The notes below the pieces were generated by a model that had not been told where the DNA came from, did no database searches, and was given only the letters and a program-made list of their open reading frames with translations. Below, one piece after another: positions 1-64,000 of a stretch of 64,000 bases of DNA (position 1 is the first letter of the stretch; the number at the start of each line of letters is the position of its first letter). The translations under genes were made by a program, and so were the position numbers. The stretch is from a marine bacterium B5-7 (GTDB taxonomy: Bacteria; Pseudomonadota; Gammaproteobacteria; BQJM01). The stretch lies in assembly GCA_021604705.1 (NCBI GenBank), contig BQJM01000001.1, positions 8,276 through 72,275 of the forward strand, given 5' to 3'.

Positions 1-63
1 CTGCGCAGCTCACGATTGAGTCTAAAATGATCTGGGGAGGGTGTTTTTTAGCGTTTAAGCATA

Positions 64-151
64 AAATACCCTTATTCTGTGACAAGGTTTGTCACAAACT
101 ACCCTTACTTTGTGACAAGAAATGGCATAAACTACCCTTATTCTATGACAG
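64..151. repeat. Three direct repeats of CTACCCTTAYTYTRTGACA(AG) spaced about 33 bp apart, the first embedded in a palindrome TGTGACAA-ggt-TTGTCACA, upstream of the first ATPase gene. Iteron-like or operator-like.
   Basis: Read directly from the sequence: repeats at about 64-87, 98-120 and 131-151; inverted repeat at 74-95. Confidence 0.6.
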
Positions 152-175
152 ACAGCATCGGGTATTAGGTAAACT

Positions 176-1507
176 ATGATAGAGCGACAGATTCTCACAT
201 CACTGCGCCAGTGGAGAGCAGATAAGCAACGTAAACCGTTAATTTTAAGAGGTGCACGCCAAGTAGGTAAAACGAGTGTCGTAGAGCTGTTTGGACAAGA
301 GTTTGATCAATTTATTTCATTAAATTTAGAAATTACAGAAGAGCGAGTATTGTTTGAACGTGAGTTACCCATTGATAAATTAGTGCAGTCTATATTTTTT
401 CATAAAAACTGTACGCGAGACAATAAGAAAACTTTGTTATTTCTTGATGAGATTCAACACTCCCCGGAAGCCGTCGCGATATTACGTTACTTCTATGAAA
501 AGGTCCCCGATCTTTATGTCATTGCGGCCGGATCTTTATTAGAAACGCTCATTGATAAACAGGTGAGCTTTCCTGTTGGCCGTGTCGAATACATGTATCT
601 ATTTCCTCTAAGCTTTCTAGAGTATTTAAAAGCGGTAGGGGAAGTACAAGCTGCAGAGATGCTGCAAGTGAATGAAGTCCCACCAAATTATGCGCATGAA
701 AAACTATTAGGGTTATTTCATCAGTACACGATGATAGGGGGCATGCCAGAAGTTGTCGCGCATTATGCAGAACACCAAGATTTAACAGCGCTACAAAAAA
801 TATATAATAGTCTTTTAGTTGGTTACCAAGATGATGTGGAGAAATATGCTGAGAGTGCGGCACAAGCGCGTATTATGCGTCATATTGTTCGGCATGTGCC
901 TTTAAATGCTGGAGAACGCATTAAGTTTGAAGGCTTTGGGCAATCAAACTATCGATCTCGGGAAGTGGGAGAAGCATTTCGCATGTTAGAAAAATCGATG
1001 TTGCTGCAACTCACTTATCCCACGATCAGAACGGAACCGCCTTTTGAGTCTAACCAGAAAAAATCACCTAGATTACAATTCTTGGATACAGGTTTAATGA
1101 ATCACAGTGTGGGTTTGCAAAAAGAGTTTATTCAATTAAAGGATTTAAATAATTTATATCGTGGAAAATTAACAGAACATATTGTTGGCCAGCAACTGCT
1201 AAGTACCGGATTACTCAAGAATAATGAACTGATGTTTTGGGTACGCGATAAAGCACAATCAAGCGCTGAAGTTGATTTTGTTTTGCCACGAGGCAATATG
1301 CTGTTACCGATTGAGGTTAAATCAGGGGCAACCGGTGCACTACGATCCTTGCACTCATTTATGGAAAGAACCGCTGGAAAGAAAGCCATACGATTGTATG
1401 CGGGAGAGTCTAGCGTTGAAACCATACAAACAGCCAATGGACACAGTTATGAATTACAGCACCTGCCGTATTATTTAGCTGGCGATTGGTTGCTGGAGAG
1501 CGCATGA
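176..1507 (+). CDS. AAA+ (AAA_14-like) P-loop ATPase with a C-terminal PD-(D/E)xK nuclease-like motif (DUF4143-type architecture).
   Basis: Walker A GARQVGKTS (aa 26-33), Walker B LLFLDEIQ (aa 87-94), C-terminal EVDFVL...LPIEVKSG (D367/E380/K382). The stop overlaps the ruvC start codon (ATGA). Confidence 0.7.
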   Translation: MIERQILTSLRQWRADKQRKPLILRGARQVGKTSVVELFGQEFDQFISLNLEITEERVLFERELPIDKLVQSIFFHKNCTRDNKKTLLFLDEIQHSPEAVAILRYFYEKVPDLYVIAAGSLLETLIDKQVSFPVGRVEYMYLFPLSFLEYLKAVGEVQAAEMLQVNEVPPNYAHEKLLGLFHQYTMIGGMPEVVAHYAEHQDLTALQKIYNSLLVGYQDDVEKYAESAAQARIMRHIVRHVPLNAGERIKFEGFGQSNYRSREVGEAFRMLEKSMLLQLTYPTIRTEPPFESNQKKSPRLQFLDTGLMNHSVGLQKEFIQLKDLNNLYRGKLTEHIVGQQLLSTGLLKNNELMFWVRDKAQSSAEVDFVLPRGNMLLPIEVKSGATGALRSLHSFMERTAGKKAIRLYAGESSVETIQTANGHSYELQHLPYYLAGDWLLESA

Positions 1508-1995
1508 CCACCATACTCGGCATTGACCCCGGTTCGCGGGCGACAGGCTTCGGCATTGTACAACTAGACGGCAAGACACCGCGCTATGTGACCAGTGGCT
1601 GCATCTCCGTGGCAGATAAACCCTTAGCTGAGCGATTAAGCACCATTTATCAACATTTATCCGAACTCATCGGCGAATACCATGTCACAGAAGCGGCCAT
1701 CGAAAGTGTTTTCATGCATGTTAATCCCTCGAGTGCTTTAAAATTAGGACAAGCGCGGGGTGCGGCTATTGTCGCGGTTGGCCAACATCAAGTACCATTA
1801 GCTGAGTACGCGCCGCGAGCGATAAAACAAGCCGTTGTGGGTTATGGCGCAGCAAAAAAAGATCAAATGCAACACATGGTAAAACACTTGTTAAATTTAA
1901 GTGGCACATTACAAGCGGATGCAGCAGATGCCCTGGCTGTTGCCTTGTGTCATGTTAACCACCGGGCCCGACAACAATTAGAGAAAAACTTATGA
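1504..1995 (+). CDS. ruvC: Holliday junction resolvase RuvC.
   Basis: MTTILGIDPGSRATGFG matches the RuvC N-terminus. The ORF-track start at 1486 is an upstream TTG; the ATG at 1504 aligns with RuvC. Confidence 0.9.
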   Translation: MTTILGIDPGSRATGFGIVQLDGKTPRYVTSGCISVADKPLAERLSTIYQHLSELIGEYHVTEAAIESVFMHVNPSSALKLGQARGAAIVAVGQHQVPLAEYAPRAIKQAVVGYGAAKKDQMQHMVKHLLNLSGTLQADAADALAVALCHVNHRARQQLEKNL

Positions 1996-2588
1996 TAGGT
2001 CGACTGACAGGACAACTCATTGAAAAGCAACCGCCGACATTGGTGATCGATGTCAATGGTGTTGGCTATGAATTACAAGCCTCCATGCAAACGTTTTATC
2101 AATTGCCTGAGCTTAATCAAAAAACGACCTTGTTTACCCATTTAATCGTACGTGAAGATGCACAGACACTCTATGGCTTTATGAAAAAGAGTGAGCGTGA
2201 GTTGTTTCGTACCTTGATTCGAGTGACTGGCGTGGGCCCAAAACTTGCGGTGACCATTTTATCGGGTATTGCACCCGATGCATTTGTTGCCTGTGTGCAA
2301 GCACAAGATAGTGCGCAGCTTGTTAAAATTCCAGGCGTTGGAAAAAAGAAAGCAGAACGTTTATTGCTGGAGATGCGGGATTTATTGAAAGACTGGCAGG
2401 TGAGCAGCGAGAATACGCAACAAGCATTACCGGATAGCATCCATCTCATCGTCCAGGAAGCGACGCAAGCATTAATTGCCTTGGGCTATAAACCGCAAGA
2501 TGCTTCACGTGCGATTGCGCGTGTTGATGCCGTAGATAAAAGCTGCGAGGACTTGATTCGCGATGCACTAAAAGGAGAAATGGCGTGA
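1992..2588 (+). CDS. ruvA: Holliday junction DNA helicase subunit RuvA.
   Basis: 198 aa with a RuvA-like N-terminal OB fold and helix-hairpin-helix region; ATGA overlap with ruvC. Confidence 0.9.
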
Positions 2589-3610
2589 TAGAATCTGATC
2601 GCGTGATTACTGCATCCGCACAAACGAATGAAGACGTCGTTGATCGTGCCATTCGACCTAAAAAGTTGGTCGATTATATTGGTCAACCACAAGTCACGGA
2701 ACAAATGGCCATTTTTATTGAGGCAGCCAAAGCACGTGCGGAAGCCTTAGATCATGTTTTCATTTTTGGACCGCCAGGTTTGGGTAAAACCACATTAGCG
2801 AATATTATTGCGAGCGAAATGGGCGCTGGTTTAAAACAGACATCAGGACCTGTGTTAGAAAAAGCAGGAGATTTGGCGGCGATGCTGACAAATCTTGAGC
2901 CGCATGATGTATTGTTCATCGATGAAATACATCGATTAAGCCCGGCCATCGAAGAAATTTTATATCCAGCCATGGAAGACTATAAATTAGATATTGTCAT
3001 TGGCGAAGGTCCAGCCGCGCGATCCATTAAATTGGATCTTCCCCCCTTTACGTTAGTGGCTGCGACAACCCGTGCAGGTTTACTGACTTCACCATTACGC
3101 GATCGTTTCGGTATCGTGCAGCGATTAGAGTTTTACGACGTGCAAGATCTTACGCACATTGTAACGCGCTCAGCAAATATTTTGGGTGTAGAGATGCATG
3201 CCGATGGGGCCAAAGAAATTGCAAAACGTGCACGAGGCACCCCGCGGATTGCGAATCGCTTGCTGCGTCGCGTGCGAGATTTTGCTGAAGTGAAAGGAAA
3301 TGGTGATGTGACAGAATCCATAGCACAACAAGCCTTAGATTTATTAGATGTTGATGTGTACGGTTTAGATATGATGGACCGTAAAATGCTGTTGGCTATC
3401 ATTGAGAAATTTGACGGTGGCCCCGTTGGCATAGAAAGTATTGCGGCGGCTGTTGGCGAAGATCGCGGTACGATCGAAGATGTCATTGAGCCGTATTTAT
3501 TGCAGCAAGGATTTATTATGCGTACGCCGCGTGGCCGTATTGCCACAAAACAGGCGTACTTACATTTTGGCTTACAAGCTGCGGAAGCAGATTTAACGAA
3601 GGAGATTTAA
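2585..3610 (+). CDS. ruvB: Holliday junction ATP-dependent DNA helicase RuvB.
   Basis: Walker [18 protein letters not shown] and arginine sensor motifs; GTGA overlap with ruvA. Confidence 0.92.
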
Positions 3611-3612
3611 GT

Positions 3613-4272
3613 ATGTCGGTTTTACATTATTTTTGGCAAGCAGGGTGGGTTGTTAAATTAGTGATGCTGTTATTACTTGGTGTTTCTGTTTTTTCATGGA
3701 CCGTGATATTTCAACGTAAGCAACATATCAAGCAAATTCGTGAAAAACTTACCGCGTTTAACGAACAGTTTTGGGCTAGCGGTGATTTGACAACATTTTA
3801 CAATACATTGAAAGATAATGCGGATGCGACAGAAGGCTTGGGGCAGATTTTTATGGCGGGCTTTCAGGAGTTTTTACGCGCGAAGCAACAAGCACATATT
3901 ACACCGGAACGCTTAATCGAGAGTGTTCAGCGCGCCATGCATAATGCAGAGGTCACAGTGACTGATAACTTAGAGCAGCATCTATCATTTCTTGCAACGA
4001 TTGGATCGACTGCGCCTTATGTGGGTTTGTTTGGTACCGTGTGGGGGATTATGACTTCATTTCAGGCCCTCGGCGGTGTGCAACAAGCAACGATTGCCAT
4101 GGTGGCGCCTGGTATTTCTGAAGCCTTGGTTGCAACAGCGTTGGGCTTATTTGCGGCCATTCCTGCGGTGGTTGCTTATAATCAACTAATGCAGCAAGTT
4201 GAAAAAATTAATCGTCAGCTAGAAAATTTCCAACGAGATTTTATTAATTTAGTTGGACATCAAGTCCAATAA
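3613..4272 (+). CDS. tolQ: Tol-Pal system protein TolQ.
   Basis: 219 aa, three transmembrane segments, MotA/TolQ/ExbB family features, position upstream of tolR. Confidence 0.9.
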   Translation: MSVLHYFWQAGWVVKLVMLLLLGVSVFSWTVIFQRKQHIKQIREKLTAFNEQFWASGDLTTFYNTLKDNADATEGLGQIFMAGFQEFLRAKQQAHITPERLIESVQRAMHNAEVTVTDNLEQHLSFLATIGSTAPYVGLFGTVWGIMTSFQALGGVQQATIAMVAPGISEALVATALGLFAAIPAVVAYNQLMQQVEKINRQLENFQRDFINLVGHQVQ

Positions 4273-4287
4273 GCGGAGAGTAAAATT

Positions 4288-4719
4288 ATGGCACGTCGAC
4301 GTCGCTTAATGGCTGAAATGAATATTGTGCCTTACATTGATGTGATGTTGGTGTTGTTGGTGATTTTTATGGTGACCACACCCTTGTTAACGCAAGGGGT
4401 GAAAGTAGATCTGCCCCAGGCGCAAGCCAACAAGATTGATTCTACGCAACAAACGCCGATTATTTTAACGGTTGATGATAATGGTAAATTTTATCTAAAC
4501 ACGGCACCACAAACGGATGTGCCATTGATGGATGATAAAATTACGACCTTGGTTTCTCAACAGTTAGCACACGCAAAACAAAAGCATAATACACGTGATG
4601 TGTTGGTGCGTGGAGATGCGCATGTTGACTACGGAAAAGTGGTGAGAGCGATGGTGTTGTTGCAACATGCTGGCGCAGAGACGGTAGGATTGGTCACCAC
4701 TGACACGAAGAAGGCGTAA
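4288..4719 (+). CDS. tolR: Tol-Pal system protein TolR.
   Basis: 143 aa; N-terminal transmembrane segment; ExbD/TolR family. Confidence 0.88.
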   Translation: MARRRRLMAEMNIVPYIDVMLVLLVIFMVTTPLLTQGVKVDLPQAQANKIDSTQQTPIILTVDDNGKFYLNTAPQTDVPLMDDKITTLVSQQLAHAKQKHNTRDVLVRGDAHVDYGKVVRAMVLLQHAGAETVGLVTTDTKKA

Positions 4720-4721
4720 GG

Positions 4722-5555
4722 TTGATGCGCTTGCTGGATTTTCTACGTACTGCCTTAGGCAAGTCGATCTTGCTACACCTGCTGATTATTCTCTTGCTTG
4801 TTGTTAACATCCATTCATTTACCTCATCTACACCACAAGCAACAATGGCTTCAGCACAAAAAGTGATTGTGCATGCGAAAGCTATCACGGAGAAGCAAGT
4901 TGAACGACAAGTCAACGCAGTAAAGCAGCGTAAGCAAGCGATTCAAGATAAAGCACGTCGTCACAAAGTCGCTTTAGCCAAAGCTAAACGTTTGAAGCAG
5001 CAGCGATTGGCCGCGAAGAAACGAAAAATTGCGAAAAAGAAAAAAGCGAAAAAAGAAGCGAAGGCGCGGAAAAAAGCACAAGAGAAAGCGAAAGCCAAAA
5101 AGAAACGAGAAAAAATACTTGCTGAGAAAAAGAAAAAGCAACAAGAAAAGGAACGTGCCTTACAAAAGAAAAAGCAACATCAGCAACAAGAGAAATTATT
5201 GCAGGACCAATTGCAGGCAGAACAAAAAGAGTTGGCTAGTAGTCAGCAGCGCCAATGGAGGACGGTGTTATCCCATTATAAAACCTTGATTACTGCTGCA
5301 ATTTCTTCGCAATGGTATGTGCCAGAGGCTGCCCAACAGAATATGTCCTGCCAGTTTCTTATCCGATTGGCGCCTGGTGGTACCGTTTTGTCAGTACAAT
5401 TGTTAAGATCCAGCGGTAATGCGGCGGTTGATCGATCAGCGCAAGCAGCGGTGTATAAAGCGTCGCCATTGCCGGTACCTAAAGATGCGACTTTATTTAA
5501 TCAATTTCGTGAGATTCAATTAACGGTGCGCCCGCAAACGGTCACCGCAGTATAA
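4722..5555 (+). CDS. tolA: Tol-Pal system protein TolA.
   Basis: N-terminal transmembrane anchor, long Lys/Ala/Glu-rich helical domain, C-terminal TolA domain; gene order. Confidence 0.85.
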   Translation: MMRLLDFLRTALGKSILLHLLIILLLVVNIHSFTSSTPQATMASAQKVIVHAKAITEKQVERQVNAVKQRKQAIQDKARRHKVALAKAKRLKQQRLAAKKRKIAKKKKAKKEAKARKKAQEKAKAKKKREKILAEKKKKQQEKERALQKKKQHQQQEKLLQDQLQAEQKELASSQQRQWRTVLSHYKTLITAAISSQWYVPEAAQQNMSCQFLIRLAPGGTVLSVQLLRSSGNAAVDRSAQAAVYKASPLPVPKDATLFNQFREIQLTVRPQTVTAV

Positions 5556-5566
5556 GGAAATTTAGT

Positions 5567-6865
5567 ATGCGCCAAGTAGTACGGGCTTTTTTGATGATGT
5601 TGTTTGTGGGGGCTGTTGGAACGTCACAGGCGGCATTACAATTGGAGTTGACCCAGGGTGTGGATGCGGCTATTCCCATTGCTTTGGTGCCTTTCGCGGG
5701 TGCAAAAGATGCGCCGACGGATGTGAGTGCCGTGATCAGTGCGGATCTTAATCACAGCGGTCAATTTGCTGTGCTGAGCGCGAATGCTTTTAAACAGGCG
5801 CCTCATGATCCTGATGCGGTGAATTACAGTTACTGGCGTCAACTAGGCGCGAATGATGTGGTTGTTGGGGAGATTAAACCATCAGGTGCTAATCATTTCT
5901 CTGTTACGGTGGCCCTGGTTAGCGTGGCGAGCAAGCATGTTATCTTCAATAAAACGTTCACAGTGCGCGCGAAAAATTTACGTGCATTGTCACATCATAT
6001 TAGCGATCGTATTTATCAATCCTTAACCGGTGTAAAGGGGGTGTTCTCTACACGTATCGCGTACGTGTTGGTACAGCGTGCACCTGGAAAAACGACACAA
6101 TATAAATTAATGGTTGCTGATGCAGATGGGTTGAATGCGCAAGCTATTTTAACTTCACCACAGCCTATCATGTCGCCAACATGGTCTCCGGACGGTACGC
6201 ATGTTGCTTATGTCTCCTTCGAAAACCAGCGATCGCAAATTTATATTTCTGATGTTGCAACGGGCAAGCGTCGATTAGTTTCTAGTTTCCCTGGTATTAA
6301 TGGTGCACCGGCATGGTCGCCGAATGGTAAGCAATTGGCCTTTGTTTTGTCGAAAGAATCGGGAAAAACAAAAGTTTATGTGATGGATATTTCTGATAAA
6401 CAGTTGACGCAAGTGACGACGGGATTGTCTATTGATACGGAGCCAGCATGGGCGCCAGATGGTAAATCCTTAATTTTTACCTCGAACCGTGGTGGTACAC
6501 CGCAAATTTATCAGGTGAGTCTGGCAACAAAACAAGTAGCACGACTTAGCTTCGAAGGGAATTACAACGCGCGACCCGCATTTACACCAGATGGAAAGTC
6601 TATTGTGATGTTACATCGTGAAGAGGGTTTATTTAATATTGCTGTGCAGAATTTACAGACGGGGGTTGTGAGCAACTTAACACAAACGGGCTTGGAGAAA
6701 TCTCCTAGTATCGCACCTAATGGAAAAATGGCATTGTTTGCGTCGCATTTTGGTGGGCGAGGTGTGCTAGGGATGGTTTCCCTTGATGGGCGGATTAAGT
6801 TAAGATTACCGGCTGAGGCGGGAGGCGATGTGCAAGAGCCCGCGTGGTCACCATATTTATCTTAG
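5567..6865 (+). CDS. tolB: Tol-Pal system beta-propeller protein TolB.
   Basis: Signal peptide and repeated SP.WSPDG propeller blades; 432 aa. Confidence 0.92.
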   Translation: MRQVVRAFLMMLFVGAVGTSQAALQLELTQGVDAAIPIALVPFAGAKDAPTDVSAVISADLNHSGQFAVLSANAFKQAPHDPDAVNYSYWRQLGANDVVVGEIKPSGANHFSVTVALVSVASKHVIFNKTFTVRAKNLRALSHHISDRIYQSLTGVKGVFSTRIAYVLVQRAPGKTTQYKLMVADADGLNAQAILTSPQPIMSPTWSPDGTHVAYVSFENQRSQIYISDVATGKRRLVSSFPGINGAPAWSPNGKQLAFVLSKESGKTKVYVMDISDKQLTQVTTGLSIDTEPAWAPDGKSLIFTSNRGGTPQIYQVSLATKQVARLSFEGNYNARPAFTPDGKSIVMLHREEGLFNIAVQNLQTGVVSNLTQTGLEKSPSIAPNGKMALFASHFGGRGVLGMVSLDGRIKLRLPAEAGGDVQEPAWSPYLS

Positions 6866-6877
6866 GGAGAGGATGGC

Positions 6878-7411
6878 ATGAAACAAATCATACAATTGGC
6901 TGGTGTTGCTTGTCTTTGCTTGAGCATGAGTGCATGTTCTTGGTTTATGAATAATGATGATGAAAAAGGTGCCGGTGGGCATGCAAGTATTGTTGAGCAG
7001 GGCGCACAATCTTATGGTGTTTCCGATCAAGCGCAATTTGATGGTGAAGATGGCGAGTATGGTTTTACTGATGGTCGTCCCAGCAACCAAACGTTTTACT
7101 TTGCCTTTGACAACAGTAAAGTGAATACACAGTACGATGCAAATCTAACAGCACAAGCCAATTATTTAAAAGATCATCCTAATGTTAATGTGCGTTTGGA
7201 AGGTAATACCGATGAGCGTGGATCACGTGAGTACAATATTGCATTGGGTGAGCGTCGTGCTTTGTCGATTGCACGTTATTTGGAAATACATGGTGTACCT
7301 AAGCAGCAACTATCGATCATTAGTTATGGCGCAGAAAAGCCTGTTGTTTTAGGGCATGCAGAATCTGCGTACCATATGAATCGTCGTGTTATGTTGAAAT
7401 ATCCAGATTAA
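6878..7411 (+). CDS. pal: Peptidoglycan-associated lipoprotein Pal.
   Basis: Lipobox LSMSAC, OmpA-like C-terminal domain (NTDERGSREYNIALGERRA). Confidence 0.92.
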   Translation: MKQIIQLAGVACLCLSMSACSWFMNNDDEKGAGGHASIVEQGAQSYGVSDQAQFDGEDGEYGFTDGRPSNQTFYFAFDNSKVNTQYDANLTAQANYLKDHPNVNVRLEGNTDERGSREYNIALGERRALSIARYLEIHGVPKQQLSIISYGAEKPVVLGHAESAYHMNRRVMLKYPD

Positions 7412-7423
7412 AGTTTAGAAGGG

Positions 7424-8242
7424 ATGAAGCGCATGAGAACTTATCTTATTGCAACGGTGATCGCCGCATGGTTACCATTCAGTTTTGCAGATGCACCTGT
7501 CGTGGATGCGTATAGCCAAGGTATGGCTGCACCGATAGCACAACAACAATTTGTGCAGCGTGACGATGTGGTTGATGAGGATGATGATTCGCCGGTGGCG
7601 GCCACACCAAGTGTGGACGTTGCTGCACATCCCGCTCCGAGTTTGTCGACACAAAGTCAACTGCAACTTTCAACGCGATTGGATCAACTAGAGCAGCTGG
7701 TACAAACTTTACAAGGGCAACTGGAAGTGCAAAGCCATACGCTTGCACAATTGCAGCAGCAGTTAAAGTCTGGTGAGCATGGGGACGTAACAGCAGCACC
7801 AAGTGTCGCGACAACGACGCCAACTACCCAGCAAACCCAGGATGCGCAAGCGGAATTAAAAGCGCAAATGGTTTATCAGGCGGCCTATGATGAAATCCGC
7901 GCACGTAATTACGCGCAAGCTATGCAAGATTTACAGGCCTTTACAACGACTTATCCTCATAGTCGTTTAGTGCCTAATGCGGAGTATTGGATGGGTGAGT
8001 TATATTTGTTGCGTGGCGATAGTAAAAAAGCGATGGCAAAATTGACCAAAGTGGCAAGCGAATATCCACAGCATCCCAAAGCAGCAGATGCCTTATTCAA
8101 AGTGGGCTTAATTGAGGCAGATCAGGGTAAGTGGACGCAAGCAAAGCAAATGTTGCAACAAGTTGAGCAAAAATACCCCGAATCTAGTGCTGCACAATTG
8201 GCCAGACACCGTATGACCGAGTTGCGTCAGCAAGGTCATTAA
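7424..8242 (+). CDS. cpoB: Tol-Pal associated protein CpoB/YbgF.
   Basis: Signal peptide, coiled-coil, C-terminal TPR-like region; position after pal. Confidence 0.8.
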   Translation: MKRMRTYLIATVIAAWLPFSFADAPVVDAYSQGMAAPIAQQQFVQRDDVVDEDDDSPVAATPSVDVAAHPAPSLSTQSQLQLSTRLDQLEQLVQTLQGQLEVQSHTLAQLQQQLKSGEHGDVTAAPSVATTTPTTQQTQDAQAELKAQMVYQAAYDEIRARNYAQAMQDLQAFTTTYPHSRLVPNAEYWMGELYLLRGDSKKAMAKLTKVASEYPQHPKAADALFKVGLIEADQGKWTQAKQMLQQVEQKYPESSAAQLARHRMTELRQQGH

Positions 8243-8260
8243 CTTGTTTCACTGAGAAGG

Positions 8261-8289
8261 CTTGCCTTCACAGCTGAAATCGGTAAAAT
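8261..8289 (+). promoter_or_regulatory. Sigma70-like promoter for tRNA-Lys: CTTGCC, 17-nt spacer, TAAAAT.
   Basis: Hexamers and spacing read from the sequence, about 15 nt upstream of the tRNA. Confidence 0.5.
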
Positions 8290-8303
8290 GTGGCGCTCTT
8301 TGT

Positions 8304-8379
8304 GGGCCGTTAGCTCAGTCGGTAGAGCAGTTGGCTTTTAACCAATTGGTCCCGCGTTCGAGTCGCGGACGGCCCACCA
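8304..8379 (+). tRNA. tRNA-Lys (anticodon UUU).
   Basis: Cloverleaf GGGCCGTTAGCTCAGTCGGTAGAGC...anticodon loop CTTTTAA...GGTTCGAGTC, CCA encoded. Confidence 0.9.
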
Positions 8380-8481
8380 TTTTTTCGGCGTTATTTCTTC
8401 GGCACTATTTCTTCAAATATCAACCACTTACAGCTTGATTCATTCAGCCATCTATGGTGACATGAACAGTCATGGAGTTGA

Positions 8482-10251
8482 TTGTTGTTGTCAGGGAGAT
8501 TGCTTGTGATCCGTACGAAAAAAACTGTCTTATTTGGCTTTGCTACGGCGTTATCCGTTAGTTTGTTATCACCTATTGCATTGGCTGCACCTACCACCGC
8601 GAAGCCGGTAGCAAAAAAAGTCGCTGTGAAAGCAGCAAGCAAAGCACCAACCAAGGCAGCAAGCAAAGCACCGAACAAGGTAGCAACTAAAGCAAAGCCA
8701 GTAAAAATGATGAAGGCGACCAAGGGCGCTACGCTGGGTGGTAAAATCCCTCACCTATTACAAGTCGATAATCGCATTAAAGCCGCCTGGAATGATTTAG
8801 AGGCCGATCGCTTTGGTATTCACAAGGCGGTGGGTGAGTACTTGCCAAAATTTGATATCACGCTTGACGAAGGTCGCCAACGCCGGACAACAACGACAGA
8901 AGATACGGATTGGCCGACTAACAGTCAGAAATTCGAAGTGACTCAGTTAGTTTATGACTTTGGTAAAACCACCTCAGATATTAAAACGGCGGAAGACGTT
9001 TACAAAAAATCTAAAGTGAATTACAAAAGTGTTCGACAAGATACGATGCTAGATGGTGCAACAGCGTACTTACGTTTGTTAGGCGCTTACGAAACCTTGA
9101 GTTATGCCTTACGTTACGAAGGCAATGTGGGTAAGCAGGTACGTATGGAGCAAGTGCGTCGCAAGCGTGGCTCAGGTTACTCTACTGATGTCTTAGAAGT
9201 TCAGGCACAATTGTCAGGTGCGAAAGCACGTGTATCACGGGCACAGGGAGCATTGGTGAATGCACAAAATGCTTATCGCCGTACTTTCCATGAAACGGCC
9301 ACAGAATTATCGACGTTTGCGATCCCTACCTTGCCAACATCTAGTTTACCAAAAACAAAAGAGGCGGCCATTGCGATTGCCTTGCGTACAAATCCAGACA
9401 TCCAGAAATTAGAGTATGACATTAACATTGACCGCGCAGCGGTGACTGCGGCAGCTTCTGAATTTGCACCATCTATTGATTTAAAAACCACAGCAGATTA
9501 TCAGCATGATGTGAGTGGTGTGCAGGGGCAGAAAAAAGAATGGACGACAGAAGTGGAAGCGACTTATCCGTTGATTAATGGTGGGTCCGATATTGCTGCA
9601 TTGAAAGCAGCGCATTTCCGTTTAGCAGCAGATCAGCAGCGCTTAGACGATCAGCGTCGTGTGACAGAAGAAGAAGTGAGCGATGATTGGGATGGTTGGC
9701 AGACTTCCTTAGAAAGTGCTGTTTACTTGAAGCAACAATCTGCGCAATTAAAAACATTTGTTAGCTTGGCAGAGAAAGAGCGTCGCATGGGCCGGAAAGA
9801 CTTGTTGGCGGTGTTAGTTGCTGATAGTAATTACATTAATGCGATTAGTGACAGTGTGGATGCGCAAGTCAATGTCGCGATTGATACTTATACTTTGTTA
9901 CGACACATGGGTGTGTTGAATGAAACAATGTTTGTTAGCCCAAAGAAATCGCAACATTTTGAGAAAATGGTTCAAGACAAAATTGTCGCTAAGCAACAAG
10001 CAAAGAAAAAAATGATCCAGGCGAAGAAAGCGGCCGCAGTTGCAGCGGTTGGACCGACTACGCATAAAAACACGAGAGTGAATACAGTTAAGCAACCTTG
10101 GCACACCTATACGCGACCAAGTCCTGCCGCCAAGCAAGCAGCGAAAAAATCAATGAAACAAAGTCAGTTGAAAGCACCGCAGCCAGTTGTTGCTGCCAAG
10201 CATCAGCAACATGCGGCAGCAACAACGGTGAAGAGTTTTGATTGGATTTAA
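8482..10251 (+). CDS. TolC-like outer-membrane efflux factor of the linked type I secretion system, with atypical Ala/Lys-rich N-terminal repeats and a basic C-terminal extension.
   Basis: Signal-peptide-like N-terminus. Central part has outer-membrane-factor-like composition and coiled helices. Operonic with the ABC and HlyD genes. Start codon is uncertain (a GTG near 8506 is possible). Confidence 0.6.
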   Translation: MLLSGRLLVIRTKKTVLFGFATALSVSLLSPIALAAPTTAKPVAKKVAVKAASKAPTKAASKAPNKVATKAKPVKMMKATKGATLGGKIPHLLQVDNRIKAAWNDLEADRFGIHKAVGEYLPKFDITLDEGRQRRTTTTEDTDWPTNSQKFEVTQLVYDFGKTTSDIKTAEDVYKKSKVNYKSVRQDTMLDGATAYLRLLGAYETLSYALRYEGNVGKQVRMEQVRRKRGSGYSTDVLEVQAQLSGAKARVSRAQGALVNAQNAYRRTFHETATELSTFAIPTLPTSSLPKTKEAAIAIALRTNPDIQKLEYDINIDRAAVTAAASEFAPSIDLKTTADYQHDVSGVQGQKKEWTTEVEATYPLINGGSDIAALKAAHFRLAADQQRLDDQRRVTEEEVSDDWDGWQTSLESAVYLKQQSAQLKTFVSLAEKERRMGRKDLLAVLVADSNYINAISDSVDAQVNVAIDTYTLLRHMGVLNETMFVSPKKSQHFEKMVQDKIVAKQQAKKKMIQAKKAAAVAAVGPTTHKNTRVNTVKQPWHTYTRPSPAAKQAAKKSMKQSQLKAPQPVVAAKHQQHAAATTVKSFDWI

Positions 10252-10309
10252 TGCGGTATCTGTTATTAGTTCGCCTGCATGTTGAGGCGTAAAAAGGAAA
10301 GACTGACCC

Positions 10310-11962
10310 ATGGATGAGTTTTTTGTTCGCCTCAGTGCGCGAAAAGGATATGCGATAGAGTTGATGTTGACATCACTCTTTGCAAATCTACTTGCGCTTG
10401 CCAGCCCTCTCTATGTGATTCAAATTTTGCAGCGTTATGTTGCGAATGGTGTTGATGGTACCTTAGTCACACTGACTGTTGGTGTGGTCATTGCCATTAT
10501 CTTAGAATTTCTCTTTCGTATGTTACGTAATCGTTTAGCTTCCGCGGTAAGCTTGTATGCCGATCATGTGTTGGCAACGCGCATTTATTCTATTTTTAAC
10601 TGCGCGAAGTACGATCATGTGAATAGAATAAACAAAAGCGTGCGACAAGAGTTAATGCACAGCCTAGATATGATTCAGAATGCGTATAGCGCACAGAATA
10701 TTTGTACCGTACTGGATTTACCTTTCGCGGTTTTATTTCTATTGATGATTACCTTATTAAGTCCTTGGCTAGCATTAATTGTTTGTGTGGCCATTACCAT
10801 CAGTGTGCTGATGGGGTGGTTGGGGCAACGGCCGATTTCGGGACAAAGCAGAGAATTAAACGAAACGAATATTGCCAAAAACAGTTTAGTTTCTTCTACC
10901 ATTGAGAATGCAGATACGATTCGATTGTTTAATGCCTGGCCTCAATTGCAAAAAGCTTGGGATACCATTACTGGCAAATCTCGTGAATTACGCACTTGGT
11001 TGGAAGGGTACCGTGGCGCATTACAGAATGCATCACAATCTTTGACGGCATTAATGACGGTTGCCATTTATGCGGTGGGTGCCAGATTAGTGGTCGGTGG
11101 GCATTTTGATATTGGTGTCTTAATCGGTACGAATATTTTAGCGGCTAGAGCGCTGATGCCGATGTCACGCTTCGCACAGATGGGTGATAGCTTAGTGCGT
11201 GCACAGCAAGCAGAGCAACGCTTAGCAGATTTGCAACGTTTACCCTTGGAGTTAGTGCGAGGTACGGCAAAACGTAATTATACGGGAAAAATTGTTTTTC
11301 ATGATTGTGCTTTTCAGTATCCTGACATGCCCATGCCTTTGTTTGAATCTCTGTCACTGGAATTAACGCCTGGCAGTATCGTTGCGATAAAAGGCCCGAA
11401 TGCGGCGGGTAAAACCTCCATGGCCAAGCTATTACTTTCTTTGATGGAACCCACACGCGGACAAATTCTTGTTGATGATATTGATCTTCGTCAAGTTTCT
11501 GTTGTTTGGTGGCGTCAGCAAGTGAGTTATTTGCCGCAAGATCTTGCGTTTATGAATGCGAGTTTGCAAGACAATTTAATTGTGACTAATCCTGAGACTG
11601 CGCCGGATGTGCTAAATAAAATGATTGAATTAGCCGATCTTCGGGAATTTATTGATAGTAGTGCCGAAGGCTTGAATACACGCTTGAATGATCACGGCGA
11701 TGCTTTATCGCATGGTATTCGAAAACGGATTGCATTGGCGCGTGCGCTGATGACGCAAGGTAATTTAGTGATCCTGGATGAGCCCATGGATAGCTTGGAT
11801 GAGCAAGGCCAAGCTGCAGTGGTGAATGTCCTTGAGGCACTGAAGCAGCAAGGTAAAACGATTTTATTATTTGGCAACGACGAAAAAACGGTAAATTATG
11901 CAGAAACCATTATCGACCTCTCAAAAAAACCAGTCCCAACGGTTACAAAAACAAACGCTTAG
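10310..11962 (+). CDS. Type I secretion ABC transporter ATPase/permease (PrtD/LssB-like, no N-terminal C39 peptidase domain).
   Basis: Six-TM-like N-terminus, Walker A GPNAAGKTS, ABC signature LSHGIRKRIALARAL, Walker B LVILDEP. Confidence 0.85.
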   Translation: MDEFFVRLSARKGYAIELMLTSLFANLLALASPLYVIQILQRYVANGVDGTLVTLTVGVVIAIILEFLFRMLRNRLASAVSLYADHVLATRIYSIFNCAKYDHVNRINKSVRQELMHSLDMIQNAYSAQNICTVLDLPFAVLFLLMITLLSPWLALIVCVAITISVLMGWLGQRPISGQSRELNETNIAKNSLVSSTIENADTIRLFNAWPQLQKAWDTITGKSRELRTWLEGYRGALQNASQSLTALMTVAIYAVGARLVVGGHFDIGVLIGTNILAARALMPMSRFAQMGDSLVRAQQAEQRLADLQRLPLELVRGTAKRNYTGKIVFHDCAFQYPDMPMPLFESLSLELTPGSIVAIKGPNAAGKTSMAKLLLSLMEPTRGQILVDDIDLRQVSVVWWRQQVSYLPQDLAFMNASLQDNLIVTNPETAPDVLNKMIELADLREFIDSSAEGLNTRLNDHGDALSHGIRKRIALARALMTQGNLVILDEPMDSLDEQGQAAVVNVLEALKQQGKTILLFGNDEKTVNYAETIIDLSKKPVPTVTKTNA

Positions 11963-13292
11963 ATCGGTCTGGCGTTGGTTGTTGGGTGAGCCATCTGAAG
12001 AAGATGGCGAGGGTAGCCTGCGCGTTGATGACGTCAAACGCGGGACACACTTATTCCTAGCCTTATTGGTTGCATTGTGTGTTTGTTTCTTGTTATGGGC
12101 GGTCTTCGGGCAGCTCGATATTGCAAGCCTCGCGCAAGGCGAAGTCGTACCAAGTTCTAAAATAAAACATGTGCAACATCTAGAAGGTGGGATTGTTAAA
12201 AAAATCTTGGTGAAAGATGGTGAGAAGGTGACGATGGGGCAACCATTAGTGGTGCTAGAGTCGACGGCTTCTGGTGCGGATGTGCATCAAATACAAGTAC
12301 AGTTAGCCTCGTTAAAACTGAATCAAGCACGTTTAAATGCAGAACTGAATGGCTTAGATACGCCGAATTTTCCATTGGATTTAGTTAAGCAGCACCCTAG
12401 GTCGGCTGAGCAAGCGAAAAAGCATTTTGATTTTAGGATGAAGAACATTAAAAATAAAAAAACCAGTCAGCATGAACAGGTTGAACAGCGCGAAGCGGAA
12501 CTTGAAGAAATCAAAGCACGGTTGAATAATTTGAAAAAGGCCTTAGTGCTTTCGAAGGAACAAGTCACGATTTCTGAAGAATTGTTAAAAGAAGATTTAA
12601 CCAACCGTTACAATCACATTGATTTATTGCGTGAGTCGAATGCGTTAGAAAGTCGCATTCAAGAAGACACCGCTGTGTTGAAAAAAGCAGAATCGACATT
12701 GAGCGAAGAGAAATCAGATTTATCGGGTATTGATAATACGTTCAAAGAGGACGTTACTAAAAGCTTGACGGAAACACGACAAAAAATTAATGAGTTGACG
12801 CAGCAGTTGGCAAAATATAGCGACAATTTACAGCGTACGACGATTATCTCACCGGTTGAAGGTGTGGTGAAAGAGTTATTTGTGAGTTCAAGAGGGCAGG
12901 TCGTCAAAGCGGGTGAAACCGTGTTAGATATCATTCCTTCTGGTGATCAACTTGTGATTGAAGCGCGCTTGCCTGTGCAAGATGTGGGTTATATTGAGGT
13001 AGGACAGAAGGCTATTATTCGTTTAGCATCTGGCGATGCGACACGCTTTAATCATCTAGAAGGTGAGGTCGTATTTATTAGCCCGGATACCATTACTCAA
13101 CCAGAACAAGATCCTTATTACCGTGTGCGTGTGGTCACGGAAAGTGATCACTTTAAAGGGCGTGGATTGAAATACCAATTGTATCCCGGTATTCAGGTGT
13201 CTGTAAGTATTATCACGGGTTCACGTTCTATTATGGCTTACCTCTTAGATCCATTTATTGGCGCAATGCGTACCGCGTTGAACGAACGTTAA
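11898..13292 (+). CDS. HlyD-family periplasmic adaptor (membrane fusion protein) of the type I secretion system.
   Basis: Single N-terminal TM, long coiled-coil, C-terminal beta domain; overlaps the ABC gene end by about 65 nt. Confidence 0.8.
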   Translation: MQKPLSTSQKNQSQRLQKQTLRSVWRWLLGEPSEEDGEGSLRVDDVKRGTHLFLALLVALCVCFLLWAVFGQLDIASLAQGEVVPSSKIKHVQHLEGGIVKKILVKDGEKVTMGQPLVVLESTASGADVHQIQVQLASLKLNQARLNAELNGLDTPNFPLDLVKQHPRSAEQAKKHFDFRMKNIKNKKTSQHEQVEQREAELEEIKARLNNLKKALVLSKEQVTISEELLKEDLTNRYNHIDLLRESNALESRIQEDTAVLKKAESTLSEEKSDLSGIDNTFKEDVTKSLTETRQKINELTQQLAKYSDNLQRTTIISPVEGVVKELFVSSRGQVVKAGETVLDIIPSGDQLVIEARLPVQDVGYIEVGQKAIIRLASGDATRFNHLEGEVVFISPDTITQPEQDPYYRVRVVTESDHFKGRGLKYQLYPGIQVSVSIITGSRSIMAYLLDPFIGAMRTALNER

Positions 13293-13310
13293 GAATTCGC
13301 ACAAAAAAGG

Positions 13311-13336
13311 GCCCCAGGGGGGCCCAACTGCAAGGA
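13311..13336. terminator. Hairpin GGGCCCCAGGGGGGCCC preceded by an A-run. Terminator for the convergent RTX gene and a weaker one for hlyD.
   Basis: Seen in sequence between the convergent genes. Confidence 0.6.
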
Positions 13337-13346
13337 AAGACTAGGG

Positions 13347-16300
13347 TTAACCACCACCATCAGTGAAGACGTTTGCATTTAAGTCGTTAACGTTATTGCT
13401 CAAGTTGTCAGACTCGATGGTTGCGGTGACATTTCCTTCTGAATCTTTAAAGATGATTTGTCCACCTGATAAATCATTGTCTTTACCATCATCTGTTGAG
13501 AAAAAGCCCTCTAAAGTAACGGAATTTCCCTCAGAATAGGTGAGCACCAAATCATTTGCATCTTCCTGTGATAAGCTCGCAGTGATTTGTCCTTTCGTTA
13601 AGCCAATAAACGTCACGTCATCTTGGCCATTATTATAAGCAGCTGAAATCGTATCGTTTCCGAAGTCACCTTCAAAAATAAAATTATCGTCGCCAACTTC
13701 AGCAGTTTCTGAAACAAGACCCGTGAAGGTATCGTTGTTTGCACCATCTCCGTTACCAGTACCTGCAGGACCACCTAGATAAGCGACGCTATCTTTTGTT
13801 GCATCAGCCCAAGGGTTACCACTGCCGAGTTCTTGATTGACTGTTTCAAGGCTGCCATCGTAGTCAAAAGAGCCATCAGCAATTTTACTCCGAACACCAT
13901 TTTCACCAAAGAAGTCTAAAATGGTGATAACGTTATTATCTTGGTCGCCTGCAAATCTTAACTCAAGGTGGTTATTGTCTGGGCTAGAAAACGCTAAGAT
14001 ATCTGCGCTGCTGTTTGCTCCGTGGAACAGTAGGTTGTGTCCTGTGCCTGTCGATAAATCTAAGGTGATGTTACCGATGTCGCCATCAAGAAAGTTGATC
14101 TCAATAGTTTCATTGTCACCATTGGTTTCAAATGTTCGATCGTTGTTATCAGGTGCTGCGCCAATTTCTACGTCGGGAGCTCCCTGTTGCTCACCTTCAC
14201 CTTCACCTTGTGGTTCACCACCGCCGTTACCTTGATTTATATCTAATATATCCTGAGGAAGATTGCTTGGTTGAATGTATTCAAGGTTGTCAGGCACTTC
14301 ACTATCAGTCGCGCCTAACCAAGCGATAGTGTTAGCATCTCCCATGTTATTACTGTCAGGAATGATGGTTAATACTTTTAGCGCTGAATGCGTTGGTGCA
14401 TTGGCATCTTCTGCTGAGTAATAATTTTTGAATGTCACACTAGTATTGGCGTTGCCATAGGTGAAGACTAAGTCATGAGAGTTCTCACCGCTTTTTGTTG
14501 CACTCAGGTCGCCGGGTAGGATGTTGAGGAAATTCACGTTAATCGTGCTACCGACAGTCTGTGGGTTAATCGTGATATCGCCAATGTCGCTGGAGAAGTC
14601 GATGTTAAAAGTGTAGTTGCCATCAGCATCGTCACGTGCCTCCACCGTGTCATCGTGACCAATGTTTACCGTGAAGGGTTCGCTTGGCTCTGGGCTTGGC
14701 TCTGGAGTTGGCTCTGGAGTTGGCTCTGGGCTTGGCTCTGGGCTTGGCTCTGGAGTTGGCTCTGGGCTTGGCTCTGGTTCACCAAGTTCTTGGTTTGCTT
14801 CTATTTGCGTGGCGACTTCTGCCAAGGTTGCGGTTGAGTCATCTTGGAAAGTAAACGTCAAACCTTGATGATCCTGTGCATCATCAATACTAATGCTGCT
14901 ACCATCGCTAAAGAAAATAGTTTGACCGCCATCTTCATTGTTGTTAACCGACTGTAGATCTGAAATATCTCGATCTGCCAAGTCAATGGTATCATTACCA
15001 GAAGACTCTTCTGAAAATTGGAAAGCTTTATTGCCAAAATTACCGCTTAAAATAATGGTATCATCACCTTCTCCGCCAATGATGGTATCATCACCCGCGC
15101 CGGGTATAATGGTGTCGTTACCCTCACCACCAATGATAATGTCAGCGCCAGATGTACCCGTGATAGTATCATTACCATTACCACCGACAAGAAAAGTACC
15201 GCTGTGACTCTCAGTGGGGGTGAAGCCGCTGTAATCAATCGTACTACCACCATCTTCAGCTAGCACAATAATTTGTGTGCTACCCTCAGGACGACCACCT
15301 TCAGTAAAATTATTTTCCTCTGTGATGTTAATAGTGGTATCGTTGAGAGTAAAGAATATCTTATCAAGTGCTGCTGTATTGACAGTGAGTGATGGGTCTC
15401 CCACTACGTCACTGGGGTCTAAACCATTAAAGACTTCGATTGTTTCACTATTATCTGCACCGCGCGTTAATACGAATTGATGGTTATCCCAGTTTTCAAA
15501 CAACACGGTGTCATTTTCTCCAAGACCATTAATGTCGATATTGCCAGACACAACATCTTTTTCAATCGTGAATACGTGATTGTCTTCAGTACTCGTATAA
15601 GTCGTTGCCTCTAAAATCTTTGTTGAGTTTTCTTCATCGATGACGACCTCTTGGAATAAACTTTCTAAGTTTTGTATGCCGGCTCTAAAATAATCACCAG
15701 GGTTATAGTGAGAAGAGCTATCATGATCATCCCAGCGATCTTTGTCATTGTCTTCTCTCTTAAGGTAATGATCTTTCATGTCTTCGAAATAGTGATCTTT
15801 ACTCTCGAATTCTGTTTGGATAAGTTTACCTGCGAAGTCGCCAAGGGTGTTGTAAAGATCATCCAAGAATGGCATTGGCTCAAAGCCTATTTCGCCAGGA
15901 TCCATACCAGGCGGCATCCAAGGGAGATCTCCTTCTATGCCGGGACCCATACCAGGATTCCAAGGTTCATGTCCGCCCATGCCCATACCCATACCAGGAT
16001 TCCAAGGTTCATGTCCGCCCATAGAAGGATCCCAATGAGGTTCTCCAGACTCTCCAAAGAATCCGCCTTTCTGAATCATATCGGTCATGCCGCCTTTGAA
16101 AGGATCAAAGCTCGCATCGAACCAATCGTCATTGCTATGTTGCCAATTAGCATCGCCGGGCATAAAGCCTTTGTGATCACCGGGCATATGATTAGACATC
16201 ATGTCGTACAGAGCTTTCGAACCCATATTCATGTCATGGGTCATACCTTCCGGCATGTTTGTCATCATGTCGTGGAACTCAGGGGGCATATTATCCATGT

Positions 16301-16889
16301 AATCATTTGTATATTGATTCGCAAATTCATGCGCAAGCGGATCCAAGTTTTGCATGAAGTTATTTTTCATGTGAGTCTGGAATTCTGGCATGTTTTTTTC
16401 GAACTGTTCTCTGAATTGATCTGCAAACTCAGGCATCTCATTTAAGTCTATCTTATGTTTTTCAGCGGTTTTTGTGAGTGCTTGATTAAATAAATCGTCT
16501 ACCGTTTTTTCATTAAACATGCCGTCCACAGTGTTCCATGCGGCTTCTTTGATATCATGCGCGGCTTTATTGTGAAGGTTTTGCATGAAGGCAGGTAATT
16601 CTGTTGCATCAGCATCACCAGCAGTCGTCGGCGCATTGTCTACATTCGCTTCAGCATGTTCCGCAGGTGCTTGACCAGCTTGGGGGTGTTCGCCTGCCTG
16701 AGGCGCTTGTTCCTTAGCGATGGGTTGATCTTCGTCGCCGTGGATTTCATTAGTTGCCGCATTATCATGGGGCTCTAAATGTTCTTGAGGCCCAAGTTGA
16801 TGGTCATCAACATCTCGATCATTCGACACCTTGTTATTTGCCGCATTGTTGTTTGCAGCACCAGTGTTGTCTTGCTCAGCCATGATCAT
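13347..16889 (-). CDS. Large RTX (repeats-in-toxin) calcium-binding protein and probable type I secretion substrate. Acidic N-terminus, Met/His/Pro/Gly-rich segment, GGxGxD nonapeptide block, (PEPS/PEPT)n linker, C-terminal repeated beta-roll-like modules.
   Basis: GGNGNDTITGTSGADIIIGGEGNDTIIPGAGDDTIIGGEGDDTIIL (aa 568-615); EPEPSPEPTPEPSPEPSPEPTPEPTPEPSPEP (aa 703-737); Met-rich aa 160-345. Convergent to the T1SS genes. The SD AGGAGA abuts the first ATG, so the ATG 6 nt downstream (about 16883) is the more likely start. Confidence 0.85.
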   Translation of the reverse strand: MIMAEQDNTGAANNNAANNKVSNDRDVDDHQLGPQEHLEPHDNAATNEIHGDEDQPIAKEQAPQAGEHPQAGQAPAEHAEANVDNAPTTAGDADATELPAFMQNLHNKAAHDIKEAAWNTVDGMFNEKTVDDLFNQALTKTAEKHKIDLNEMPEFADQFREQFEKNMPEFQTHMKNNFMQNLDPLAHEFANQYTNDYMDNMPPEFHDMMTNMPEGMTHDMNMGSKALYDMMSNHMPGDHKGFMPGDANWQHSNDDWFDASFDPFKGGMTDMIQKGGFFGESGEPHWDPSMGGHEPWNPGMGMGMGGHEPWNPGMGPGIEGDLPWMPPGMDPGEIGFEPMPFLDDLYNTLGDFAGKLIQTEFESKDHYFEDMKDHYLKREDNDKDRWDDHDSSSHYNPGDYFRAGIQNLESLFQEVVIDEENSTKILEATTYTSTEDNHVFTIEKDVVSGNIDINGLGENDTVLFENWDNHQFVLTRGADNSETIEVFNGLDPSDVVGDPSLTVNTAALDKIFFTLNDTTINITEENNFTEGGRPEGSTQIIVLAEDGGSTIDYSGFTPTESHSGTFLVGGNGNDTITGTSGADIIIGGEGNDTIIPGAGDDTIIGGEGDDTIILSGNFGNKAFQFSEESSGNDTIDLADRDISDLQSVNNNEDGGQTIFFSDGSSISIDDAQDHQGLTFTFQDDSTATLAEVATQIEANQELGEPEPSPEPTPEPSPEPSPEPTPEPTPEPSPEPSEPFTVNIGHDDTVEARDDADGNYTFNIDFSSDIGDITINPQTVGSTINVNFLNILPGDLSATKSGENSHDLVFTYGNANTSVTFKNYYSAEDANAPTHSALKVLTIIPDSNNMGDANTIAWLGATDSEVPDNLEYIQPSNLPQDILDINQGNGGGEPQGEGEGEQQGAPDVEIGAAPDNNDRTFETNGDNETIEINFLDGDIGNITLDLSTGTGHNLLFHGANSSADILAFSSPDNNHLELRFAGDQDNNVITILDFFGENGVRSKIADGSFDYDGSLETVNQELGSGNPWADATKDSVAYLGGPAGTGNGDGANNDTFTGLVSETAEVGDDNFIFEGDFGNDTISAAYNNGQDDVTFIGLTKGQITASLSQEDANDLVLTYSEGNSVTLEGFFSTDDGKDNDLSGGQIIFKDSEGNVTATIESDNLSNNVNDLNANVFTDGGG
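14688..14782. repeat. Tandem 12-nt DNA repeat (CTTGGCTCTGGG/GTTGGCTCTGGA, about 8 copies) encoding the PEPS/PEPT linker of the RTX protein.
   Basis: Seen directly; the plus-strand ORF GSGLGSGVGSG is its mirror artefact. Confidence 0.85.
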
Positions 16890-17087
16890 TCTCCTTGATT
16901 CAACATATTTACTCAGCTTACGAGTAATTGTAGAAGGCTACAGATAGATTGCCAGAGGAAACTTGTCTTAAGTAGATTAAGGCATTACAAAAAAGGTAAT
17001 ACCCATGCTTGAGCAGTACATATTGTAAGCATTCTCTCTATGGGGTACGATGAGCGCTGAGAATAAATATTAGGTGGGGGTGCATAA

Positions 17088-19556
17088 GTGGGTCACGACG
17101 CTACTAAAAAGCAGAAAAAACAGGTGAGACTGCGGAAGCTTGAGCATTATGCAAAAGAAGGTGGAGAACCTAACCTCGAGCCCATCGGCCTTCCTCTGAA
17201 AACGCTAAGAGAATTAATTGATAAGCATTACTCGGCCAGTGCTCGCAGGTCTCATAGCTCTTCTAATCCTTTGTTGGCTAGCGCGAAGTTGTACCAGGAT
17301 TGGAGTGCCAAGGGAGAACTCGAGTTATTGGCGTTCATATTGCTATATCATCCTGATAACCATGATTCACAAAAATCTTTCCTTGAAAAATGTCAGGAGC
17401 TGGTGCTGCAGGATATTCAAACCTGCATATTGGCGCTTGAAGCTGATCCTAATACTAATACCTCACTGGCAAAACAGATAAGCGGTATAAAATCCTTGTA
17501 CAACGATCACGATGGTATAAGCGCATGCTATGAATACCTGAGCAAATTACAGGGGCGAAAAATATATTGGACGTTTAGCGGTGGGGCTGATAAAGAGGCT
17601 GCTAGTAGAGCGTTGGTTTCGTCCATTCACACCAAGCTCGGCCTCAATGAAGAGGTAACAACAGCAGAATCTACGTCGTTAGCTGAATTAACACCGCTGT
17701 CCGATGTAGCAAGACACTGGCGGTACTTGCTGAGATGGGTGAAAAAACTCGATAAGAACCTAGATGCTTTATGGACAACTGGTTTGCTGCAAGAGTCCGT
17801 GCAGAAACGCATTGTGCCTTGGCGTAACCAGCTGCATGAGATGCTTGATGAAATGCATGGCTGTTTACTCGAATTAAAATATAACGCACTTTCTGTGCTG
17901 AGGCCTATGCTGGAGGAATCTGTTGAGGCGTTAGGCCTGAAGCCTGAGCAACCTTTCCAAAAAGATTTAAAGCGACTAAGTTCTGACGCAAGCAAGTTTT
18001 ATGTCGCCTATATAAAAGCAAAGCGTATCCACCAACAATATCTTTCCAAAAAAGCAGAGCTGGCATCATGTCAGGACACTTCTAAGCGAGATATTTCGTA
18101 TCCAGCCACTGATCTTCAGATTGAGGAACTTGAGTGTGCGCTACAGCGGGACGAATACAAAAATAGTGAGAAGCAGCTATTGCTTGCAAAGATCGATTTA
18201 CTTCCCTATGCTGAGCAATGCCTTGCGTTTGAGAAATCAAGAACGCGCGTAACTAAGATATCTTTCTCATCGAAGGATAATGCTTGGGAAAAAATAGAAA
18301 AATCCCTGAAAGCCATTACCGCGAAGAAACTGATTATTGATGTACTCAATCTTGACGCAACGACAATGCCTGATCGAAAACAATACCTCGATAAAATTTG
18401 CAGAGGAATAGAAAATGGTTCTCACGTGATAGGTGAGGCAATACGATGGGTTATTGAAAACAGTCCTTGCGTACTAGATGATGCTCGCCTCACTCATTAT
18501 GCAGAATATATCTACGGCGGCAGGGCGGCGGCATGCCTTGGCGCAGAGATTCACTGGCCTGCCAGCTTTGATCCAGCGTCATCTATCAACTTCATCAAAT
18601 TGAATTTGCAACACGCAATGAAGCTGCGTGAGAAAGTGCTTCTCGACAGTGCGCTTGCTGTCTCGTTGGCGGATCAAAGTTGTTTGTACCATCAGCTGAA
18701 TGAGATGGAAGCCCCAGAGGGAGATGATTTGTTCTATAGGAACCAAGCTAAGATCGAGCCGAAGGTCTTAGCGTTGGAGGATGTGTCAGCACAGATTAAG
18801 GTGCTCTCGACAACTATTGAGTCGCACACTAAGCTGGCTTTGAAATGGCAACTTCAGTATGTTCGTCAGCGGAGAATGCAGCTTGGGCAGCAGCATCAAA
18901 GTGACGATCAGACGCTAAGGCAAACACCTGCACAACAGGAAACAAGTGAGGAGCAGAGGCTTCCATCACAGGAAGAAGCTCACGAACAGACGCAGCAAAC
19001 ATCTATGCCGATGTTAGAGCAACAGCAACAGCAACAGCAACAGGAAGAAACGCCCGAGCAAACGCAATACAAGCAGCGCTTGCAATCGCTATTACAGGCG
19101 GGTCTAAAAAGCCTGAGAAAATATATCACCAGTCGGGATTATTATGATGAAAACGGTAGCCTTACATGGTTAGGTTTTTGGAAAGGGGCTTGGCTGCGGA
19201 ACACCATACTCACGAAAGCGAAATTGAAATTGGCAAAATCAGCTGTTGGAACACTGACTTCATTGAGCGAGGGTGACACCGCTGAAACCTTGGCGAAGAC
19301 GATCCACAACACGTTTGAGGACTTAAGCACAAAACATACCACGCTTGAGCATGATGGCCCCGAGGATTCGAGTGAGCACAACTTGACCGGTTGTTGGGCT
19401 TTTTGGTCCGCAAAACGGTGCGGCGCTAAGCCTTACCATCGCGCGTCCTTTTTCGCTACGAGCCATTTAGGGCGATTGACAGCAGAAAATCTCAAGCAAG
19501 CTCGGGCGAATATGCCCCAAGACACTACTACAGCGCCTTATACCCCCACTGGCTGA
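17088..19556 (+). CDS. 822-aa hypothetical protein with a polyQ tract (QQQQQQQQ) and helical/coiled regions. Candidate secreted effector, divergent from the RTX gene.
   Basis: Long ORF, GTG start with upstream GGTGGGGG RBS, no recognisable enzymatic motif. Confidence 0.55.
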   Translation: MGHDATKKQKKQVRLRKLEHYAKEGGEPNLEPIGLPLKTLRELIDKHYSASARRSHSSSNPLLASAKLYQDWSAKGELELLAFILLYHPDNHDSQKSFLEKCQELVLQDIQTCILALEADPNTNTSLAKQISGIKSLYNDHDGISACYEYLSKLQGRKIYWTFSGGADKEAASRALVSSIHTKLGLNEEVTTAESTSLAELTPLSDVARHWRYLLRWVKKLDKNLDALWTTGLLQESVQKRIVPWRNQLHEMLDEMHGCLLELKYNALSVLRPMLEESVEALGLKPEQPFQKDLKRLSSDASKFYVAYIKAKRIHQQYLSKKAELASCQDTSKRDISYPATDLQIEELECALQRDEYKNSEKQLLLAKIDLLPYAEQCLAFEKSRTRVTKISFSSKDNAWEKIEKSLKAITAKKLIIDVLNLDATTMPDRKQYLDKICRGIENGSHVIGEAIRWVIENSPCVLDDARLTHYAEYIYGGRAAACLGAEIHWPASFDPASSINFIKLNLQHAMKLREKVLLDSALAVSLADQSCLYHQLNEMEAPEGDDLFYRNQAKIEPKVLALEDVSAQIKVLSTTIESHTKLALKWQLQYVRQRRMQLGQQHQSDDQTLRQTPAQQETSEEQRLPSQEEAHEQTQQTSMPMLEQQQQQQQQEETPEQTQYKQRLQSLLQAGLKSLRKYITSRDYYDENGSLTWLGFWKGAWLRNTILTKAKLKLAKSAVGTLTSLSEGDTAETLAKTIHNTFEDLSTKHTTLEHDGPEDSSEHNLTGCWAFWSAKRCGAKPYHRASFFATSHLGRLTAENLKQARANMPQDTTTAPYTPTG

Positions 19557-19599
19557 CAAAAATAGCCGCTTTCACACTGAATTGGCGGCTTTTCCCCTT

Positions 19600-19632
19600 G
19601 ACTTTTTCCCTTGACTCTAGGAAAATCGGCCG
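19600..19632 (+). promoter_or_regulatory. Possible promoter (TTGACT-17-GAAAAT; direct repeat CCCTTGACT) for the tRNA-Tyr/Gly/Thr/Trp-secE cluster.
   Basis: Hexamers seen; weak -10. Confidence 0.3.
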
Positions 19633-19641
19633 TTCCGTTGG

Positions 19642-19723
19642 GGAGGGGTGCCCGAGTGGTTAAAGGGGGCAGACTGTAAATCTGTTAGCTTCGCTTACGT
19701 AGGTTCGAATCCTACTCCCTCCA
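19642..19723 (+). tRNA. tRNA-Tyr (GUA), long variable arm.
   Basis: GGAGGGGTGCCCGAGTGG...anticodon loop ACTGTAAATC...GGTTCGAATCC. Confidence 0.85.
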
Positions 19724-19778
19724 TTTTGCTTTTTTTAGGCAAAAAAACAGCGGAAAAAGTGAGTTGTTTGCTTGTTAT

Positions 19779-19852
<74 letters not shown>

Positions 19853-19908
19853 ATAGCGAGTGGTGTCGTGGGTTAGGGATGACGAATGCAGAGCGTTTGT
19901 CGCGCCTA

Positions 19909-19981
<73 letters not shown>

Positions 19982-20007
19982 CAACGCTTAGTGGGGCAAA
20001 CAAGTTT

Positions 20008-20083
20008 AGGCCAGTAGCTCAATTGGCAGAGCGGCGGTCTCCAAAACCGCAGGTTGGGGGTTCGATCCCCTCCTGGCCTGCCA
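20008..20083 (+). tRNA. tRNA-Trp (CCA).
   Basis: AGGCCAGTAGCTCAATTGGCAGAGC...CTCCAAAAC...GGTTCGATCCCC, CCA encoded. Confidence 0.85.
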
Positions 20084-20111
20084 GATATGGCGTGTTAAGG
20101 GTATATATAGT

Positions 20112-20489
20112 ATGGCGACAAGAACGACAAATTCGACTACACCTTGGGACACGCTGCGCTGGCTGATCGTTGCGGTGCTGCTGATCGGCGGCATTGTGGC
20201 AAATGTTCACTTTTCTGCGCAACCCTTTTTGTGGCGCTTAGGCGCGGGGGTGGGCATTACCATCGTAAGTGCTGTGTTTGCATTGCAAACGGCGCACGGA
20301 AAAATCGCTTGGCAATTTTTAAAGGATGCGCGTATGGAAGTACGACGTATCATTTGGCCTACACGTCAACAAGTGATGCAAAGTACCTTAATGGTTGTGG
20401 TGATGGTGATTGTATTGTCAATTATTTTATGGGGTATCGATTCGATTATGATTCGACTCGCAAGTTGGTTAACGGGGCAAGGGGGCTAA
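20112..20489 (+). CDS. secE: Preprotein translocase subunit SecE.
   Basis: C-terminus [12 protein letters not shown]...[12 protein letters not shown] matches the SecE conserved region. Confidence 0.9.
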
Positions 20490-20490
20490 G

Positions 20491-21042
20491 GTGTCAGAAT
20501 TAGATCCAATGACAAAACGTTGGTACGTTGTGCATGCTTACTCAGGCTATGAGGCGCGTGTGATGGAATTGTTGCGCGAACGTATTGCTTTAGCTGGCAT
20601 AGAAGACCATTTTGCAGAAATTATGGTGCCAACCGAAGAAGTGGTGGAAATGAAAAGCGGTAAAAAGCGTAAGAGTGAGCGTAAATTCTTTCCTGGCTAT
20701 GTGTTGGTAAACATGGTGATGAATGATGAAACGTGGCATTTAGTGCGTTCATGCCCGAAAGTGTTGGGCTTTATTGGCGGAACCAGTAACCGACCTGCAC
20801 CGATTTCTGAAGCAGAAGCTAATCACATTATGCAAAGCATGCAAGATAGTGTGGATAAACCGAAACCCAAAACGCTTTACGATGTGGGTGAAGTGGTGCG
20901 CGTTAACGATGGTCCATTTGCAGATTTCAATGGCGTTGTAGAAGACGTAAATTACGAAAAAAGCCGCTTACGTGTGGCTGTGACGATTTTTGGTCGTTCA
21001 ACACCTGTCGAACTTGAGTTCGGCCAAGTTGAAAAAACGTAA
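20491..21042 (+). CDS. nusG: Transcription termination/antitermination factor NusG.
   Basis: [14 protein letters not shown]-terminus and KOW domain at the C-terminus. Confidence 0.92.
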
Positions 21043-21124
21043 AATAACGGGGAGAGCATTATGTCGAGTCTCTATCAATTGATAGCGGTGTCGGCGCTCG
21101 TTTGCACCCAAACAGGAGAATGAT

Positions 21125-21556
21125 ATGGCGAAGAAAGTCAATGCTTATATTAAGCTGCAGGTCATGGGTGGCGCTGCCAATCCAAGTCCACCTGTTGGTC
21201 CAGCATTGGGTCAGCACGGCGTTAACATTATGGAATTCTGTAAAGCGTTTAACGCAAAAACAGAAGACCGCAAAGGTATGCCGCTACCGGTTGTCATTAC
21301 CGTGTACGCGGATCGCAGTTTCACCTTCATTATTAAAACCCCGCCAACTTCCTACTTGCTACGTCAAGCAGCGAAGATTAAAAAAGGTAGTGGTGAACCT
21401 AACAAAAATAAAGTGGGTAAAGTCAGTCGTCAACAATTAATTGATATTGCGAACGTAAAAGAACCTGATTTAACAGCTGCTGAAATCGAAGCGGCTATTC
21501 GTACGATTGCGGGCAGTGCGCGCAGTATGGGTATTGAAGTAGAAGGGGTTAAATAA
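21125..21556 (+). CDS. rplK: 50S ribosomal protein L11.
   Basis: [30 protein letters not shown]. Confidence 0.95.
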
Positions 21557-22242
21557 TGGCAGAATCAAAACGTTTTAAAGCCATTCGTGAAGTGGTTGAA
21601 CATGGTAAAGCGTATCCGTTAGTTGATGCGTTGACGACATTAAAGTCTGTTGCCAAAGTAAAATTCGACGAAAGTGTTGAAGTGGCGATTAACTTGGGTG
21701 TTGATCCTCGTAAATCTGAACAAATGGTGCGTGGCGCGACAGTATTGCCACATGGTACAGGTAAAAATGTACGTGTTGCTGTGTTTACCCAGGGACCAAA
21801 TGCTGAAGCGGCGAAAGCAGCCGGTGCAGATATCGTTGGTTTTGAAGACCTAGCAGAACAAGTGAAAGCGGGTCAGATGGATTTTGATGTGGTCATTGCG
21901 TCTCCTGATGCAATGCGCATCGTGGGTCAGCTGGGTCAAATCTTAGGGCCACGTGGGTTAATGCCTAACCCTAAAGTGGGTACGGTCACACCTGATGTGA
22001 AAAAAGCCGTAGAAAATGCGAAAGCAGGACAAGTGCGTTACCGTTTAGATAAAAACGGTATTATTCATTGCGCTATCGGCAAAATAAGTTTTGATGCTGA
22101 CAAACTGCAAGATAATTTAATGGCATTAATTGCCGATTTGAAAAAAGCCAAACCAACCGGGTCGAAAGGTGTGTTTTTGAAAAAAATCACAGTCTCTTCA
22201 ACCATGGGGCCTGGCTTATTGGTAGACCAAGCTGGTCTATAA
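21556..22242 (+). CDS. rplA: 50S ribosomal protein L1.
   Basis: [13 protein letters not shown] motif. Confidence 0.95.
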
Positions 22243-22384
22243 AAAATTTCTACGGCAGGTGAGAGCCCGCCGTCGGAGACCGTAGGTGTGAAAGAACGGG
22301 TGTTTTTTCACTTAAGGGAAGTGGTCCGCCTACGCAGACGGTGTTGATGATGTAAATCATTAACCCAAATTGGGAGCAAGTAAC
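22243..22384 (+). promoter_or_regulatory. rplJ (L10) leader with structured GC-rich stems, the expected site of L10(L12)4 autoregulation.
   Basis: Position between rplA and rplJ; paired segments GGTGAGAGCCCGCCGTCGGAGACCGTAGGTG / CGCCTACGCAGACGGTG. Confidence 0.5.
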
Positions 22385-22909
22385 ATGACACTACGTCTCG
22401 CTGATAAGCAAGTCATTGTTGCTGAGGTAGCTGAAGTGGCTGAGAAGTCTGTCACCGCTGTGATGGCGGAATACCGTGGTTTAACGGTGGCGGAAATGAC
22501 TTCGTTGCGTCAAGAAGCGCGTAATGCCGGTGTGTTTTTGAAAGTTGTTCGAAACACATTAGCAAAACGGGCTTTGGAAAATACACAGTTTGACTGTATG
22601 CGTGATGCATTGGTTGGGCCGTTGATGCTAGCTTTTTCAGAAGATCCCAGCGCACCGGCGCGCTTGATTCGTGACTTTGCAAAAAGTCATGATAAGTTAG
22701 TTGTGAAGCATATATCGATTGGTGGTGAACTACTCGATGCGTCACAGTTGGCAGCAATTGCGAAATTGCCAAACCGCGACGAAGCGATTGCGAAACTGAT
22801 GGGTACGATGAAAGCACCTATCACCAAGTTCGTACAAACCTTGGCTGCACCGCATACCAAGTTAGTACGTACATTGGCTGCTGTTCGCGATCAAAAAGAA
22901 ACTGGGTAA
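22385..22909 (+). CDS. rplJ: 50S ribosomal protein L10.
   Basis: MTLRLADKQVIVAEVAEVA... aligns with the L10 N-terminus; start placed at the internal Met of the ORF-track frame. Confidence 0.92.
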   Translation: MTLRLADKQVIVAEVAEVAEKSVTAVMAEYRGLTVAEMTSLRQEARNAGVFLKVVRNTLAKRALENTQFDCMRDALVGPLMLAFSEDPSAPARLIRDFAKSHDKLVVKHISIGGELLDASQLAAIAKLPNRDEAIAKLMGTMKAPITKFVQTLAAPHTKLVRTLAAVRDQKETG

Positions 22910-22941
22910 TTTATTAACTTTTACAACAAGGGGAATTTCAT

Positions 22942-23322
22942 ATGTCCGCGATTACTAAAGATCAAATCCTAGATGCTATTTCTGATATGAGCATCATGGA
23001 TGTTGTTGGCTTGATTGAAGCGATGGAAGAAAAATTCGGTGTAACAGCTGCGGCTGCAATGCCTGTTGCGATGGCCGCTGCTGGCGACGCAGGTGCTGCT
23101 GCAGAAGAAAAAACTGAGTTTGACGTCATCATGACAAGCTTTGGTGACAACAAAATTAATGTCATTAAAGCAATTCGCGCTATTACAGGCTTAGGCTTGA
23201 AAGAAGCGAAAGATATGGTAGAAAAAACACCTGCTACAGTGAAAGAAGCTGTTAGCAAAGACGATGCAGAAGCTGTCAAGAAGCAACTTGAAGAAGCTGG
23301 CGCGGCTGTCGAAGTTAAGTAA
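22942..23322 (+). CDS. rplL: 50S ribosomal protein L7/L12.
   Basis: Ala-rich hinge and C-terminal domain [27 protein letters not shown]. Confidence 0.95.
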
Positions 23323-23333
23323 TGCCATGATAA

Positions 23334-23375
23334 TGGGTGCAGGCGTTGTCTGCACCCATTTTGTATTTTTATTGC
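23334..23375 (+). terminator. rplL-rpoB intergenic attenuator hairpin (GGGTGCAGGCGTTGTCTGCACCC followed by a T-run).
   Basis: Seen in sequence; canonical location of the partial terminator upstream of rpoB. Confidence 0.65.
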
Positions 23376-23396
23376 TGACCGTTTGAGGAAACAACC

Positions 23397-26300
23397 ATGC
23401 CAGATCCATCACAAAGAGCACAAATTCTTTGGAATAGCCGTCGTAAATCTTTTGGTCGATTACCAGAAGTAATGGCTGCACCCTATTTGTTAGCACCACC
23501 ATTAGATTCTTACAAAGAGTTTGTTAATGCGGATGCCATTGGTCGGGATGAATATAGCGAACAAGATAAAAATTCAGGTTTGCATGATGCGTTTAGCTCA
23601 GTGTTCCCTATTGTAAGCTATTCAGGTTATGCGGAATTACAATATGTGGGCTACCGTATTGGTCAGCCAGTATTCGATGTGCGTGAGTGCCAAATGCGTG
23701 GCATCACTTACGCCGGTGCACTACGCGTTAAATTACGCCTAGTCATTTATGATAAAGAAACGTCTGGCGCGAATAAAGCCGTTAAAGACATTAAAGAACA
23801 AGAAGTTTACATGGGTGAGTTACCGCTGATTACAGAGCGCGGAACTTTCGTCATTAACGGGACAGAACGGGTTGTGGTCTCTCAGTTACATCGTTCACCG
23901 GGTGTCTTCTTCGAGCATGACAAAGGTAAGACACATTCCTCTGGTAAATACCTATTCTCTGCACGCGTTATCCCTTATCGCGGCTCTTGGTTAGATTTCG
24001 AATTTGATCCCAAAGATATTTTATTTACCCGTATCGACAGACGTCGTAAATTGCCGGTGACTATTTTGTTGCGTGCTTTAGGTATGTCGACAGAGCAAAT
24101 TCTTGATACCTTCTTCTCTACCGACAAGCTGCATATTGATGCTGTGGATGAGAAAGTGTCGGTAAAAGCGATCGCAGAAAAAGCATCGAAGACAACTAAA
24201 ACGGCTATTGCAACCGCAGCAGCTAACATGGAAGCGATTTCTGTGTTGACGGTAACCATGGAATTGGTGCCGGATCGTTTGCGTGGTGATATTGCCCGTT
24301 TTGATATTAAGGGTCGTAACGACAAAACTTACGTTGAACAAGGTCGTCGTATTTCTGCACGTCATGTGCGTGAAATGGAAAAAGACGGCGTGCAATTATT
24401 GCAAGTACCAGCAAATTATTTGGTAGGCAAAGTATTAGCACGCGCTATTATCGATACCGAAACCGGTGAAGAGTTAGCCGCAGCGAATAGTGAAATTACC
24501 CCAGAAATTTTGGCGAATATGGTGAATGCGGGTATTTCTGCATTCGAAACATTGTACATCAATGAAATTGACCACGGTCCTTATATTTCTGATACCTTGC
24601 GCATTGATCCAACAACGAGTCGTTTAGAAGCGTTGGTGGAAATTTATCGTATGATGCGTCCTGGTGAGCCACCAACAAAAGACGCCGCAGAAAACTTATT
24701 CCAAAACTTATTTTTCAACAGCGACCGTTATGATTTGTCAGCGGTTGGTCGAATGAAATTTAATCGTCGTGTTGGGCGCGACAGTATTGAAGGTGAGCCG
24801 ATTTTATCTGAAGAAGATATTTTAGCTGTGATTCAAACCTTGGTCGCGATTCGTGATGGTAAAGGCGTTTGTGATGATATCGATCACTTGGGTAACCGAC
24901 GCGTGCGTTGCGTGGGTGAGATGACTGAAAATCAATTCCGTATTGGTTTGGTTCGTGTCGAACGCGCGGTGAAAGAGCGTTTAAGCCAAGCAGAATCTGA
25001 TGAACTGATGCCACAAGATTTGATTAATGCTAAACCTATTTCTGCTGCAATTAAAGAACATTTTGGTTCTAGCCAATTGTCGCAATTCATGGATCAAAAT
25101 AACCCATTATCAGAAATTACGCACAAGCGTCGTATTTCTGCATTAGGACCTGGTGGTTTGACGCGTGAGCGTGCGGGCTTTGAGGTTCGTGATGTGCATC
25201 CAACGCATTATGGTCGTTTATGTCCGATTGAAACACCTGAGGGACCAAACATTGGTTTGATTAACTCTCTATCTATCTATGCACGTTTAAACGAATACGG
25301 CTTCATTGAGTCGCCTGTTCGTCGTGTTGTTGATAGCAATGTCACGAGTGAGGTTATCTATCTTTCTGCGATTGAGGAAGGTGGTTTTGTGATTGCGCAA
25401 GCGAATGCTGTCGTTGATAAAAACGGCAAGCTCACCAATGATTTGGTGCAAGCGCGTCATCAGGGTGAAACGATTTATTCGACACCTGATAAAGTAGATT
25501 ATATGGATGTTGCACCGCAACAAATGGTATCTGTTGCTGCGGCGCTAATTCCTTTCTTGGAACATGATGATGCTAACCGTGCATTGATGGGATCAAACAT
25601 GCAACGTCAGGCTGTGCCTACCTTGCGTGCAGATAAACCATTGGTTGGTACGGGTTTTGAGCGCAAAGTGGCGGTTGATTCAGGTATTACTGTTGTTGCT
25701 AAGCGTGGTGGTATTGTTGATTTTGTTGATGCATCTCGTATTGTGATTCGTGTGAACGATGCGGAAACCCAAGCGGGTGAAACCGGTGTGGATATTTACA
25801 ATCTTGTTAAATATATGCGTTCCAACCAAAATACTTGTATGAATCAACGTCCATTGGTGCGAGCAGGTGATGTTGTTTGTCACGGCGATGTGATGGCAGA
25901 TGGTGCATCCACCGATATGGGTGAGCTTGCGCTGGGTCAAAATTTATTAGTGGCCTTCATGCCTTGGAATGGTTACAACTACGAAGATTCTATTCTGATT
26001 TCCGAACGTTTGGTGGAAGAAGATCGCTTTACGACGATTCATATTGAAGAATTGTCTTGTATCGCGCGTGATACGAAGTTAGGTACCGAAGAAATTACAG
26101 CGGATATCCCTAATGTTGGTGAAAATGCGCTAGGCAAACTGGATGAGTCCGGTATTGTTTATGTAGGTGCAGAAGTTGAAGCCGGGGACATCTTGGTTGG
26201 TAAAATCACACCGAAAGGTGAAACCCAACTAACACCGGAAGAAAAATTGCTGCGCGCAATCTTTGGTGAAAAAGCGTCTGATGTGAAGGATACTTCATTG

Positions 26301-27608
26301 CGTGTACCAACAGGTACCACCGGGACTATCATCGATGTGCAAGTCTTTACACGTGATGGTGTTGAAAAAGATGAGCGTGCATTAAGTATTGAAGCAGCTG
26401 AAATTGAACGTGTAAAAACAGACTTTGCTGATCAATTACGTATTTGCGAGAATGATGCGTATGCGCGTATTGAAAGATTATTATTGAGTGAGAAAGCTGC
26501 GGGTGGCCCTAATGGCTTAAAATCTGGCGCAGCGATTACGACAGACTATTTGAAGGACTTACCTAAAGCACAGTGGTTGGATATTCGTTTAAAAGATGAA
26601 AATGCGAATGCGCAATTAGAGAAGCAAATAGCGCAATTGAAACAATTGCGACAAGCGCATGATGAGAGACTGACATTGCAGCGTCGCAAGATCACACAAG
26701 GTGATGATTTGGCACCGGGTGTATTAAAAATTGTGAAGGTGTATATGGCGGTGAAACGTCGTGTGCAACCGGGTGACAAGATGGCGGGTCGTCATGGTAA
26801 CAAAGGTATTATTTCTACCATTGTACCAGTCGAAGATATGCCTTATCGCGCAGATGGTACAACCATGGATATCGTATTAAATCCATTAGGTGTTCCATCA
26901 CGGATGAACATCGGTCAGGTATTGGAAACGCATTTGGGTTGGGCTGCGAAAGGCTTAGGTAATAAAATTTCGCGGATGTTAGATGAGCAACGTGCTGCAT
27001 CAGAAATGCGGGCATTCCTTGAAGACGTTTACAACACCGATAGTTATCACCAGACAGCGATCAAAGATATGGATGATGACCGTCTGACGGAATTTGCCGA
27101 ACATTTACGTGATGGTGTGCCAATGGCAACACCTGTATTTGATGGTGCTTCTGAAGCAGAAATTAAACGCATGTTAGCACTAGCGGATTTACCGACATCA
27201 GGTAAATCGACTTTGTATGATGGACGTACTGGTGAAGCATTTGAATGCCAGGTCACCGTGGGTTACATGTACATGCTGAAACTAAATCACTTGGTTGATG
27301 AAAAGATGCATGCGCGTTCTACCGGCTCTTATAGTTTGGTTACTCAGCAACCTTTGGGTGGTAAAGCACAATTTGGTGGCCAGCGTTTCGGTGAAATGGA
27401 GGTCTGGGCGCTAGAAGCTTATGGTGCGGCATATACCTTGCAAGAAATGCTGACAGTAAAATCAGATGACGTGTTGGGTCGGACTAAAATGTATAAAAAC
27501 ATTGTAGATGGTGACCATCGTATGGATTCTGGTATGCCGGAATCATTCAATGTATTGATTAAAGAAATATTGTCACTTGGCTTAAACATCGAATTAATCA
27601 GAGATTAA
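23397..27608 (+). CDS. rpoB: DNA-directed RNA polymerase beta subunit.
   Basis: 1403 aa with RpoB motifs throughout. Confidence 0.97.
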
Positions 27609-27724
27609 CCTTTGAGGAGATAGCGACTATGGTGGATTTTAACGCGGCGCATACCACAGAAACCCAACATAACATGACGGGTGCGACCTCCATTGAGGTG
27701 ACTGATGCAGAGGATAAACATCCA

Positions 27725-30700
27725 ATGAAGGATGTTCCTTTCATGAGTGATTTATTGAGTTTTGTCACCCCAGAACAGCAACGCCAAGCGTTGACTGGCC
27801 TGAAGATTTCAGTGGCATCACCCAAAGAAATTTTGGCGCATTCATTTGGTGAAGTAACTAAACCAGAAACAATTAACTACCGAACGTATCGACCAGAACG
27901 TGATGGTTTATTCTGCGCAAAAACCTTTGGTCCTATCAAGGATTATGAGTGTTTGTGTGGTAAATATAAGCGTTTAAAGCATCGTGGTGTGGTCTGCGAG
28001 AAGTGTGGTGTTGAAGTTACCTTGTCGAAAGTGCGTCGTGAACGTATGGGTCATATTACCCTAGCGTGTCCTGTTGCCCATATTTGGTTTTTGAAATCAC
28101 TTCCTTCACGTATCGGTCTATTGTTGGATATGACGCTGCGTGAGATTGAACGTATTTTATATTTTGAAGCCTTTGTTGTGGTTGATCCTGGCTTAACCGA
28201 TCTTGAACGCGGACAACTACTGACAGATGAAAATTATATTGAAGCTATTGAGCAGTATGGCGATGACTTTGATGCGCGGATGGGTGCGGAAGCCATTCAG
28301 CAATTATTGTTAAGCGTCGATCTTGAGGAAGATGCGGTTAATCTCCGCGAAGAGTTGGCATCAACGACGTCTGAAACACGTATTAAAAAGATTAGTAAAC
28401 GTCTTAAATTAGTGGAAGCATTTATTGGTTCAGGTAATCGACCTGAATGGATGGTGATGGAAGTATTGCCTGTGTTACCACCAGATTTGCGTCCATTGGT
28501 TCCCTTGGATGGCGGTCGTTTTGCGACATCTGATTTGAATGATTTATACCGTCGTGTGATTAACCGTAATAATCGTTTGAAACGTTTATTAGAGCTTAAT
28601 GCCCCTGACATCATCGTGCGAAATGAAAAACGTATGTTGCAAGAAGCGGTGGATGCTTTACTCGATAATGGTCGACGTGGTCGTCCAATTACGGGCACGA
28701 ATAAACGCCCATTGAAATCTTTGGCTGACATGATCAAAGGTAAGCAAGGTCGTTTCCGTCAAAACTTATTAGGTAAACGTGTCGATTATTCTGGTCGTTC
28801 CGTTATTGTTGTTGGGCCTACCTTAAAATTACACCAATGTGGTTTGCCGAAGAAGATGGCTTTAGAGTTGTTTAAACCCTTTATTTTCAGCAAATTAGAG
28901 TTACGTGGCTTGGCGACAACGATTAAAGCTGCGAAGAAAATGGTTGAAAAAGGTAGCCCTGAAGTTTGGGATATTTTGGAAGAAGTGATTCGCGAACATC
29001 CGGTACTATTAAACCGTGCACCAACACTACATAGATTGGGTTTACAAGCTTTTGAGCCTGTCCTCATTGAAGGTAAAGCAATTCAATTGCATCCTTTGGT
29101 TTGTGGTGCATTCAACGCCGATTTCGATGGTGATCAAATGTCTGTGCATGTGCCGTTAACTATTGAAGCACAGCTCGAAGCGCGTGCATTGATGATGTCG
29201 ACGAATAATGTCTTATCACCTGCGAATGGTGAGCCGATTATCGTACCATCACAAGATATGGTCTTGGGCTTGTATTACATGACGCGTGAAGCAATCAATG
29301 CGAAGGGTGAGGGCATGGTCTTCTCTGATGCAGAAGAAGTAATGCGTGCCTACCAAACGGGCGTGGCATCGTTGCATGCTAAAATTAAAGTGCGCTTGAA
29401 TGCAAAAAATACGGGTGATGATGCCGACATAGAGTTAGTGGATACGACGATTGGCCGTACCATCGCTTTTGGTATTTTCCCGGAAGGTTTGCCGTTTAGT
29501 TTGTTAGATCAACCTCTGACGAAAAAACGTATTTCATTCTTGATTAAGACATCTTACCGCTCCATTGGTCTGAAAGAAACGGTTATTTTTGCCGATCATT
29601 TGATGTATACCGGTTTTCATTATGCGACACGTGCCGGTGTTTCTATTGGTGTGAATGATTTAGAAATACCTAAAGAAAAAGCGAATATCATCCAAGGCGC
29701 GCAGGATCAGGTGCGTGAAATTGAACGACAATATTCCTCTGGTTTGGTGACACAAACAGAGCGTTACAATAAAGCGATTGATATTTGGGCGCATACCAGT
29801 GAACAAGTGGCTCGCGCGATGATGAATGCAATTTCTAAAGAGGAAGTCGTTAATAAATCGGGTGAAACAGTCATACAGGATTCCTTTAACTCAGTCTTCA
29901 TGATGGCTGATTCTGGCGCCCGGGGTTCTGCTGCGCAGATTCGTCAGTTAGCGGGTATGCGGGGTTTGATGGCAAAACCGGATGGCTCGATTATTGAAAC
30001 ACCGATTACAGCGAACTTCCGTGAAGGTTTGAATGTATCGCAATACTTTAGTTCAACGCATGGTGCGCGGAAAGGTTTGGCGGATACCGCGTTAAAAACA
30101 GCGAACTCTGGTTACTTAACGCGTCGTTTGGTCGATGTGGCACAAGATTTAGTGGTTGTCGAAAGAGATTGTGGTACAGCACACGGGATCACATTGTCTG
30201 CCTTGATTGAAGGTGGTGATGTGGTTGAACCTTTGCATGAACGTGTATTGGGTCGTGTACCTATGCATGATATTTGTGTGCCAGGCTCAGAAGAAGTGGC
30301 TATCGAAGCGAATACTTTGCTGACGGAAGAGTTGGTTGAGAAAATTGAGGCGATGGGACTTGATCAAATCGTTGTGCGATCTGCTATTACCTGTGAAGCG
30401 ACTTACGGTGTATGTAGTTTATGTTACGGTCGTGATTTAGCACGCGGACATCAGATTAACCCAGGTGAATCTATCGGTGTGATTGCAGCGCAATCCATTG
30501 GTGAGCCGGGTACACAGTTAACGATGCGTACTTTCCATATTGGTGGTGCGGCGTCTTCAACATCGGCAGTTAGTAGCGTTCAAGTGAAAGCAAGTGGTAA
30601 GGCCAAGTTCAATAATGTGAAAGTGGTTGAGCATGCGAATGGCCATTGGGTAACGGTTTCACGTTCATGTGAAATTGTGATGACGGACAAACAGGGTCGT

Positions 30701-32116
30701 GAGCGTGAAAAATATAAATTACCTTATGGTGCCAATTTGACGGTGGCTGATGGTCAATCTGTAGAGGGTGGCCAAGTGATTGCAACGTGGGATCCACACG
30801 TACATCCGATTATTACAGAAGCGGCGGGTTTTGTGCAGTTTGTTGACTTCGTTGATGAACAAACCATGAAGCGCCAAGTAGATGACACAACAGGCTTGTC
30901 TAGCATTGTGATTATCGATGCGAAACAACGTGGCGCGAAAGATTTACGTCCGATGATTCGTTTGCTTGATAAAGATGGTAATGAGCTTTGCTTGCCAGGT
31001 ACCAATGTGCCGGCGCATTACTTCTTGCCGATAGATGCCAGTGTTCAATTAGATGATGGCGCGGAAGTTGGCGTGGGTGATGTGCTATCACGTATCCCGC
31101 AAGAATCTTCAAAAACGCGTGATATTACGGGTGGTTTGCCACGGGTTGCGGATTTATTCGAAGCACGTACGCCGAAAGATGCTGCGATTTTGGCAGAAAC
31201 ATCGGGTCTTGTGAGCTTCGGTAAAGAAACCAAAGGTAAGCGTCGTTTAGTGATTACAGAGGCTGGCGGCGAAGTCCATGAAGAATTGATTCCGAAATGG
31301 CGTAGCATCATTGTCTTTGAAGGTGAGCACGTTGAGAAAGGGGAAACCGTTGTTGATGGTGCGGCAAATCCACACGATATTTTGCGCTTGCAAGGGGTGG
31401 AAGCCTTATCTGATTACATCACTAACGAAATTCAAGAGGTGTATCGTTTACAGGGTGTGAAGATTAATGACAAACATATCGAAGTGATTGTTCGTCAGAT
31501 GTTACGTAAAGTACGTATCACGTCTTCGGGTGATTCAAAATACTTGCCGGGCGAACAGGTTGAGTTTACACGTTTGCGACAGGTTAACCGTGACTTACAA
31601 GCGGAAGGTAAGCAGCCAGCGTTGTTTGACCGGGTCTTGTTGGGGATAACGAAAGCATCCTTGTCGACAGAATCTTTCTTATCTGCGGCGTCATTCCAAG
31701 AAACGACCCGCGTGTTGACGGAAGCGGCTGTGAGCGGTAAGTGTGATGAATTGCGTGGTTTGAAAGAAAATGTATTGCTTGGCCGTTTGATTCCTGCAGG
31801 TACAGGCTTGGCATACCATCAAGCATGTATGAAAGCGGAACAAGCAGCGAAAGAATCTGCACAGAAGAGCGAGCTAACGGCACAAGACGTTGAAGACGCA
31901 TTGAGCCTGGCTTTGGGTGGTAATGCCGGTGGCACGCCAACCTTGAGTGCTGATGATGCTTTGGGTGCTGCATTGTCTGGCTTGGATGCCCCTGCATCTG
32001 TTGAGCCAGCGCCTGCACCAGCACCAGCAGCGCCACCTGTATTTGGTGCGGCACCAATGCCCCCGGTGCAGGATAAACCTGCAGGTGAGGGTGACGCACA
32101 GGAAGGTTCTGAGTAA
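27725..32116 (+). CDS. rpoC: DNA-directed RNA polymerase beta-prime subunit, with an Ala/Pro-rich C-terminal tail of about 70 aa.
   Basis: The conserved N-terminus begins near [14 protein letters not shown]...[31 protein letters not shown]. The ORF-track start 27629 is probably upstream of the true start (27725 or 27743). Zinc-binding CxxC motifs and NADFDGD are present. Confidence 0.9.
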
Positions 32117-32162
32117 AATCACTGCCATCCCGTGCTGCTGTTACTTGCTAGTGTTACCAGGA

Positions 32163-32192
32163 AACCCCGGCCAAGTGCCGGGGTTTTTACCG
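32163..32192 (+). terminator. rpoC rho-independent terminator (CCCCGGCCAAGTGCCGGGG followed by TTTT).
   Basis: Seen in sequence. Confidence 0.75.
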
Positions 32193-32465
32193 GTTCGGTA
32201 TGCCTTTCAAAAAGACGCACACTAACTGCCGTCCATGGCGCTCGACGCTGGCATCCCTGCCGCCGACGCTTTTTGAATACACTTAACCACAACTCCCTGA
32301 ACAACCCGGCATGCAGGATGCTGCGTGTCGTTTTTTCGCGGCGAGAATACGTTTGATAAGTAGCGATTTTTTCACAATGTTTCTCCGGGTTTCATCGGTG
32401 CGCACCAAAAACAGGTGCTGATGCCGCAATCAGCAGAATGAGCGTGTTTCGCTGCTAAAATGCGT

Positions 32466-32954
32466 TTAATCAGTTGTTGCTTCATTTTCATTATCCTCTA
32501 AATATTCTTTAAACCATAATTGTAAGGTCTCGGGACCAAGATTATCGTAAACATAGGATAGCCACTTTGCAAATTCATCATTAAGAATGGACTCAGCATT
32601 TTCTTTAAAGTGTTGCTTTTCAGATTCGCTGGTGGGCTGGTGATGGATGAAGTGGCCAAAGTGGGTTTTGCCGAAATCCATGTAATCCCGGGTAAATAAA
32701 ATGAAGGTATGCCACATGTCATCGACTTCGCTAAATTCTGGCTGCATGTAGGATTTAAATTGTAAATCGGGATTATTGGGCGTAGCGGCCAAATCTGAGC
32801 GGTGCTTAGCATTTAGCCAGAGGAACTTCATGAGTTGGGCAAAGGCCTCTTCAGCAGAGAGCGTATTGCCTGGATAATCCACACGATAGCGAGCTAATAT
32901 CTCAGGATAGTCTAGCGCGAGTAAGGCGTTTAGCTGAGGGAGGCATGTTTGCAT
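32466..32954 (-). CDS. 162-aa hypothetical protein inserted between rpoC and rpsL in opposite orientation. His-rich motif WHTFILFTRDY...HFGHFIHH, possibly DUF1399/glycine-rich-domain-like.
   Basis: Clean ORF with ATG start in an otherwise universally conserved rpoC-rpsL junction. Motif resemblance is low confidence. Confidence 0.5.
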   Translation of the reverse strand: MQTCLPQLNALLALDYPEILARYRVDYPGNTLSAEEAFAQLMKFLWLNAKHRSDLAATPNNPDLQFKSYMQPEFSEVDDMWHTFILFTRDYMDFGKTHFGHFIHHQPTSESEKQHFKENAESILNDEFAKWLSYVYDNLGPETLQLWFKEYLEDNENEATTD

Positions 32955-33063
32955 GAGCAGCCTTTTGTTCCTGTCAATGTTGGTGGATTGTATTATTATT
33001 TATCACTCCAGGTCAAGCACTTTAGAGACCTTTGGATAAATCCTACGATTGCCTGCCGATCGC

Positions 33064-33092
33064 TTGACAATAGGGTGGTGCATCCGTAGAAT
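33064..33092 (+). promoter_or_regulatory. str operon promoter TTGACA-17-TAGAAT upstream of rpsL.
   Basis: Near-consensus hexamers with a 17-nt spacer, about 100 nt upstream of the rpsL ATG. Confidence 0.7.
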
Positions 33093-33191
33093 TCGGCCTC
33101 CCATCCTTGTGGGTGGCCCATATTTCAGCGTTTTTCGTCGTGTAGGTTTATGCGGCAAAGTGGCGCTTTTGTGTAATTTTGGAGAGGCTTG

Positions 33192-33578
33192 ATGCCAAGA
33201 ATTAACCAACTAGTAAGAAAGCCGCGCGCTAGTCGCCGGACGAAGAGTACGGTACCTGCCCTGAAGCGCTGTCCGCAGCGTCGTGGGGTATGTACTCGTG
33301 TGTATACCACCACCCCGAAAAAACCGAACTCAGCGATGCGTAAGGTCGCCCGTGTTCGTTTGACTAGCGGCTACGAAGTGCCCGCGTACATCGGTGGTGA
33401 AGGCCATAACTTACAAGAGCACTCTGTGGTCTTGATTCGTGGTGGTCGTGTGAAGGATTTACCGGGTGTTCGTTATCACGTTGTACGGGGTAGCTTGGAT
33501 ACTGCTGGGGTCTCTGGTCGTAATCAGGGTCGTTCTAAGTATGGTGCTAAGCGCCAGAAAGGCGACAAGAAAAAGTAG
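33192..33578 (+). CDS. rpsL: 30S ribosomal protein S12.
   Basis: [27 protein letters not shown]... Confidence 0.96.
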
Positions 33579-33586
33579 GATAGCGC

Positions 33587-34117
33587 ATGTCTAGAAGAAG
33601 AGAAGCCGAGAAGCGAGAAATTTTACCTGATCCTAAACTAGGTAGTAAATTGATCGCGAAGTTCGTTAACCACGTGATGTCACGTGGCAAGAAATCAATT
33701 GCAGAGAAAGTCGTCTATGGCGCCTTGATGCAAGCGTTCGAAAAAGTCAAAAACAAAGTGAACGCAGAAGCGGTTGAAGGCGAAGGTGGCAATGAAGATG
33801 GCGGCCAAGCTGCAGCCATTCTAAAATTCTTTGATATGTGTATGGATAACATTCGTCCTGCGGTAGAAGTAAAATCTCGCCGTGTGGGTGGTGCAACGTA
33901 TCAAGTGCCGATTGAAGTGCGTCCAGCACGTAGCATGGCGTTAGCGATGCGTTGGTTGGTCGAAGCAGCTAAGAAACGTGGTGAAAAAACCATGGTAGGG
34001 CGCTTAGCAGGTGAATTATTAGATGCCTTTGCAGGCAAGGGGTCGGCGGTGAAGAAGCGTGAAGACACGCACCGTATGGCGAAAGCAAACCAAGCGTTCG
34101 CGCATTTCCGTTGGTAA
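33587..34117 (+). CDS. rpsG: 30S ribosomal protein S7 (with a small Gly/Glu-rich insertion).
   Basis: S7 N- and C-terminal conserved blocks. Confidence 0.95.
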
Positions 34118-34138
34118 TTATTTAAAGGGGGACATCAC

Positions 34139-36229
34139 GTGGCACGTGATACGGACTTAAATCAATATCGTAACGTCGGCATCATGGCGCATATCGACGC
34201 GGGTAAAACAACAACGACCGAGCGTATCCTCTATTACACCGGTGTGTCTCACAAAATTGGTGAAGTGCATGATGGTGCTGCGACCATGGATTGGATGGAG
34301 CAAGAGCAGGAACGTGGTATCACGATTACGTCTGCTGCGACCACCTGTTACTGGTCTGGCATGGACAAGCAATTTCCTCAGCATCGTGTCAACATTATTG
34401 ACACCCCTGGGCACGTAGATTTCACGATTGAAGTAGAACGTTCCTTGCGTGTATTGGATGGTGCTGTCGCGGTCTTCTGTTCAGTAGGTGGTGTAGAGCC
34501 GCAATCTGAAACAGTTTGGCGTCAAGCAAATAAATACAATGTGCCACGTATGGCATTCGTCAACAAGATGGATCGTGCGGGTGCAAACTTCTTGCGTGTG
34601 GTTGAGCAAATTAATACACGCCTAGGTGCTAATCCTATTCCATTACAGTTACCTATTGGTGCTGAAGAAAATTTCCAGGGTGTTGTAGATTTAATTCGCA
34701 TGAAGGCGATTTACTGGAACGAAGATGATCGTGGCATGACTTACGAAGCAAGAGATATTGCAGAAGAGATGCAAGCTGAATGTGCTGAGTGGCGTGAAAA
34801 AATGGTAGAAGCTGCTGCAGAAGCCAATGAAGAGCTTATGCATAAATACCTTGAAGAAGGTGATTTGTCTGAAGAAGAAATCCGTGCAGGTATTCGTGCA
34901 CGTACGATTAACAACGAAATTATCCCAGTCATGTGTGGTTCAGCCTTCAAGAACAAAGGTGTGCAAGCATTATTGGATGCAATGATTTATTACATGCCTG
35001 CGCCGCACGATGTGGAAGCCATTACGGGTGAAACAGAGGACGGCGAGACAGCTAAACGTGAATCTACCGATGCTCAACCATTTGCTGCATTGGCCTTTAA
35101 AATTATGACAGACCCATTTGTGGGTACTTTAACCTTCTTCCGTGTTTATTCCGGTGTGCTAAATTCTGGTGACACTCTATACAACCCGGTTAAAGGCAAA
35201 AAAGAACGTGTTGGACGTATCTTGCAGATGCATTCAAACAGTCGTACAGAAATTAAAGAAGTGCGAGCAGGTGATATTGCTGCTGCCGTGGGTCTGAAAA
35301 ACGTGACAACGGGTGATACGCTGTGTGATCTGAAGAACATCATTACTCTAGAGCGTATGGAATTCCCTGAGCCAGTGATTTCTGTTGCTGTAGAACCTAA
35401 GACTAAGTCTGATCAGGAAAAAATGGGGATTGCGCTTAACAAATTGGCGCAAGAAGATCCTTCTTTCCGTGTACACACTGACGAAGAATCTGGTCAAACG
35501 ATTATTGCCGGTATGGGTGAATTACACTTGGATATCTTGGTTGATCGCATGCGTCGTGAATTTAGCGTGGAAGCGAATGTTGGTAAGCCACAGGTTGCTT
35601 ACCGTGAAACAATTCGCCAAGGCATCGAGCACGAACACAAGTTTGCGCGTCAAAGTGGTGGTCGTGGTCAATTCGGTCACGTGTATTTACGCATTGAGCC
35701 ACGTGAACCTGGTGAAGGTTACGAATTCATTAATGAAATCGTTGGTGGTGTGATTCCTAAAGAATATATTCCTGCCGTTGATAAAGGTGTGCAGGAGCAG
35801 ATGGAAAATGGTGTGATTGCGGGTTATCCTGTCGTCGATGTACAAGTCACGCTATATGATGGTTCTTACCATGATGTCGATTCCAGTGAATTGGCGTTTA
35901 AGATTGCAGGTTCGATGTGCTTTAGAGAAGGCGCGAAAAAAGCGAAGCCAGTTATCTTAGAGCCTATGATGAAAGTAGAAGCGGTTACCCCTGAAGAATA
36001 TATGGGTGATGTGATGGGTGACTTAAACCGTCGCCGTGGTCTAGTGCAGGGAATGGAAGATGGTCCATCCGGCAAGATCATTCGTGCAGAAGTGCCATTG
36101 GCGGAAATGTTTGGTTATGCGACGGACTTACGTTCTATGTCGCAAGGCCGTGCAAGCTACTCAATGGAATTTGCGAAGTATAATGAAGCCCCTGCAAATA
36201 TTGCAGAAGGTTTGATGGAGAAAGCGTAA
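34139..36229 (+). CDS. fusA: Elongation factor G.
   Basis: GTG start; G1-G4 motifs [18 protein letters not shown]. Confidence 0.97.
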
Positions 36230-36337
36230 AAGCGCTAATTTTTTTTTGAACTGTATTATGGGTTCAAGGGTCTGTTCCTAAAATTCCGATTTTAGGAACA
36301 GGTCCCAAGAAGCTCGACATAGCAAAGAGGCAATGAA

Positions 36338-37525
36338 ATGGCAAATAAATTTGAACGGAACAAACCCCACGTTAACGTTGGTACCATCGGACACGTGGAT
36401 CATGGTAAAACAACCTTGAGTGCAGCGATTGCGACTGTGCAAGCGGCAGCTTTGGGTACAGAAGCACGTAGCTTCGCGGATATTGATAATGCGCCTGAAG
36501 AAAGAGAGCGTGGTATTACGATTGCAACATCGCACATCGAATACGAATCAGTAAACCGTCACTATGCTCACGTCGATTGTCCTGGACATGCCGATTACGT
36601 GAAAAATATGATTACGGGTGCTGCACAAATGGACGGCGCGATTCTTGTAGTGAGCGCAGCTGATGGTCCTATGCCACAAACACGTGAACACATTTTGTTG
36701 GCTCGTCAGGTTGGTGTGCCTTATATCGTGGTTTTCTTGAATAAAGCAGACATGGTTGACGATGCTGAATTATTAGAGCTCGTTGAAATGGAAGTGCGTG
36801 AATTGCTAAGCAGCTACGACTTCCCTGGTGATGATATTCCTGTGATTACTGGTTCTGCGCTGAAAGCGTTGGAAGGTGATCAAAGCGAAATTGGTGCGCC
36901 AGCCATTGGAAAATTGATGGAAGCTTTGGATACTTACATTCCTGAGCCAGAACGTGAAATCGACAAACCTTTCTTGATGCCAATTGAAGATGTATTCTCA
37001 ATCTCTGGTCGTGGTACTGTTATCACCGGTCGTATTGAGCGCGGTATCGTTAAAGTCGGTGAAGAAATTGAAATCGTTGGTATTAACGACACGCAAGTAA
37101 CAACGGTTACTGGTGTTGAAATGTTCCGTAAATTGCTTGACGAAGGTCGTGCAGGGGACAACGTAGGTTTATTGCTACGTGGCTTGAAGCGTGAGCAAGT
37201 GGAACGTGGTCAAGTTGCTGCGAAAAAAGGTTCTATGAAGCCGCATACTAAATTTGAATGTGAAGTTTATATCTTGTCGAAAGATGAAGGTGGTCGTCAT
37301 ACACCATTCTTCAAAGGGTATAAGCCACAATTCTACTTCCGTACAACGGATGTGACCGGTGACGTGACCTTGCCTGAAGGCGTTGAAATGGTCATGCCTG
37401 GCGATAACATCAAAATGGTTGTTGATCTTATCAACCCAATTGCGATGGAAGAAGGTTTGCGCTTCGCGATTCGTGAAGGTGGTCGTACCGTGGGTGCGGG
37501 TGTTGTAGCGAAAATCTTTGAGTAA
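36338..37525 (+). CDS. tuf: Elongation factor Tu (the only copy in the window).
   Basis: [22 protein letters not shown]. Confidence 0.97.
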
Positions 37526-37535
37526 TGATAACTAG

Positions 37536-37568
37536 GGGCTGCTGTTTACAGCATCCCCATTTTTGAGA
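37536..37568 (+). terminator. tuf terminator / S10 leader hairpin (GGGGCTGCTGTTTACAGCATCCCC followed by ATTTTT).
   Basis: Seen in sequence. Confidence 0.6.
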
Positions 37569-37579
37569 AGAGAACAACG

Positions 37580-37906
37580 ATGGCAGTCAAAGTCAGTAAA
37601 AGTCAAACGATTCGGATTCGATTAAAATCTACCGATCACCGTTTAATTGACAATTCAACCCGTGAAATCGTGGATACGGCAAAACGTACCGGTGCGCAAG
37701 TGCAAGGTCCAATTCCATTGCCTACACGCAAAGAACGCATTACGATTTTGACCTCACCACACGTGAACAAAGACGCGCGGGATCAATATGAAATTCGTAC
37801 GCACAAGCGCTTAATTGACATCGTGCAGCCAACGGATAAAACCGTTGATGCATTGATGAAATTAGATTTGGCCGCGGGTGTGGATGTTGAGATTACCGTA
37901 GATTAG
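37580..37906 (+). CDS. rpsJ: 30S ribosomal protein S10.
   Basis: [14 protein letters not shown]...[22 protein letters not shown]. Confidence 0.95.
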
Positions 37907-37916
37907 GAATGAAAAA

Positions 37917-38585
37917 ATGAAAGTCGGTGTAGTTGGACAAAAAATCGGTATGACGCGAGTCTTTCAAGAAGATGGCGTAGCAGTGCCCGTGACGGTAATT
38001 GAAGTCAAACCGAACACGATCACGCAAATTAAAACATCAGCTCATGATGGTTATGCCGCTATTCAGGTGACAACCGGTTCTCGCAAAGCGAATCGTGTCC
38101 CTAAAGCAGCTGCAGGTCATTTTGCGAAAGCAAATGCTGAGGCTGGACGTGGTTTGTGGGAATTCCGTTTGGCGGGCGATCTTGACTCAAAAGCCGAAGG
38201 TGCTTTGAAAGTTGGGGATGCCTTAGATTTGAATGCATTTGTTGCGGGTGAAGATGTTGACGTAACAGCGCATTCCCGTGGTAAAGGGTTTGCTGGTGCG
38301 ATTAAACGGCACAACTTTAGCATGCAGCCTGCGAGTCATGGTAACTCTTTGGCGCATCGTGCACCGGGTTCTATCGGTCAAAACCAGACACCACGTCGCG
38401 TGTTTAAAGGTAAGAAAATGGCGGGGCAAATGGGTAATGTGCGTAAAACTGTGCAGAATCAAACCTTGGTGAAAATTGATGTTGAACGCGGCTTATTCTT
38501 AGTCAAAGGTACAGTGCCTGGTGCACCAGGTGCCAGCGTGATCGTCAAACCTGCCGTGAAAGCAAAAGAAGGCGATAAAGCATGA
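37917..38585 (+). CDS. rplC: 50S ribosomal protein L3.
   Basis: [23 protein letters not shown]. Confidence 0.95.
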
Positions 38586-39196
38586 AATTAACCATGGCAA
38601 GCGCTGCTAGCAGCAAAAAGAATATTGAATTGGCCGATGCTGTCTTCAATGTGGATTTTCGTGAAGGCTTGATACATCAGGTTGTTACTGCATGTTTTTC
38701 TAACTCACACTTGGGTTCTAAAAAACAAAAGACACGTAGTGAAGTAAGTGGTGGTGGTCGTAAGCCTTGGGCTCAAAAAGGTAGTGGTCGAGCGCGTGCG
38801 GGTAGTATTCGTAGCCCGATCTGGCGTTCTGGTGGTAGAACATTTGCCGCGAGACCTCATGTTGGCCAACAAAAAGTGAATAAAAAAATGTTCGCGGGTG
38901 CATTGCGTAGCGCACTTTCTGAGTTGGCACGTCTTTCTCGATTGCATGTTACGGACAGTGTTTTGCTAGAAACACCGAAAACCAAAGATTTAATTGGCAA
39001 ATTAGCGGGTTTGAATCTTAAAAATGTGTTGATTGTTGTTGAAGCTTTTGACAAAAATTTATATTTGGCTGCACGTAATTTACCAAACGTGTCGGTTTGC
39101 CTATCTACAGAAGTTGATCCATTGCGCTTGTTGCGCCATGAGCATGTTTTGATGAGTGAGCCAGCTGTCAAGAAAATTGAGGAGTGCTTTTCATGA
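38582..39196 (+). CDS. rplD: 50S ribosomal protein L4.
   Basis: [29 protein letters not shown]. Confidence 0.95.
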
Positions 39197-39486
39197 GTGC
39201 ACATCTAATGCAAGTTATTGCAGCCCCCCATGTTTCTGAAAAAAGTAGCATGGCTGGTGAAGCGAATAACCAATATGTTTTTAAAGTTGCAAAAAATGCG
39301 ACAAAGCACGATATTAAGCGTGCAGTAGAAGAAATTTTCAAAGTAACGGTCAGCGCTGTGCGCACCCTGAACTTTGAAGGTAAACGTAAGCGCTTTGGGC
39401 AGCGTCCTGGGCAACGTAACGCGTGGAAAAAAGCGTACGTGAGCTTGCCAGCTGGCCAAGAAATTGATTTTGCAGTAGAAGGTTAA
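39193..39486 (+). CDS. rplW: 50S ribosomal protein L23.
   Basis: [19 protein letters not shown] aligns with the L23 N-terminus; the ORF-track start 39184 is 3 codons upstream. Confidence 0.92.
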
Positions 39487-39490
39487 CCCC

Positions 39491-40333
39491 ATGACAGTTA
39501 TCGTAAAAAAAGCTAAACCAACTTCTGCCGGACGCCGCTTTGTTGTACAAGTGCGCGAAACGGAATTACATAAAGGTGCGCCGCATGCTGCGTTAGTTGC
39601 ACCGAAAAAACGTTGTAGTGGCCGTAACAATGCGGGTCGCATTACCGTTCGTCATCGTGGTGGCGGACACAAACGTCAATACCGTATCATTGATTTCAAG
39701 CGTAACAAAGATGGTGTGCCAGGACGTATTGAACGTTTAGAATATGATCCTAACCGTACTGCGCATATTGCTTTAATATTATATGCAGATGGTGAACGTC
39801 GTTACATTATTGCGCCAGAAGGCTTGTATAAAGACGCTGAAATTATTTCAGGTGCAGATGCGCCGATTAAAGTGGGTAATACCTTGCCGTTACGTAACAT
39901 ATTAGATGGTACGAATGTGCATTGTATCGAATTAAAAGTCGGTAAAGGTGCGCAGCTAGCACGTAGTGCCGGTACGAGTGCTCGTATTGTTTCACACGAA
40001 GGTGCATATGTTGTTTTACGTATGCGTTCAGGCGAAGTTCGTCGTGTACTAGCTGATTGCCGTGCAACAGTTGGTGAAGTCTGTAACGGAAAGCACAACT
40101 TGCGTTCACTCGGTAAAGCGGGTGCATCTCGTTGGCGCGGTCGTCGCCCAACAGTGCGTGGTGTTGTTATGAATCCGGTTGATCACCCACATGGTGGTGG
40201 TGAAGGTCGTTCGTCTGGTGGTCGTCATCCTGTATCACCTTGGGGTGTGCCAACGAAAGGGTACAAAACTCGTAAGAATAAACGCACCAATAATATGATT
40301 GTTAAACGTCGCCAACGTAAACGCGATAAGTAG
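39491..40333 (+). CDS. rplB: 50S ribosomal protein L2.
   Basis: [33 protein letters not shown]. Confidence 0.96.
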
Positions 40334-40344
40334 GAGAAAGTATA

Positions 40345-40617
40345 GTGCCACGTTCCTTAAAAAAAGGTCCTTTTATCGACCATCACCTGATAAAAAAGGT
40401 AGATCAAGCGGTTGCGACTAACAGCAAAAAACCGATTAAGACCTGGTCGCGTCGTTCAGTGATTGCACCAGAAATGGTGGGCTTAACGATTGCTGTACAT
40501 AATGGTCGTTTGCACGTACCTGTTTTTGTGACTGAAGCGATGGTTGGACACAAGTTGGGCGAGTTCGCGGCGACGCGTACTTATAGAGGTCACGCAGCAG
40601 ATAAGAAAGGCAAGTAG
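40345..40617 (+). CDS. rpsS: 30S ribosomal protein S19 (GTG start).
   Basis: [18 protein letters not shown]. Confidence 0.95.
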
Positions 40618-40626
40618 GGGGACGTG

Positions 40627-40971
40627 ATGGAAGTTGCAGCACATGTAAAAGATGTCAGATTTTCCGCTCAGAAAGCGCGTCTGGTGATTGATCAAGTTCG
40701 CGGTTTGCCCGTTGAGCGTGCCTTAGATATTTTAACATTCAGCACAAAGAAAGCGGCTGGTGTGATAAAGAAAGCGTTGGAGTCTGCGATTGCAAATGCA
40801 GAAAACAACAATGGTTTAGATTTGGATGCGTTGTTTATCTCAACTGCTTATGCAGATGAGGCAACAACACATAAACGGTTTCGTGCGCGTGCGCGCGGAC
40901 GCTCTAACACGATTTTGAAGCGTGGTTGTCATATCACGTTGAAAGTATCAGAAAAAAGTGAGAGTCACTAA
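40627..40971 (+). CDS. rplV: 50S ribosomal protein L22.
   Basis: [26 protein letters not shown]. Confidence 0.94.
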
Positions 40972-41663
40972 TGGGTCAAAAAGTTAATCCAATTGTTATC
41001 CGTACTGGTATTACCCGCGACGCTAAAGCGCGTTGGGTTACCAAAAAGAAATCAGCATTTGCGGACATGTTGTTCCGTGATATGCAATTACGAGAGTATT
41101 TGCAAGCTAAGCTAGGTCATGCGGGTATTAGTAATATCCAAATTGATCGACCTGCGAAAAATGCTGTGGTCACCATCAAGGCTGCAAGACCGGGTATTAT
41201 CATTGGTCGTAAGGGTGAAGATACAGAAAAATTGCGCGCACAAGCTAGTAAAATCATGGGTGTGCCCGTGCATGTGAATGTAGAAGAAGTTCGCAAGCAA
41301 GAGATGGATGCTAAGTTAGTCGCTGAAACGATTGCGCAGCAATTAGAAAAACGGATTATGTTCCGTCGTGCGATGAAACGCGCTGTTTCTTCTGCACTAC
41401 GTGCTGGCGCATTAGGTATTAAAGTGCGTGTTGCTGGGCGTTTGGGTGGTGCAGAGATTGCACGTAGCGAATGGTATCGTGAAGGTCGTGTGCCGTTACA
41501 TACTTTCCGTGCTGATATTGATTATGGCACAGCAAGAGCACAAACCACTTATGGTGTGATTGGTGTGAAAGTTTGGATTTATAAAGGGGATGTTTTTCAG
41601 CGTGGTAATAAGCAGGAAGACAATGCCGGCGAAAACTCAAAAACTGACAAAAGTAGAGGATAG
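40971..41663 (+). CDS. rpsC: 30S ribosomal protein S3.
   Basis: MGQKVNP...[13 protein letters not shown] (KH domain). Confidence 0.96.
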
Positions 41664-41668
41664 GCGAG

Positions 41669-42082
41669 ATGTTACAACCGAAACGAACTAAGTTTCGCAA
41701 ACAACAGAAAGGTCGGAATCGCGGTGTTGCTACAACTGGCCATAAGGTCAGCTTTGGAGAATACGGCTTGAAGTCCACCGGTTGGGCGCGCATTACAGCA
41801 CGTCAGATTGAAGCGACACGTCGAGTGATTTCCCGTCACTTGAAACGGACAGGTAAAGTGTGGATTCGCTTATTTCCGGATAAGCCTATTACAAAAAAAC
41901 CTTTAGAAGTTCGTCAAGGTAAAGGTAAGGGTAATGTGGAGTATTGGGTAGCGTTAGTAAAACCTGGTACCGTGATGTTTGAAATTGAAGGTGTATCAGC
42001 AGAGTTGGCGCGCGAAGCTTTATTACTTGCTTCCGCTAAATTACCTGTTCGTACTACTTTCGTTGAAAGAACGGTGATGTGA
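41669..42082 (+). CDS. rplP: 50S ribosomal protein L16.
   Basis: [19 protein letters not shown]. Confidence 0.96.
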
Positions 42083-42273
42083 TGAATGCATTAAATGAAT
42101 ATCGTCAAATGGACGGTAAAAAATTACAGGAAACTTTGGCAAGTTTGTTGAAAGAGCAATTTAACTTGCGCATGCAAAAGGGCACGGGTCAATTGGCTAA
42201 GCCGCATTTGTTGCGTCAAGTACGCCGTAATATTGCGCGTGTTAAAACTTTATTGCGGGGTGAAAAAGCATGA
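42082..42273 (+). CDS. rpmC: 50S ribosomal protein L29.
   Basis: [36 protein letters not shown]. Confidence 0.93.
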
Positions 42274-42527
42274 GTGAAGAACAGTTAAAAGGCTTGGTTC
42301 GTGGCGTCGTTGTTAGTGACGGCATGATGAAATCTTGTGTGATCAAAGTTGAACGTCGAGTGAAGCATCCTTTGTTGGGTAAGTATATTAAGCGTTCTTC
42401 AAAATTCATGGTGCACGATGAAGACAATGTCTGCAAAGTTGGGGACACCATTAGCATCAAACAAACGCGTCCGACGTCTAAGCGTAAAAGCTGGGCATTG
42501 GTCGAGGTTATTGAAAAAAGTAGGTAA
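42270..42527 (+). CDS. rpsQ: 30S ribosomal protein S17.
   Basis: [31 protein letters not shown]. Confidence 0.94.
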
Positions 42528-42532
42528 TTGAG

Positions 42533-42898
42533 ATGATTCAAACAGAAAGCATGCTTGATGTAGCCGACAACAGTGGTGCACGCCGCGTGATGTGTATCAA
42601 GGTGTTGGGTGGTTCCAAACGTCGTTATGCACGCATTGGTGATCAAATTAAAGTGACCGTGAAGGAAGCGATTCCACGCGGTAAAGTGAAAAAAGGTGAC
42701 GTTATGCTGGCGGTTGTTGTACGCACAGCGAAAGGTGTTCGTCGTCCAGATGGTTCTTTGATTCGTTTTGACGGTAATGCAGCTGTCCTGCTTAATCCGC
42801 AGAAACAGCCGATTGGTACCCGGATCTTTGGCCCAGTGACTCGCGAATTGCGTGAGGCCTTCATGAAAATTATTTCGCTTGCACCGGAGGTGTTGTAA
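42533..42898 (+). CDS. rplN: 50S ribosomal protein L14.
   Basis: [17 protein letters not shown]. Confidence 0.96.
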
Positions 42899-43245
42899 TG
42901 AGAAAACTAAAAACAGGTGATGACGTTATTGCAATTGCGGGCAAAGATAAAGGTGCGCGCGGTAAGATTTTGAAAGTTGTGACTAAAGCCAAGAAAGGCA
43001 AGAAAGCAACGCTAAAAGTATTGGTTGAAGGCTTGAATAAAGTGAAAAAACATGTACGTCCTGATCCACAGCGTAATCAGCAAGGTGGTATTTTGGAAAG
43101 AGAAATGCCAATGGCATTTTCTAATGTAGCTATTTTCAATCCTACAACGCAAAAAGCAGATAGGGTTGGGTTTAAGGTGTTGGAAGACGGAAAGAAAGTC
43201 CGTGTATTTAAGTCCAACGACGAAGTGATTGATATTGAAGGTTAA
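42898..43245 (+). CDS. rplX: 50S ribosomal protein L24.
   Basis: [23 protein letters not shown] (KOW). Confidence 0.94.
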
Positions 43246-43250
43246 AGACT

Positions 43251-43802
43251 ATGGCAAGGTTTAAACAATTTTATCGTGACACCATCGTCAAATCGTTGAT
43301 GGATAAGTTCAAGTACAAAAGCGTCATGCAGGTGCCTAAAATCACCAAGATTACATTGAACATGGGTGTTGGTGAAGCGGTAAACGATAAAAAACTCATG
43401 ACAAATGCGGTGAAAGATCTGACAGCGATTGCGGGGCAAAAAGCAGTAGTAACGCTGGCACGTAAATCGATTGCGGGTTTTAAAATTCGTGATGGTTGGC
43501 CAATTGGTTGCAAGGTAACGTTGCGTGGTGAACGCATGTATGAATTCCTTGACCGTTTGGTGTCTATTGCATTACCGCGTGTACGTGATTTTCGAGGCTT
43601 ATCGGGTAAATCTTTTGATGGAACTGGTAACTACAGTTTAGGTATCAAAGAGCAAATCGTTTTCCCAGAAATCGATTATGACAAAATTGACAAAATTCGT
43701 GGGCTGGATGTCTGTATTACGACGTCAGCTAAAACCAACGCAGAAGCACAGGCGTTATTATTAGCGTTTAATGTGCCTATTAAAGTGAAAGCAGAAGGGT
43801 AA
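43251..43802 (+). CDS. rplE: 50S ribosomal protein L5.
   Basis: [31 protein letters not shown]. Confidence 0.96.
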
Positions 43803-43805
43803 ACC

Positions 43806-44111
43806 ATGGCACGATTAGCAAAAATCCATAAGGAAAAAAAGCGTTGGAACTTAGTTCAACGTTTAGCGAAGAAGCGTGACGAATTGAAAGCCGTCATGAG
43901 CGATGAAAAGAAAGATGATGATGAACGTTTCGCAGCAGAAAAGCGTTTTCACGCGATGCCTCGTAACAGCAGTCCTTCTCGTCACACACGTCGCTGCCAA
44001 TCTTGTGGCCGACCACATGCGGTATACCGCCGTTTTGGTTTGTGTCGTTTATGTATCCGTAAAGCCATCGGTGAAGGTATTATTCCTGGCTTGAAAAAAG
44101 CTAGCTGGTAG
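43806..44111 (+). CDS. rpsN: 30S ribosomal protein S14.
   Basis: [23 protein letters not shown]. Confidence 0.94.
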
Positions 44112-44127
44112 CGCGAGGAAAAATAGT

Positions 44128-44523
44128 ATGAGTATGCAAGATCCTATTAGTAACATGTTAACCTGCATCCGTAATGGGCAGATGGTACAGAAGCCTTCCG
44201 TGGAATTTCCACATTCTAATGTGCAAGAAGCGATTGCTGGTGTGCTAAAGAGTGAAGGTTATATTATTGATTTTACGGTGAATACCGATGGTGTTAAAAA
44301 GACGCTATCTATTCAGCTGAAATATCATCAGGGTGAGCCTGTGATTGAAATGTTGAAGCGCGTTTCCAAGCCTAGCTTGCGAACTTACAAGAACTCTAGC
44401 GATATTCCGCAGGTGCGTGCTGGATTAGGTACCGTGATTATTTCAACCTCGAAAGGGGTGATGACGGGTTCACAGGCTAAAGCTGCGAATGAAGGCGGCG
44501 AAATTTTGTGTTACGTCGCGTAA
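44128..44523 (+). CDS. rpsH: 30S ribosomal protein S8.
   Basis: [18 protein letters not shown]. Confidence 0.95.
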
Positions 44524-44538
44524 CGGGTGGAGAAAACT

Positions 44539-45090
44539 ATGTCTCGAGTCGCAAAACAACCAATTAAATTACCACAAGGTGTCGCGCTGAATGTGAATGC
44601 TGCACTGGTAAACGTCAAAGGCCCAAAAGGTGAAATGAATCATGAATTACCGAAAGGTATTCAAGTGGACGTTGCTGATAATGTTGCAACCATTTCAATT
44701 ACTGCTGTCGCAAAGAATGGTACGGTGGATCAGACATTAGTGGCATTGTCGGGCACGAACCGCGCGCTAATTAGTAATATGGTTCACGGTGTGAGTGAAG
44801 GTTTTGAAAAGAAATTAGTGTTAAAAGGGGTGGGTTACCGCGCACAATTGCAGGGTAAGAAACTCAATTTAACCTTAGGTTTGTCGCATCCAGTGGTGTA
44901 TGAAGCCCCTGAGGGTATTACGCTGGAAACACCGTCTCAGACTGAGATTTCAGTCAAGGGTGCTGACAAGCAAGTGGTAGGGCAAGTGGCGGCTGATATT
45001 CGTAGTTATCGTCCACCAGAGCCTTACAAAGGTAAAGGGATCCGTTATGCGGATGAACATATTTCTCTGAAAGAAACGAAGAAGAAGTAG
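44539..45090 (+). CDS. rplF: 50S ribosomal protein L6.
   Basis: [15 protein letters not shown] aligns with the L6 N-terminus; the ORF-track start 44527 is 4 codons upstream. Confidence 0.94.
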
Positions 45091-45093
45091 GCC

Positions 45094-45462
45094 ATGATTA
45101 GTTCTAAAATTAGACGCGCACGTCGCGCATTGAAGACACGCAGTAATTTGCGTCGTCAACGCAATGGATTTCCCCGTCTTACCGTGCATCGCACTGGGCA
45201 GCATATTTATGCGCAGTTGATCACGCCGGCGGATGCGAAAGGGCTAACAACAACATTGGCGAGTGCGTCAACGTTGATGCCTGAATTACGCAAAACTTAT
45301 GGTGGTAACATGGCGGCTGCGGCAGCAGTTGGTAAACATGTTGCAGAGCAAGCAAAAGCGCAAGGCATTAGCCAAGTCGCTTTTGACCGTTCCGGATTTA
45401 AATATCATGGTCGTGTGAAAGCATTAGCAGACGCAGCACGTGAAAGTGGCTTAGAATTTTAA
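45094..45462 (+). CDS. rplR: 50S ribosomal protein L18.
   Basis: [16 protein letters not shown]. Confidence 0.94.
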
Positions 45463-45471
45463 AGGTGATTT

Positions 45472-45993
45472 ATGGCAAGCTTTGATCAATCAACAAAAAG
45501 CGATGGTTTTCAAGAAAAATTAGTGCGCGTTAACCGTGTCGCGAAAGTGGTAAAAGGTGGACGTATTTTCAGTTTCTCCGCACTGGTTGTTATCGGTGAC
45601 GGTAAAGGCCGTTTAGGCATGGGTTTTGGTAAGTCACGTGAGGTGCCTGCTGCGATTCAAAAGGCGCTAGAAAGTGCGCGTAGAAACTTAGTGACGATTA
45701 ATTTAAAAGATACAACTTTGTATCATGAAATCGTTGGGCGTCATGGCGCAACACGTGTCTTCATGAAACCTGCATCAGAGGGTACCGGTATTATTGCTGG
45801 TGGCGCGATGCGTGCGGTATTTGAAGTACTTGGTGTGCAAAACGTTTTGGCTAAGTGTATTGGTTCATCTAACCCGATGAATGTGGTACATGCCACTATT
45901 AATGGTTTGCAGCGTATGGCGACGCCTGAAGCGATCGCGGAAAAACGCGGTATTAGTGTCGCGAAAATTTATGAGGAAGCTGCAGATGCCTAA
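45472..45993 (+). CDS. rpsE: 30S ribosomal protein S5.
   Basis: [39 protein letters not shown]. Confidence 0.96.
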
Positions 45994-46171
45994 GCAATTG
46001 AAAATTACGTTGGTTCGTAGCCCTATTGGCACACGACCAGGACATAAAAAAAGTTTAGCTGCACTGGGTTTGCGTAAAATACGCCAATCAGTTGTGCAAC
46101 CTGACAATGCATCGACTCACGGTGCGGTGAACAAAATCTCATATTTATTGAAGGTAGAGCCATGCGATTAA
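45986..46171 (+). CDS. rpmD: 50S ribosomal protein L30.
   Basis: [15 protein letters not shown], in frame with track ORF 45881-46171; ATG placed at 45986. Confidence 0.9.
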
Positions 46172-46620
46172 ATACATTAAAGCCACAACCGGGTTCCCGG
46201 CATACGAAAACTCGTTTGGGCCGAGGTATCGGTTCAGGCAAAGGTAAAACGGCAGGTCGTGGTCATAAAGGTCAGCGCGCACGTTCTGGTGGTTACCATA
46301 AAGTTGGTTTTGAAGGTGGTCAAATGCCTTTGCAACGTCGACTACCTAAGTTTGGTTTCAAAAGCCGTAAAAGCATGGTGTATCAGCAGTTACGTTTAGA
46401 TGCACTGAATAAATTGACTGAAACAGATATTGATATCGAACTATTAAAGAAGCACAACCTTGTTGGCACACAAATTTTAACAGTAAAGATTTTTCTTGCT
46501 GGTGAAATTACGCGTGCGGTTAACATTAAAGGCTTACGTGTTACAGCGGGTGCTCGCAAAGCGATTGAAGCAGCCGGTGGAAAAGTCGAAGTCCCAGTCG
46601 ACGTTGAAAGCGAGGCTTAA
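46162..46620 (+). CDS. rplO: 50S ribosomal protein L15.
   Basis: [38 protein letters not shown]. Confidence 0.95.
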
Positions 46621-46622
46621 GG

Positions 46623-64000: not shown

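Follow-up and report, generated by a model that had tools for sequence, protein, structure and literature searches.

The closest described relatives of the locus analysed here belong to PDC-S01, a PADLOC defence candidate (COG1373) in which a single gene encodes an ATPase fused to a PD-(D/E)xK nuclease, and which ranked as the fourth most common 'defence' of prokaryotes with about 39,000 instances detected; most PADLOC candidates (PDCs) are still unvalidated (PMC12988326). One PDC-S01 representative was assayed in E. coli B against phages T4, T5 and T7, and fell outside the protective candidates (10.1101/2024.09.26.614923). The archaeal Walker-type ATPases PABY2304 (PDB 2qen) and SSO1545 (PDB 2fna) and the STAND NTPases (NB-ARC, CED-4 and Avs) are more distant, with 10–17% identity to the 443-aa protein described below, and where that protein has a C-terminal PD-(D/E)xK domain, STAND proteins have repeat or effector domains. 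In STAND proteins, oligomerisation rather than DNA contact is often the task of the winged-helix-like module, and we know of no DNA array associated with a STAND NTPase. Binding-site arrays beside the genes of AAA+ initiators are found with Orc1/Cdc6 and its ORB elements and with DnaA and the boxes upstream of dnaA, while iterons likewise form fixed-phase tandem direct repeats beside the gene of their presumed binder, the Rep initiator. A further analogy is with restriction-modification systems, where a nuclease-linked cassette carries operators (C-boxes, read by controller or C proteins) on its own promoter that travel and diversify with it; the C protein itself is a small HTH dimer, distinct from the nuclease.

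Unlike Orc1/Cdc6 and DnaA, the locus analysed here has no origin context, it encodes a nuclease domain and its direct repeats follow a strict 32–33 bp step, and whereas those initiators read one conserved box, PDC-S01 would comprise thousands of paralogous specificities. Compared with iterons, the PDC-S01 arrays are chromosomal, one-sided and phased at three helical turns, and there is no Rep domain; compared with C-protein systems, a single polypeptide unites ATPase, nuclease and presumed reader, and there is no methyltransferase.

The ATPase-nuclease gene lies at positions 176..1507 on the plus strand of the window, i.e. the whole 64-kb stretch of DNA that was analysed, and encodes a full-length member of PDC-S01, as residues 1–437 of the 443-aa protein align with positions 1–436 of the 448 in PADLOC model PDLC04788 (E=1.7e-180). 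Pfam searches placed AAA_14 (PF13173) at residues 19–151 (E=2.6e-24, 86.1 bits against a gathering cut-off of 27) and DUF4143 (PF13635) at residues 218–384 (E=3.3e-21, 76.1 bits against 28.1), the N- to C-terminal order of the family, which bears out the ATPase-nuclease identity read from the sequence in the preliminary description. The PD-(D/E)XK superfamily listing includes DUF4143 (PMC3424549). In an alignment of 35 sequences the Walker A motif GARQVGKT (residues 26–33, 251..274, plus strand) is invariant at G26, A27, R28, Q29, G31, K32 and T33, as are D91 and E92 of the Walker B motif LLFLDE (residues 86–92, 431..451, plus strand), and in the PD-(D/E)xK motif D367 ... E380-V-K382 (1274..1321, plus strand) D367 and K382 are invariant, with E380 kept in at least 90% of the 35 homologues. 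The AlphaFold2 model (pLDDT 87.4) places these three residues on consecutive predicted strands (365–372 and 375–381) flanked by helices 331–342 and 390–398, in line with the alpha-beta-beta-beta-alpha-beta core of the superfamily. The catalytic motif is intact, and nuclease activity is predicted. In the predicted layout, a STAND/AAA+-like NTPase is followed by a helical domain that includes a winged-helix-like segment, and then by the C-terminal PD-(D/E)xK domain; the ATPase fold is nearest to STAND immune sensors, and the AAA+ part also shows Orc1/Cdc6-like fold similarity. A sequence search of the PDB gave no match with the protein, and a PHROGs search no significant match.

The PDC-S01/COG1373 family comprises 8,573 clusters at 50% identity. 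Its members generally stand alone, including the three closest homologues (60–63% identity), which are solo genes in unrelated contexts, and a conserved partner gene is absent at the 176–1507 locus. The copy studied here differs from the rest of PDC-S01 only by its place at the head of a ruvCAB chain. The window contains a second ATPase-nuclease paralogue at 59612–60745 on the minus strand, between a DEAD-box helicase gene and queA.

The genes downstream of the ATPase were identified by Pfam and NCBIfam equivalogs as ruvC (1504..1995), ruvA (1992..2588) and ruvB (2585..3610), all on the plus strand, and the chain of start-stop overlaps reported earlier for these four genes is present as described: the TGA of the ATPase gene (1505–1507) lies within the ATGA of ruvC (1504–1507), ruvC and ruvA share the ATGA at 1992–1995, and ruvA and ruvB share the GTGA at 2585–2588. 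The preliminary description had pointed out that in most gammaproteobacteria ruvC follows yebC, and here an ATPase-nuclease; the ATPase gene does adjoin ruvC, but yebC is not missing, as the contig with identical sequence has it about 1.4 kb ahead of the ATPase start and so just beyond the window edge, in the order yebC, two minus-strand ORFs, ATPase, ruvC. In a comparison of the regions upstream of ruvC, as proposed there, the nearest RuvC relatives (L086, L087 and L088, 64–68% identity) have yebC abutting or overlapping ruvC without an ATPase gene in between; the source genome has about 2.7 kb of extra DNA at this point, and in L086 ruvC has the same ATGA overlap with yebC. The GC content of the ATPase gene (40.6%) is below that of ruvC (49%), yebC (49.7%) and the window (45%), and the insertion boundary coincides exactly with the ruvC start. 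The ATPase cassette is a lineage-specific insertion between the ancestrally adjacent and coupled yebC and ruvC, and its link with ruv is a one-off rather than a family trait. The preliminary description had set coupling against a strain-specific insertion with its own terminator and separate from ruvC; the insertion was found, but the ATPase gene has neither a terminator of its own nor intergenic space ahead of ruvC. As the ATGA of ruvC now supplies the ATPase stop codon, ruvCAB lies directly downstream and is probably co-transcribed with the ATPase gene as passengers. The earlier suggestion of a selfish or defence gene that had hijacked the operon comes close to this picture.

Upstream of the ATPase gene are three direct-repeat units of 33 nt (60–92, 93–125 and 126–158, together 60..158 on the plus strand; Tandem Repeats Finder period 33, 2.8 copies, score 107), as noted before, which form a putative operator or assembly site. 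The core motif is TACCCTTATTCTGTGACA in copy 1 (67..84, 0 mismatches), TACCCTTACTTTGTGACA in copy 2 (100..117) and TACCCTTATTCTATGACA in copy 3 (133..150), all three located by pattern search and on the plus strand, and copy 1 agrees with the family consensus AAwTTACCCTnACTTTGTnACAA. Within the 64 kb the core pattern TACCCTTAYTYTRTGACA matches at 67, 100 and 133 only, where 0.25 matches are expected and three were reached in none of 100 shuffles. The 19-bp palindrome TGTGACAA-GGT-TTGTCACA reported at the first repeat is present at 78..96, where it joins unit 1 to unit 2, and has a counterpart at a gammaproteobacterial homologue locus (L005/L006). A scan for plus-strand σ70 promoters between the divergent ORF and the ATPase ATG found none, with only weak candidates on manual reading. 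LexA-dependent SOS control of the four-gene chain was considered and rejected, as manual reading found no CTGT-N8-ACAG in the array.

This arrangement is a trait of the family rather than of the locus. In 66 of 81 homologue loci the 300 nt preceding the start codon contain direct repeats 32–33 nt apart, a spacing seen in none of 162 random control segments taken from these loci; the 66 arrays contain two to seven copies (mode three), with 132 spacings of 33 nt and 10 of 32 nt and a variable linker of only 8–10 nt between cores. The spacing test gave no clear array in the other 15 loci, nor in a minority of the distant loci. Motif and exact phasing span Gammaproteobacteria, Desulfobacterota, Acidobacteriota, Spirochaetota and Bacteroidota, while most of the sampled distant homologues (23–35% identity, several phyla; from Vibrio, Criblamydia, Acinetobacter, Collinsella, Prevotella, Agathobacter and unverified gut viral contigs) have 32–33-nt arrays with unrelated motifs, and those that were Pfam-scanned have the same two domains, AAA_14 and DUF4143. 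The array motif diverges together with the protein: motif similarity was 0.47, equal to the shuffled null, at below 30% protein identity, 0.66 at 60–70% and 0.83 above 80%, although the same is expected from co-inherited neighbouring DNA. The retention of the period despite turnover of the motif argues for a function, whichever molecule binds. We found no description of a phased upstream array in the literature on the family (open-access papers and preprints).

The core pattern was also searched for in viral contigs, where at least 219 loci match, a raw count that is uninterpretable because chance matches are expected at such a pattern length, so that only the 33-nt partner statistic was used: at least 146 loci have two or more units at 32–34-nt steps. 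By flank similarity the matches listed fall into 54 clusters, 19 of which have arrays of at least two units; the two largest phage clusters, with 75 and 45 loci, represent related lineages, and independent occurrences are therefore far fewer than the raw counts. The arrays are located in intergenic promoter regions, often antisense to the adjoining genes, which are true phage genes (endolysin, exonuclease, amidase), and the ATPase gene is present in none of the 219 viral loci listed. For one phage array region, Rfam gave chance-level matches only, and the blastn matches of a phage array region to GenBank phages were confined to an unrelated 45-nt stretch. A tRNA suspected beside the viral array in L154 was discarded, as ARAGORN found none and only a T-arm-like fragment is present.

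We consider it reasonably probable that the gene at 176–1507, together with the three phased 33-bp repeats that precede it, forms a self-contained single-gene cassette, the product of which binds its own operator array, with ruvCAB as downstream passengers. The array would be the cognate cis element of the family, and the protein would recognise the core of about 20 bp in each unit, so that protomers would align at intervals of three helical turns on or beside the promoter of the gene. These aligned protomers could set the expression of their own gene by autoregulation, of whichever sign, and/or nucleate an ATP-dependent oligomer, with whatever target the nuclease may have. What the data show is the family membership, the insertion, the family-wide 32–33-bp phasing and the divergence of the motif with the protein; that the protein itself is the binder is what we infer. 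Pure autoregulation falls short as an explanation of the phage arrays, which lack the ATPase gene.

One extension of the cassette reading, which we regard as unlikely, is that each family member is a sequence-programmed DNA sensor and nuclease in defence, with matching phased arrays on invading phage DNA as its ligands and the copy at its own gene setting the resting level. On this reading, phage arrays would titrate the protein off its operator and so cause derepression, or would nucleate the active nuclease oligomer. The status of PDC-S01 as a PADLOC candidate and its high rank among defences (PMC12988326), the fold resembling STAND immune sensors, the intact catalytic residues, the phased units in at least 146 viral loci, the true phage genes flanking such arrays, and the lack of the ATPase gene in all 219 loci listed are consistent with such a role. 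However, the PDC-S01 representative challenged with T4, T5 and T7 did not figure among the candidates that protected (10.1101/2024.09.26.614923), cutting at a recognition array would endanger the cassette's own promoter while a self-protection system is not encoded alongside, the arrays in phages may just as well act as decoys or be bound by phage proteins, and the relatedness of the lineages in the two largest phage clusters (75 and 45 loci) lowers the number of independent occurrences.

Slightly more doubtful still is the possibility that the array is a tandem promoter, an UP-element or a site for a host factor, which travels with the gene and is not read by the ATPase. The −7 promoter box of Bacteroidota is TAnnTTTG, which is contained in the Bacteroidota core CCCTAACTTTG, and promoter function could account for some of the conservation in that phylum; in addition, the last unit abuts the ATG in eight loci, as for the promoter of a leaderless mRNA, units of the GGGTTGACT variants read TTGACT-N17-TAAAAT (L008), and the phage arrays are in intergenic promoter regions. 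Against this, motif and phasing hold across five phyla or classes with different promoter rules, distant subfamilies keep the period with motifs resembling no promoter, and the motif is essentially absent from the 8–9 kb around each homologue gene. Promoter spacing in Bacteroidetes is 19–21 nt, which is misfitted by the 25 nt from the TTTG to the next −7 box. The motif upstream of the paralogue at 59612–60745, which overlaps TTGACC-N16-TATAAT, differs from that at 60–158, and different motifs for two paralogues in one genome count against a shared host factor.

It is very unlikely that the repeats are origin iterons or a transposon end and that the ATPase-nuclease, as an initiator or transposase, brought the cassette to its place before ruvC. 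The gene does occur solo at many unrelated chromosomal sites, its GC content is below that of its neighbours, the insertion ends exactly at the ruvC start, and a direct-repeat array accompanies an AAA+ gene with Orc1/Cdc6-like fold similarity. The label 'iteron-like' given to the repeats was apt for their form, phased tandem repeats, but not in the sense of replication, as a Rep initiator and an origin are absent at this chromosomal yebC-ruvC site and the array belongs to the ATPase family, not to ruv. The typical period of plasmid iterons is about 22 bp, or two helical turns, versus 32–33 bp here. Pfam shows no Rep, transposase or integrase domain in the 443-aa protein, and there is no second end: the locus-specific motif was essentially found neither downstream nor inverted nor elsewhere in the 8–9-kb loci of 80 homologues, and the overlap of the ATPase stop with ruvC leaves no room for a right end. 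A two-ended transposon was rejected on the one-sidedness of the motif in these 80 loci. PDC-S01 copies are mostly chromosomal, with homologues in 12 of 50,697 phage records and 60 of 72,556 plasmid records; on a Segatella copri plasmid the homologue matches at four places, and the one 47-kb segment examined holds one copy.

Even less probable is an element acting at the RNA level, whether as a structured 5' leader, as an array of small RNAs or guide-like units, or as the upstream ORF at 27–179 coupled to the ATPase. This ORF crosses the repeats, its stop overlaps the ATPase ATG, and 33 is a multiple of three, but the Bacteroidota consensus is open in another frame, and the 32-nt period of several subfamilies excludes a coding constraint, so the ORF was rejected as a conserved feature. 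RNA structure was rejected on the fold of the array (z = −0.9; a fold as good was reached by 35 of 200 shuffles); Rfam gave only chance-level matches in window positions 1–400, the linkers of 8–10 nt are not guide-length spacers, and as the last unit abuts the ATG in many loci, most of the array would be upstream of any transcript. Least probable of all, and already largely refuted by synteny, is the recombination-accessory role proposed earlier, in which the ATPase-nuclease serves the Holliday-junction machinery: the start-stop overlaps from ATPase to ruvB and the plausibility of its predicted nuclease and ATPase activities in DNA repair are outweighed by the absence of RuvC, RuvA and YebC from all 100 homologue loci (tblastn, 782 kb), by the solo closest homologues, by the ATPase-free yebC-ruvC junctions of the nearest relatives, by the ATGA overlap coming from ruvC's own start, as with yebC in L086, and by the location of the second paralogue between a DEAD-box helicase gene and queA.

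With regard to the source organism, the ATPase appears irrelevant to ruv biology and its insertion incidental, although it probably now separates ruvCAB from any upstream promoter. For the family, the array is a first mechanistic handle on PDC-S01, as it provides a predicted DNA ligand for each paralogue and a prediction of which phages have matching arrays. We tentatively raise the possibility, which we regard as unlikely, that the phased array is the cognate ligand throughout the AAA_14/DUF4143 superfamily, with each paralogue programmed for its own motif of about 20 bp, the own-gene copy acting as a set-point operator and the two-unit arrays of phages being targets or phage-encoded decoys. 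If this is true, one of the commonest uncharacterised 'defence candidates' would sense DNA in a sequence-specific, oligomerisation-driven manner, with specificities numbering in the thousands.

The ORF at 176-1507 (plus strand, 443 aa), which is preceded by 175 nt of the window, matches the Pfam domains AAA_14 (E=2.6e-24) and DUF4143 (E=3.3e-21), and in an alignment with 34 homologues its Walker A motif GARQVGKT (residues 26-33), Walker B residues D91 and E92, and D367, E380 and K382 are invariant or nearly so, bearing out the preliminary description of an AAA-ATPase with a nuclease motif. PADLOC model PDLC04788 of the candidate defence system PDC-S01 matches the protein from end to end (E=1.7e-180), and it is a further member of the catalogued but uncharacterised family PDC-S01/COG1373. 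This single-gene candidate, an ATPase fused to a PD-(D/E)xK domain, is the fourth commonest 'defence' across prokaryotes (29,494 bacterial and 9,986 archaeal detections), and most PDCs still await validation (PMC12988326). DUF4143/COG1373 was placed in the PD-(D/E)XK superfamily with function unknown (Steczkiewicz et al. 2012), and one PDC-S01 representative assayed against T4, T5 and T7 in E. coli B was outside the four protective candidates (10.1101/2024.09.26.614923). A word-indexed search with the ATPase gave 8,000 matches at E<=1e-10, an exhaustive search gave 8,573 clusters at 50% identity (E<=1e-3), and a sequence search of the PDB gave no match. AlphaFold2 modelling on the alignment gave a confident prediction (pLDDT 87.4, pTM 0.87), which consists of a P-loop core of five strands (residues 1-155), then a helical domain followed by a helix and beta-hairpin (about 246-305) with a winged-helix look, and an alpha-beta-beta-beta-alpha-beta domain bearing D367, E380 and K382.

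The gene is followed by ruvC (1504-1995), ruvA (1992-2588) and ruvB (2585-3610), each supported by Pfam and NCBIfam equivalog models, and the proposed four-gene chain of start-stop overlaps is present, with 4-nt overlaps at ATPase/ruvC (ATGA), ruvC/ruvA (ATGA) and ruvA/ruvB (GTGA). An identical ATPase protein is encoded on a public contig reaching further upstream (L001, Logan DRR328265), where yebC is followed by two minus-strand ORFs of 257 and 83 aa (849-1622 and 1644-1895, neither with a Pfam match), a gap of ~300 nt containing the repeats, the ATPase and ruvC-ruvA-ruvB-tolQRAB-pal, placing yebC ~2.7 kb from ruvC. Among database sequences, the nearest relatives of RuvC share only 64-68% identity, and the insert is absent from all three examined: yebC and ruvC overlap by ATGA in L086, followed by overlapping ruvA and ruvB, the yebC TAA directly precedes the ruvC ATG in L087, and 25 nt separate the genes in L088. 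Because these three relatives are without the insert, yebC and ruvC(AB) were ancestrally one tightly coupled unit, and the gene for the ATPase lies in a lineage-specific insertion, of which the two minus-strand ORFs are also part when compared with the related genomes. The GC content of the ATPase gene (40.6%, vs 49% for ruvC, 49.7% for yebC and 45% for the window) is mildly consistent with a foreign origin. The products of both minus-strand ORFs end in ...(D)EPPLKKARxSxG, resembling a basic nuclear-localisation signal, and the longer has coiled-coil-like QAETQQLQA repeats; both proteins may be effectors secreted by a host-associated bacterium.

The ATPase stop codon TGA is part of ruvC's own ATGA, and the overlap is provided by ruvC, as it is with yebC in L086. 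Since there is neither a terminator nor intergenic space between the ATPase and ruvC, and two opposing genes follow yebC, transcription of ruvCAB probably starts at the ATPase promoter or at promoters within the ATPase coding region, with the promoter scan of the window placing no convincing ATPase promoter. The idea that the protein is a recombination accessory of Ruv is not supported by comparison with its homologues: tblastn found no RuvC, RuvA or YebC in 100 homologue loci (782 kb), and the three closest homologues, at 60-63% identity, stand alone as single genes at unrelated sites (between an NRPS gene and a luciferase-like gene, in an ankyrin/GerE neighbourhood, and between parA and gidA). 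A second, distant paralogue in the window (59612-60745, minus strand, 377 aa, AAA_14 and DUF4143, PDC-S01 model PDLC04790 at 9.9e-53) is flanked by a DEAD-box helicase gene and queA. The ruv context of the ATPase is incidental. The closest chromosomal homologues have housekeeping contexts, unlike plasmid- or chromid-borne members (L216, L218, L219, L224), which are often near HipA, AbiEi/AbiEii, HNH and RadC genes; HipA and AbiEi/AbiEii are toxin-antitoxin or abortive-infection genes, and these surroundings are consistent with defence or mobile-DNA neighbourhoods.

What does accompany the gene is the array upstream of it. The three direct repeats and the 19-bp palindrome of the preliminary description are both real, the former being 33-nt units at 60-158 (Tandem Repeats Finder, period 33, 2.8 copies) and the latter lying at 78-96. 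The 18-nt core TACCCTTAYTYTRTGACA has three copies in the array and none elsewhere in the 64 kb, against 0.25 matches expected, and three were reached in 0/100 shuffles. A 50-aa ORF spanning the array (27-179, plus strand), with an 11-residue peptide repeat (HKLPLFCDK-like) and a TGA overlapping the ATPase ATG, was judged spurious, as a different frame is open in the Bacteroidota consensus and the period is 32 nt in some subfamilies. Elsewhere in the window, Tandem Repeats Finder detected repeats of in-frame length at 14682-14777 (eight copies of the 12-nt unit GCTTGGCTCTGG), 15051-15134 (27-nt unit, 3.1 copies) and 15937-16022 (42-nt unit, 2 copies).

The array motif is also found upstream of all three closest homologues, despite their unrelated neighbourhoods, with 3-4 units of 33 nt in L002 (TTACCCTTATTCTATG), three units of 33 nt in L005 (ATACCCTTATTCTGTGACAA, the third core inverted) and one copy in L004. 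We extended the search to 80 loci from species-representative genomes of Bacteroidota, Desulfobacterota, Acidobacteriota, Spirochaetota, Gammaproteobacteria and others, taking for each locus the most-repeated 18-mer within 300 nt upstream of the start codon. Copies at 32-33-nt spacing were found in 66/81 loci (132 of the spacings measure 33 nt and 10 measure 32 nt; 2-7 copies, mode 3), and in 0/162 random control segments from the same loci. Locus-specific motifs are nearly absent from the rest of the 8-9 kb loci, also downstream and inverted, and the array is one-sided. The consensus unit AAwTTACCCTnACTTTGTnACAA, followed by a variable linker of 8-10 nt, holds an 11-bp palindrome (TTTGTnACAAA) and, about one helical turn upstream of it, an asymmetric ACCC box; among the lineage variants are GCCCTGAC, GGGTTGAC, GTTTGGTT and ACCCCCTT, and the final unit ends at the ATG in eight Bacteroidota loci.

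Distant homologues (23-35% identity) were drawn from GenBank viral contigs and PLSDB plasmids, all plasmid-borne ones scanned having both Pfam domains, and in these the period is kept but the motif sequence is not. Four gut viral contigs carry 3 x 33 nt (ACACTTTTAGGGTATAACTTTTTGTTA in L209, detected by repeat search but missed by the 15-mer count; AAAAAGTCGCTTGAAAAAGTT in L210; TGGAAAAGTGGCATA in L212) or 4 x 33-34 nt (TAATCGCGGATAGGTGTA in L211), and arrays are likewise present in Vibrio (L214, 3 x 32, CTTTTTTATGCGCAT), Criblamydia (L215, 3-4 x 32, AT-rich unit), Acinetobacter (L216, 2 x 32, the palindromic ACTTTTATGCGCATAAAAGT), Collinsella (L219, 3-4 x 33, GAAAAAGTGTCGAAAT), Prevotella (L221, 3 x 33, ATTGAAAAGTGTAATTT) and Agathobacter (L222, 4 x 33, AAAAAATGCGATTTTGT). 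The Bacteroides plasmid copy (L218) has two motif copies 66 nt apart, and the Ruminococcus, Fusobacterium and weak Rhizobium homologues have no clear upstream array. L216, the Acinetobacter towneri plasmid pTT1-3-1, encodes divergent AAA_14/DUF4143 paralogues (795-2027, minus strand; 2501-3814, plus strand) around one 470-nt intergenic region; the two ACTTTTATGCGCATAAAAGT units, 32 nt apart, belong to the plus-strand gene, and the minus-strand paralogue has no clear array. In 75 array-bearing loci, units resemble one another only at the level of the shuffled null (0.47) where the proteins share less than 30% identity, and their similarity rises to 0.66 at 60-70% and 0.83 above 80% identity (Spearman 0.42). 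The array keeps its phase, and its sequence turns over along with the protein. As 32-33 bp is about three helical turns, successive sites would face roughly one side of the helix.

Scanning IMG/VR viral contigs (L089-L208, L225 onward) with the core pattern gave many matches. Among the matches listed, a second unit at a 32-34-nt step is present in 146/219 viral loci, and none of the 219 encodes an ATPase homologue; the offset histogram of the first viral set, again among the matches listed, has 44 partners at +/-33 and at most 4 at any other offset. The flanks of the listed matches form 54 similarity clusters (the two largest with 75 and 45 loci), 19 of them with arrays of at least two units. 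These contigs are genuine phage, with genes for endolysin, exonuclease and amidase on either side of the arrays. The phage arrays lie between genes, in many cases 50-110 nt away from a divergent one and antisense to local genes, as exemplified by two-unit arrays with core TTTACCCTnACTTTGTnACA at 33-nt spacing in L153 (4009-4060), L147 (568-617) and L133 (7484-7533), and they may act as targets, as decoys, or as sites for phage proteins or regulators. In L154 (about 1190-1270, minus strand) a two-unit array directly follows GGGGGTTCGAGTCCCCCATCGGTT, which resembles a tRNA T-arm/acceptor 3' end, an arrangement that an integration site would be expected to show; ARAGORN found no complete tRNA there.

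With regard to the role of the array, the lack of a second end speaks against a two-ended transposon, the array shows no RNA structure, and coding constraint behind the period is excluded by the 32-nt period in some branches. The cassette resembles the controller-protein/C-box cassettes of restriction systems. Most alike are the initiator/STAND-type AAA+ systems (Orc1/Cdc6-ORB, DnaA-dnaA), as the ATPase is likewise encoded beside a putative array of its own binding sites. It is a member of none of these systems, and has neither a Rep or initiator domain nor an origin context. The ATPase-nuclease protein itself would be the most economical reader, because the array accompanies the gene across phyla, its sequence changes as the protein does, the motifs upstream of the two paralogues in this one genome are unlike each other, and either the winged-helix-like module or the nuclease fold could read DNA. 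The region upstream of the second paralogue (60746-60876) contains a 14-nt inverted repeat (ATTCCAGAATAGTC/GACCATTCTGGAAT, 60764-60793) with an extra CCAGAAT half-site 17 nt away, differing from the ATPase array, and these overlap a near-consensus TTGACC-N16-TATAAT promoter; as the ATG is 6 nt past the -10 box, this mRNA is probably leaderless. In L002 and L006 (the same gammaproteobacterial locus as L005) an extended -10 (TGnTAnnnT) begins at the end of the last unit, so that the array abuts or overlaps the promoter there, which fits autoregulation. The phased array appears to be undescribed in open-access papers and preprints, and opens a very abundant family to direct experiment.

Follow-up and report, generated by a model that had tools for sequence, protein, structure and literature searches.

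A type I secretion locus with a putative RTX-type cargo and a probably lineage-specific Met-rich stretch in marine bacterium B5-7

Results

Gene content and genomic setting

The analyzed window, a 64,000-nucleotide stretch of the 'marine bacterium B5-7' MAG, comes from an uncultured gammaproteobacterium and carries four open reading frames of a type I secretion system (T1SS) at 8482-10251 (+), 10310-11962 (+), 11898-13292 (+) and 13347-16889 (-). The outer membrane factor (OMF), ABC exporter and membrane fusion protein (MFP) genes lie on one strand with the cargo gene convergent to all three, so that the self-contained T1SS locus described in an earlier note, with three co-directional genes and a convergent substrate, is confirmed in all its coordinates. 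Between the stop codons of the convergent MFP and cargo genes sits the best terminator-like site of the region, an intrinsic-terminator-like hairpin of seven G-C pairs (GGGCCCC-CCT-GGGGCCC, 13309..13325, minus strand) followed by a T-run. The locus is surrounded by tol-pal genes, tRNAs, ribosomal/rpoBC genes and an orphan ORF. F-box and ankyrin-repeat proteins are also encoded in the window, which hints at a host-associated lifestyle with eukaryotic-host interaction.

The locus lies between a tRNA-Lys(UUU) gene (8304..8379, plus strand, ARAGORN) and a tRNA-Tyr/Gly/Thr/Trp cluster (19642-20083), a position previously read as island-like. This reading did not hold up. GC content across the region is flat (0.42-0.47), a repeat search of the window found no second copy of the tRNA-Lys 3' end and no att-like repeat, and the same arrangement occurs in another species whose TolB, Pal and CpoB are only 64%, 58% and 50% identical to those of the present genome. 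In that related locus (L010), the tRNA-Lys gene again lies between cpoB and the OMF gene, and the layout cpoB-tRNA-Lys-OMF-ABC-MFP-convergent cargo is kept. Judged from sequence, the tRNA-Lys gene is thus a conserved upstream neighbor of the T1SS locus with no island-boundary role, and the conserved layout, flat GC and lack of att-like repeats together argue for vertical inheritance.

Transporter components

The OMF gene (8482..10251, plus strand) encodes a TolC-family protein of 589 aa from a TTG start, or 581 aa from the start at 8506 chosen by gene callers, with matches to PF02321 (152 bits) and TIGR01844 (212 bits, slightly short of the cut-off of 225). Its Ala/Lys-rich ends, as noted before, were recovered as Lys/Ala/Pro-rich tails, one after the signal peptide (about aa 36-80) and one at the C-terminus (about aa 497-589, ending in KSFDWI), with a 24-nt repeat at 8632-8694 detected by TRF. 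The L010 OMF is 62% identical over the full length, including both tails and the KSFDWI end. The HlyD-family MFP, or periplasmic adaptor (11898..13292, plus strand; 464 aa, or 436 aa from the gene callers' start at 11982), scores 402 bits against TIGR01843 (cut-off 209) and is 76% identical to its L010 counterpart, giving a range of 62-76% identity for the transporter parts of the two loci.

The ABC exporter (10310..11962, plus strand; 550 aa; PF00664 and PF00005) is a TMD plus NBD half-transporter identical in sequence to NCBI DHS20C10_00210 of marine bacterium B5-7. Among subfamily models it scores 360 bits with LssB, 287 bits with PrtD (cut-off 510) and 246 bits with HlyB, each under the model's own cut-off. 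Because the LssB model is matched only from position 144 of 696 and the alignment to E. coli HlyB is restricted to residues 153-679, the protein lacks an N-terminal C39 or CLD domain; the ORF allows no upstream extension. The earlier assignment was therefore right about the missing C39 domain but not about a joint 'PrtD/LssB type', since LssB itself has a LapB-type CLD (PMC6959600). By its sequence the exporter is of the appendix-less AprD/PrtD class in architecture, with a core that nonetheless scores best on the LssB model.

The putative cargo and its repeats

The convergent gene (13347..16889, minus strand) encodes an RTX-type protein of 1180 aa, or probably 1178 aa given that a Shine-Dalgarno sequence (AAGGAG) is placed 7 nt upstream of the second ATG (16883). 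The Pfam search proposed earlier placed it above the PF00353 cut-off of 23 bits, both as a whole (31 bits) and as a sub-fragment (40 bits). The protein is 127 kDa, very acidic (pI about 4.05) and Cys-free, with no hydrophobic segment (maximum Kyte-Doolittle hydropathy of 0.81 in a 19-residue window over the whole protein) and no Sec signal at its N-terminus. A search of 5.8 billion proteins returned no relatives apart from one weak RTX match, and the earlier note likewise knew of no RTX protein with such a Met/His-rich segment. The cargo gene adjoins transporter genes in two species, and its last ~125 aa are 51% identical to those of the L010 cargo, the one positional orthologue available for comparison, against at most 27% elsewhere, as one would predict for a C-terminal secretion signal. 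Taken with the RTX match, the Cys-free acidic composition and the lack of a Sec-like segment, this makes the protein a likely T1SS substrate. We infer that the signal region comprises the C-terminal ~130 aa (aa 1050-1180; 13350..13742, minus strand), made up of an RTX remnant, the last beta module and a tail, with weak sub-threshold similarity to BapA_N, HCBP_related and LapA domains.

Five tandem nonapeptides (GGNGNDTIT, GTSGADIII, GGEGNDTII, PGAGDDTII and GGEGDDTII) occupy aa 569-613 (15051..15185, minus strand; PF00353 and repeat searches) and are visible in the DNA as a 27-nt repeat at 15051-15134. All five repeats reported earlier are present, with strict GGxGxD in three of them, and the block is, on its sequence, a predicted Ca2+-binding beta-roll core. 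In the L010 cargo it aligns with the RTX block nearer the C-terminus. Here it lies mid-protein, about 570 aa from the C-terminus, which is unusual for an RTX cargo. The block and the module after it (aa 614-690) are together paralogous to the C-terminal unit of the same protein, where a degenerate RTX remnant precedes the last beta module. The repeated beta-roll-like modules noted towards the C-terminus were borne out, with five related beta modules in the cargo and matches between aa 747-853 and 1061-1171 (31% identity, E = 4e-11), aa 608-689 and 1066-1158, and aa 730-818 and 873-964. The PEPS/PEPT linker (EPxP)n at about aa 705-736 is encoded, as described, by a 12-nt tandem repeat (14682..14777, minus strand; TRF, 90% matches); its eight copies, like the two of a 42-nt repeat further upstream in the gene, come from one MAG assembly, because Logan assemblies from short reads of this strain are interrupted at precisely these two repeats, one contig ending inside the 12-nt repeat at 14711. 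The L010 orthologue has GQGE and EQEQ linkers in place of PEPS/PEPT.

The Met-rich N-terminal region

Three parts can be distinguished upstream of the RTX block. The leader (aa 1-96; 16602..16889, minus strand), rich in Ala, Asn, Gln, Glu, Pro and His, is probably disordered, as judged from composition, hydropathy and an AF2 model with pLDDT of about 30 and no secondary structure. In the region that follows (aa 97-232; 16194..16601, minus strand), hydrophobic spacing and AF2 both point to helices, with pLDDT of 58-82 over aa 97-196. Here aa 150-232 are built from amphipathic 'NMPEF' helix units punctuated by Pro, one face of which carries Phe, Met, Leu and Tyr; the N/E-MPEF motif has a period of 16-17 aa, and aa 154-176 and 188-211 are 46% identical. 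Hydrophobic residues keep an unbroken 3-4 spacing over aa 152-220 (hydrophobic-moment z of 2-3.2), where Met lies on the hydrophobic stripe interleaved with Phe. No fold match was found for this helical region. The third part (aa 233-340; 15870..16193, minus strand; AF2, TRF) is P/G/D/M/W-rich, of low complexity and probably disordered: in the AF2 fragment run aa 211-340 stay under pLDDT 50 and show no secondary structure, and most of the span is the same in the full-length run, both being single-sequence models of low confidence from which disorder is deduced.

Across these parts, the segment of aa 160-345 (nt 15855-16412) contains 25 Met in 186 aa (13.4% against a background of 2.48%; binomial P = 1e-11), and only 3 Met occur among the 910 cargo residues outside aa 102-371. 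The segment has an excess of His (5.4%) and Trp (3.2%) as well. Met and His are most densely clustered at aa 198-235 (nt 16185-16298; MDNMPPEFHDMMTNMPEGMTHDMNMGSKALYDMMSNHM), 38 residues with 11 Met and 3 His, which overlap the C-terminal end of the helical region and run three residues past it. The Met-richness claimed for this ~185-aa segment is thus real, but its being 'packed' with motifs reflects composition only: MxxM, MxM and HxxM were observed 3, 3 and 1 times against means of 3.2, 3.2 and 1.3 in 5000 shuffles of the segment, and MxxH and combined [MH]x1-3[MH] counts were likewise no higher than composition. M-x3-M pairs numbered 6 with 3.2 expected (P = 0.07).

Searches of the Met-rich stretch against Pfam, NCBIfam and PDB gave no real match, copper-protein families and solved structures showed no similarity to it at any E up to 10, and the only match among 1.84 billion representative proteins was a spurious low-complexity one. 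The flanks of the locus contain no cop, cus, pco or sil genes. The stretch carries internal duplications at both the DNA and protein level, among them the duplicated GGHEPWNPGMG unit already noticed, found as a 42-nt x2 repeat at 15937-16022, and short Met units are amplified in it (MPEF four times, MPGD twice and PWNPGMG twice). The L010 cargo replaces this stretch by an array of (A/G)PGDF pentapeptides, in which Met makes up about 3%.

Discussion

We consider it reasonably probable (about 60%), from sequence comparisons, that the locus encodes a dedicated T1SS with its cognate cargo, chromosomal and vertically inherited, and that the Met-rich passenger is lineage-specific, fast-evolving low complexity. 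Since the sister lineage writes the same region with Phe, in PGDF repeats, Met appears to be a compositional variant with no conserved metal site, and the enrichment is best explained by Met filling generic hydrophobic positions together with amplification of short Met-containing units. The stretch thus looks like lineage-specific low-complexity sequence rather than a conserved copper site; the earlier note had likened it to Cu(I)/Ag(I)-binding Mets motifs. This comparison covers a single orthologue, and loss or replacement of a module in one lineage may be compatible with function in the other.

In such a system, the appendix-less ABC dimer, HlyD-type adaptor and TolC-like channel would form a tripartite conduit. 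From recognition onwards, the steps are modeled on established RTX/T1SS systems: the ABC/MFP pair would recognize the 127-kDa cargo by its conserved last ~125 residues, and the Cys-free, very acidic, largely unfolded chain would be exported C-terminus first. Extracellular Ca2+ would then fold the nonapeptides and the five related beta modules and so drive directional export, with the PEPS/PEPT and G/E/Q linkers acting as extended spacers. Last to emerge would be the N-terminal passenger (aa 1-415), presenting its disordered leader, its Pro-punctuated amphipathic helices with a Phe/Met face and its probably disordered Pro/Gly/Asp/hydrophobic low-complexity tract. The whole cargo is most likely a secreted or surface-exposed, Ca2+-stabilized, adhesin-like or host-interaction factor.

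Short Met-rich peptides are known to bind Cu(I) and Ag(I) in vitro, which makes some affinity of aa 198-235 for metal likely whatever its biological role. That cluster, with Asp nearby, is as dense as recognized Mets motifs, and the overall Met, His and Trp enrichment and the slight M-x3-M excess would fit a true Cu(I)/Ag(I) module delivered by the T1SS for extracellular copper buffering or scavenging, for example in a host vacuole; the F-box and ankyrin proteins hint at host association, which in our inference would make copper stress plausible. We nevertheless regard this as unlikely, given the chance-level motif counts, the lack of copper-family or structural similarity, the absence of copper-resistance genes at the flanks, the PGDF arrays of the only orthologue and the placement of Met with Phe in the hydrophobic helix stripe. 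This last feature would suit another reading, in which the Met/Phe-faced helices of aa 150-232 are a binding module for a host protein, lipid or partner, with Met adaptive for reasons unrelated to metal. Met-rich grooves are found in the SRP54 M domain and calmodulin, and Pro-punctuated helices in apolipoprotein. The 3-4 hydrophobic spacing over about 70 residues, the regular N/E-MPEF period, the helices modeled with pLDDT up to 82 and the F-box and ankyrin genes are all consistent with it. However, protein and fold searches found no counterpart, the model is single-sequence and moderately confident, and the polar face carries acidic and neutral residues and little Lys or Arg, in contrast to the classical lipid-binding helices of class A. 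The module is also missing from the L010 orthologue. On balance we find this reading doubtful.

A two-step adhesin of the LapA/RtxA type, tethered by an N-terminal retention module until a LapG-like protease releases it from the surface, is very improbable. Its attractions are the gene order, OMF-ABC-MFP as in lapEBC, the LssB model as best match for the ABC core, the 'LapB' label given by JGI to distant ABC relatives and the weak sub-threshold BapA_N and LapA matches of the last module. Yet the exporter lacks the CLD that defines LapB/LssB-type transporters (PMC6959600), aa 1-96 are predicted to be disordered rather than a folded retention module, and neither this locus nor L010 has a BTLCP/LapG or LapD-like gene at its flanks.

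Comparison with known systems

The likeness to Mets proteins (CueO/CopA/PcoA inserts, CusF, SilE/PcoE and the Ctr1 N-terminus) is one of composition only, with Met and interspersed His and Asp (e.g. HDMMTNMPEGMTHDMNM). There is no sequence or domain similarity, motif frequencies here are as composition predicts, and the stretch, not conserved in the L010 orthologue and unlinked to copper-resistance genes, is part of a T1SS cargo, whereas Mets proteins are periplasmic or membrane-bound.

Closer in kind is an uncharacterized family of T1SS ABC exporters of ~550-600 aa in environmental Alpha- and Gammaproteobacteria, which are 42-47% identical to the present one and all without an N-terminal appendix. 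In three of its loci (L012, L013 and L014) the OMF gene closely precedes ABC-MFP, with one gene in between in L012 (the cargo gene) and L013 (a 150-aa ORF). Some loci have large, Cys-free, acidic neighbors with G/D/P/F low-complexity arrays, such as a GGDPF array next to the transporter in L012. The cargo gene is adjacent in some loci but not all, these cargoes have no detectable sequence in common with ours, and none of the examples examined is enriched in Met.

The CLD-type systems, Legionella LssB/LssD-TolC with RtxA and Pseudomonas LapEBC with LapA, resemble the locus in the LssB score of the ABC core, in the LapEBC gene order, in their large, repetitive, acidic RTX-type cargo and in a probable interaction of the organism with a eukaryotic host. 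They differ in having a CLD, an N-terminal retention module, and LapG and LapD, genes for which are not found near the present locus, and homology between the cargoes is undetectable beyond the RTX repeats. The appendix-less class 3 systems, AprDEF/AprA of Pseudomonas aeruginosa, PrtDEF and HasDEF, have the order ABC-MFP-OMF instead of OMF-ABC-MFP, and cargoes of this class are typically small (PMC6959600), whereas the present cargo is 127 kDa, has no enzyme domain and carries its canonical RTX block mid-protein; our exporter also falls under the PrtD cut-off (287 vs 510 bits) and scores higher on LssB. They share with it the tripartite ABC-MFP-OMF machinery encoded with its cargo, an ABC protein free of C39 or CLD N-terminal domains, and a cargo with RTX nonapeptides and an uncleaved, here putative, C-terminal signal region.

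A complete set of type I secretion genes

Four long ORFs make up the locus at 8482-16889, and profile matches identified all three components of a type I secretion system (T1SS) among them, laid out as an operon. These are a TolC-family OMF (8482-10251, forward strand; PF02321 at 152 bits with a cut-off of 22, TIGR01844 at 212 bits, slightly below its cut-off of 225), a 550-aa ABC half-transporter with TMD and NBD (10310-11962, forward strand; PF00664 at 64.7 bits and PF00005 at 93.8 bits) and a HlyD-family periplasmic adaptor, or MFP (11898-13292, forward strand; TIGR01843 at 402.5 bits against a cut-off of 208.65, the whole model being covered). The self-contained OMF-ABC-MFP system described in the earlier note is therefore borne out. 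Between the stop codons of the MFP gene and the convergent cargo gene sits a GC-rich hairpin with a T-run (13309-13325). The OMF carries Lys/Ala/Pro-rich tails at both termini (8587-8721, aa ~36-80, and 9970-10248, aa ~497-589), the N-terminal one with a 24-nt repeat in 2.6 copies. Such tails are kept in kind in the OMF (3980-5728) of L010, the syntenic locus of a related species, and KSFDWI ends both proteins; the OMFs of distant relatives are shorter (423-488 aa). Contact with peptidoglycan or the envelope is one possible role for these basic tails.

The top three NCBIfam matches of the ABC protein are the T1SS subfamily models LssB (360 bits, with the alignment beginning at model position 144/696), PrtD (TIGR01842; 287 bits over the full length for a cut-off of 510, with the LssB model scoring higher) and HlyB (246 bits, from model position 138), every subfamily score being under its curated cut-off. 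When aligned with E. coli HlyB, the protein matches residues 153-679 (192 bits), and it scores 147 bits against Aquifex PrtD. An N-terminal C39 or C39-like domain (CLD) was not found in the LssB and HlyB alignments and an upstream extension of the ORF is impossible, in agreement with the earlier reading of an ABC protein without this domain. The label 'PrtD/LssB type' holds only in part: the architecture is appendix-less (lacking both C39 and CLD) like that of the PrtD class, but LssB itself bears a LapB-type CLD (PMC6959600) and the PrtD cut-off is missed. By these alignments, the exporter is built like the appendix-less transporters of the third T1SS class, a class whose substrates are typically smaller (PMC6959600).

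Architecture of the RTX-type protein

The convergent gene (13347-16889, reverse strand) encodes an RTX-type protein of 1180 aa (PF00353 at 31 bits over the whole protein and 40 bits on a sub-fragment; cut-off 23), which probably starts at residue 3 because a Shine-Dalgarno AAGGAG sits 7 nt ahead of the second ATG (16883). It has a mass of 127 kDa, a pI of 4.05, no Cys, and 223 Asp+Glu against 43 Lys+Arg. No hydrophobic segment or Sec signal was detected in it, the 19-residue Kyte-Doolittle maximum being 0.81. A pore-forming RTX toxin was ruled out on this hydropathy maximum and on finding no acyltransferase gene among the locus and flanking ORFs examined.

Composition, BLAST of the protein against itself and two AF2 runs on the single sequence give the layout of the protein, the mean pLDDT of the models (40 for the whole protein, 49 for aa 97-427) being too low for fold assignment; predicted disorder is accordingly a statement from these low-confidence models and composition. 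A polar Ala/Asn/Gln/Glu/Pro/His leader (aa 1-96, pLDDT ~30) precedes predicted helices (aa 97-232; pLDDT 58-82 for aa 97-196), P/G/D/M/W low-complexity sequence with no predicted secondary structure (aa 233-340, pLDDT <50), acidic helices (aa 341-415) and a beta-rich region (aa 430-568). Then follow five tandem RTX nonapeptides of the form GGxGxDxUx (aa 569-613), a beta module (aa 614-690), a PEPS/PEPT linker (~aa 702-737), three more modules (~aa 738-855, 906-1000 and 1061-1135) with G/E/Q-rich spacers between them, and a C-terminal tail (aa 1136-1180). The nonapeptides, with the PF00353 score above its cut-off, support the RTX-type substrate proposed in the earlier note, and internal BLAST recovers the repeated C-terminal beta modules that it described (aa 747-853 with 1061-1171, 31% identity, E = 4e-11; also aa 608-689 with 1066-1158 and aa 730-818 with 873-964). 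Matches of the modules to BapA_N, HCBP_related and LapA domains are all sub-threshold. RTX proteins are defined by a non-cleaved C-terminal secretion signal directly after the repeats (PMC6891781). Here the canonical block lies ~570 aa from the C-terminus and just a degenerate remnant precedes the last module. Together with the module after it, the mid-protein block has the look of an internal duplicate of the C-terminal unit.

All DNA repeats noted from the sequence are present: the 24-nt OMF repeat, eight 12-nt copies encoding the PEPS/PEPT linker (14682-14777), the 27-nt RTX units (15051-15134) and two 42-nt copies encoding GGHEPWNPGMG (15937-16022). The copy numbers of the 12-nt and 42-nt repeats are those of a single MAG assembly, and Logan short-read contigs stop exactly inside both. 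The exact protein sequence, as 1180 or 1178 aa, has no database record, short-read assemblies breaking at its repeats; a full-length search of 5.8 billion proteins returned only one weak RTX match (E = 1.3e-4), and PADLOC gave no match. Antisense to the Met-rich part of the gene runs a His/Ile/Phe-rich ORF of 257 aa (15672-16445, forward strand), almost certainly a side effect of the sense strand's Met/His-rich codon composition.

A conserved C-terminus and a divergent passenger

L010 (ENA ERZ23497388) represents the one related species in the collections (ABC 73%, MFP 76% and OMF 62% identical), and the comparison of cargoes accordingly rests on a single orthologue, of 1255 aa. Each of the two has no Cys, is very acidic and combines a polar leader and a low-complexity region rich in G/P/D with acidic linkers, beta modules and RTX repeats. 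They are barely alignable over most of their length (27% identity over the RTX area, E = 3e-10, and at most 27% outside the C-terminus), whereas identity rises to 51% in their last ~125 aa, where SGGQI(I/M)F and DLN(A/S)(N/S)VF stand close to the end. For the T1SS C-terminal signal there is no profile; a C-terminus conserved far beyond the passenger, next to a transporter at 62-76% identity, fits what is predicted for the signal region. Seen in two species, this pattern marks that region cleanly by comparison and is the best available evidence for a cognate cargo. In both species, the gene is the convergent neighbour of the MFP gene. We read the RTX-type protein as the probable cargo of the adjacent T1SS, with a probability of about 0.8. 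A cargo C-terminal alignment found nothing in the protein collection or in JGI metagenome contigs, nor did an OMF alignment in metagenome contigs.

In the passenger, the place of the Met-rich stretch is taken in L010 by tandem (A/G)PGDF pentapeptides (17 Phe and no Met in aa 201-300; ~3% Met over aa 100-400), and GQGE and EQEQ linkers stand where the B5-7 cargo has PEPS/PEPT. A residual similarity, FDASFDPF with YDPSFDPNF, is not significant (E 0.14-0.19). Given this PGDF array and a GGDPF array on L012, a contig with a distant ABC relative, the passenger appears to keep its composition and not its sequence; the retained feature would be Gly/Pro/Asp plus a bulky hydrophobic residue, with Met a local choice of hydrophobic.

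The Met-rich stretch and its alternative readings

The Met-rich segment itself is real: aa 160-345 hold 25 Met (13.4%), the level in 20 other window genes being 2.48% (binomial P = 1e-11). The 910 residues outside aa 102-371 have only three Met, and the densest 38 aa (198-235) contain 11 Met and 3 His. Within aa 152-220, Phe, Met, Leu and Tyr recur at unbroken 3-4 spacing, Pro falls every 16-17 residues in N/E-MPEF units (EMPEF, NMPEF, NMPPEF, NMPEG), and hydrophobic-moment z-scores reach 3.2. The unbroken spacing and Pro-punctuated units point to short amphipathic helices in which Met is one of two residues forming the apolar face. The second half of the stretch consists of repeated MPGD, DPF and PWNPGMG units and is predicted by AF2 to be unstructured.

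The stretch had been called Cu-site-like, and a true Cu(I)/Ag(I) module is the reading that its Met and His content would invite; the comparisons argue against it and we regard it as quite unlikely. In a shuffle test (n = 5000), MxxM, MxM, HxxM and MxxH were observed 3, 3, 1 and 3 times for means of 3.2, 3.2, 1.3 and 1.3, with M-x3-M mildly raised (6 observed, 3.2 expected, P = 0.07), so that the four metal-type motifs are neither enriched beyond composition nor conserved in the L010 orthologue with its PGDF array. Homology to copper domains was not found in Pfam, where matches at E up to 10 were by chance (XPG_I_2, DUF2884), in NCBIfam (no match), in a PDB sequence search (MCM2 only, E ~0.5) or by Foldseek of the region's model against PDB (no match at E < 1). 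A full HMMER search with aa 101-420 of 1.84 billion representative proteins gave one spurious low-complexity match (E = 2.7e-4), and our literature search found no relevant description of Met-rich RTX or T1SS proteins. Short Met-rich peptides bind Cu(I) and Ag(I) in vitro. By analogy, the aa 198-235 cluster would probably bind either ion in vitro to some degree, and because short Met-rich peptides do so anyway, such binding alone would not establish function.

We hold it somewhat better than an even bet that the stretch is a low-complexity or amphipathic region, specific to its lineage, and that it has no dedicated metal site. That it serves as a functional binding surface for something other than metal is unlikely, although less so than the copper module. 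Speculative, and a shade less probable again, is a proposal in which aa 198-235 and the PGMG units form an extracellular Cu(I)/Ag(I) module on an RTX scaffold. On this view, the F-box and ankyrin genes elsewhere in the window suggest life inside a protist, and the cargo would be a secreted copper sponge against copper poisoning by the host, a passenger undescribed for RTX proteins; copper binding by the Met-rich version would make it the first metal-sponge passenger on such a scaffold, which the evidence does not favour. In a broader variant, the PGDF, GGDPF and PGMG arrays in cargoes of this exporter family might make up a new kind of disordered domain, secreted and cohesive. Least probable of all is a LapA-type retention system, which we rejected: the ABC has no CLD (the LssB match starts at 144/696), cargo aa 1-96 are predicted to be disordered and without a retention module, and neither here nor in L010 is the locus flanked by LapG or LapD genes.

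Genomic setting

The locus lies between tRNA-Lys (8304-8379) and a tRNA-Tyr/Gly/Thr/Trp cluster (19642-20083), which had suggested an island-like position. L010 has the order tolA-tolB-pal-cpoB-tRNA-Lys-OMF-ABC-MFP, the convergent 1255-aa gene and then rpsL, with flanking proteins at 64% (TolB), 58% (Pal) and 50% (CpoB) identity; sharing of site and order implies that the T1SS and its cargo are ancestral there. GC content is 0.42-0.47 throughout, no mobility genes were found in the window ORFs, and the tRNA-Lys 3' end has no second copy (att duplication) in the window. A genomic island at the tRNA was therefore rejected.

Past the cargo gene, the window continues with an orphan ORF and the tRNAs, and from 20491 with large ORFs whose size and order alone suggest that they are the secE-nusG-rpl-rpoBC block; the gap from tRNA-Thr to tRNA-Trp is 26 nt, tufB being absent from between them. 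In L010, rpsL-rpsG-fusA (13061-16109) directly follow the cargo. These different neighbours indicate that the region downstream of the cargo was rearranged between the lineages. The orphan ORF (17088-19556, forward strand; 822 aa with a poly-Gln run) adjoins the cargo gene in divergent transcription, has no Pfam, NCBIfam or PADLOC match above threshold and is missing from L010, where rpsL takes the place beside the cargo gene; it may be an effector-like gene specific to this lineage. The 64 kb also contain three paralogous ATPase ORFs of AAA_14 + DUF4143 type (176-1507, 53063-54238 and 59612-60745). For the first of these the ENA assembly L002, set apart from the window by one gap, has two ORFs in place of one.

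Elsewhere in the window are a 235-aa ORF with an F-box/F-box-like domain (51929-52636, forward strand; PF12937 at 40.6 bits, PF00646 at 29.8 bits) and a 179-aa ORF with ankyrin repeats (62098-62637, reverse strand; PF12796 at 65.8 bits). Eukaryote-like domains of this sort typify bacteria that live within a protist or another eukaryotic host, and the two ORFs indicate that the B5-7 MAG may be host-associated.

The wider exporter family

The ABC protein is identical to DHS20C10_00210 of marine bacterium B5-7 at NCBI, from an unclassified gammaproteobacterial MAG, and the same strain is present in Logan and ENA assemblies at 99.99-100% identity. In the 5.8-billion protein collection it has at least 873 relatives at E <= 1e-50. 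Among the best 120 of these, besides the exact match and the 73% relative, the proteins are 550-643 aa long and 41-47% identical, their sources being Rhodospirillales and other Alphaproteobacteria as well as MAGs of Methylococcales or other Pseudomonadota. A scan of genome contigs with the ABC gave relatives of at most 42% identity on short contigs, with no cargo gene seen on their available DNA. On three contigs with distant ABC relatives (L012, L013 and L014), an OMF gene stands just 5' of the ABC-MFP pair, separated from it by one extra gene in L012 and L013. Such appendix-less OMF-ABC-MFP systems are a common, uncharacterised T1SS family.

Large Pfam-less neighbours occur in some loci of this family. 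L012, whose ABC is 45% identical, has a 1366-aa Cys-free acidic one with the GGDPF array (3419-7519, forward strand), and a contig of JGI 3300072015 has a 1400-aa Cys-free acidic one beside a family member. This suggests a recurring tract of G/D/P plus aromatic residues, the family's cargoes repeatedly bearing low-complexity arrays of Gly/Pro/Asp with a hydrophobic residue. A family of appendix-less exporters apparently handling very large cargoes runs counter to the textbook link with small substrates.

Proposed export and comparison with known systems

Following T1SS and RTX biology (PMC6891781, PMC6959600), the ABC/MFP pair would recognise the cargo C-terminus and the unfolded chain would leave C-terminus first through the TolC-like channel; extracellular Ca2+ would then drive folding of the nonapeptides and modules, with the N-terminal passenger emerging last. 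With this locus, an uncultured gammaproteobacterium, probably host-associated, contributes one more dedicated T1SS whose RTX-type cargo is an orphan.

When set beside CopA/PcoA/CueO, CusF, SilE/PcoE and Ctr1, the cargo is without a homologous copper-binding domain or fold. The T1SSs of LapA/RtxA-type adhesins use LapB/LssB exporters with a CLD, whereas the B5-7 ABC has none. The B5-7 exporter, of 550 aa, has the appendix-less build of the AprD/PrtD/HasD subfamily but does not reach the PrtD model cut-off.

Follow-up and report, generated by a model that had tools for sequence, protein, structure and literature searches.

The 64-kb window (the whole stretch of DNA analysed) belongs to the MAG of marine bacterium B5-7, which represents a deep lineage of the Gammaproteobacteria closest to the Legionellales, and its RpoC is likewise nearest to Legionellales RpoC. 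As the original prediction had claimed, the rpoC–rpsL junction contained a 162-aa ORF on the opposite strand, with an ATG start, lying between the rpoC stop (32116) and the rpsL ATG (33192); the ORF is single-copy, a second copy not being found in a scan. Other ORFs in this gap were all short and were not conserved in a metagenome contig from a sister species (L002). Short spacer ORFs (48–74 aa) were rejected as genes, since their region is largely deleted or divergent in that contig. The features of the junction, with the evidence for each, are as follows.

27629–32116, plus strand: rpoC, beta' subunit, 1495 aa (GJM06298.1, 'MAG: marine bacterium B5-7'), convergent neighbour of the ORF
32160–32192, plus strand: rpoC intrinsic terminator, GC-rich hairpin with U-tract (fold energy; kept in L002)
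32193–32465, no strand assigned: 3' spacer from the terminator to the ORF stop, mostly non-conserved
32466–32954, minus strand: gene for the 162-aa protein (GJM06299.1, 'hypothetical protein DHS20C10_00330'), PF27765 UCP032817-like member
32987–33016, minus strand: predicted sigma70-like ORF promoter, TTGACC-18-TACAAT (consensus scan, 10/12)
33064–33092, plus strand: predicted str-operon promoter, TTGACA-17-TAGAAT (consensus scan, 11/12; kept in L002)
33192–33578, plus strand: rpsL (S12), which opens the str operon rpsL-rpsG-fusA-tuf (Pfam hit Ribosom_S12_S23 in L001, the identical contig)

GJM06298.1 matched the rpoC product of the window exactly. The 162-aa protein carries the motif ...DDMWHTFILFTRDY...HFGHFIHHQP, so that the WHTFILFTRDY...HFGHFIHH reported originally was found in the translation, and it ends in an acidic, polar tail (...EYLEDNENEATTD); four of its 162 residues are Gly. 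Homologs of the protein were retrieved with E values from 1e-90 to 1e-13, comparison with the syntenic ortholog in L002 gave a dN/dS of 0.106 (dS 0.73, dN 0.078), and a confident AF2 model (pLDDT 88.4, pTM 0.83) predicted an all-alpha fold with a conserved D-x2-WH...Y...G-x3-HH-x-P core. Because of these homologs, the dN/dS and the model, the ORF is a genuine chromosomal gene maintained by selection. The lack of matches in local Pfam, NCBIfam and PADLOC scans would suit a spurious antisense-strand ORF in non-coding DNA, but homologs numbering in the thousands, the low dN/dS, the structural model, and a start region and promoter kept in L002 leave that reading a negligible probability, and it was rejected.

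Transcription signals and the 3' spacer

The claimed rpoC terminator was confirmed by folding as a hairpin with a U-tract: on the plus strand, the hairpin at 32160–32188 reached a dG of -23.2 kcal/mol (z -2.84), and Rfam gave a weak terminator-like match at 32157–32188. The hairpin folds on the minus strand too (-25.2, z -3.78), and is therefore a candidate bidirectional terminator that may be shared with the ORF. The predicted ORF promoter lies about 26 nt upstream of the ATG, and both of its hexamers are kept in the sister contig; the claimed str promoter, which agrees with the consensus at 11 of 12 positions, also held up and is kept there as well. The two predicted promoters are divergent and back to back, 48 bp apart. 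The predicted bounds of the unit, a GC hairpin with a U-tract and -35/-10 hexamers whose spacing falls within 16–18 nt, were found in the window and are kept in the ortholog.

The interval between the terminator and the ORF stop had been described as about 270 nt of structured sequence preceding the ORF, and neither part of this description was upheld. The spacer sits 3' of the gene in the gene's own sense; folding of the whole interval revealed no excess of structure over shuffled sequences (z +0.21 and +1.06 for the plus and minus strands, respectively), and about 113 nt of it (32335–32447) are missing from the sister contig. Neither an Rfam family nor a tRNA was found in 32193–32465, and the Rfam scan of the junction returned sub-threshold noise. 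The spacer contains a single conserved block at about 32288–32319 and local hairpins at 32307–32330 (plus strand) and 32416–32435 (minus strand), which are terminator-like sites. In the arrangement that we propose, the ORF would form its own transcription unit, read from the predicted sigma70-like promoter that stands back to back with the str promoter, and its transcription would converge on rpoC, probably stopped by the local hairpins or by the rpoC terminator acting in both directions.

Family membership of the 162-aa protein

Scanned locally against Pfam, NCBIfam, PADLOC and PHROGs, the ORF had no significant hit; the Pfam scan was empty because the local set lacked the PF27765 model. The precomputed Pfam assignment on the identical protein in L001 was PF27765 (E<=1e-5), and the same family was assigned to all homologs listed (14, then 120). 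Counted as 50%-identity clusters, the family comprised 7,406, 2,201 and 178 clusters at E<=1e-3, 1e-10 and 1e-30, respectively. The ORF is an ordinary member of a large bacterial conserved-hypothetical family, and this HMM assignment to a common bacterial family of 7,406 clusters is an outcome that the original prediction had itself named as refuting it. Alignments of 15 and of 138 sequences, the window protein included in both, revealed that D78, W81, H82, Y91, H104, H105 and P107 (window numbering) are invariant or at least 90% conserved. The protein has the fold and motifs of PF27765, with its common length of about 140–190 aa and its core D-x2-WH[TE]F[IL]L-x-T-x2-Y ... G-x3-HH-x-P; particular to the lineage are the genomic address and the acidic C-terminal tail. 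The C-termini were not conserved over 80 family members, most of which end just after the ...WF motif.

Among the best 80 genome matches, 52 were from Legionellales, often with two to three paralogs per genome. The family also occurs in Coxiellaceae, Babeliales, Bdellovibrio-like bacteria and Obscuribacterales, and in free-living Streptomyces, Amycolatopsis, Pseudoalteromonas, Tenacibaculum and myxobacteria. The closest homolog outside the sister contig was 53% identical, and metagenome scans for close or intermediate relatives returned none above 49% identity; a viral-contig scan contained no family member. Neither the sequence alone nor a profile found a match in the PDB; PF27765 has no solved structure, and literature searches on UCP032817, PF27765, B5-7 and Q5ZYD8 returned no papers.

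DUF1399 has a W-H-containing helix motif that looks similar to that of PF27765, and the original prediction had guessed at a DUF1399/glycine-rich-domain-like fold. This guess was weakly backed. Some PF27765 members go under the name 'glycine-rich domain-containing protein' in NCBI and UniRef, and when the AF2 model was compared with the viral structures of BFVD, its top match was a Harvfovirus 'Glycine-rich domain-containing protein-like' entry, at a marginal level (prob 1.00, E 8.5e-3, TMq 0.45, TMt 0.51, 20% identity). Against these weak indications, the PF07173 HMM matched neither the window protein nor 15 aligned and 5 named members (E<=1 to 10), and the relation to GRDP-like/DUF1399 proteins (PF07173) would be at best one of fold, at a TM of about 0.5. 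Plant AtGRDP1/2 proteins differ in architecture: AtGRDP2 has 787 aa, with a C-terminal glycine-rich domain and an RNP-1 motif (PMC4299439), whereas the window protein has 162 aa, contains no glycine-rich stretch or RNP-1 motif, and is bacterial rather than plant or fungal.

Placement and origin of the gene

In the sister contig L002, an ortholog with 87% aa identity occupies the same position on the minus strand between rpoC and rpsL, beside an RpoC 96% identical to that of the window; the arrangement, both predicted promoters and the terminator are kept. Among about 175 loci inspected, this placement was found only in the window (with the identical contig L001) and in L002, and the roughly 170 other PF27765 loci all lie elsewhere in the genome; the claim that a gene in this gap is unusual was thus borne out as a lineage-specific placement. 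The ORF is absent at the site in relatives with RpoC identities of 79% (L011/L175), 74% (L012) and 73% (L013/L014). That the junction is normally compact and gene-free agreed with one Legionellales MAG, in which the gap is empty and spans 418 bp, but not with the two nearest outgroups, in which unrelated genes follow rpoC and rpsL is not adjacent, the linkage being lost. With the rpoBC/str boundary empty in one relative, holding the ORF in two, and broken or filled with accessory genes in two others, it is a permissive, rearrangement-prone site in this deep Legionellales-like clade.

A small gene is also lodged in the rpoC–rpsL gap of Bacillus subtilis, where ybxF/rpl7Ae runs in the direction of the str operon and its product is a ribosome-associated protein of the L7Ae family. 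The two cases are alike in having a short gene between rpoC and rpsL; the window ORF differs in lying on the opposite strand, with its own predicted promoter, and in belonging to an unrelated family. Its site between two operons that rank among the most highly expressed, the 48-bp promoter pair and the convergence of its transcription on the rpoC terminator could suggest a position-dependent regulator, whereby the protein or its antisense or divergent transcription modulates rpoBC termination or str expression, or the protein binds RNA polymerase or the ribosome. However, neither rpoC or rpsL nor any other gene of transcription or translation was found near the roughly 170 other family loci, and therefore the function of the family is not tied to the rpoC–rpsL neighbourhood; the spacer is also unstructured and not conserved. 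We regard such a regulatory role as extremely unlikely.

Analysis of composition revealed no atypical base or codon usage of the ORF against the window: its GC content was 0.425 (window range 0.41–0.52), its GC3 was 0.448 (0.29–0.57), and its codon-usage log-likelihood ranked 12th of 41. No direct repeats, tRNA, integrase or transposase flank it. The family is common in Legionella-like relatives, and therefore the ORF is not a foreign or eukaryote-derived insert; the same-site ortholog at dS 0.73 indicates that the placement is old. The ORF is not a recent foreign or eukaryotic import. Elsewhere in the window, eukaryote-like F-box and ankyrin genes are clear compositional outliers.

The original prediction had read the ORF as foreign, horizontally acquired and eukaryote-like. 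A recent horizontal gain of such a DUF1399/GRDP gene at the junction would be in keeping with a placement unique to B5-7 and its sister lineage, with evolution faster than that of the neighbouring genes (dS 0.73, dN 0.078), with a nearest homolog beyond the sister contig of only 53% identity, with a giant-virus GRDP-like protein as top fold-level match, and with the occurrence of F-box and ankyrin genes in the window. Yet the ORF is typical in GC, GC3 and codon usage where the true eukaryote-like genes are outliers, mobility signatures are lacking, and a genome that has diverged by dS 0.3–0.7 carries the ortholog at this very site. Moreover, PF27765 is overwhelmingly bacterial, its closest members being mostly Legionellales, and the protein neither matches PF07173 nor, with its four Gly residues, has a glycine-rich or RNP-1 region. 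A recent gain is thus very unlikely and already largely refuted, and the reading as a foreign eukaryote-like insert can be dropped in favour of a native gene at an operon boundary. The patchy presence at the site, taken by itself, is equally compatible with recent acquisition and with old relocation, and the gene may go back to an ancient, since-ameliorated horizontal acquisition.

Taken together, the ORF is probably a native PF27765 gene that has stood as its own unit in the rpoBC/str gap since the ancestor of B5-7 and its sister species. In the common ancestor of the B5-7 MAG and this one sister species, it would have entered the gap between terminator and promoter, either by intragenomic relocation or by old acquisition into a permissive operon boundary.

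Methyltransferase links and possible function

A TPMT/TehB-like methyltransferase gene was adjacent to or overlapped the family gene in 23 of about 170 loci, with co-directional overlaps in Coxiellaceae, Babeliales and soil metagenome contigs. Among family members there were also fusions to TPMT, with either domain coming first (P0143, P0147, P0145), and to other methyltransferases (P0199, P0227), and a P450 gene formed an operon-like overlap with the family gene in three distant taxa. The 64-kb window contained no TPMT or other methyltransferase, and no methyltransferase, P450 or regulator gene neighbours the window copy. In a distance tree, this copy grouped with stand-alone copies from uncultured gammaproteobacteria, outside the methyltransferase- and HxlR-linked Legionella subgroup; therefore any functional inference transfers at the family level only. 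Compared with the partner enzymes, bacterial thiopurine S-methyltransferase (Tpm) and TehB-type SAM methyltransferases, the ORF protein itself lacks a methyltransferase fold and, unlike the fused or adjacent family members, it has no such partner nearby.

The association of PF27765 with methyltransferases suggests a His/Asp-motif helper in small-molecule modification, and D78, H82, H104 and H105, all of them invariant or nearly so, make a metal site plausible. These residues, with Y91, would form a putative metal or ligand site; at the family level, the domain may partner class-I SAM methyltransferases of the TPMT or TehB-like kind, and in some cases P450s or dioxygenases, to modify or detoxify a small molecule, for example a thiol, chalcogen or electrophile, and it may be a distant structural cousin of the GRDP-like/DUF1399 domain. 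We put forward only tentatively this combined picture of a small cytoplasmic all-alpha domain with an Asp/His metal or ligand site, a methyltransferase partner at the family level and a distant GRDP-like/DUF1399 cousin. A narrower version, possible yet doubtful, has PF27765 as an obligate all-alpha His/Asp-motif partner of TPMT/TehB-type enzymes, with which it shares operons in distant phyla (either a small enzyme or a subunit that binds a metal or chalcogen), and as the bacterial cousin of the plant and fungal GRDP/DUF1399 domain, with the window copy a stand-alone paralog. The reproducible TPMT/TehB link and the faint structural link to GRDP/DUF1399 offer a testable route to function for two uncharacterised domain families; if the narrower version is true, solving the activity of PF27765, for instance with L. 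pneumophila Q5ZYD8 and the divergent 203-aa methyltransferase next to it, would provide the first biochemical function for both.

The distribution of the family also bears on a different role, that of an effector which an intracellular Legionellales-like bacterium would secrete, as a type IV secretion substrate, to target its host. Multiple copies in many Legionella species, members in Coxiellaceae, Babeliales, Bdellovibrio-like bacteria and Obscuribacterales, many of them protist- or prey-associated, the acidic, polar tail of the window protein, the F-box and ankyrin proteins encoded by the organism, and a giant-virus protein as best structural match would all fit such an effector. We nevertheless consider it unlikely: the literature search on the L. 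pneumophila homolog was without result, the tail is not conserved among members, the free-living taxa listed above carry the family as well, and a metabolic setting is suggested by the recurrent association, in operons and fusions, with methyltransferases, P450, and LysR or HxlR regulators.

Identity and conservation of the gene between rpoC and rpsL

The window belongs to the MAG "marine bacterium B5-7", an unclassified gammaproteobacterium, in which the reverse-strand gene between rpoC and rpsL (hereafter the ORF) is GJM06299.1, "hypothetical protein DHS20C10_00330", with GJM06298 (RpoC), GJM06301 (S7) and GJM06302 (EF-G) as flanking proteins. The 162-aa ORF was present exactly as the original prediction described it, with its motif (...DDMWHTFILFTRDY...HFGHFIHHQP), and the rpoC terminator and str promoter sequences were confirmed as predicted elements, the former by folding.

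32116, plus strand: rpoC stop, bounding the ORF on one side
32160-32188, plus strand: rpoC terminator, a strong hairpin with a trailing U-tract (dG -23.2 kcal/mol, z -2.84)
32193-32465: spacer of 273 nt, 3' of the ORF
32466-32954, minus strand: ORF (ATG start, 162 aa)
33016-32987, minus strand: predicted sigma70-like promoter, TTGACC-18-TACAAT, ~26 nt upstream of the ORF ATG
33064-33092, plus strand: str promoter, TTGACA-17-TAGAAT
33192, plus strand: rpsL ATG, bounding the ORF on the other side

The terminator folded equally well on the opposite strand (dG -25.2, z -3.78), so that it may halt transcription from either direction.

A word-indexed search returned 14 homologs of the ORF protein (E 1e-90 to 1e-3; best, 87% identity), and an exhaustive profile search over 1.84 billion cluster representatives returned 7,406, 2,201 and 178 matches at E<=1e-3, E<=1e-10 and E<=1e-30, respectively. 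The 87% homolog was located on the sister metagenome contig L002, whose RpoC is 96% identical to that of the window, and the order there was the same: rpoC, terminator, opposite-strand ORF, two divergent promoters and rpsL-rpsG. Comparison of the two ORF copies gave dN 0.078, dS 0.73 and dN/dS 0.106 (rpoC, 0.041; rpsL, 0.026; rpsG, 0.078), and AlphaFold2, run on a 15-sequence alignment, produced a confident all-alpha model with nine helices (pLDDT 88.4, pTM 0.83). The thousands of homologs, the dN/dS measured with L002 and the model exclude a spurious reading frame; the ORF is a real gene clearly under purifying selection, and its placement between rpoC and rpsL is older than a substantial divergence between the window and L002.

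Family assignment and origin

The ORF protein had no significant match in the local Pfam, NCBIfam, PADLOC and PHROGs, and the precomputed annotation of the protein database assigned PF27765 ("UCP032817-like"), a model that postdates the Pfam release used locally, to the identical protein and to every homolog. Across 138 diverse members, D78, W81, Y91 and P107 were invariant, and M80, H82, F84, L86, T88, F94, G100, H104, H105, L139, G140 and W147 were at least 90% conserved. Named hosts include Legionella, Cystobacter, Polyangiales, Kofleriaceae, Pseudoalteromonas, Tenacibaculum, Phycisphaerales, Streptomyces and Amycolatopsis. Among GTDB species representatives, a single degenerate motif yielded 438 confirmed loci; the best 80 of these, ranked by similarity to the window protein, comprised 45 from Legionella/Legionellaceae/Tatlockia, 7 from Coxiellaceae and 17 from unclassified gammaproteobacterial MAGs, the remainder being from Myxococcales/other Deltaproteobacteria, Bdellovibrio-like bacteria, Obscuribacterales/Sericytochromatia and Babeliales. 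Two or three copies per species are found in many Legionella; the two core-genome copies of L. pneumophila, one of them UniProt Q5ZYD8, are all annotated as hypothetical, and no paper found mentions Q5ZYD8 or the family identifiers.

Closest to the window RpoC after L002 were a metagenome contig (79%), a MAG (74%) and then many Legionellales (72-73%); therefore the center of gravity of PF27765 is the organism's own neighborhood. The GC content of the ORF (0.425; GC3, 0.448; window, 0.450) fell between the extremes of the other 40 genes, and by codon-usage log-likelihood it ranked 12th of 41. Neither repeats nor tRNA or mobility genes were found in its flanks, and the 64-kb window contained no further copy. 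This typical composition, the lack of mobility signs and the assignment to a common, Legionellales-centered bacterial family (7,406 matches at E<=1e-3) argue against the proposal of a foreign, horizontally acquired, eukaryote-like gene. The ORF is an ordinary conserved-hypothetical gene, native to this genome; its family is catalogued and its address lineage-specific yet unremarkable, and we hold this reading of its identity and arrangement with high confidence. In Legionella sp. D16C41 a family member resides on plasmid unnamed1 (L093), so PF27765 is able to move with mobile replicons, although nothing of the kind is seen for the window copy.

The guess of a DUF1399/GRDP-like domain held only in diluted form. 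The PF07173 HMM matched no PF27765 member tested, even at E<=10, which rejects membership of the ORF protein. With only four glycines, that protein has neither the glycine-rich nor the RNP-1 region present in plant GRDPs (PMC4299439). Some PF27765 members are named "glycine-rich domain-containing protein" by NCBI and UniRef. The best match of the model in a viral structure library was a 138-aa Harvfovirus protein, "Glycine-rich domain-containing protein-like" (Foldseek prob 1.00, E 8.5e-3, TM 0.45/0.51, 20% identity); the viral contigs scanned contained no PF27765 member, so this match represents a different family. The DUF1399 motif presumably resembles the D-x2-WH helix of PF27765. These names, motif and fold match are weak pointers that make a distant fold-level kinship plausible.

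The compositional outliers of the window were an F-box gene (51929-52636, plus strand; PF12937 E 2e-10, PF00646 E 5e-7), an ankyrin-repeat gene (62098-62637, minus strand; Ank_2 E 5e-18) and a weak F-box-like ORF (62723-63598, minus strand; 21.8 bits, under the cut-off), the latter two being strongest in both GC (0.50-0.51; GC3, 0.54) and codon usage. These are the genuine eukaryote-like domain proteins of the window; they are typical of Legionellales-style host-targeting effectors, and an acquired eukaryote-like origin is more to be expected for them than for the ORF.

The rpoC-rpsL junction and spacer

Among ~175 loci compared for synteny, a gene of this family lay beside rpoC and rpsL only in the window (with the identical contig L001) and in L002; the placement is thus lineage-specific. 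In this clade the junction has no fixed, compact form: the expectation of a compact, gene-free junction was borne out in a Legionellales MAG (RpoC 73%), where a 418-bp gap separates rpoC from rpsL, but not in the nearer relatives. In the 79% outgroup (L011/L175), rpoC is followed by four accessory/unknown genes, one an AAA_14/DUF4143 ATPase, and then by mazG-relA, and rpsL was not found within 10 kb of rpoC; in the 74% MAG, a flavoprotein gene, an HbpS-like gene and an 815-aa ORF follow. Thus the terminator-to-promoter gap between the rpoBC and str operons is a permissive landing or rearrangement site, where the presence of a small, separately promoted gene comes as no surprise.

AAA_14/DUF4143 ATPase genes were also found as three paralogs in the window (176-1507 and 53063-54238, plus strand; 59612-60745, minus strand), and elsewhere in L011/L175 (14898-16202, the copy after rpoC) and in locus L004 (10518-11552), 2 kb from a PF27765 gene; they may mark variable or insertion-prone spots in the B5-7 clade. 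RpoC itself is 1495 aa in the window, 1478 aa in L002 and ~1400 aa in Legionella, with an N-terminal extension (27629-27760), retained in L002, and an Ala/Pro/Gly-rich acidic C-terminal tail (31850-32116) encoded by locally GC-rich DNA (0.56-0.57).

The spacer had been described as structured non-coding sequence. As a whole it folded no better than dinucleotide shuffles on either strand (z +0.21 and +1.06), L002 lacks ~113 nt of it (32335-32447) and another 27 nt, and it contained no Rfam family or tRNA; therefore the description is unsupported. Its only notable elements were local terminator-like hairpins and one short block, CCACAACTCCCTGAACAACCCGGCATGCAGGA (32288-32319), the sole part well conserved with L002. 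Within this block lies the 5' arm of a hairpin on the plus strand that, with the T6 behind it (32307-32336), could be a back-up rpoC terminator.

Functional associations of the family

Fusions and neighbors linked PF27765 to methyltransferases. Among long family proteins, TPMT precedes PF27765 in P0143 and follows it in P0147, which exceeds the NCBIfam TPMT cut-off, and P0145 is a truncated form; in P0199 and P0227 the fusion is to other class-I SAM methyltransferases, in P0213 to a GT4 glycosyltransferase, and P0138, P0150 and P0159 carry tandem PF27765 duplications. Clustering of immediate neighbors in 84 genome loci revealed five recurrent partners: a ~203-aa TehB-like methyltransferase (13 loci; divergent in Legionella, with a 4-bp co-directional overlap in Coxiellaceae and Babeliales), regulators of the HxlR type (15 loci) and of the LysR type (17 loci; in two MAGs with overlap), a cytochrome P450 whose gene overlaps the stop codon of the PF27765 gene in three distant taxa (L070, L082, L083), and a CsiD/TauD dioxygenase. 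A methyltransferase was directly adjacent in 23 of ~170 loci, including 80 independent metagenome loci. A TPMT/TehB-like gene directly follows the PF27765 gene in L037 (4443-5060), L041 (984-1592) and L089 (4423-5037).

The window copy has no methyltransferase, regulator or P450 neighbor, no TPMT is encoded in the 64-kb window, and a neighbor-joining tree placed it with stand-alone copies of uncultured gammaproteobacteria, outside the methyltransferase+HxlR subgroup. The methyltransferase links and the D/H/H/H/Y set of residues would be accounted for most economically by a small protein, either a metal/ligand-binding partner or an enzyme, that helps to modify or detoxify small molecules together with methyltransferases, a tentative and rather doubtful proposal made at the family level. 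The links to methyltransferases and GRDP are a modest family-level lead. A regulatory role tied to the rpoC-rpsL position is unlikely, because in ~170 loci no other member has genes of transcription or translation close by. A role as a secreted effector is conceivable, since PF27765 is multi-copy in Legionella, many of the organisms that carry it live in association with protists, and the tail of the window protein is acidic; however, this tail is not conserved among members, and free-living taxa also carry the family, in operons that look metabolic. Elsewhere in the window, a possible secreted protein is encoded by a 1180-aa ORF (13347-16889, minus strand), for which the sole family assignment was an RTX calcium-binding repeat (E 2e-7).
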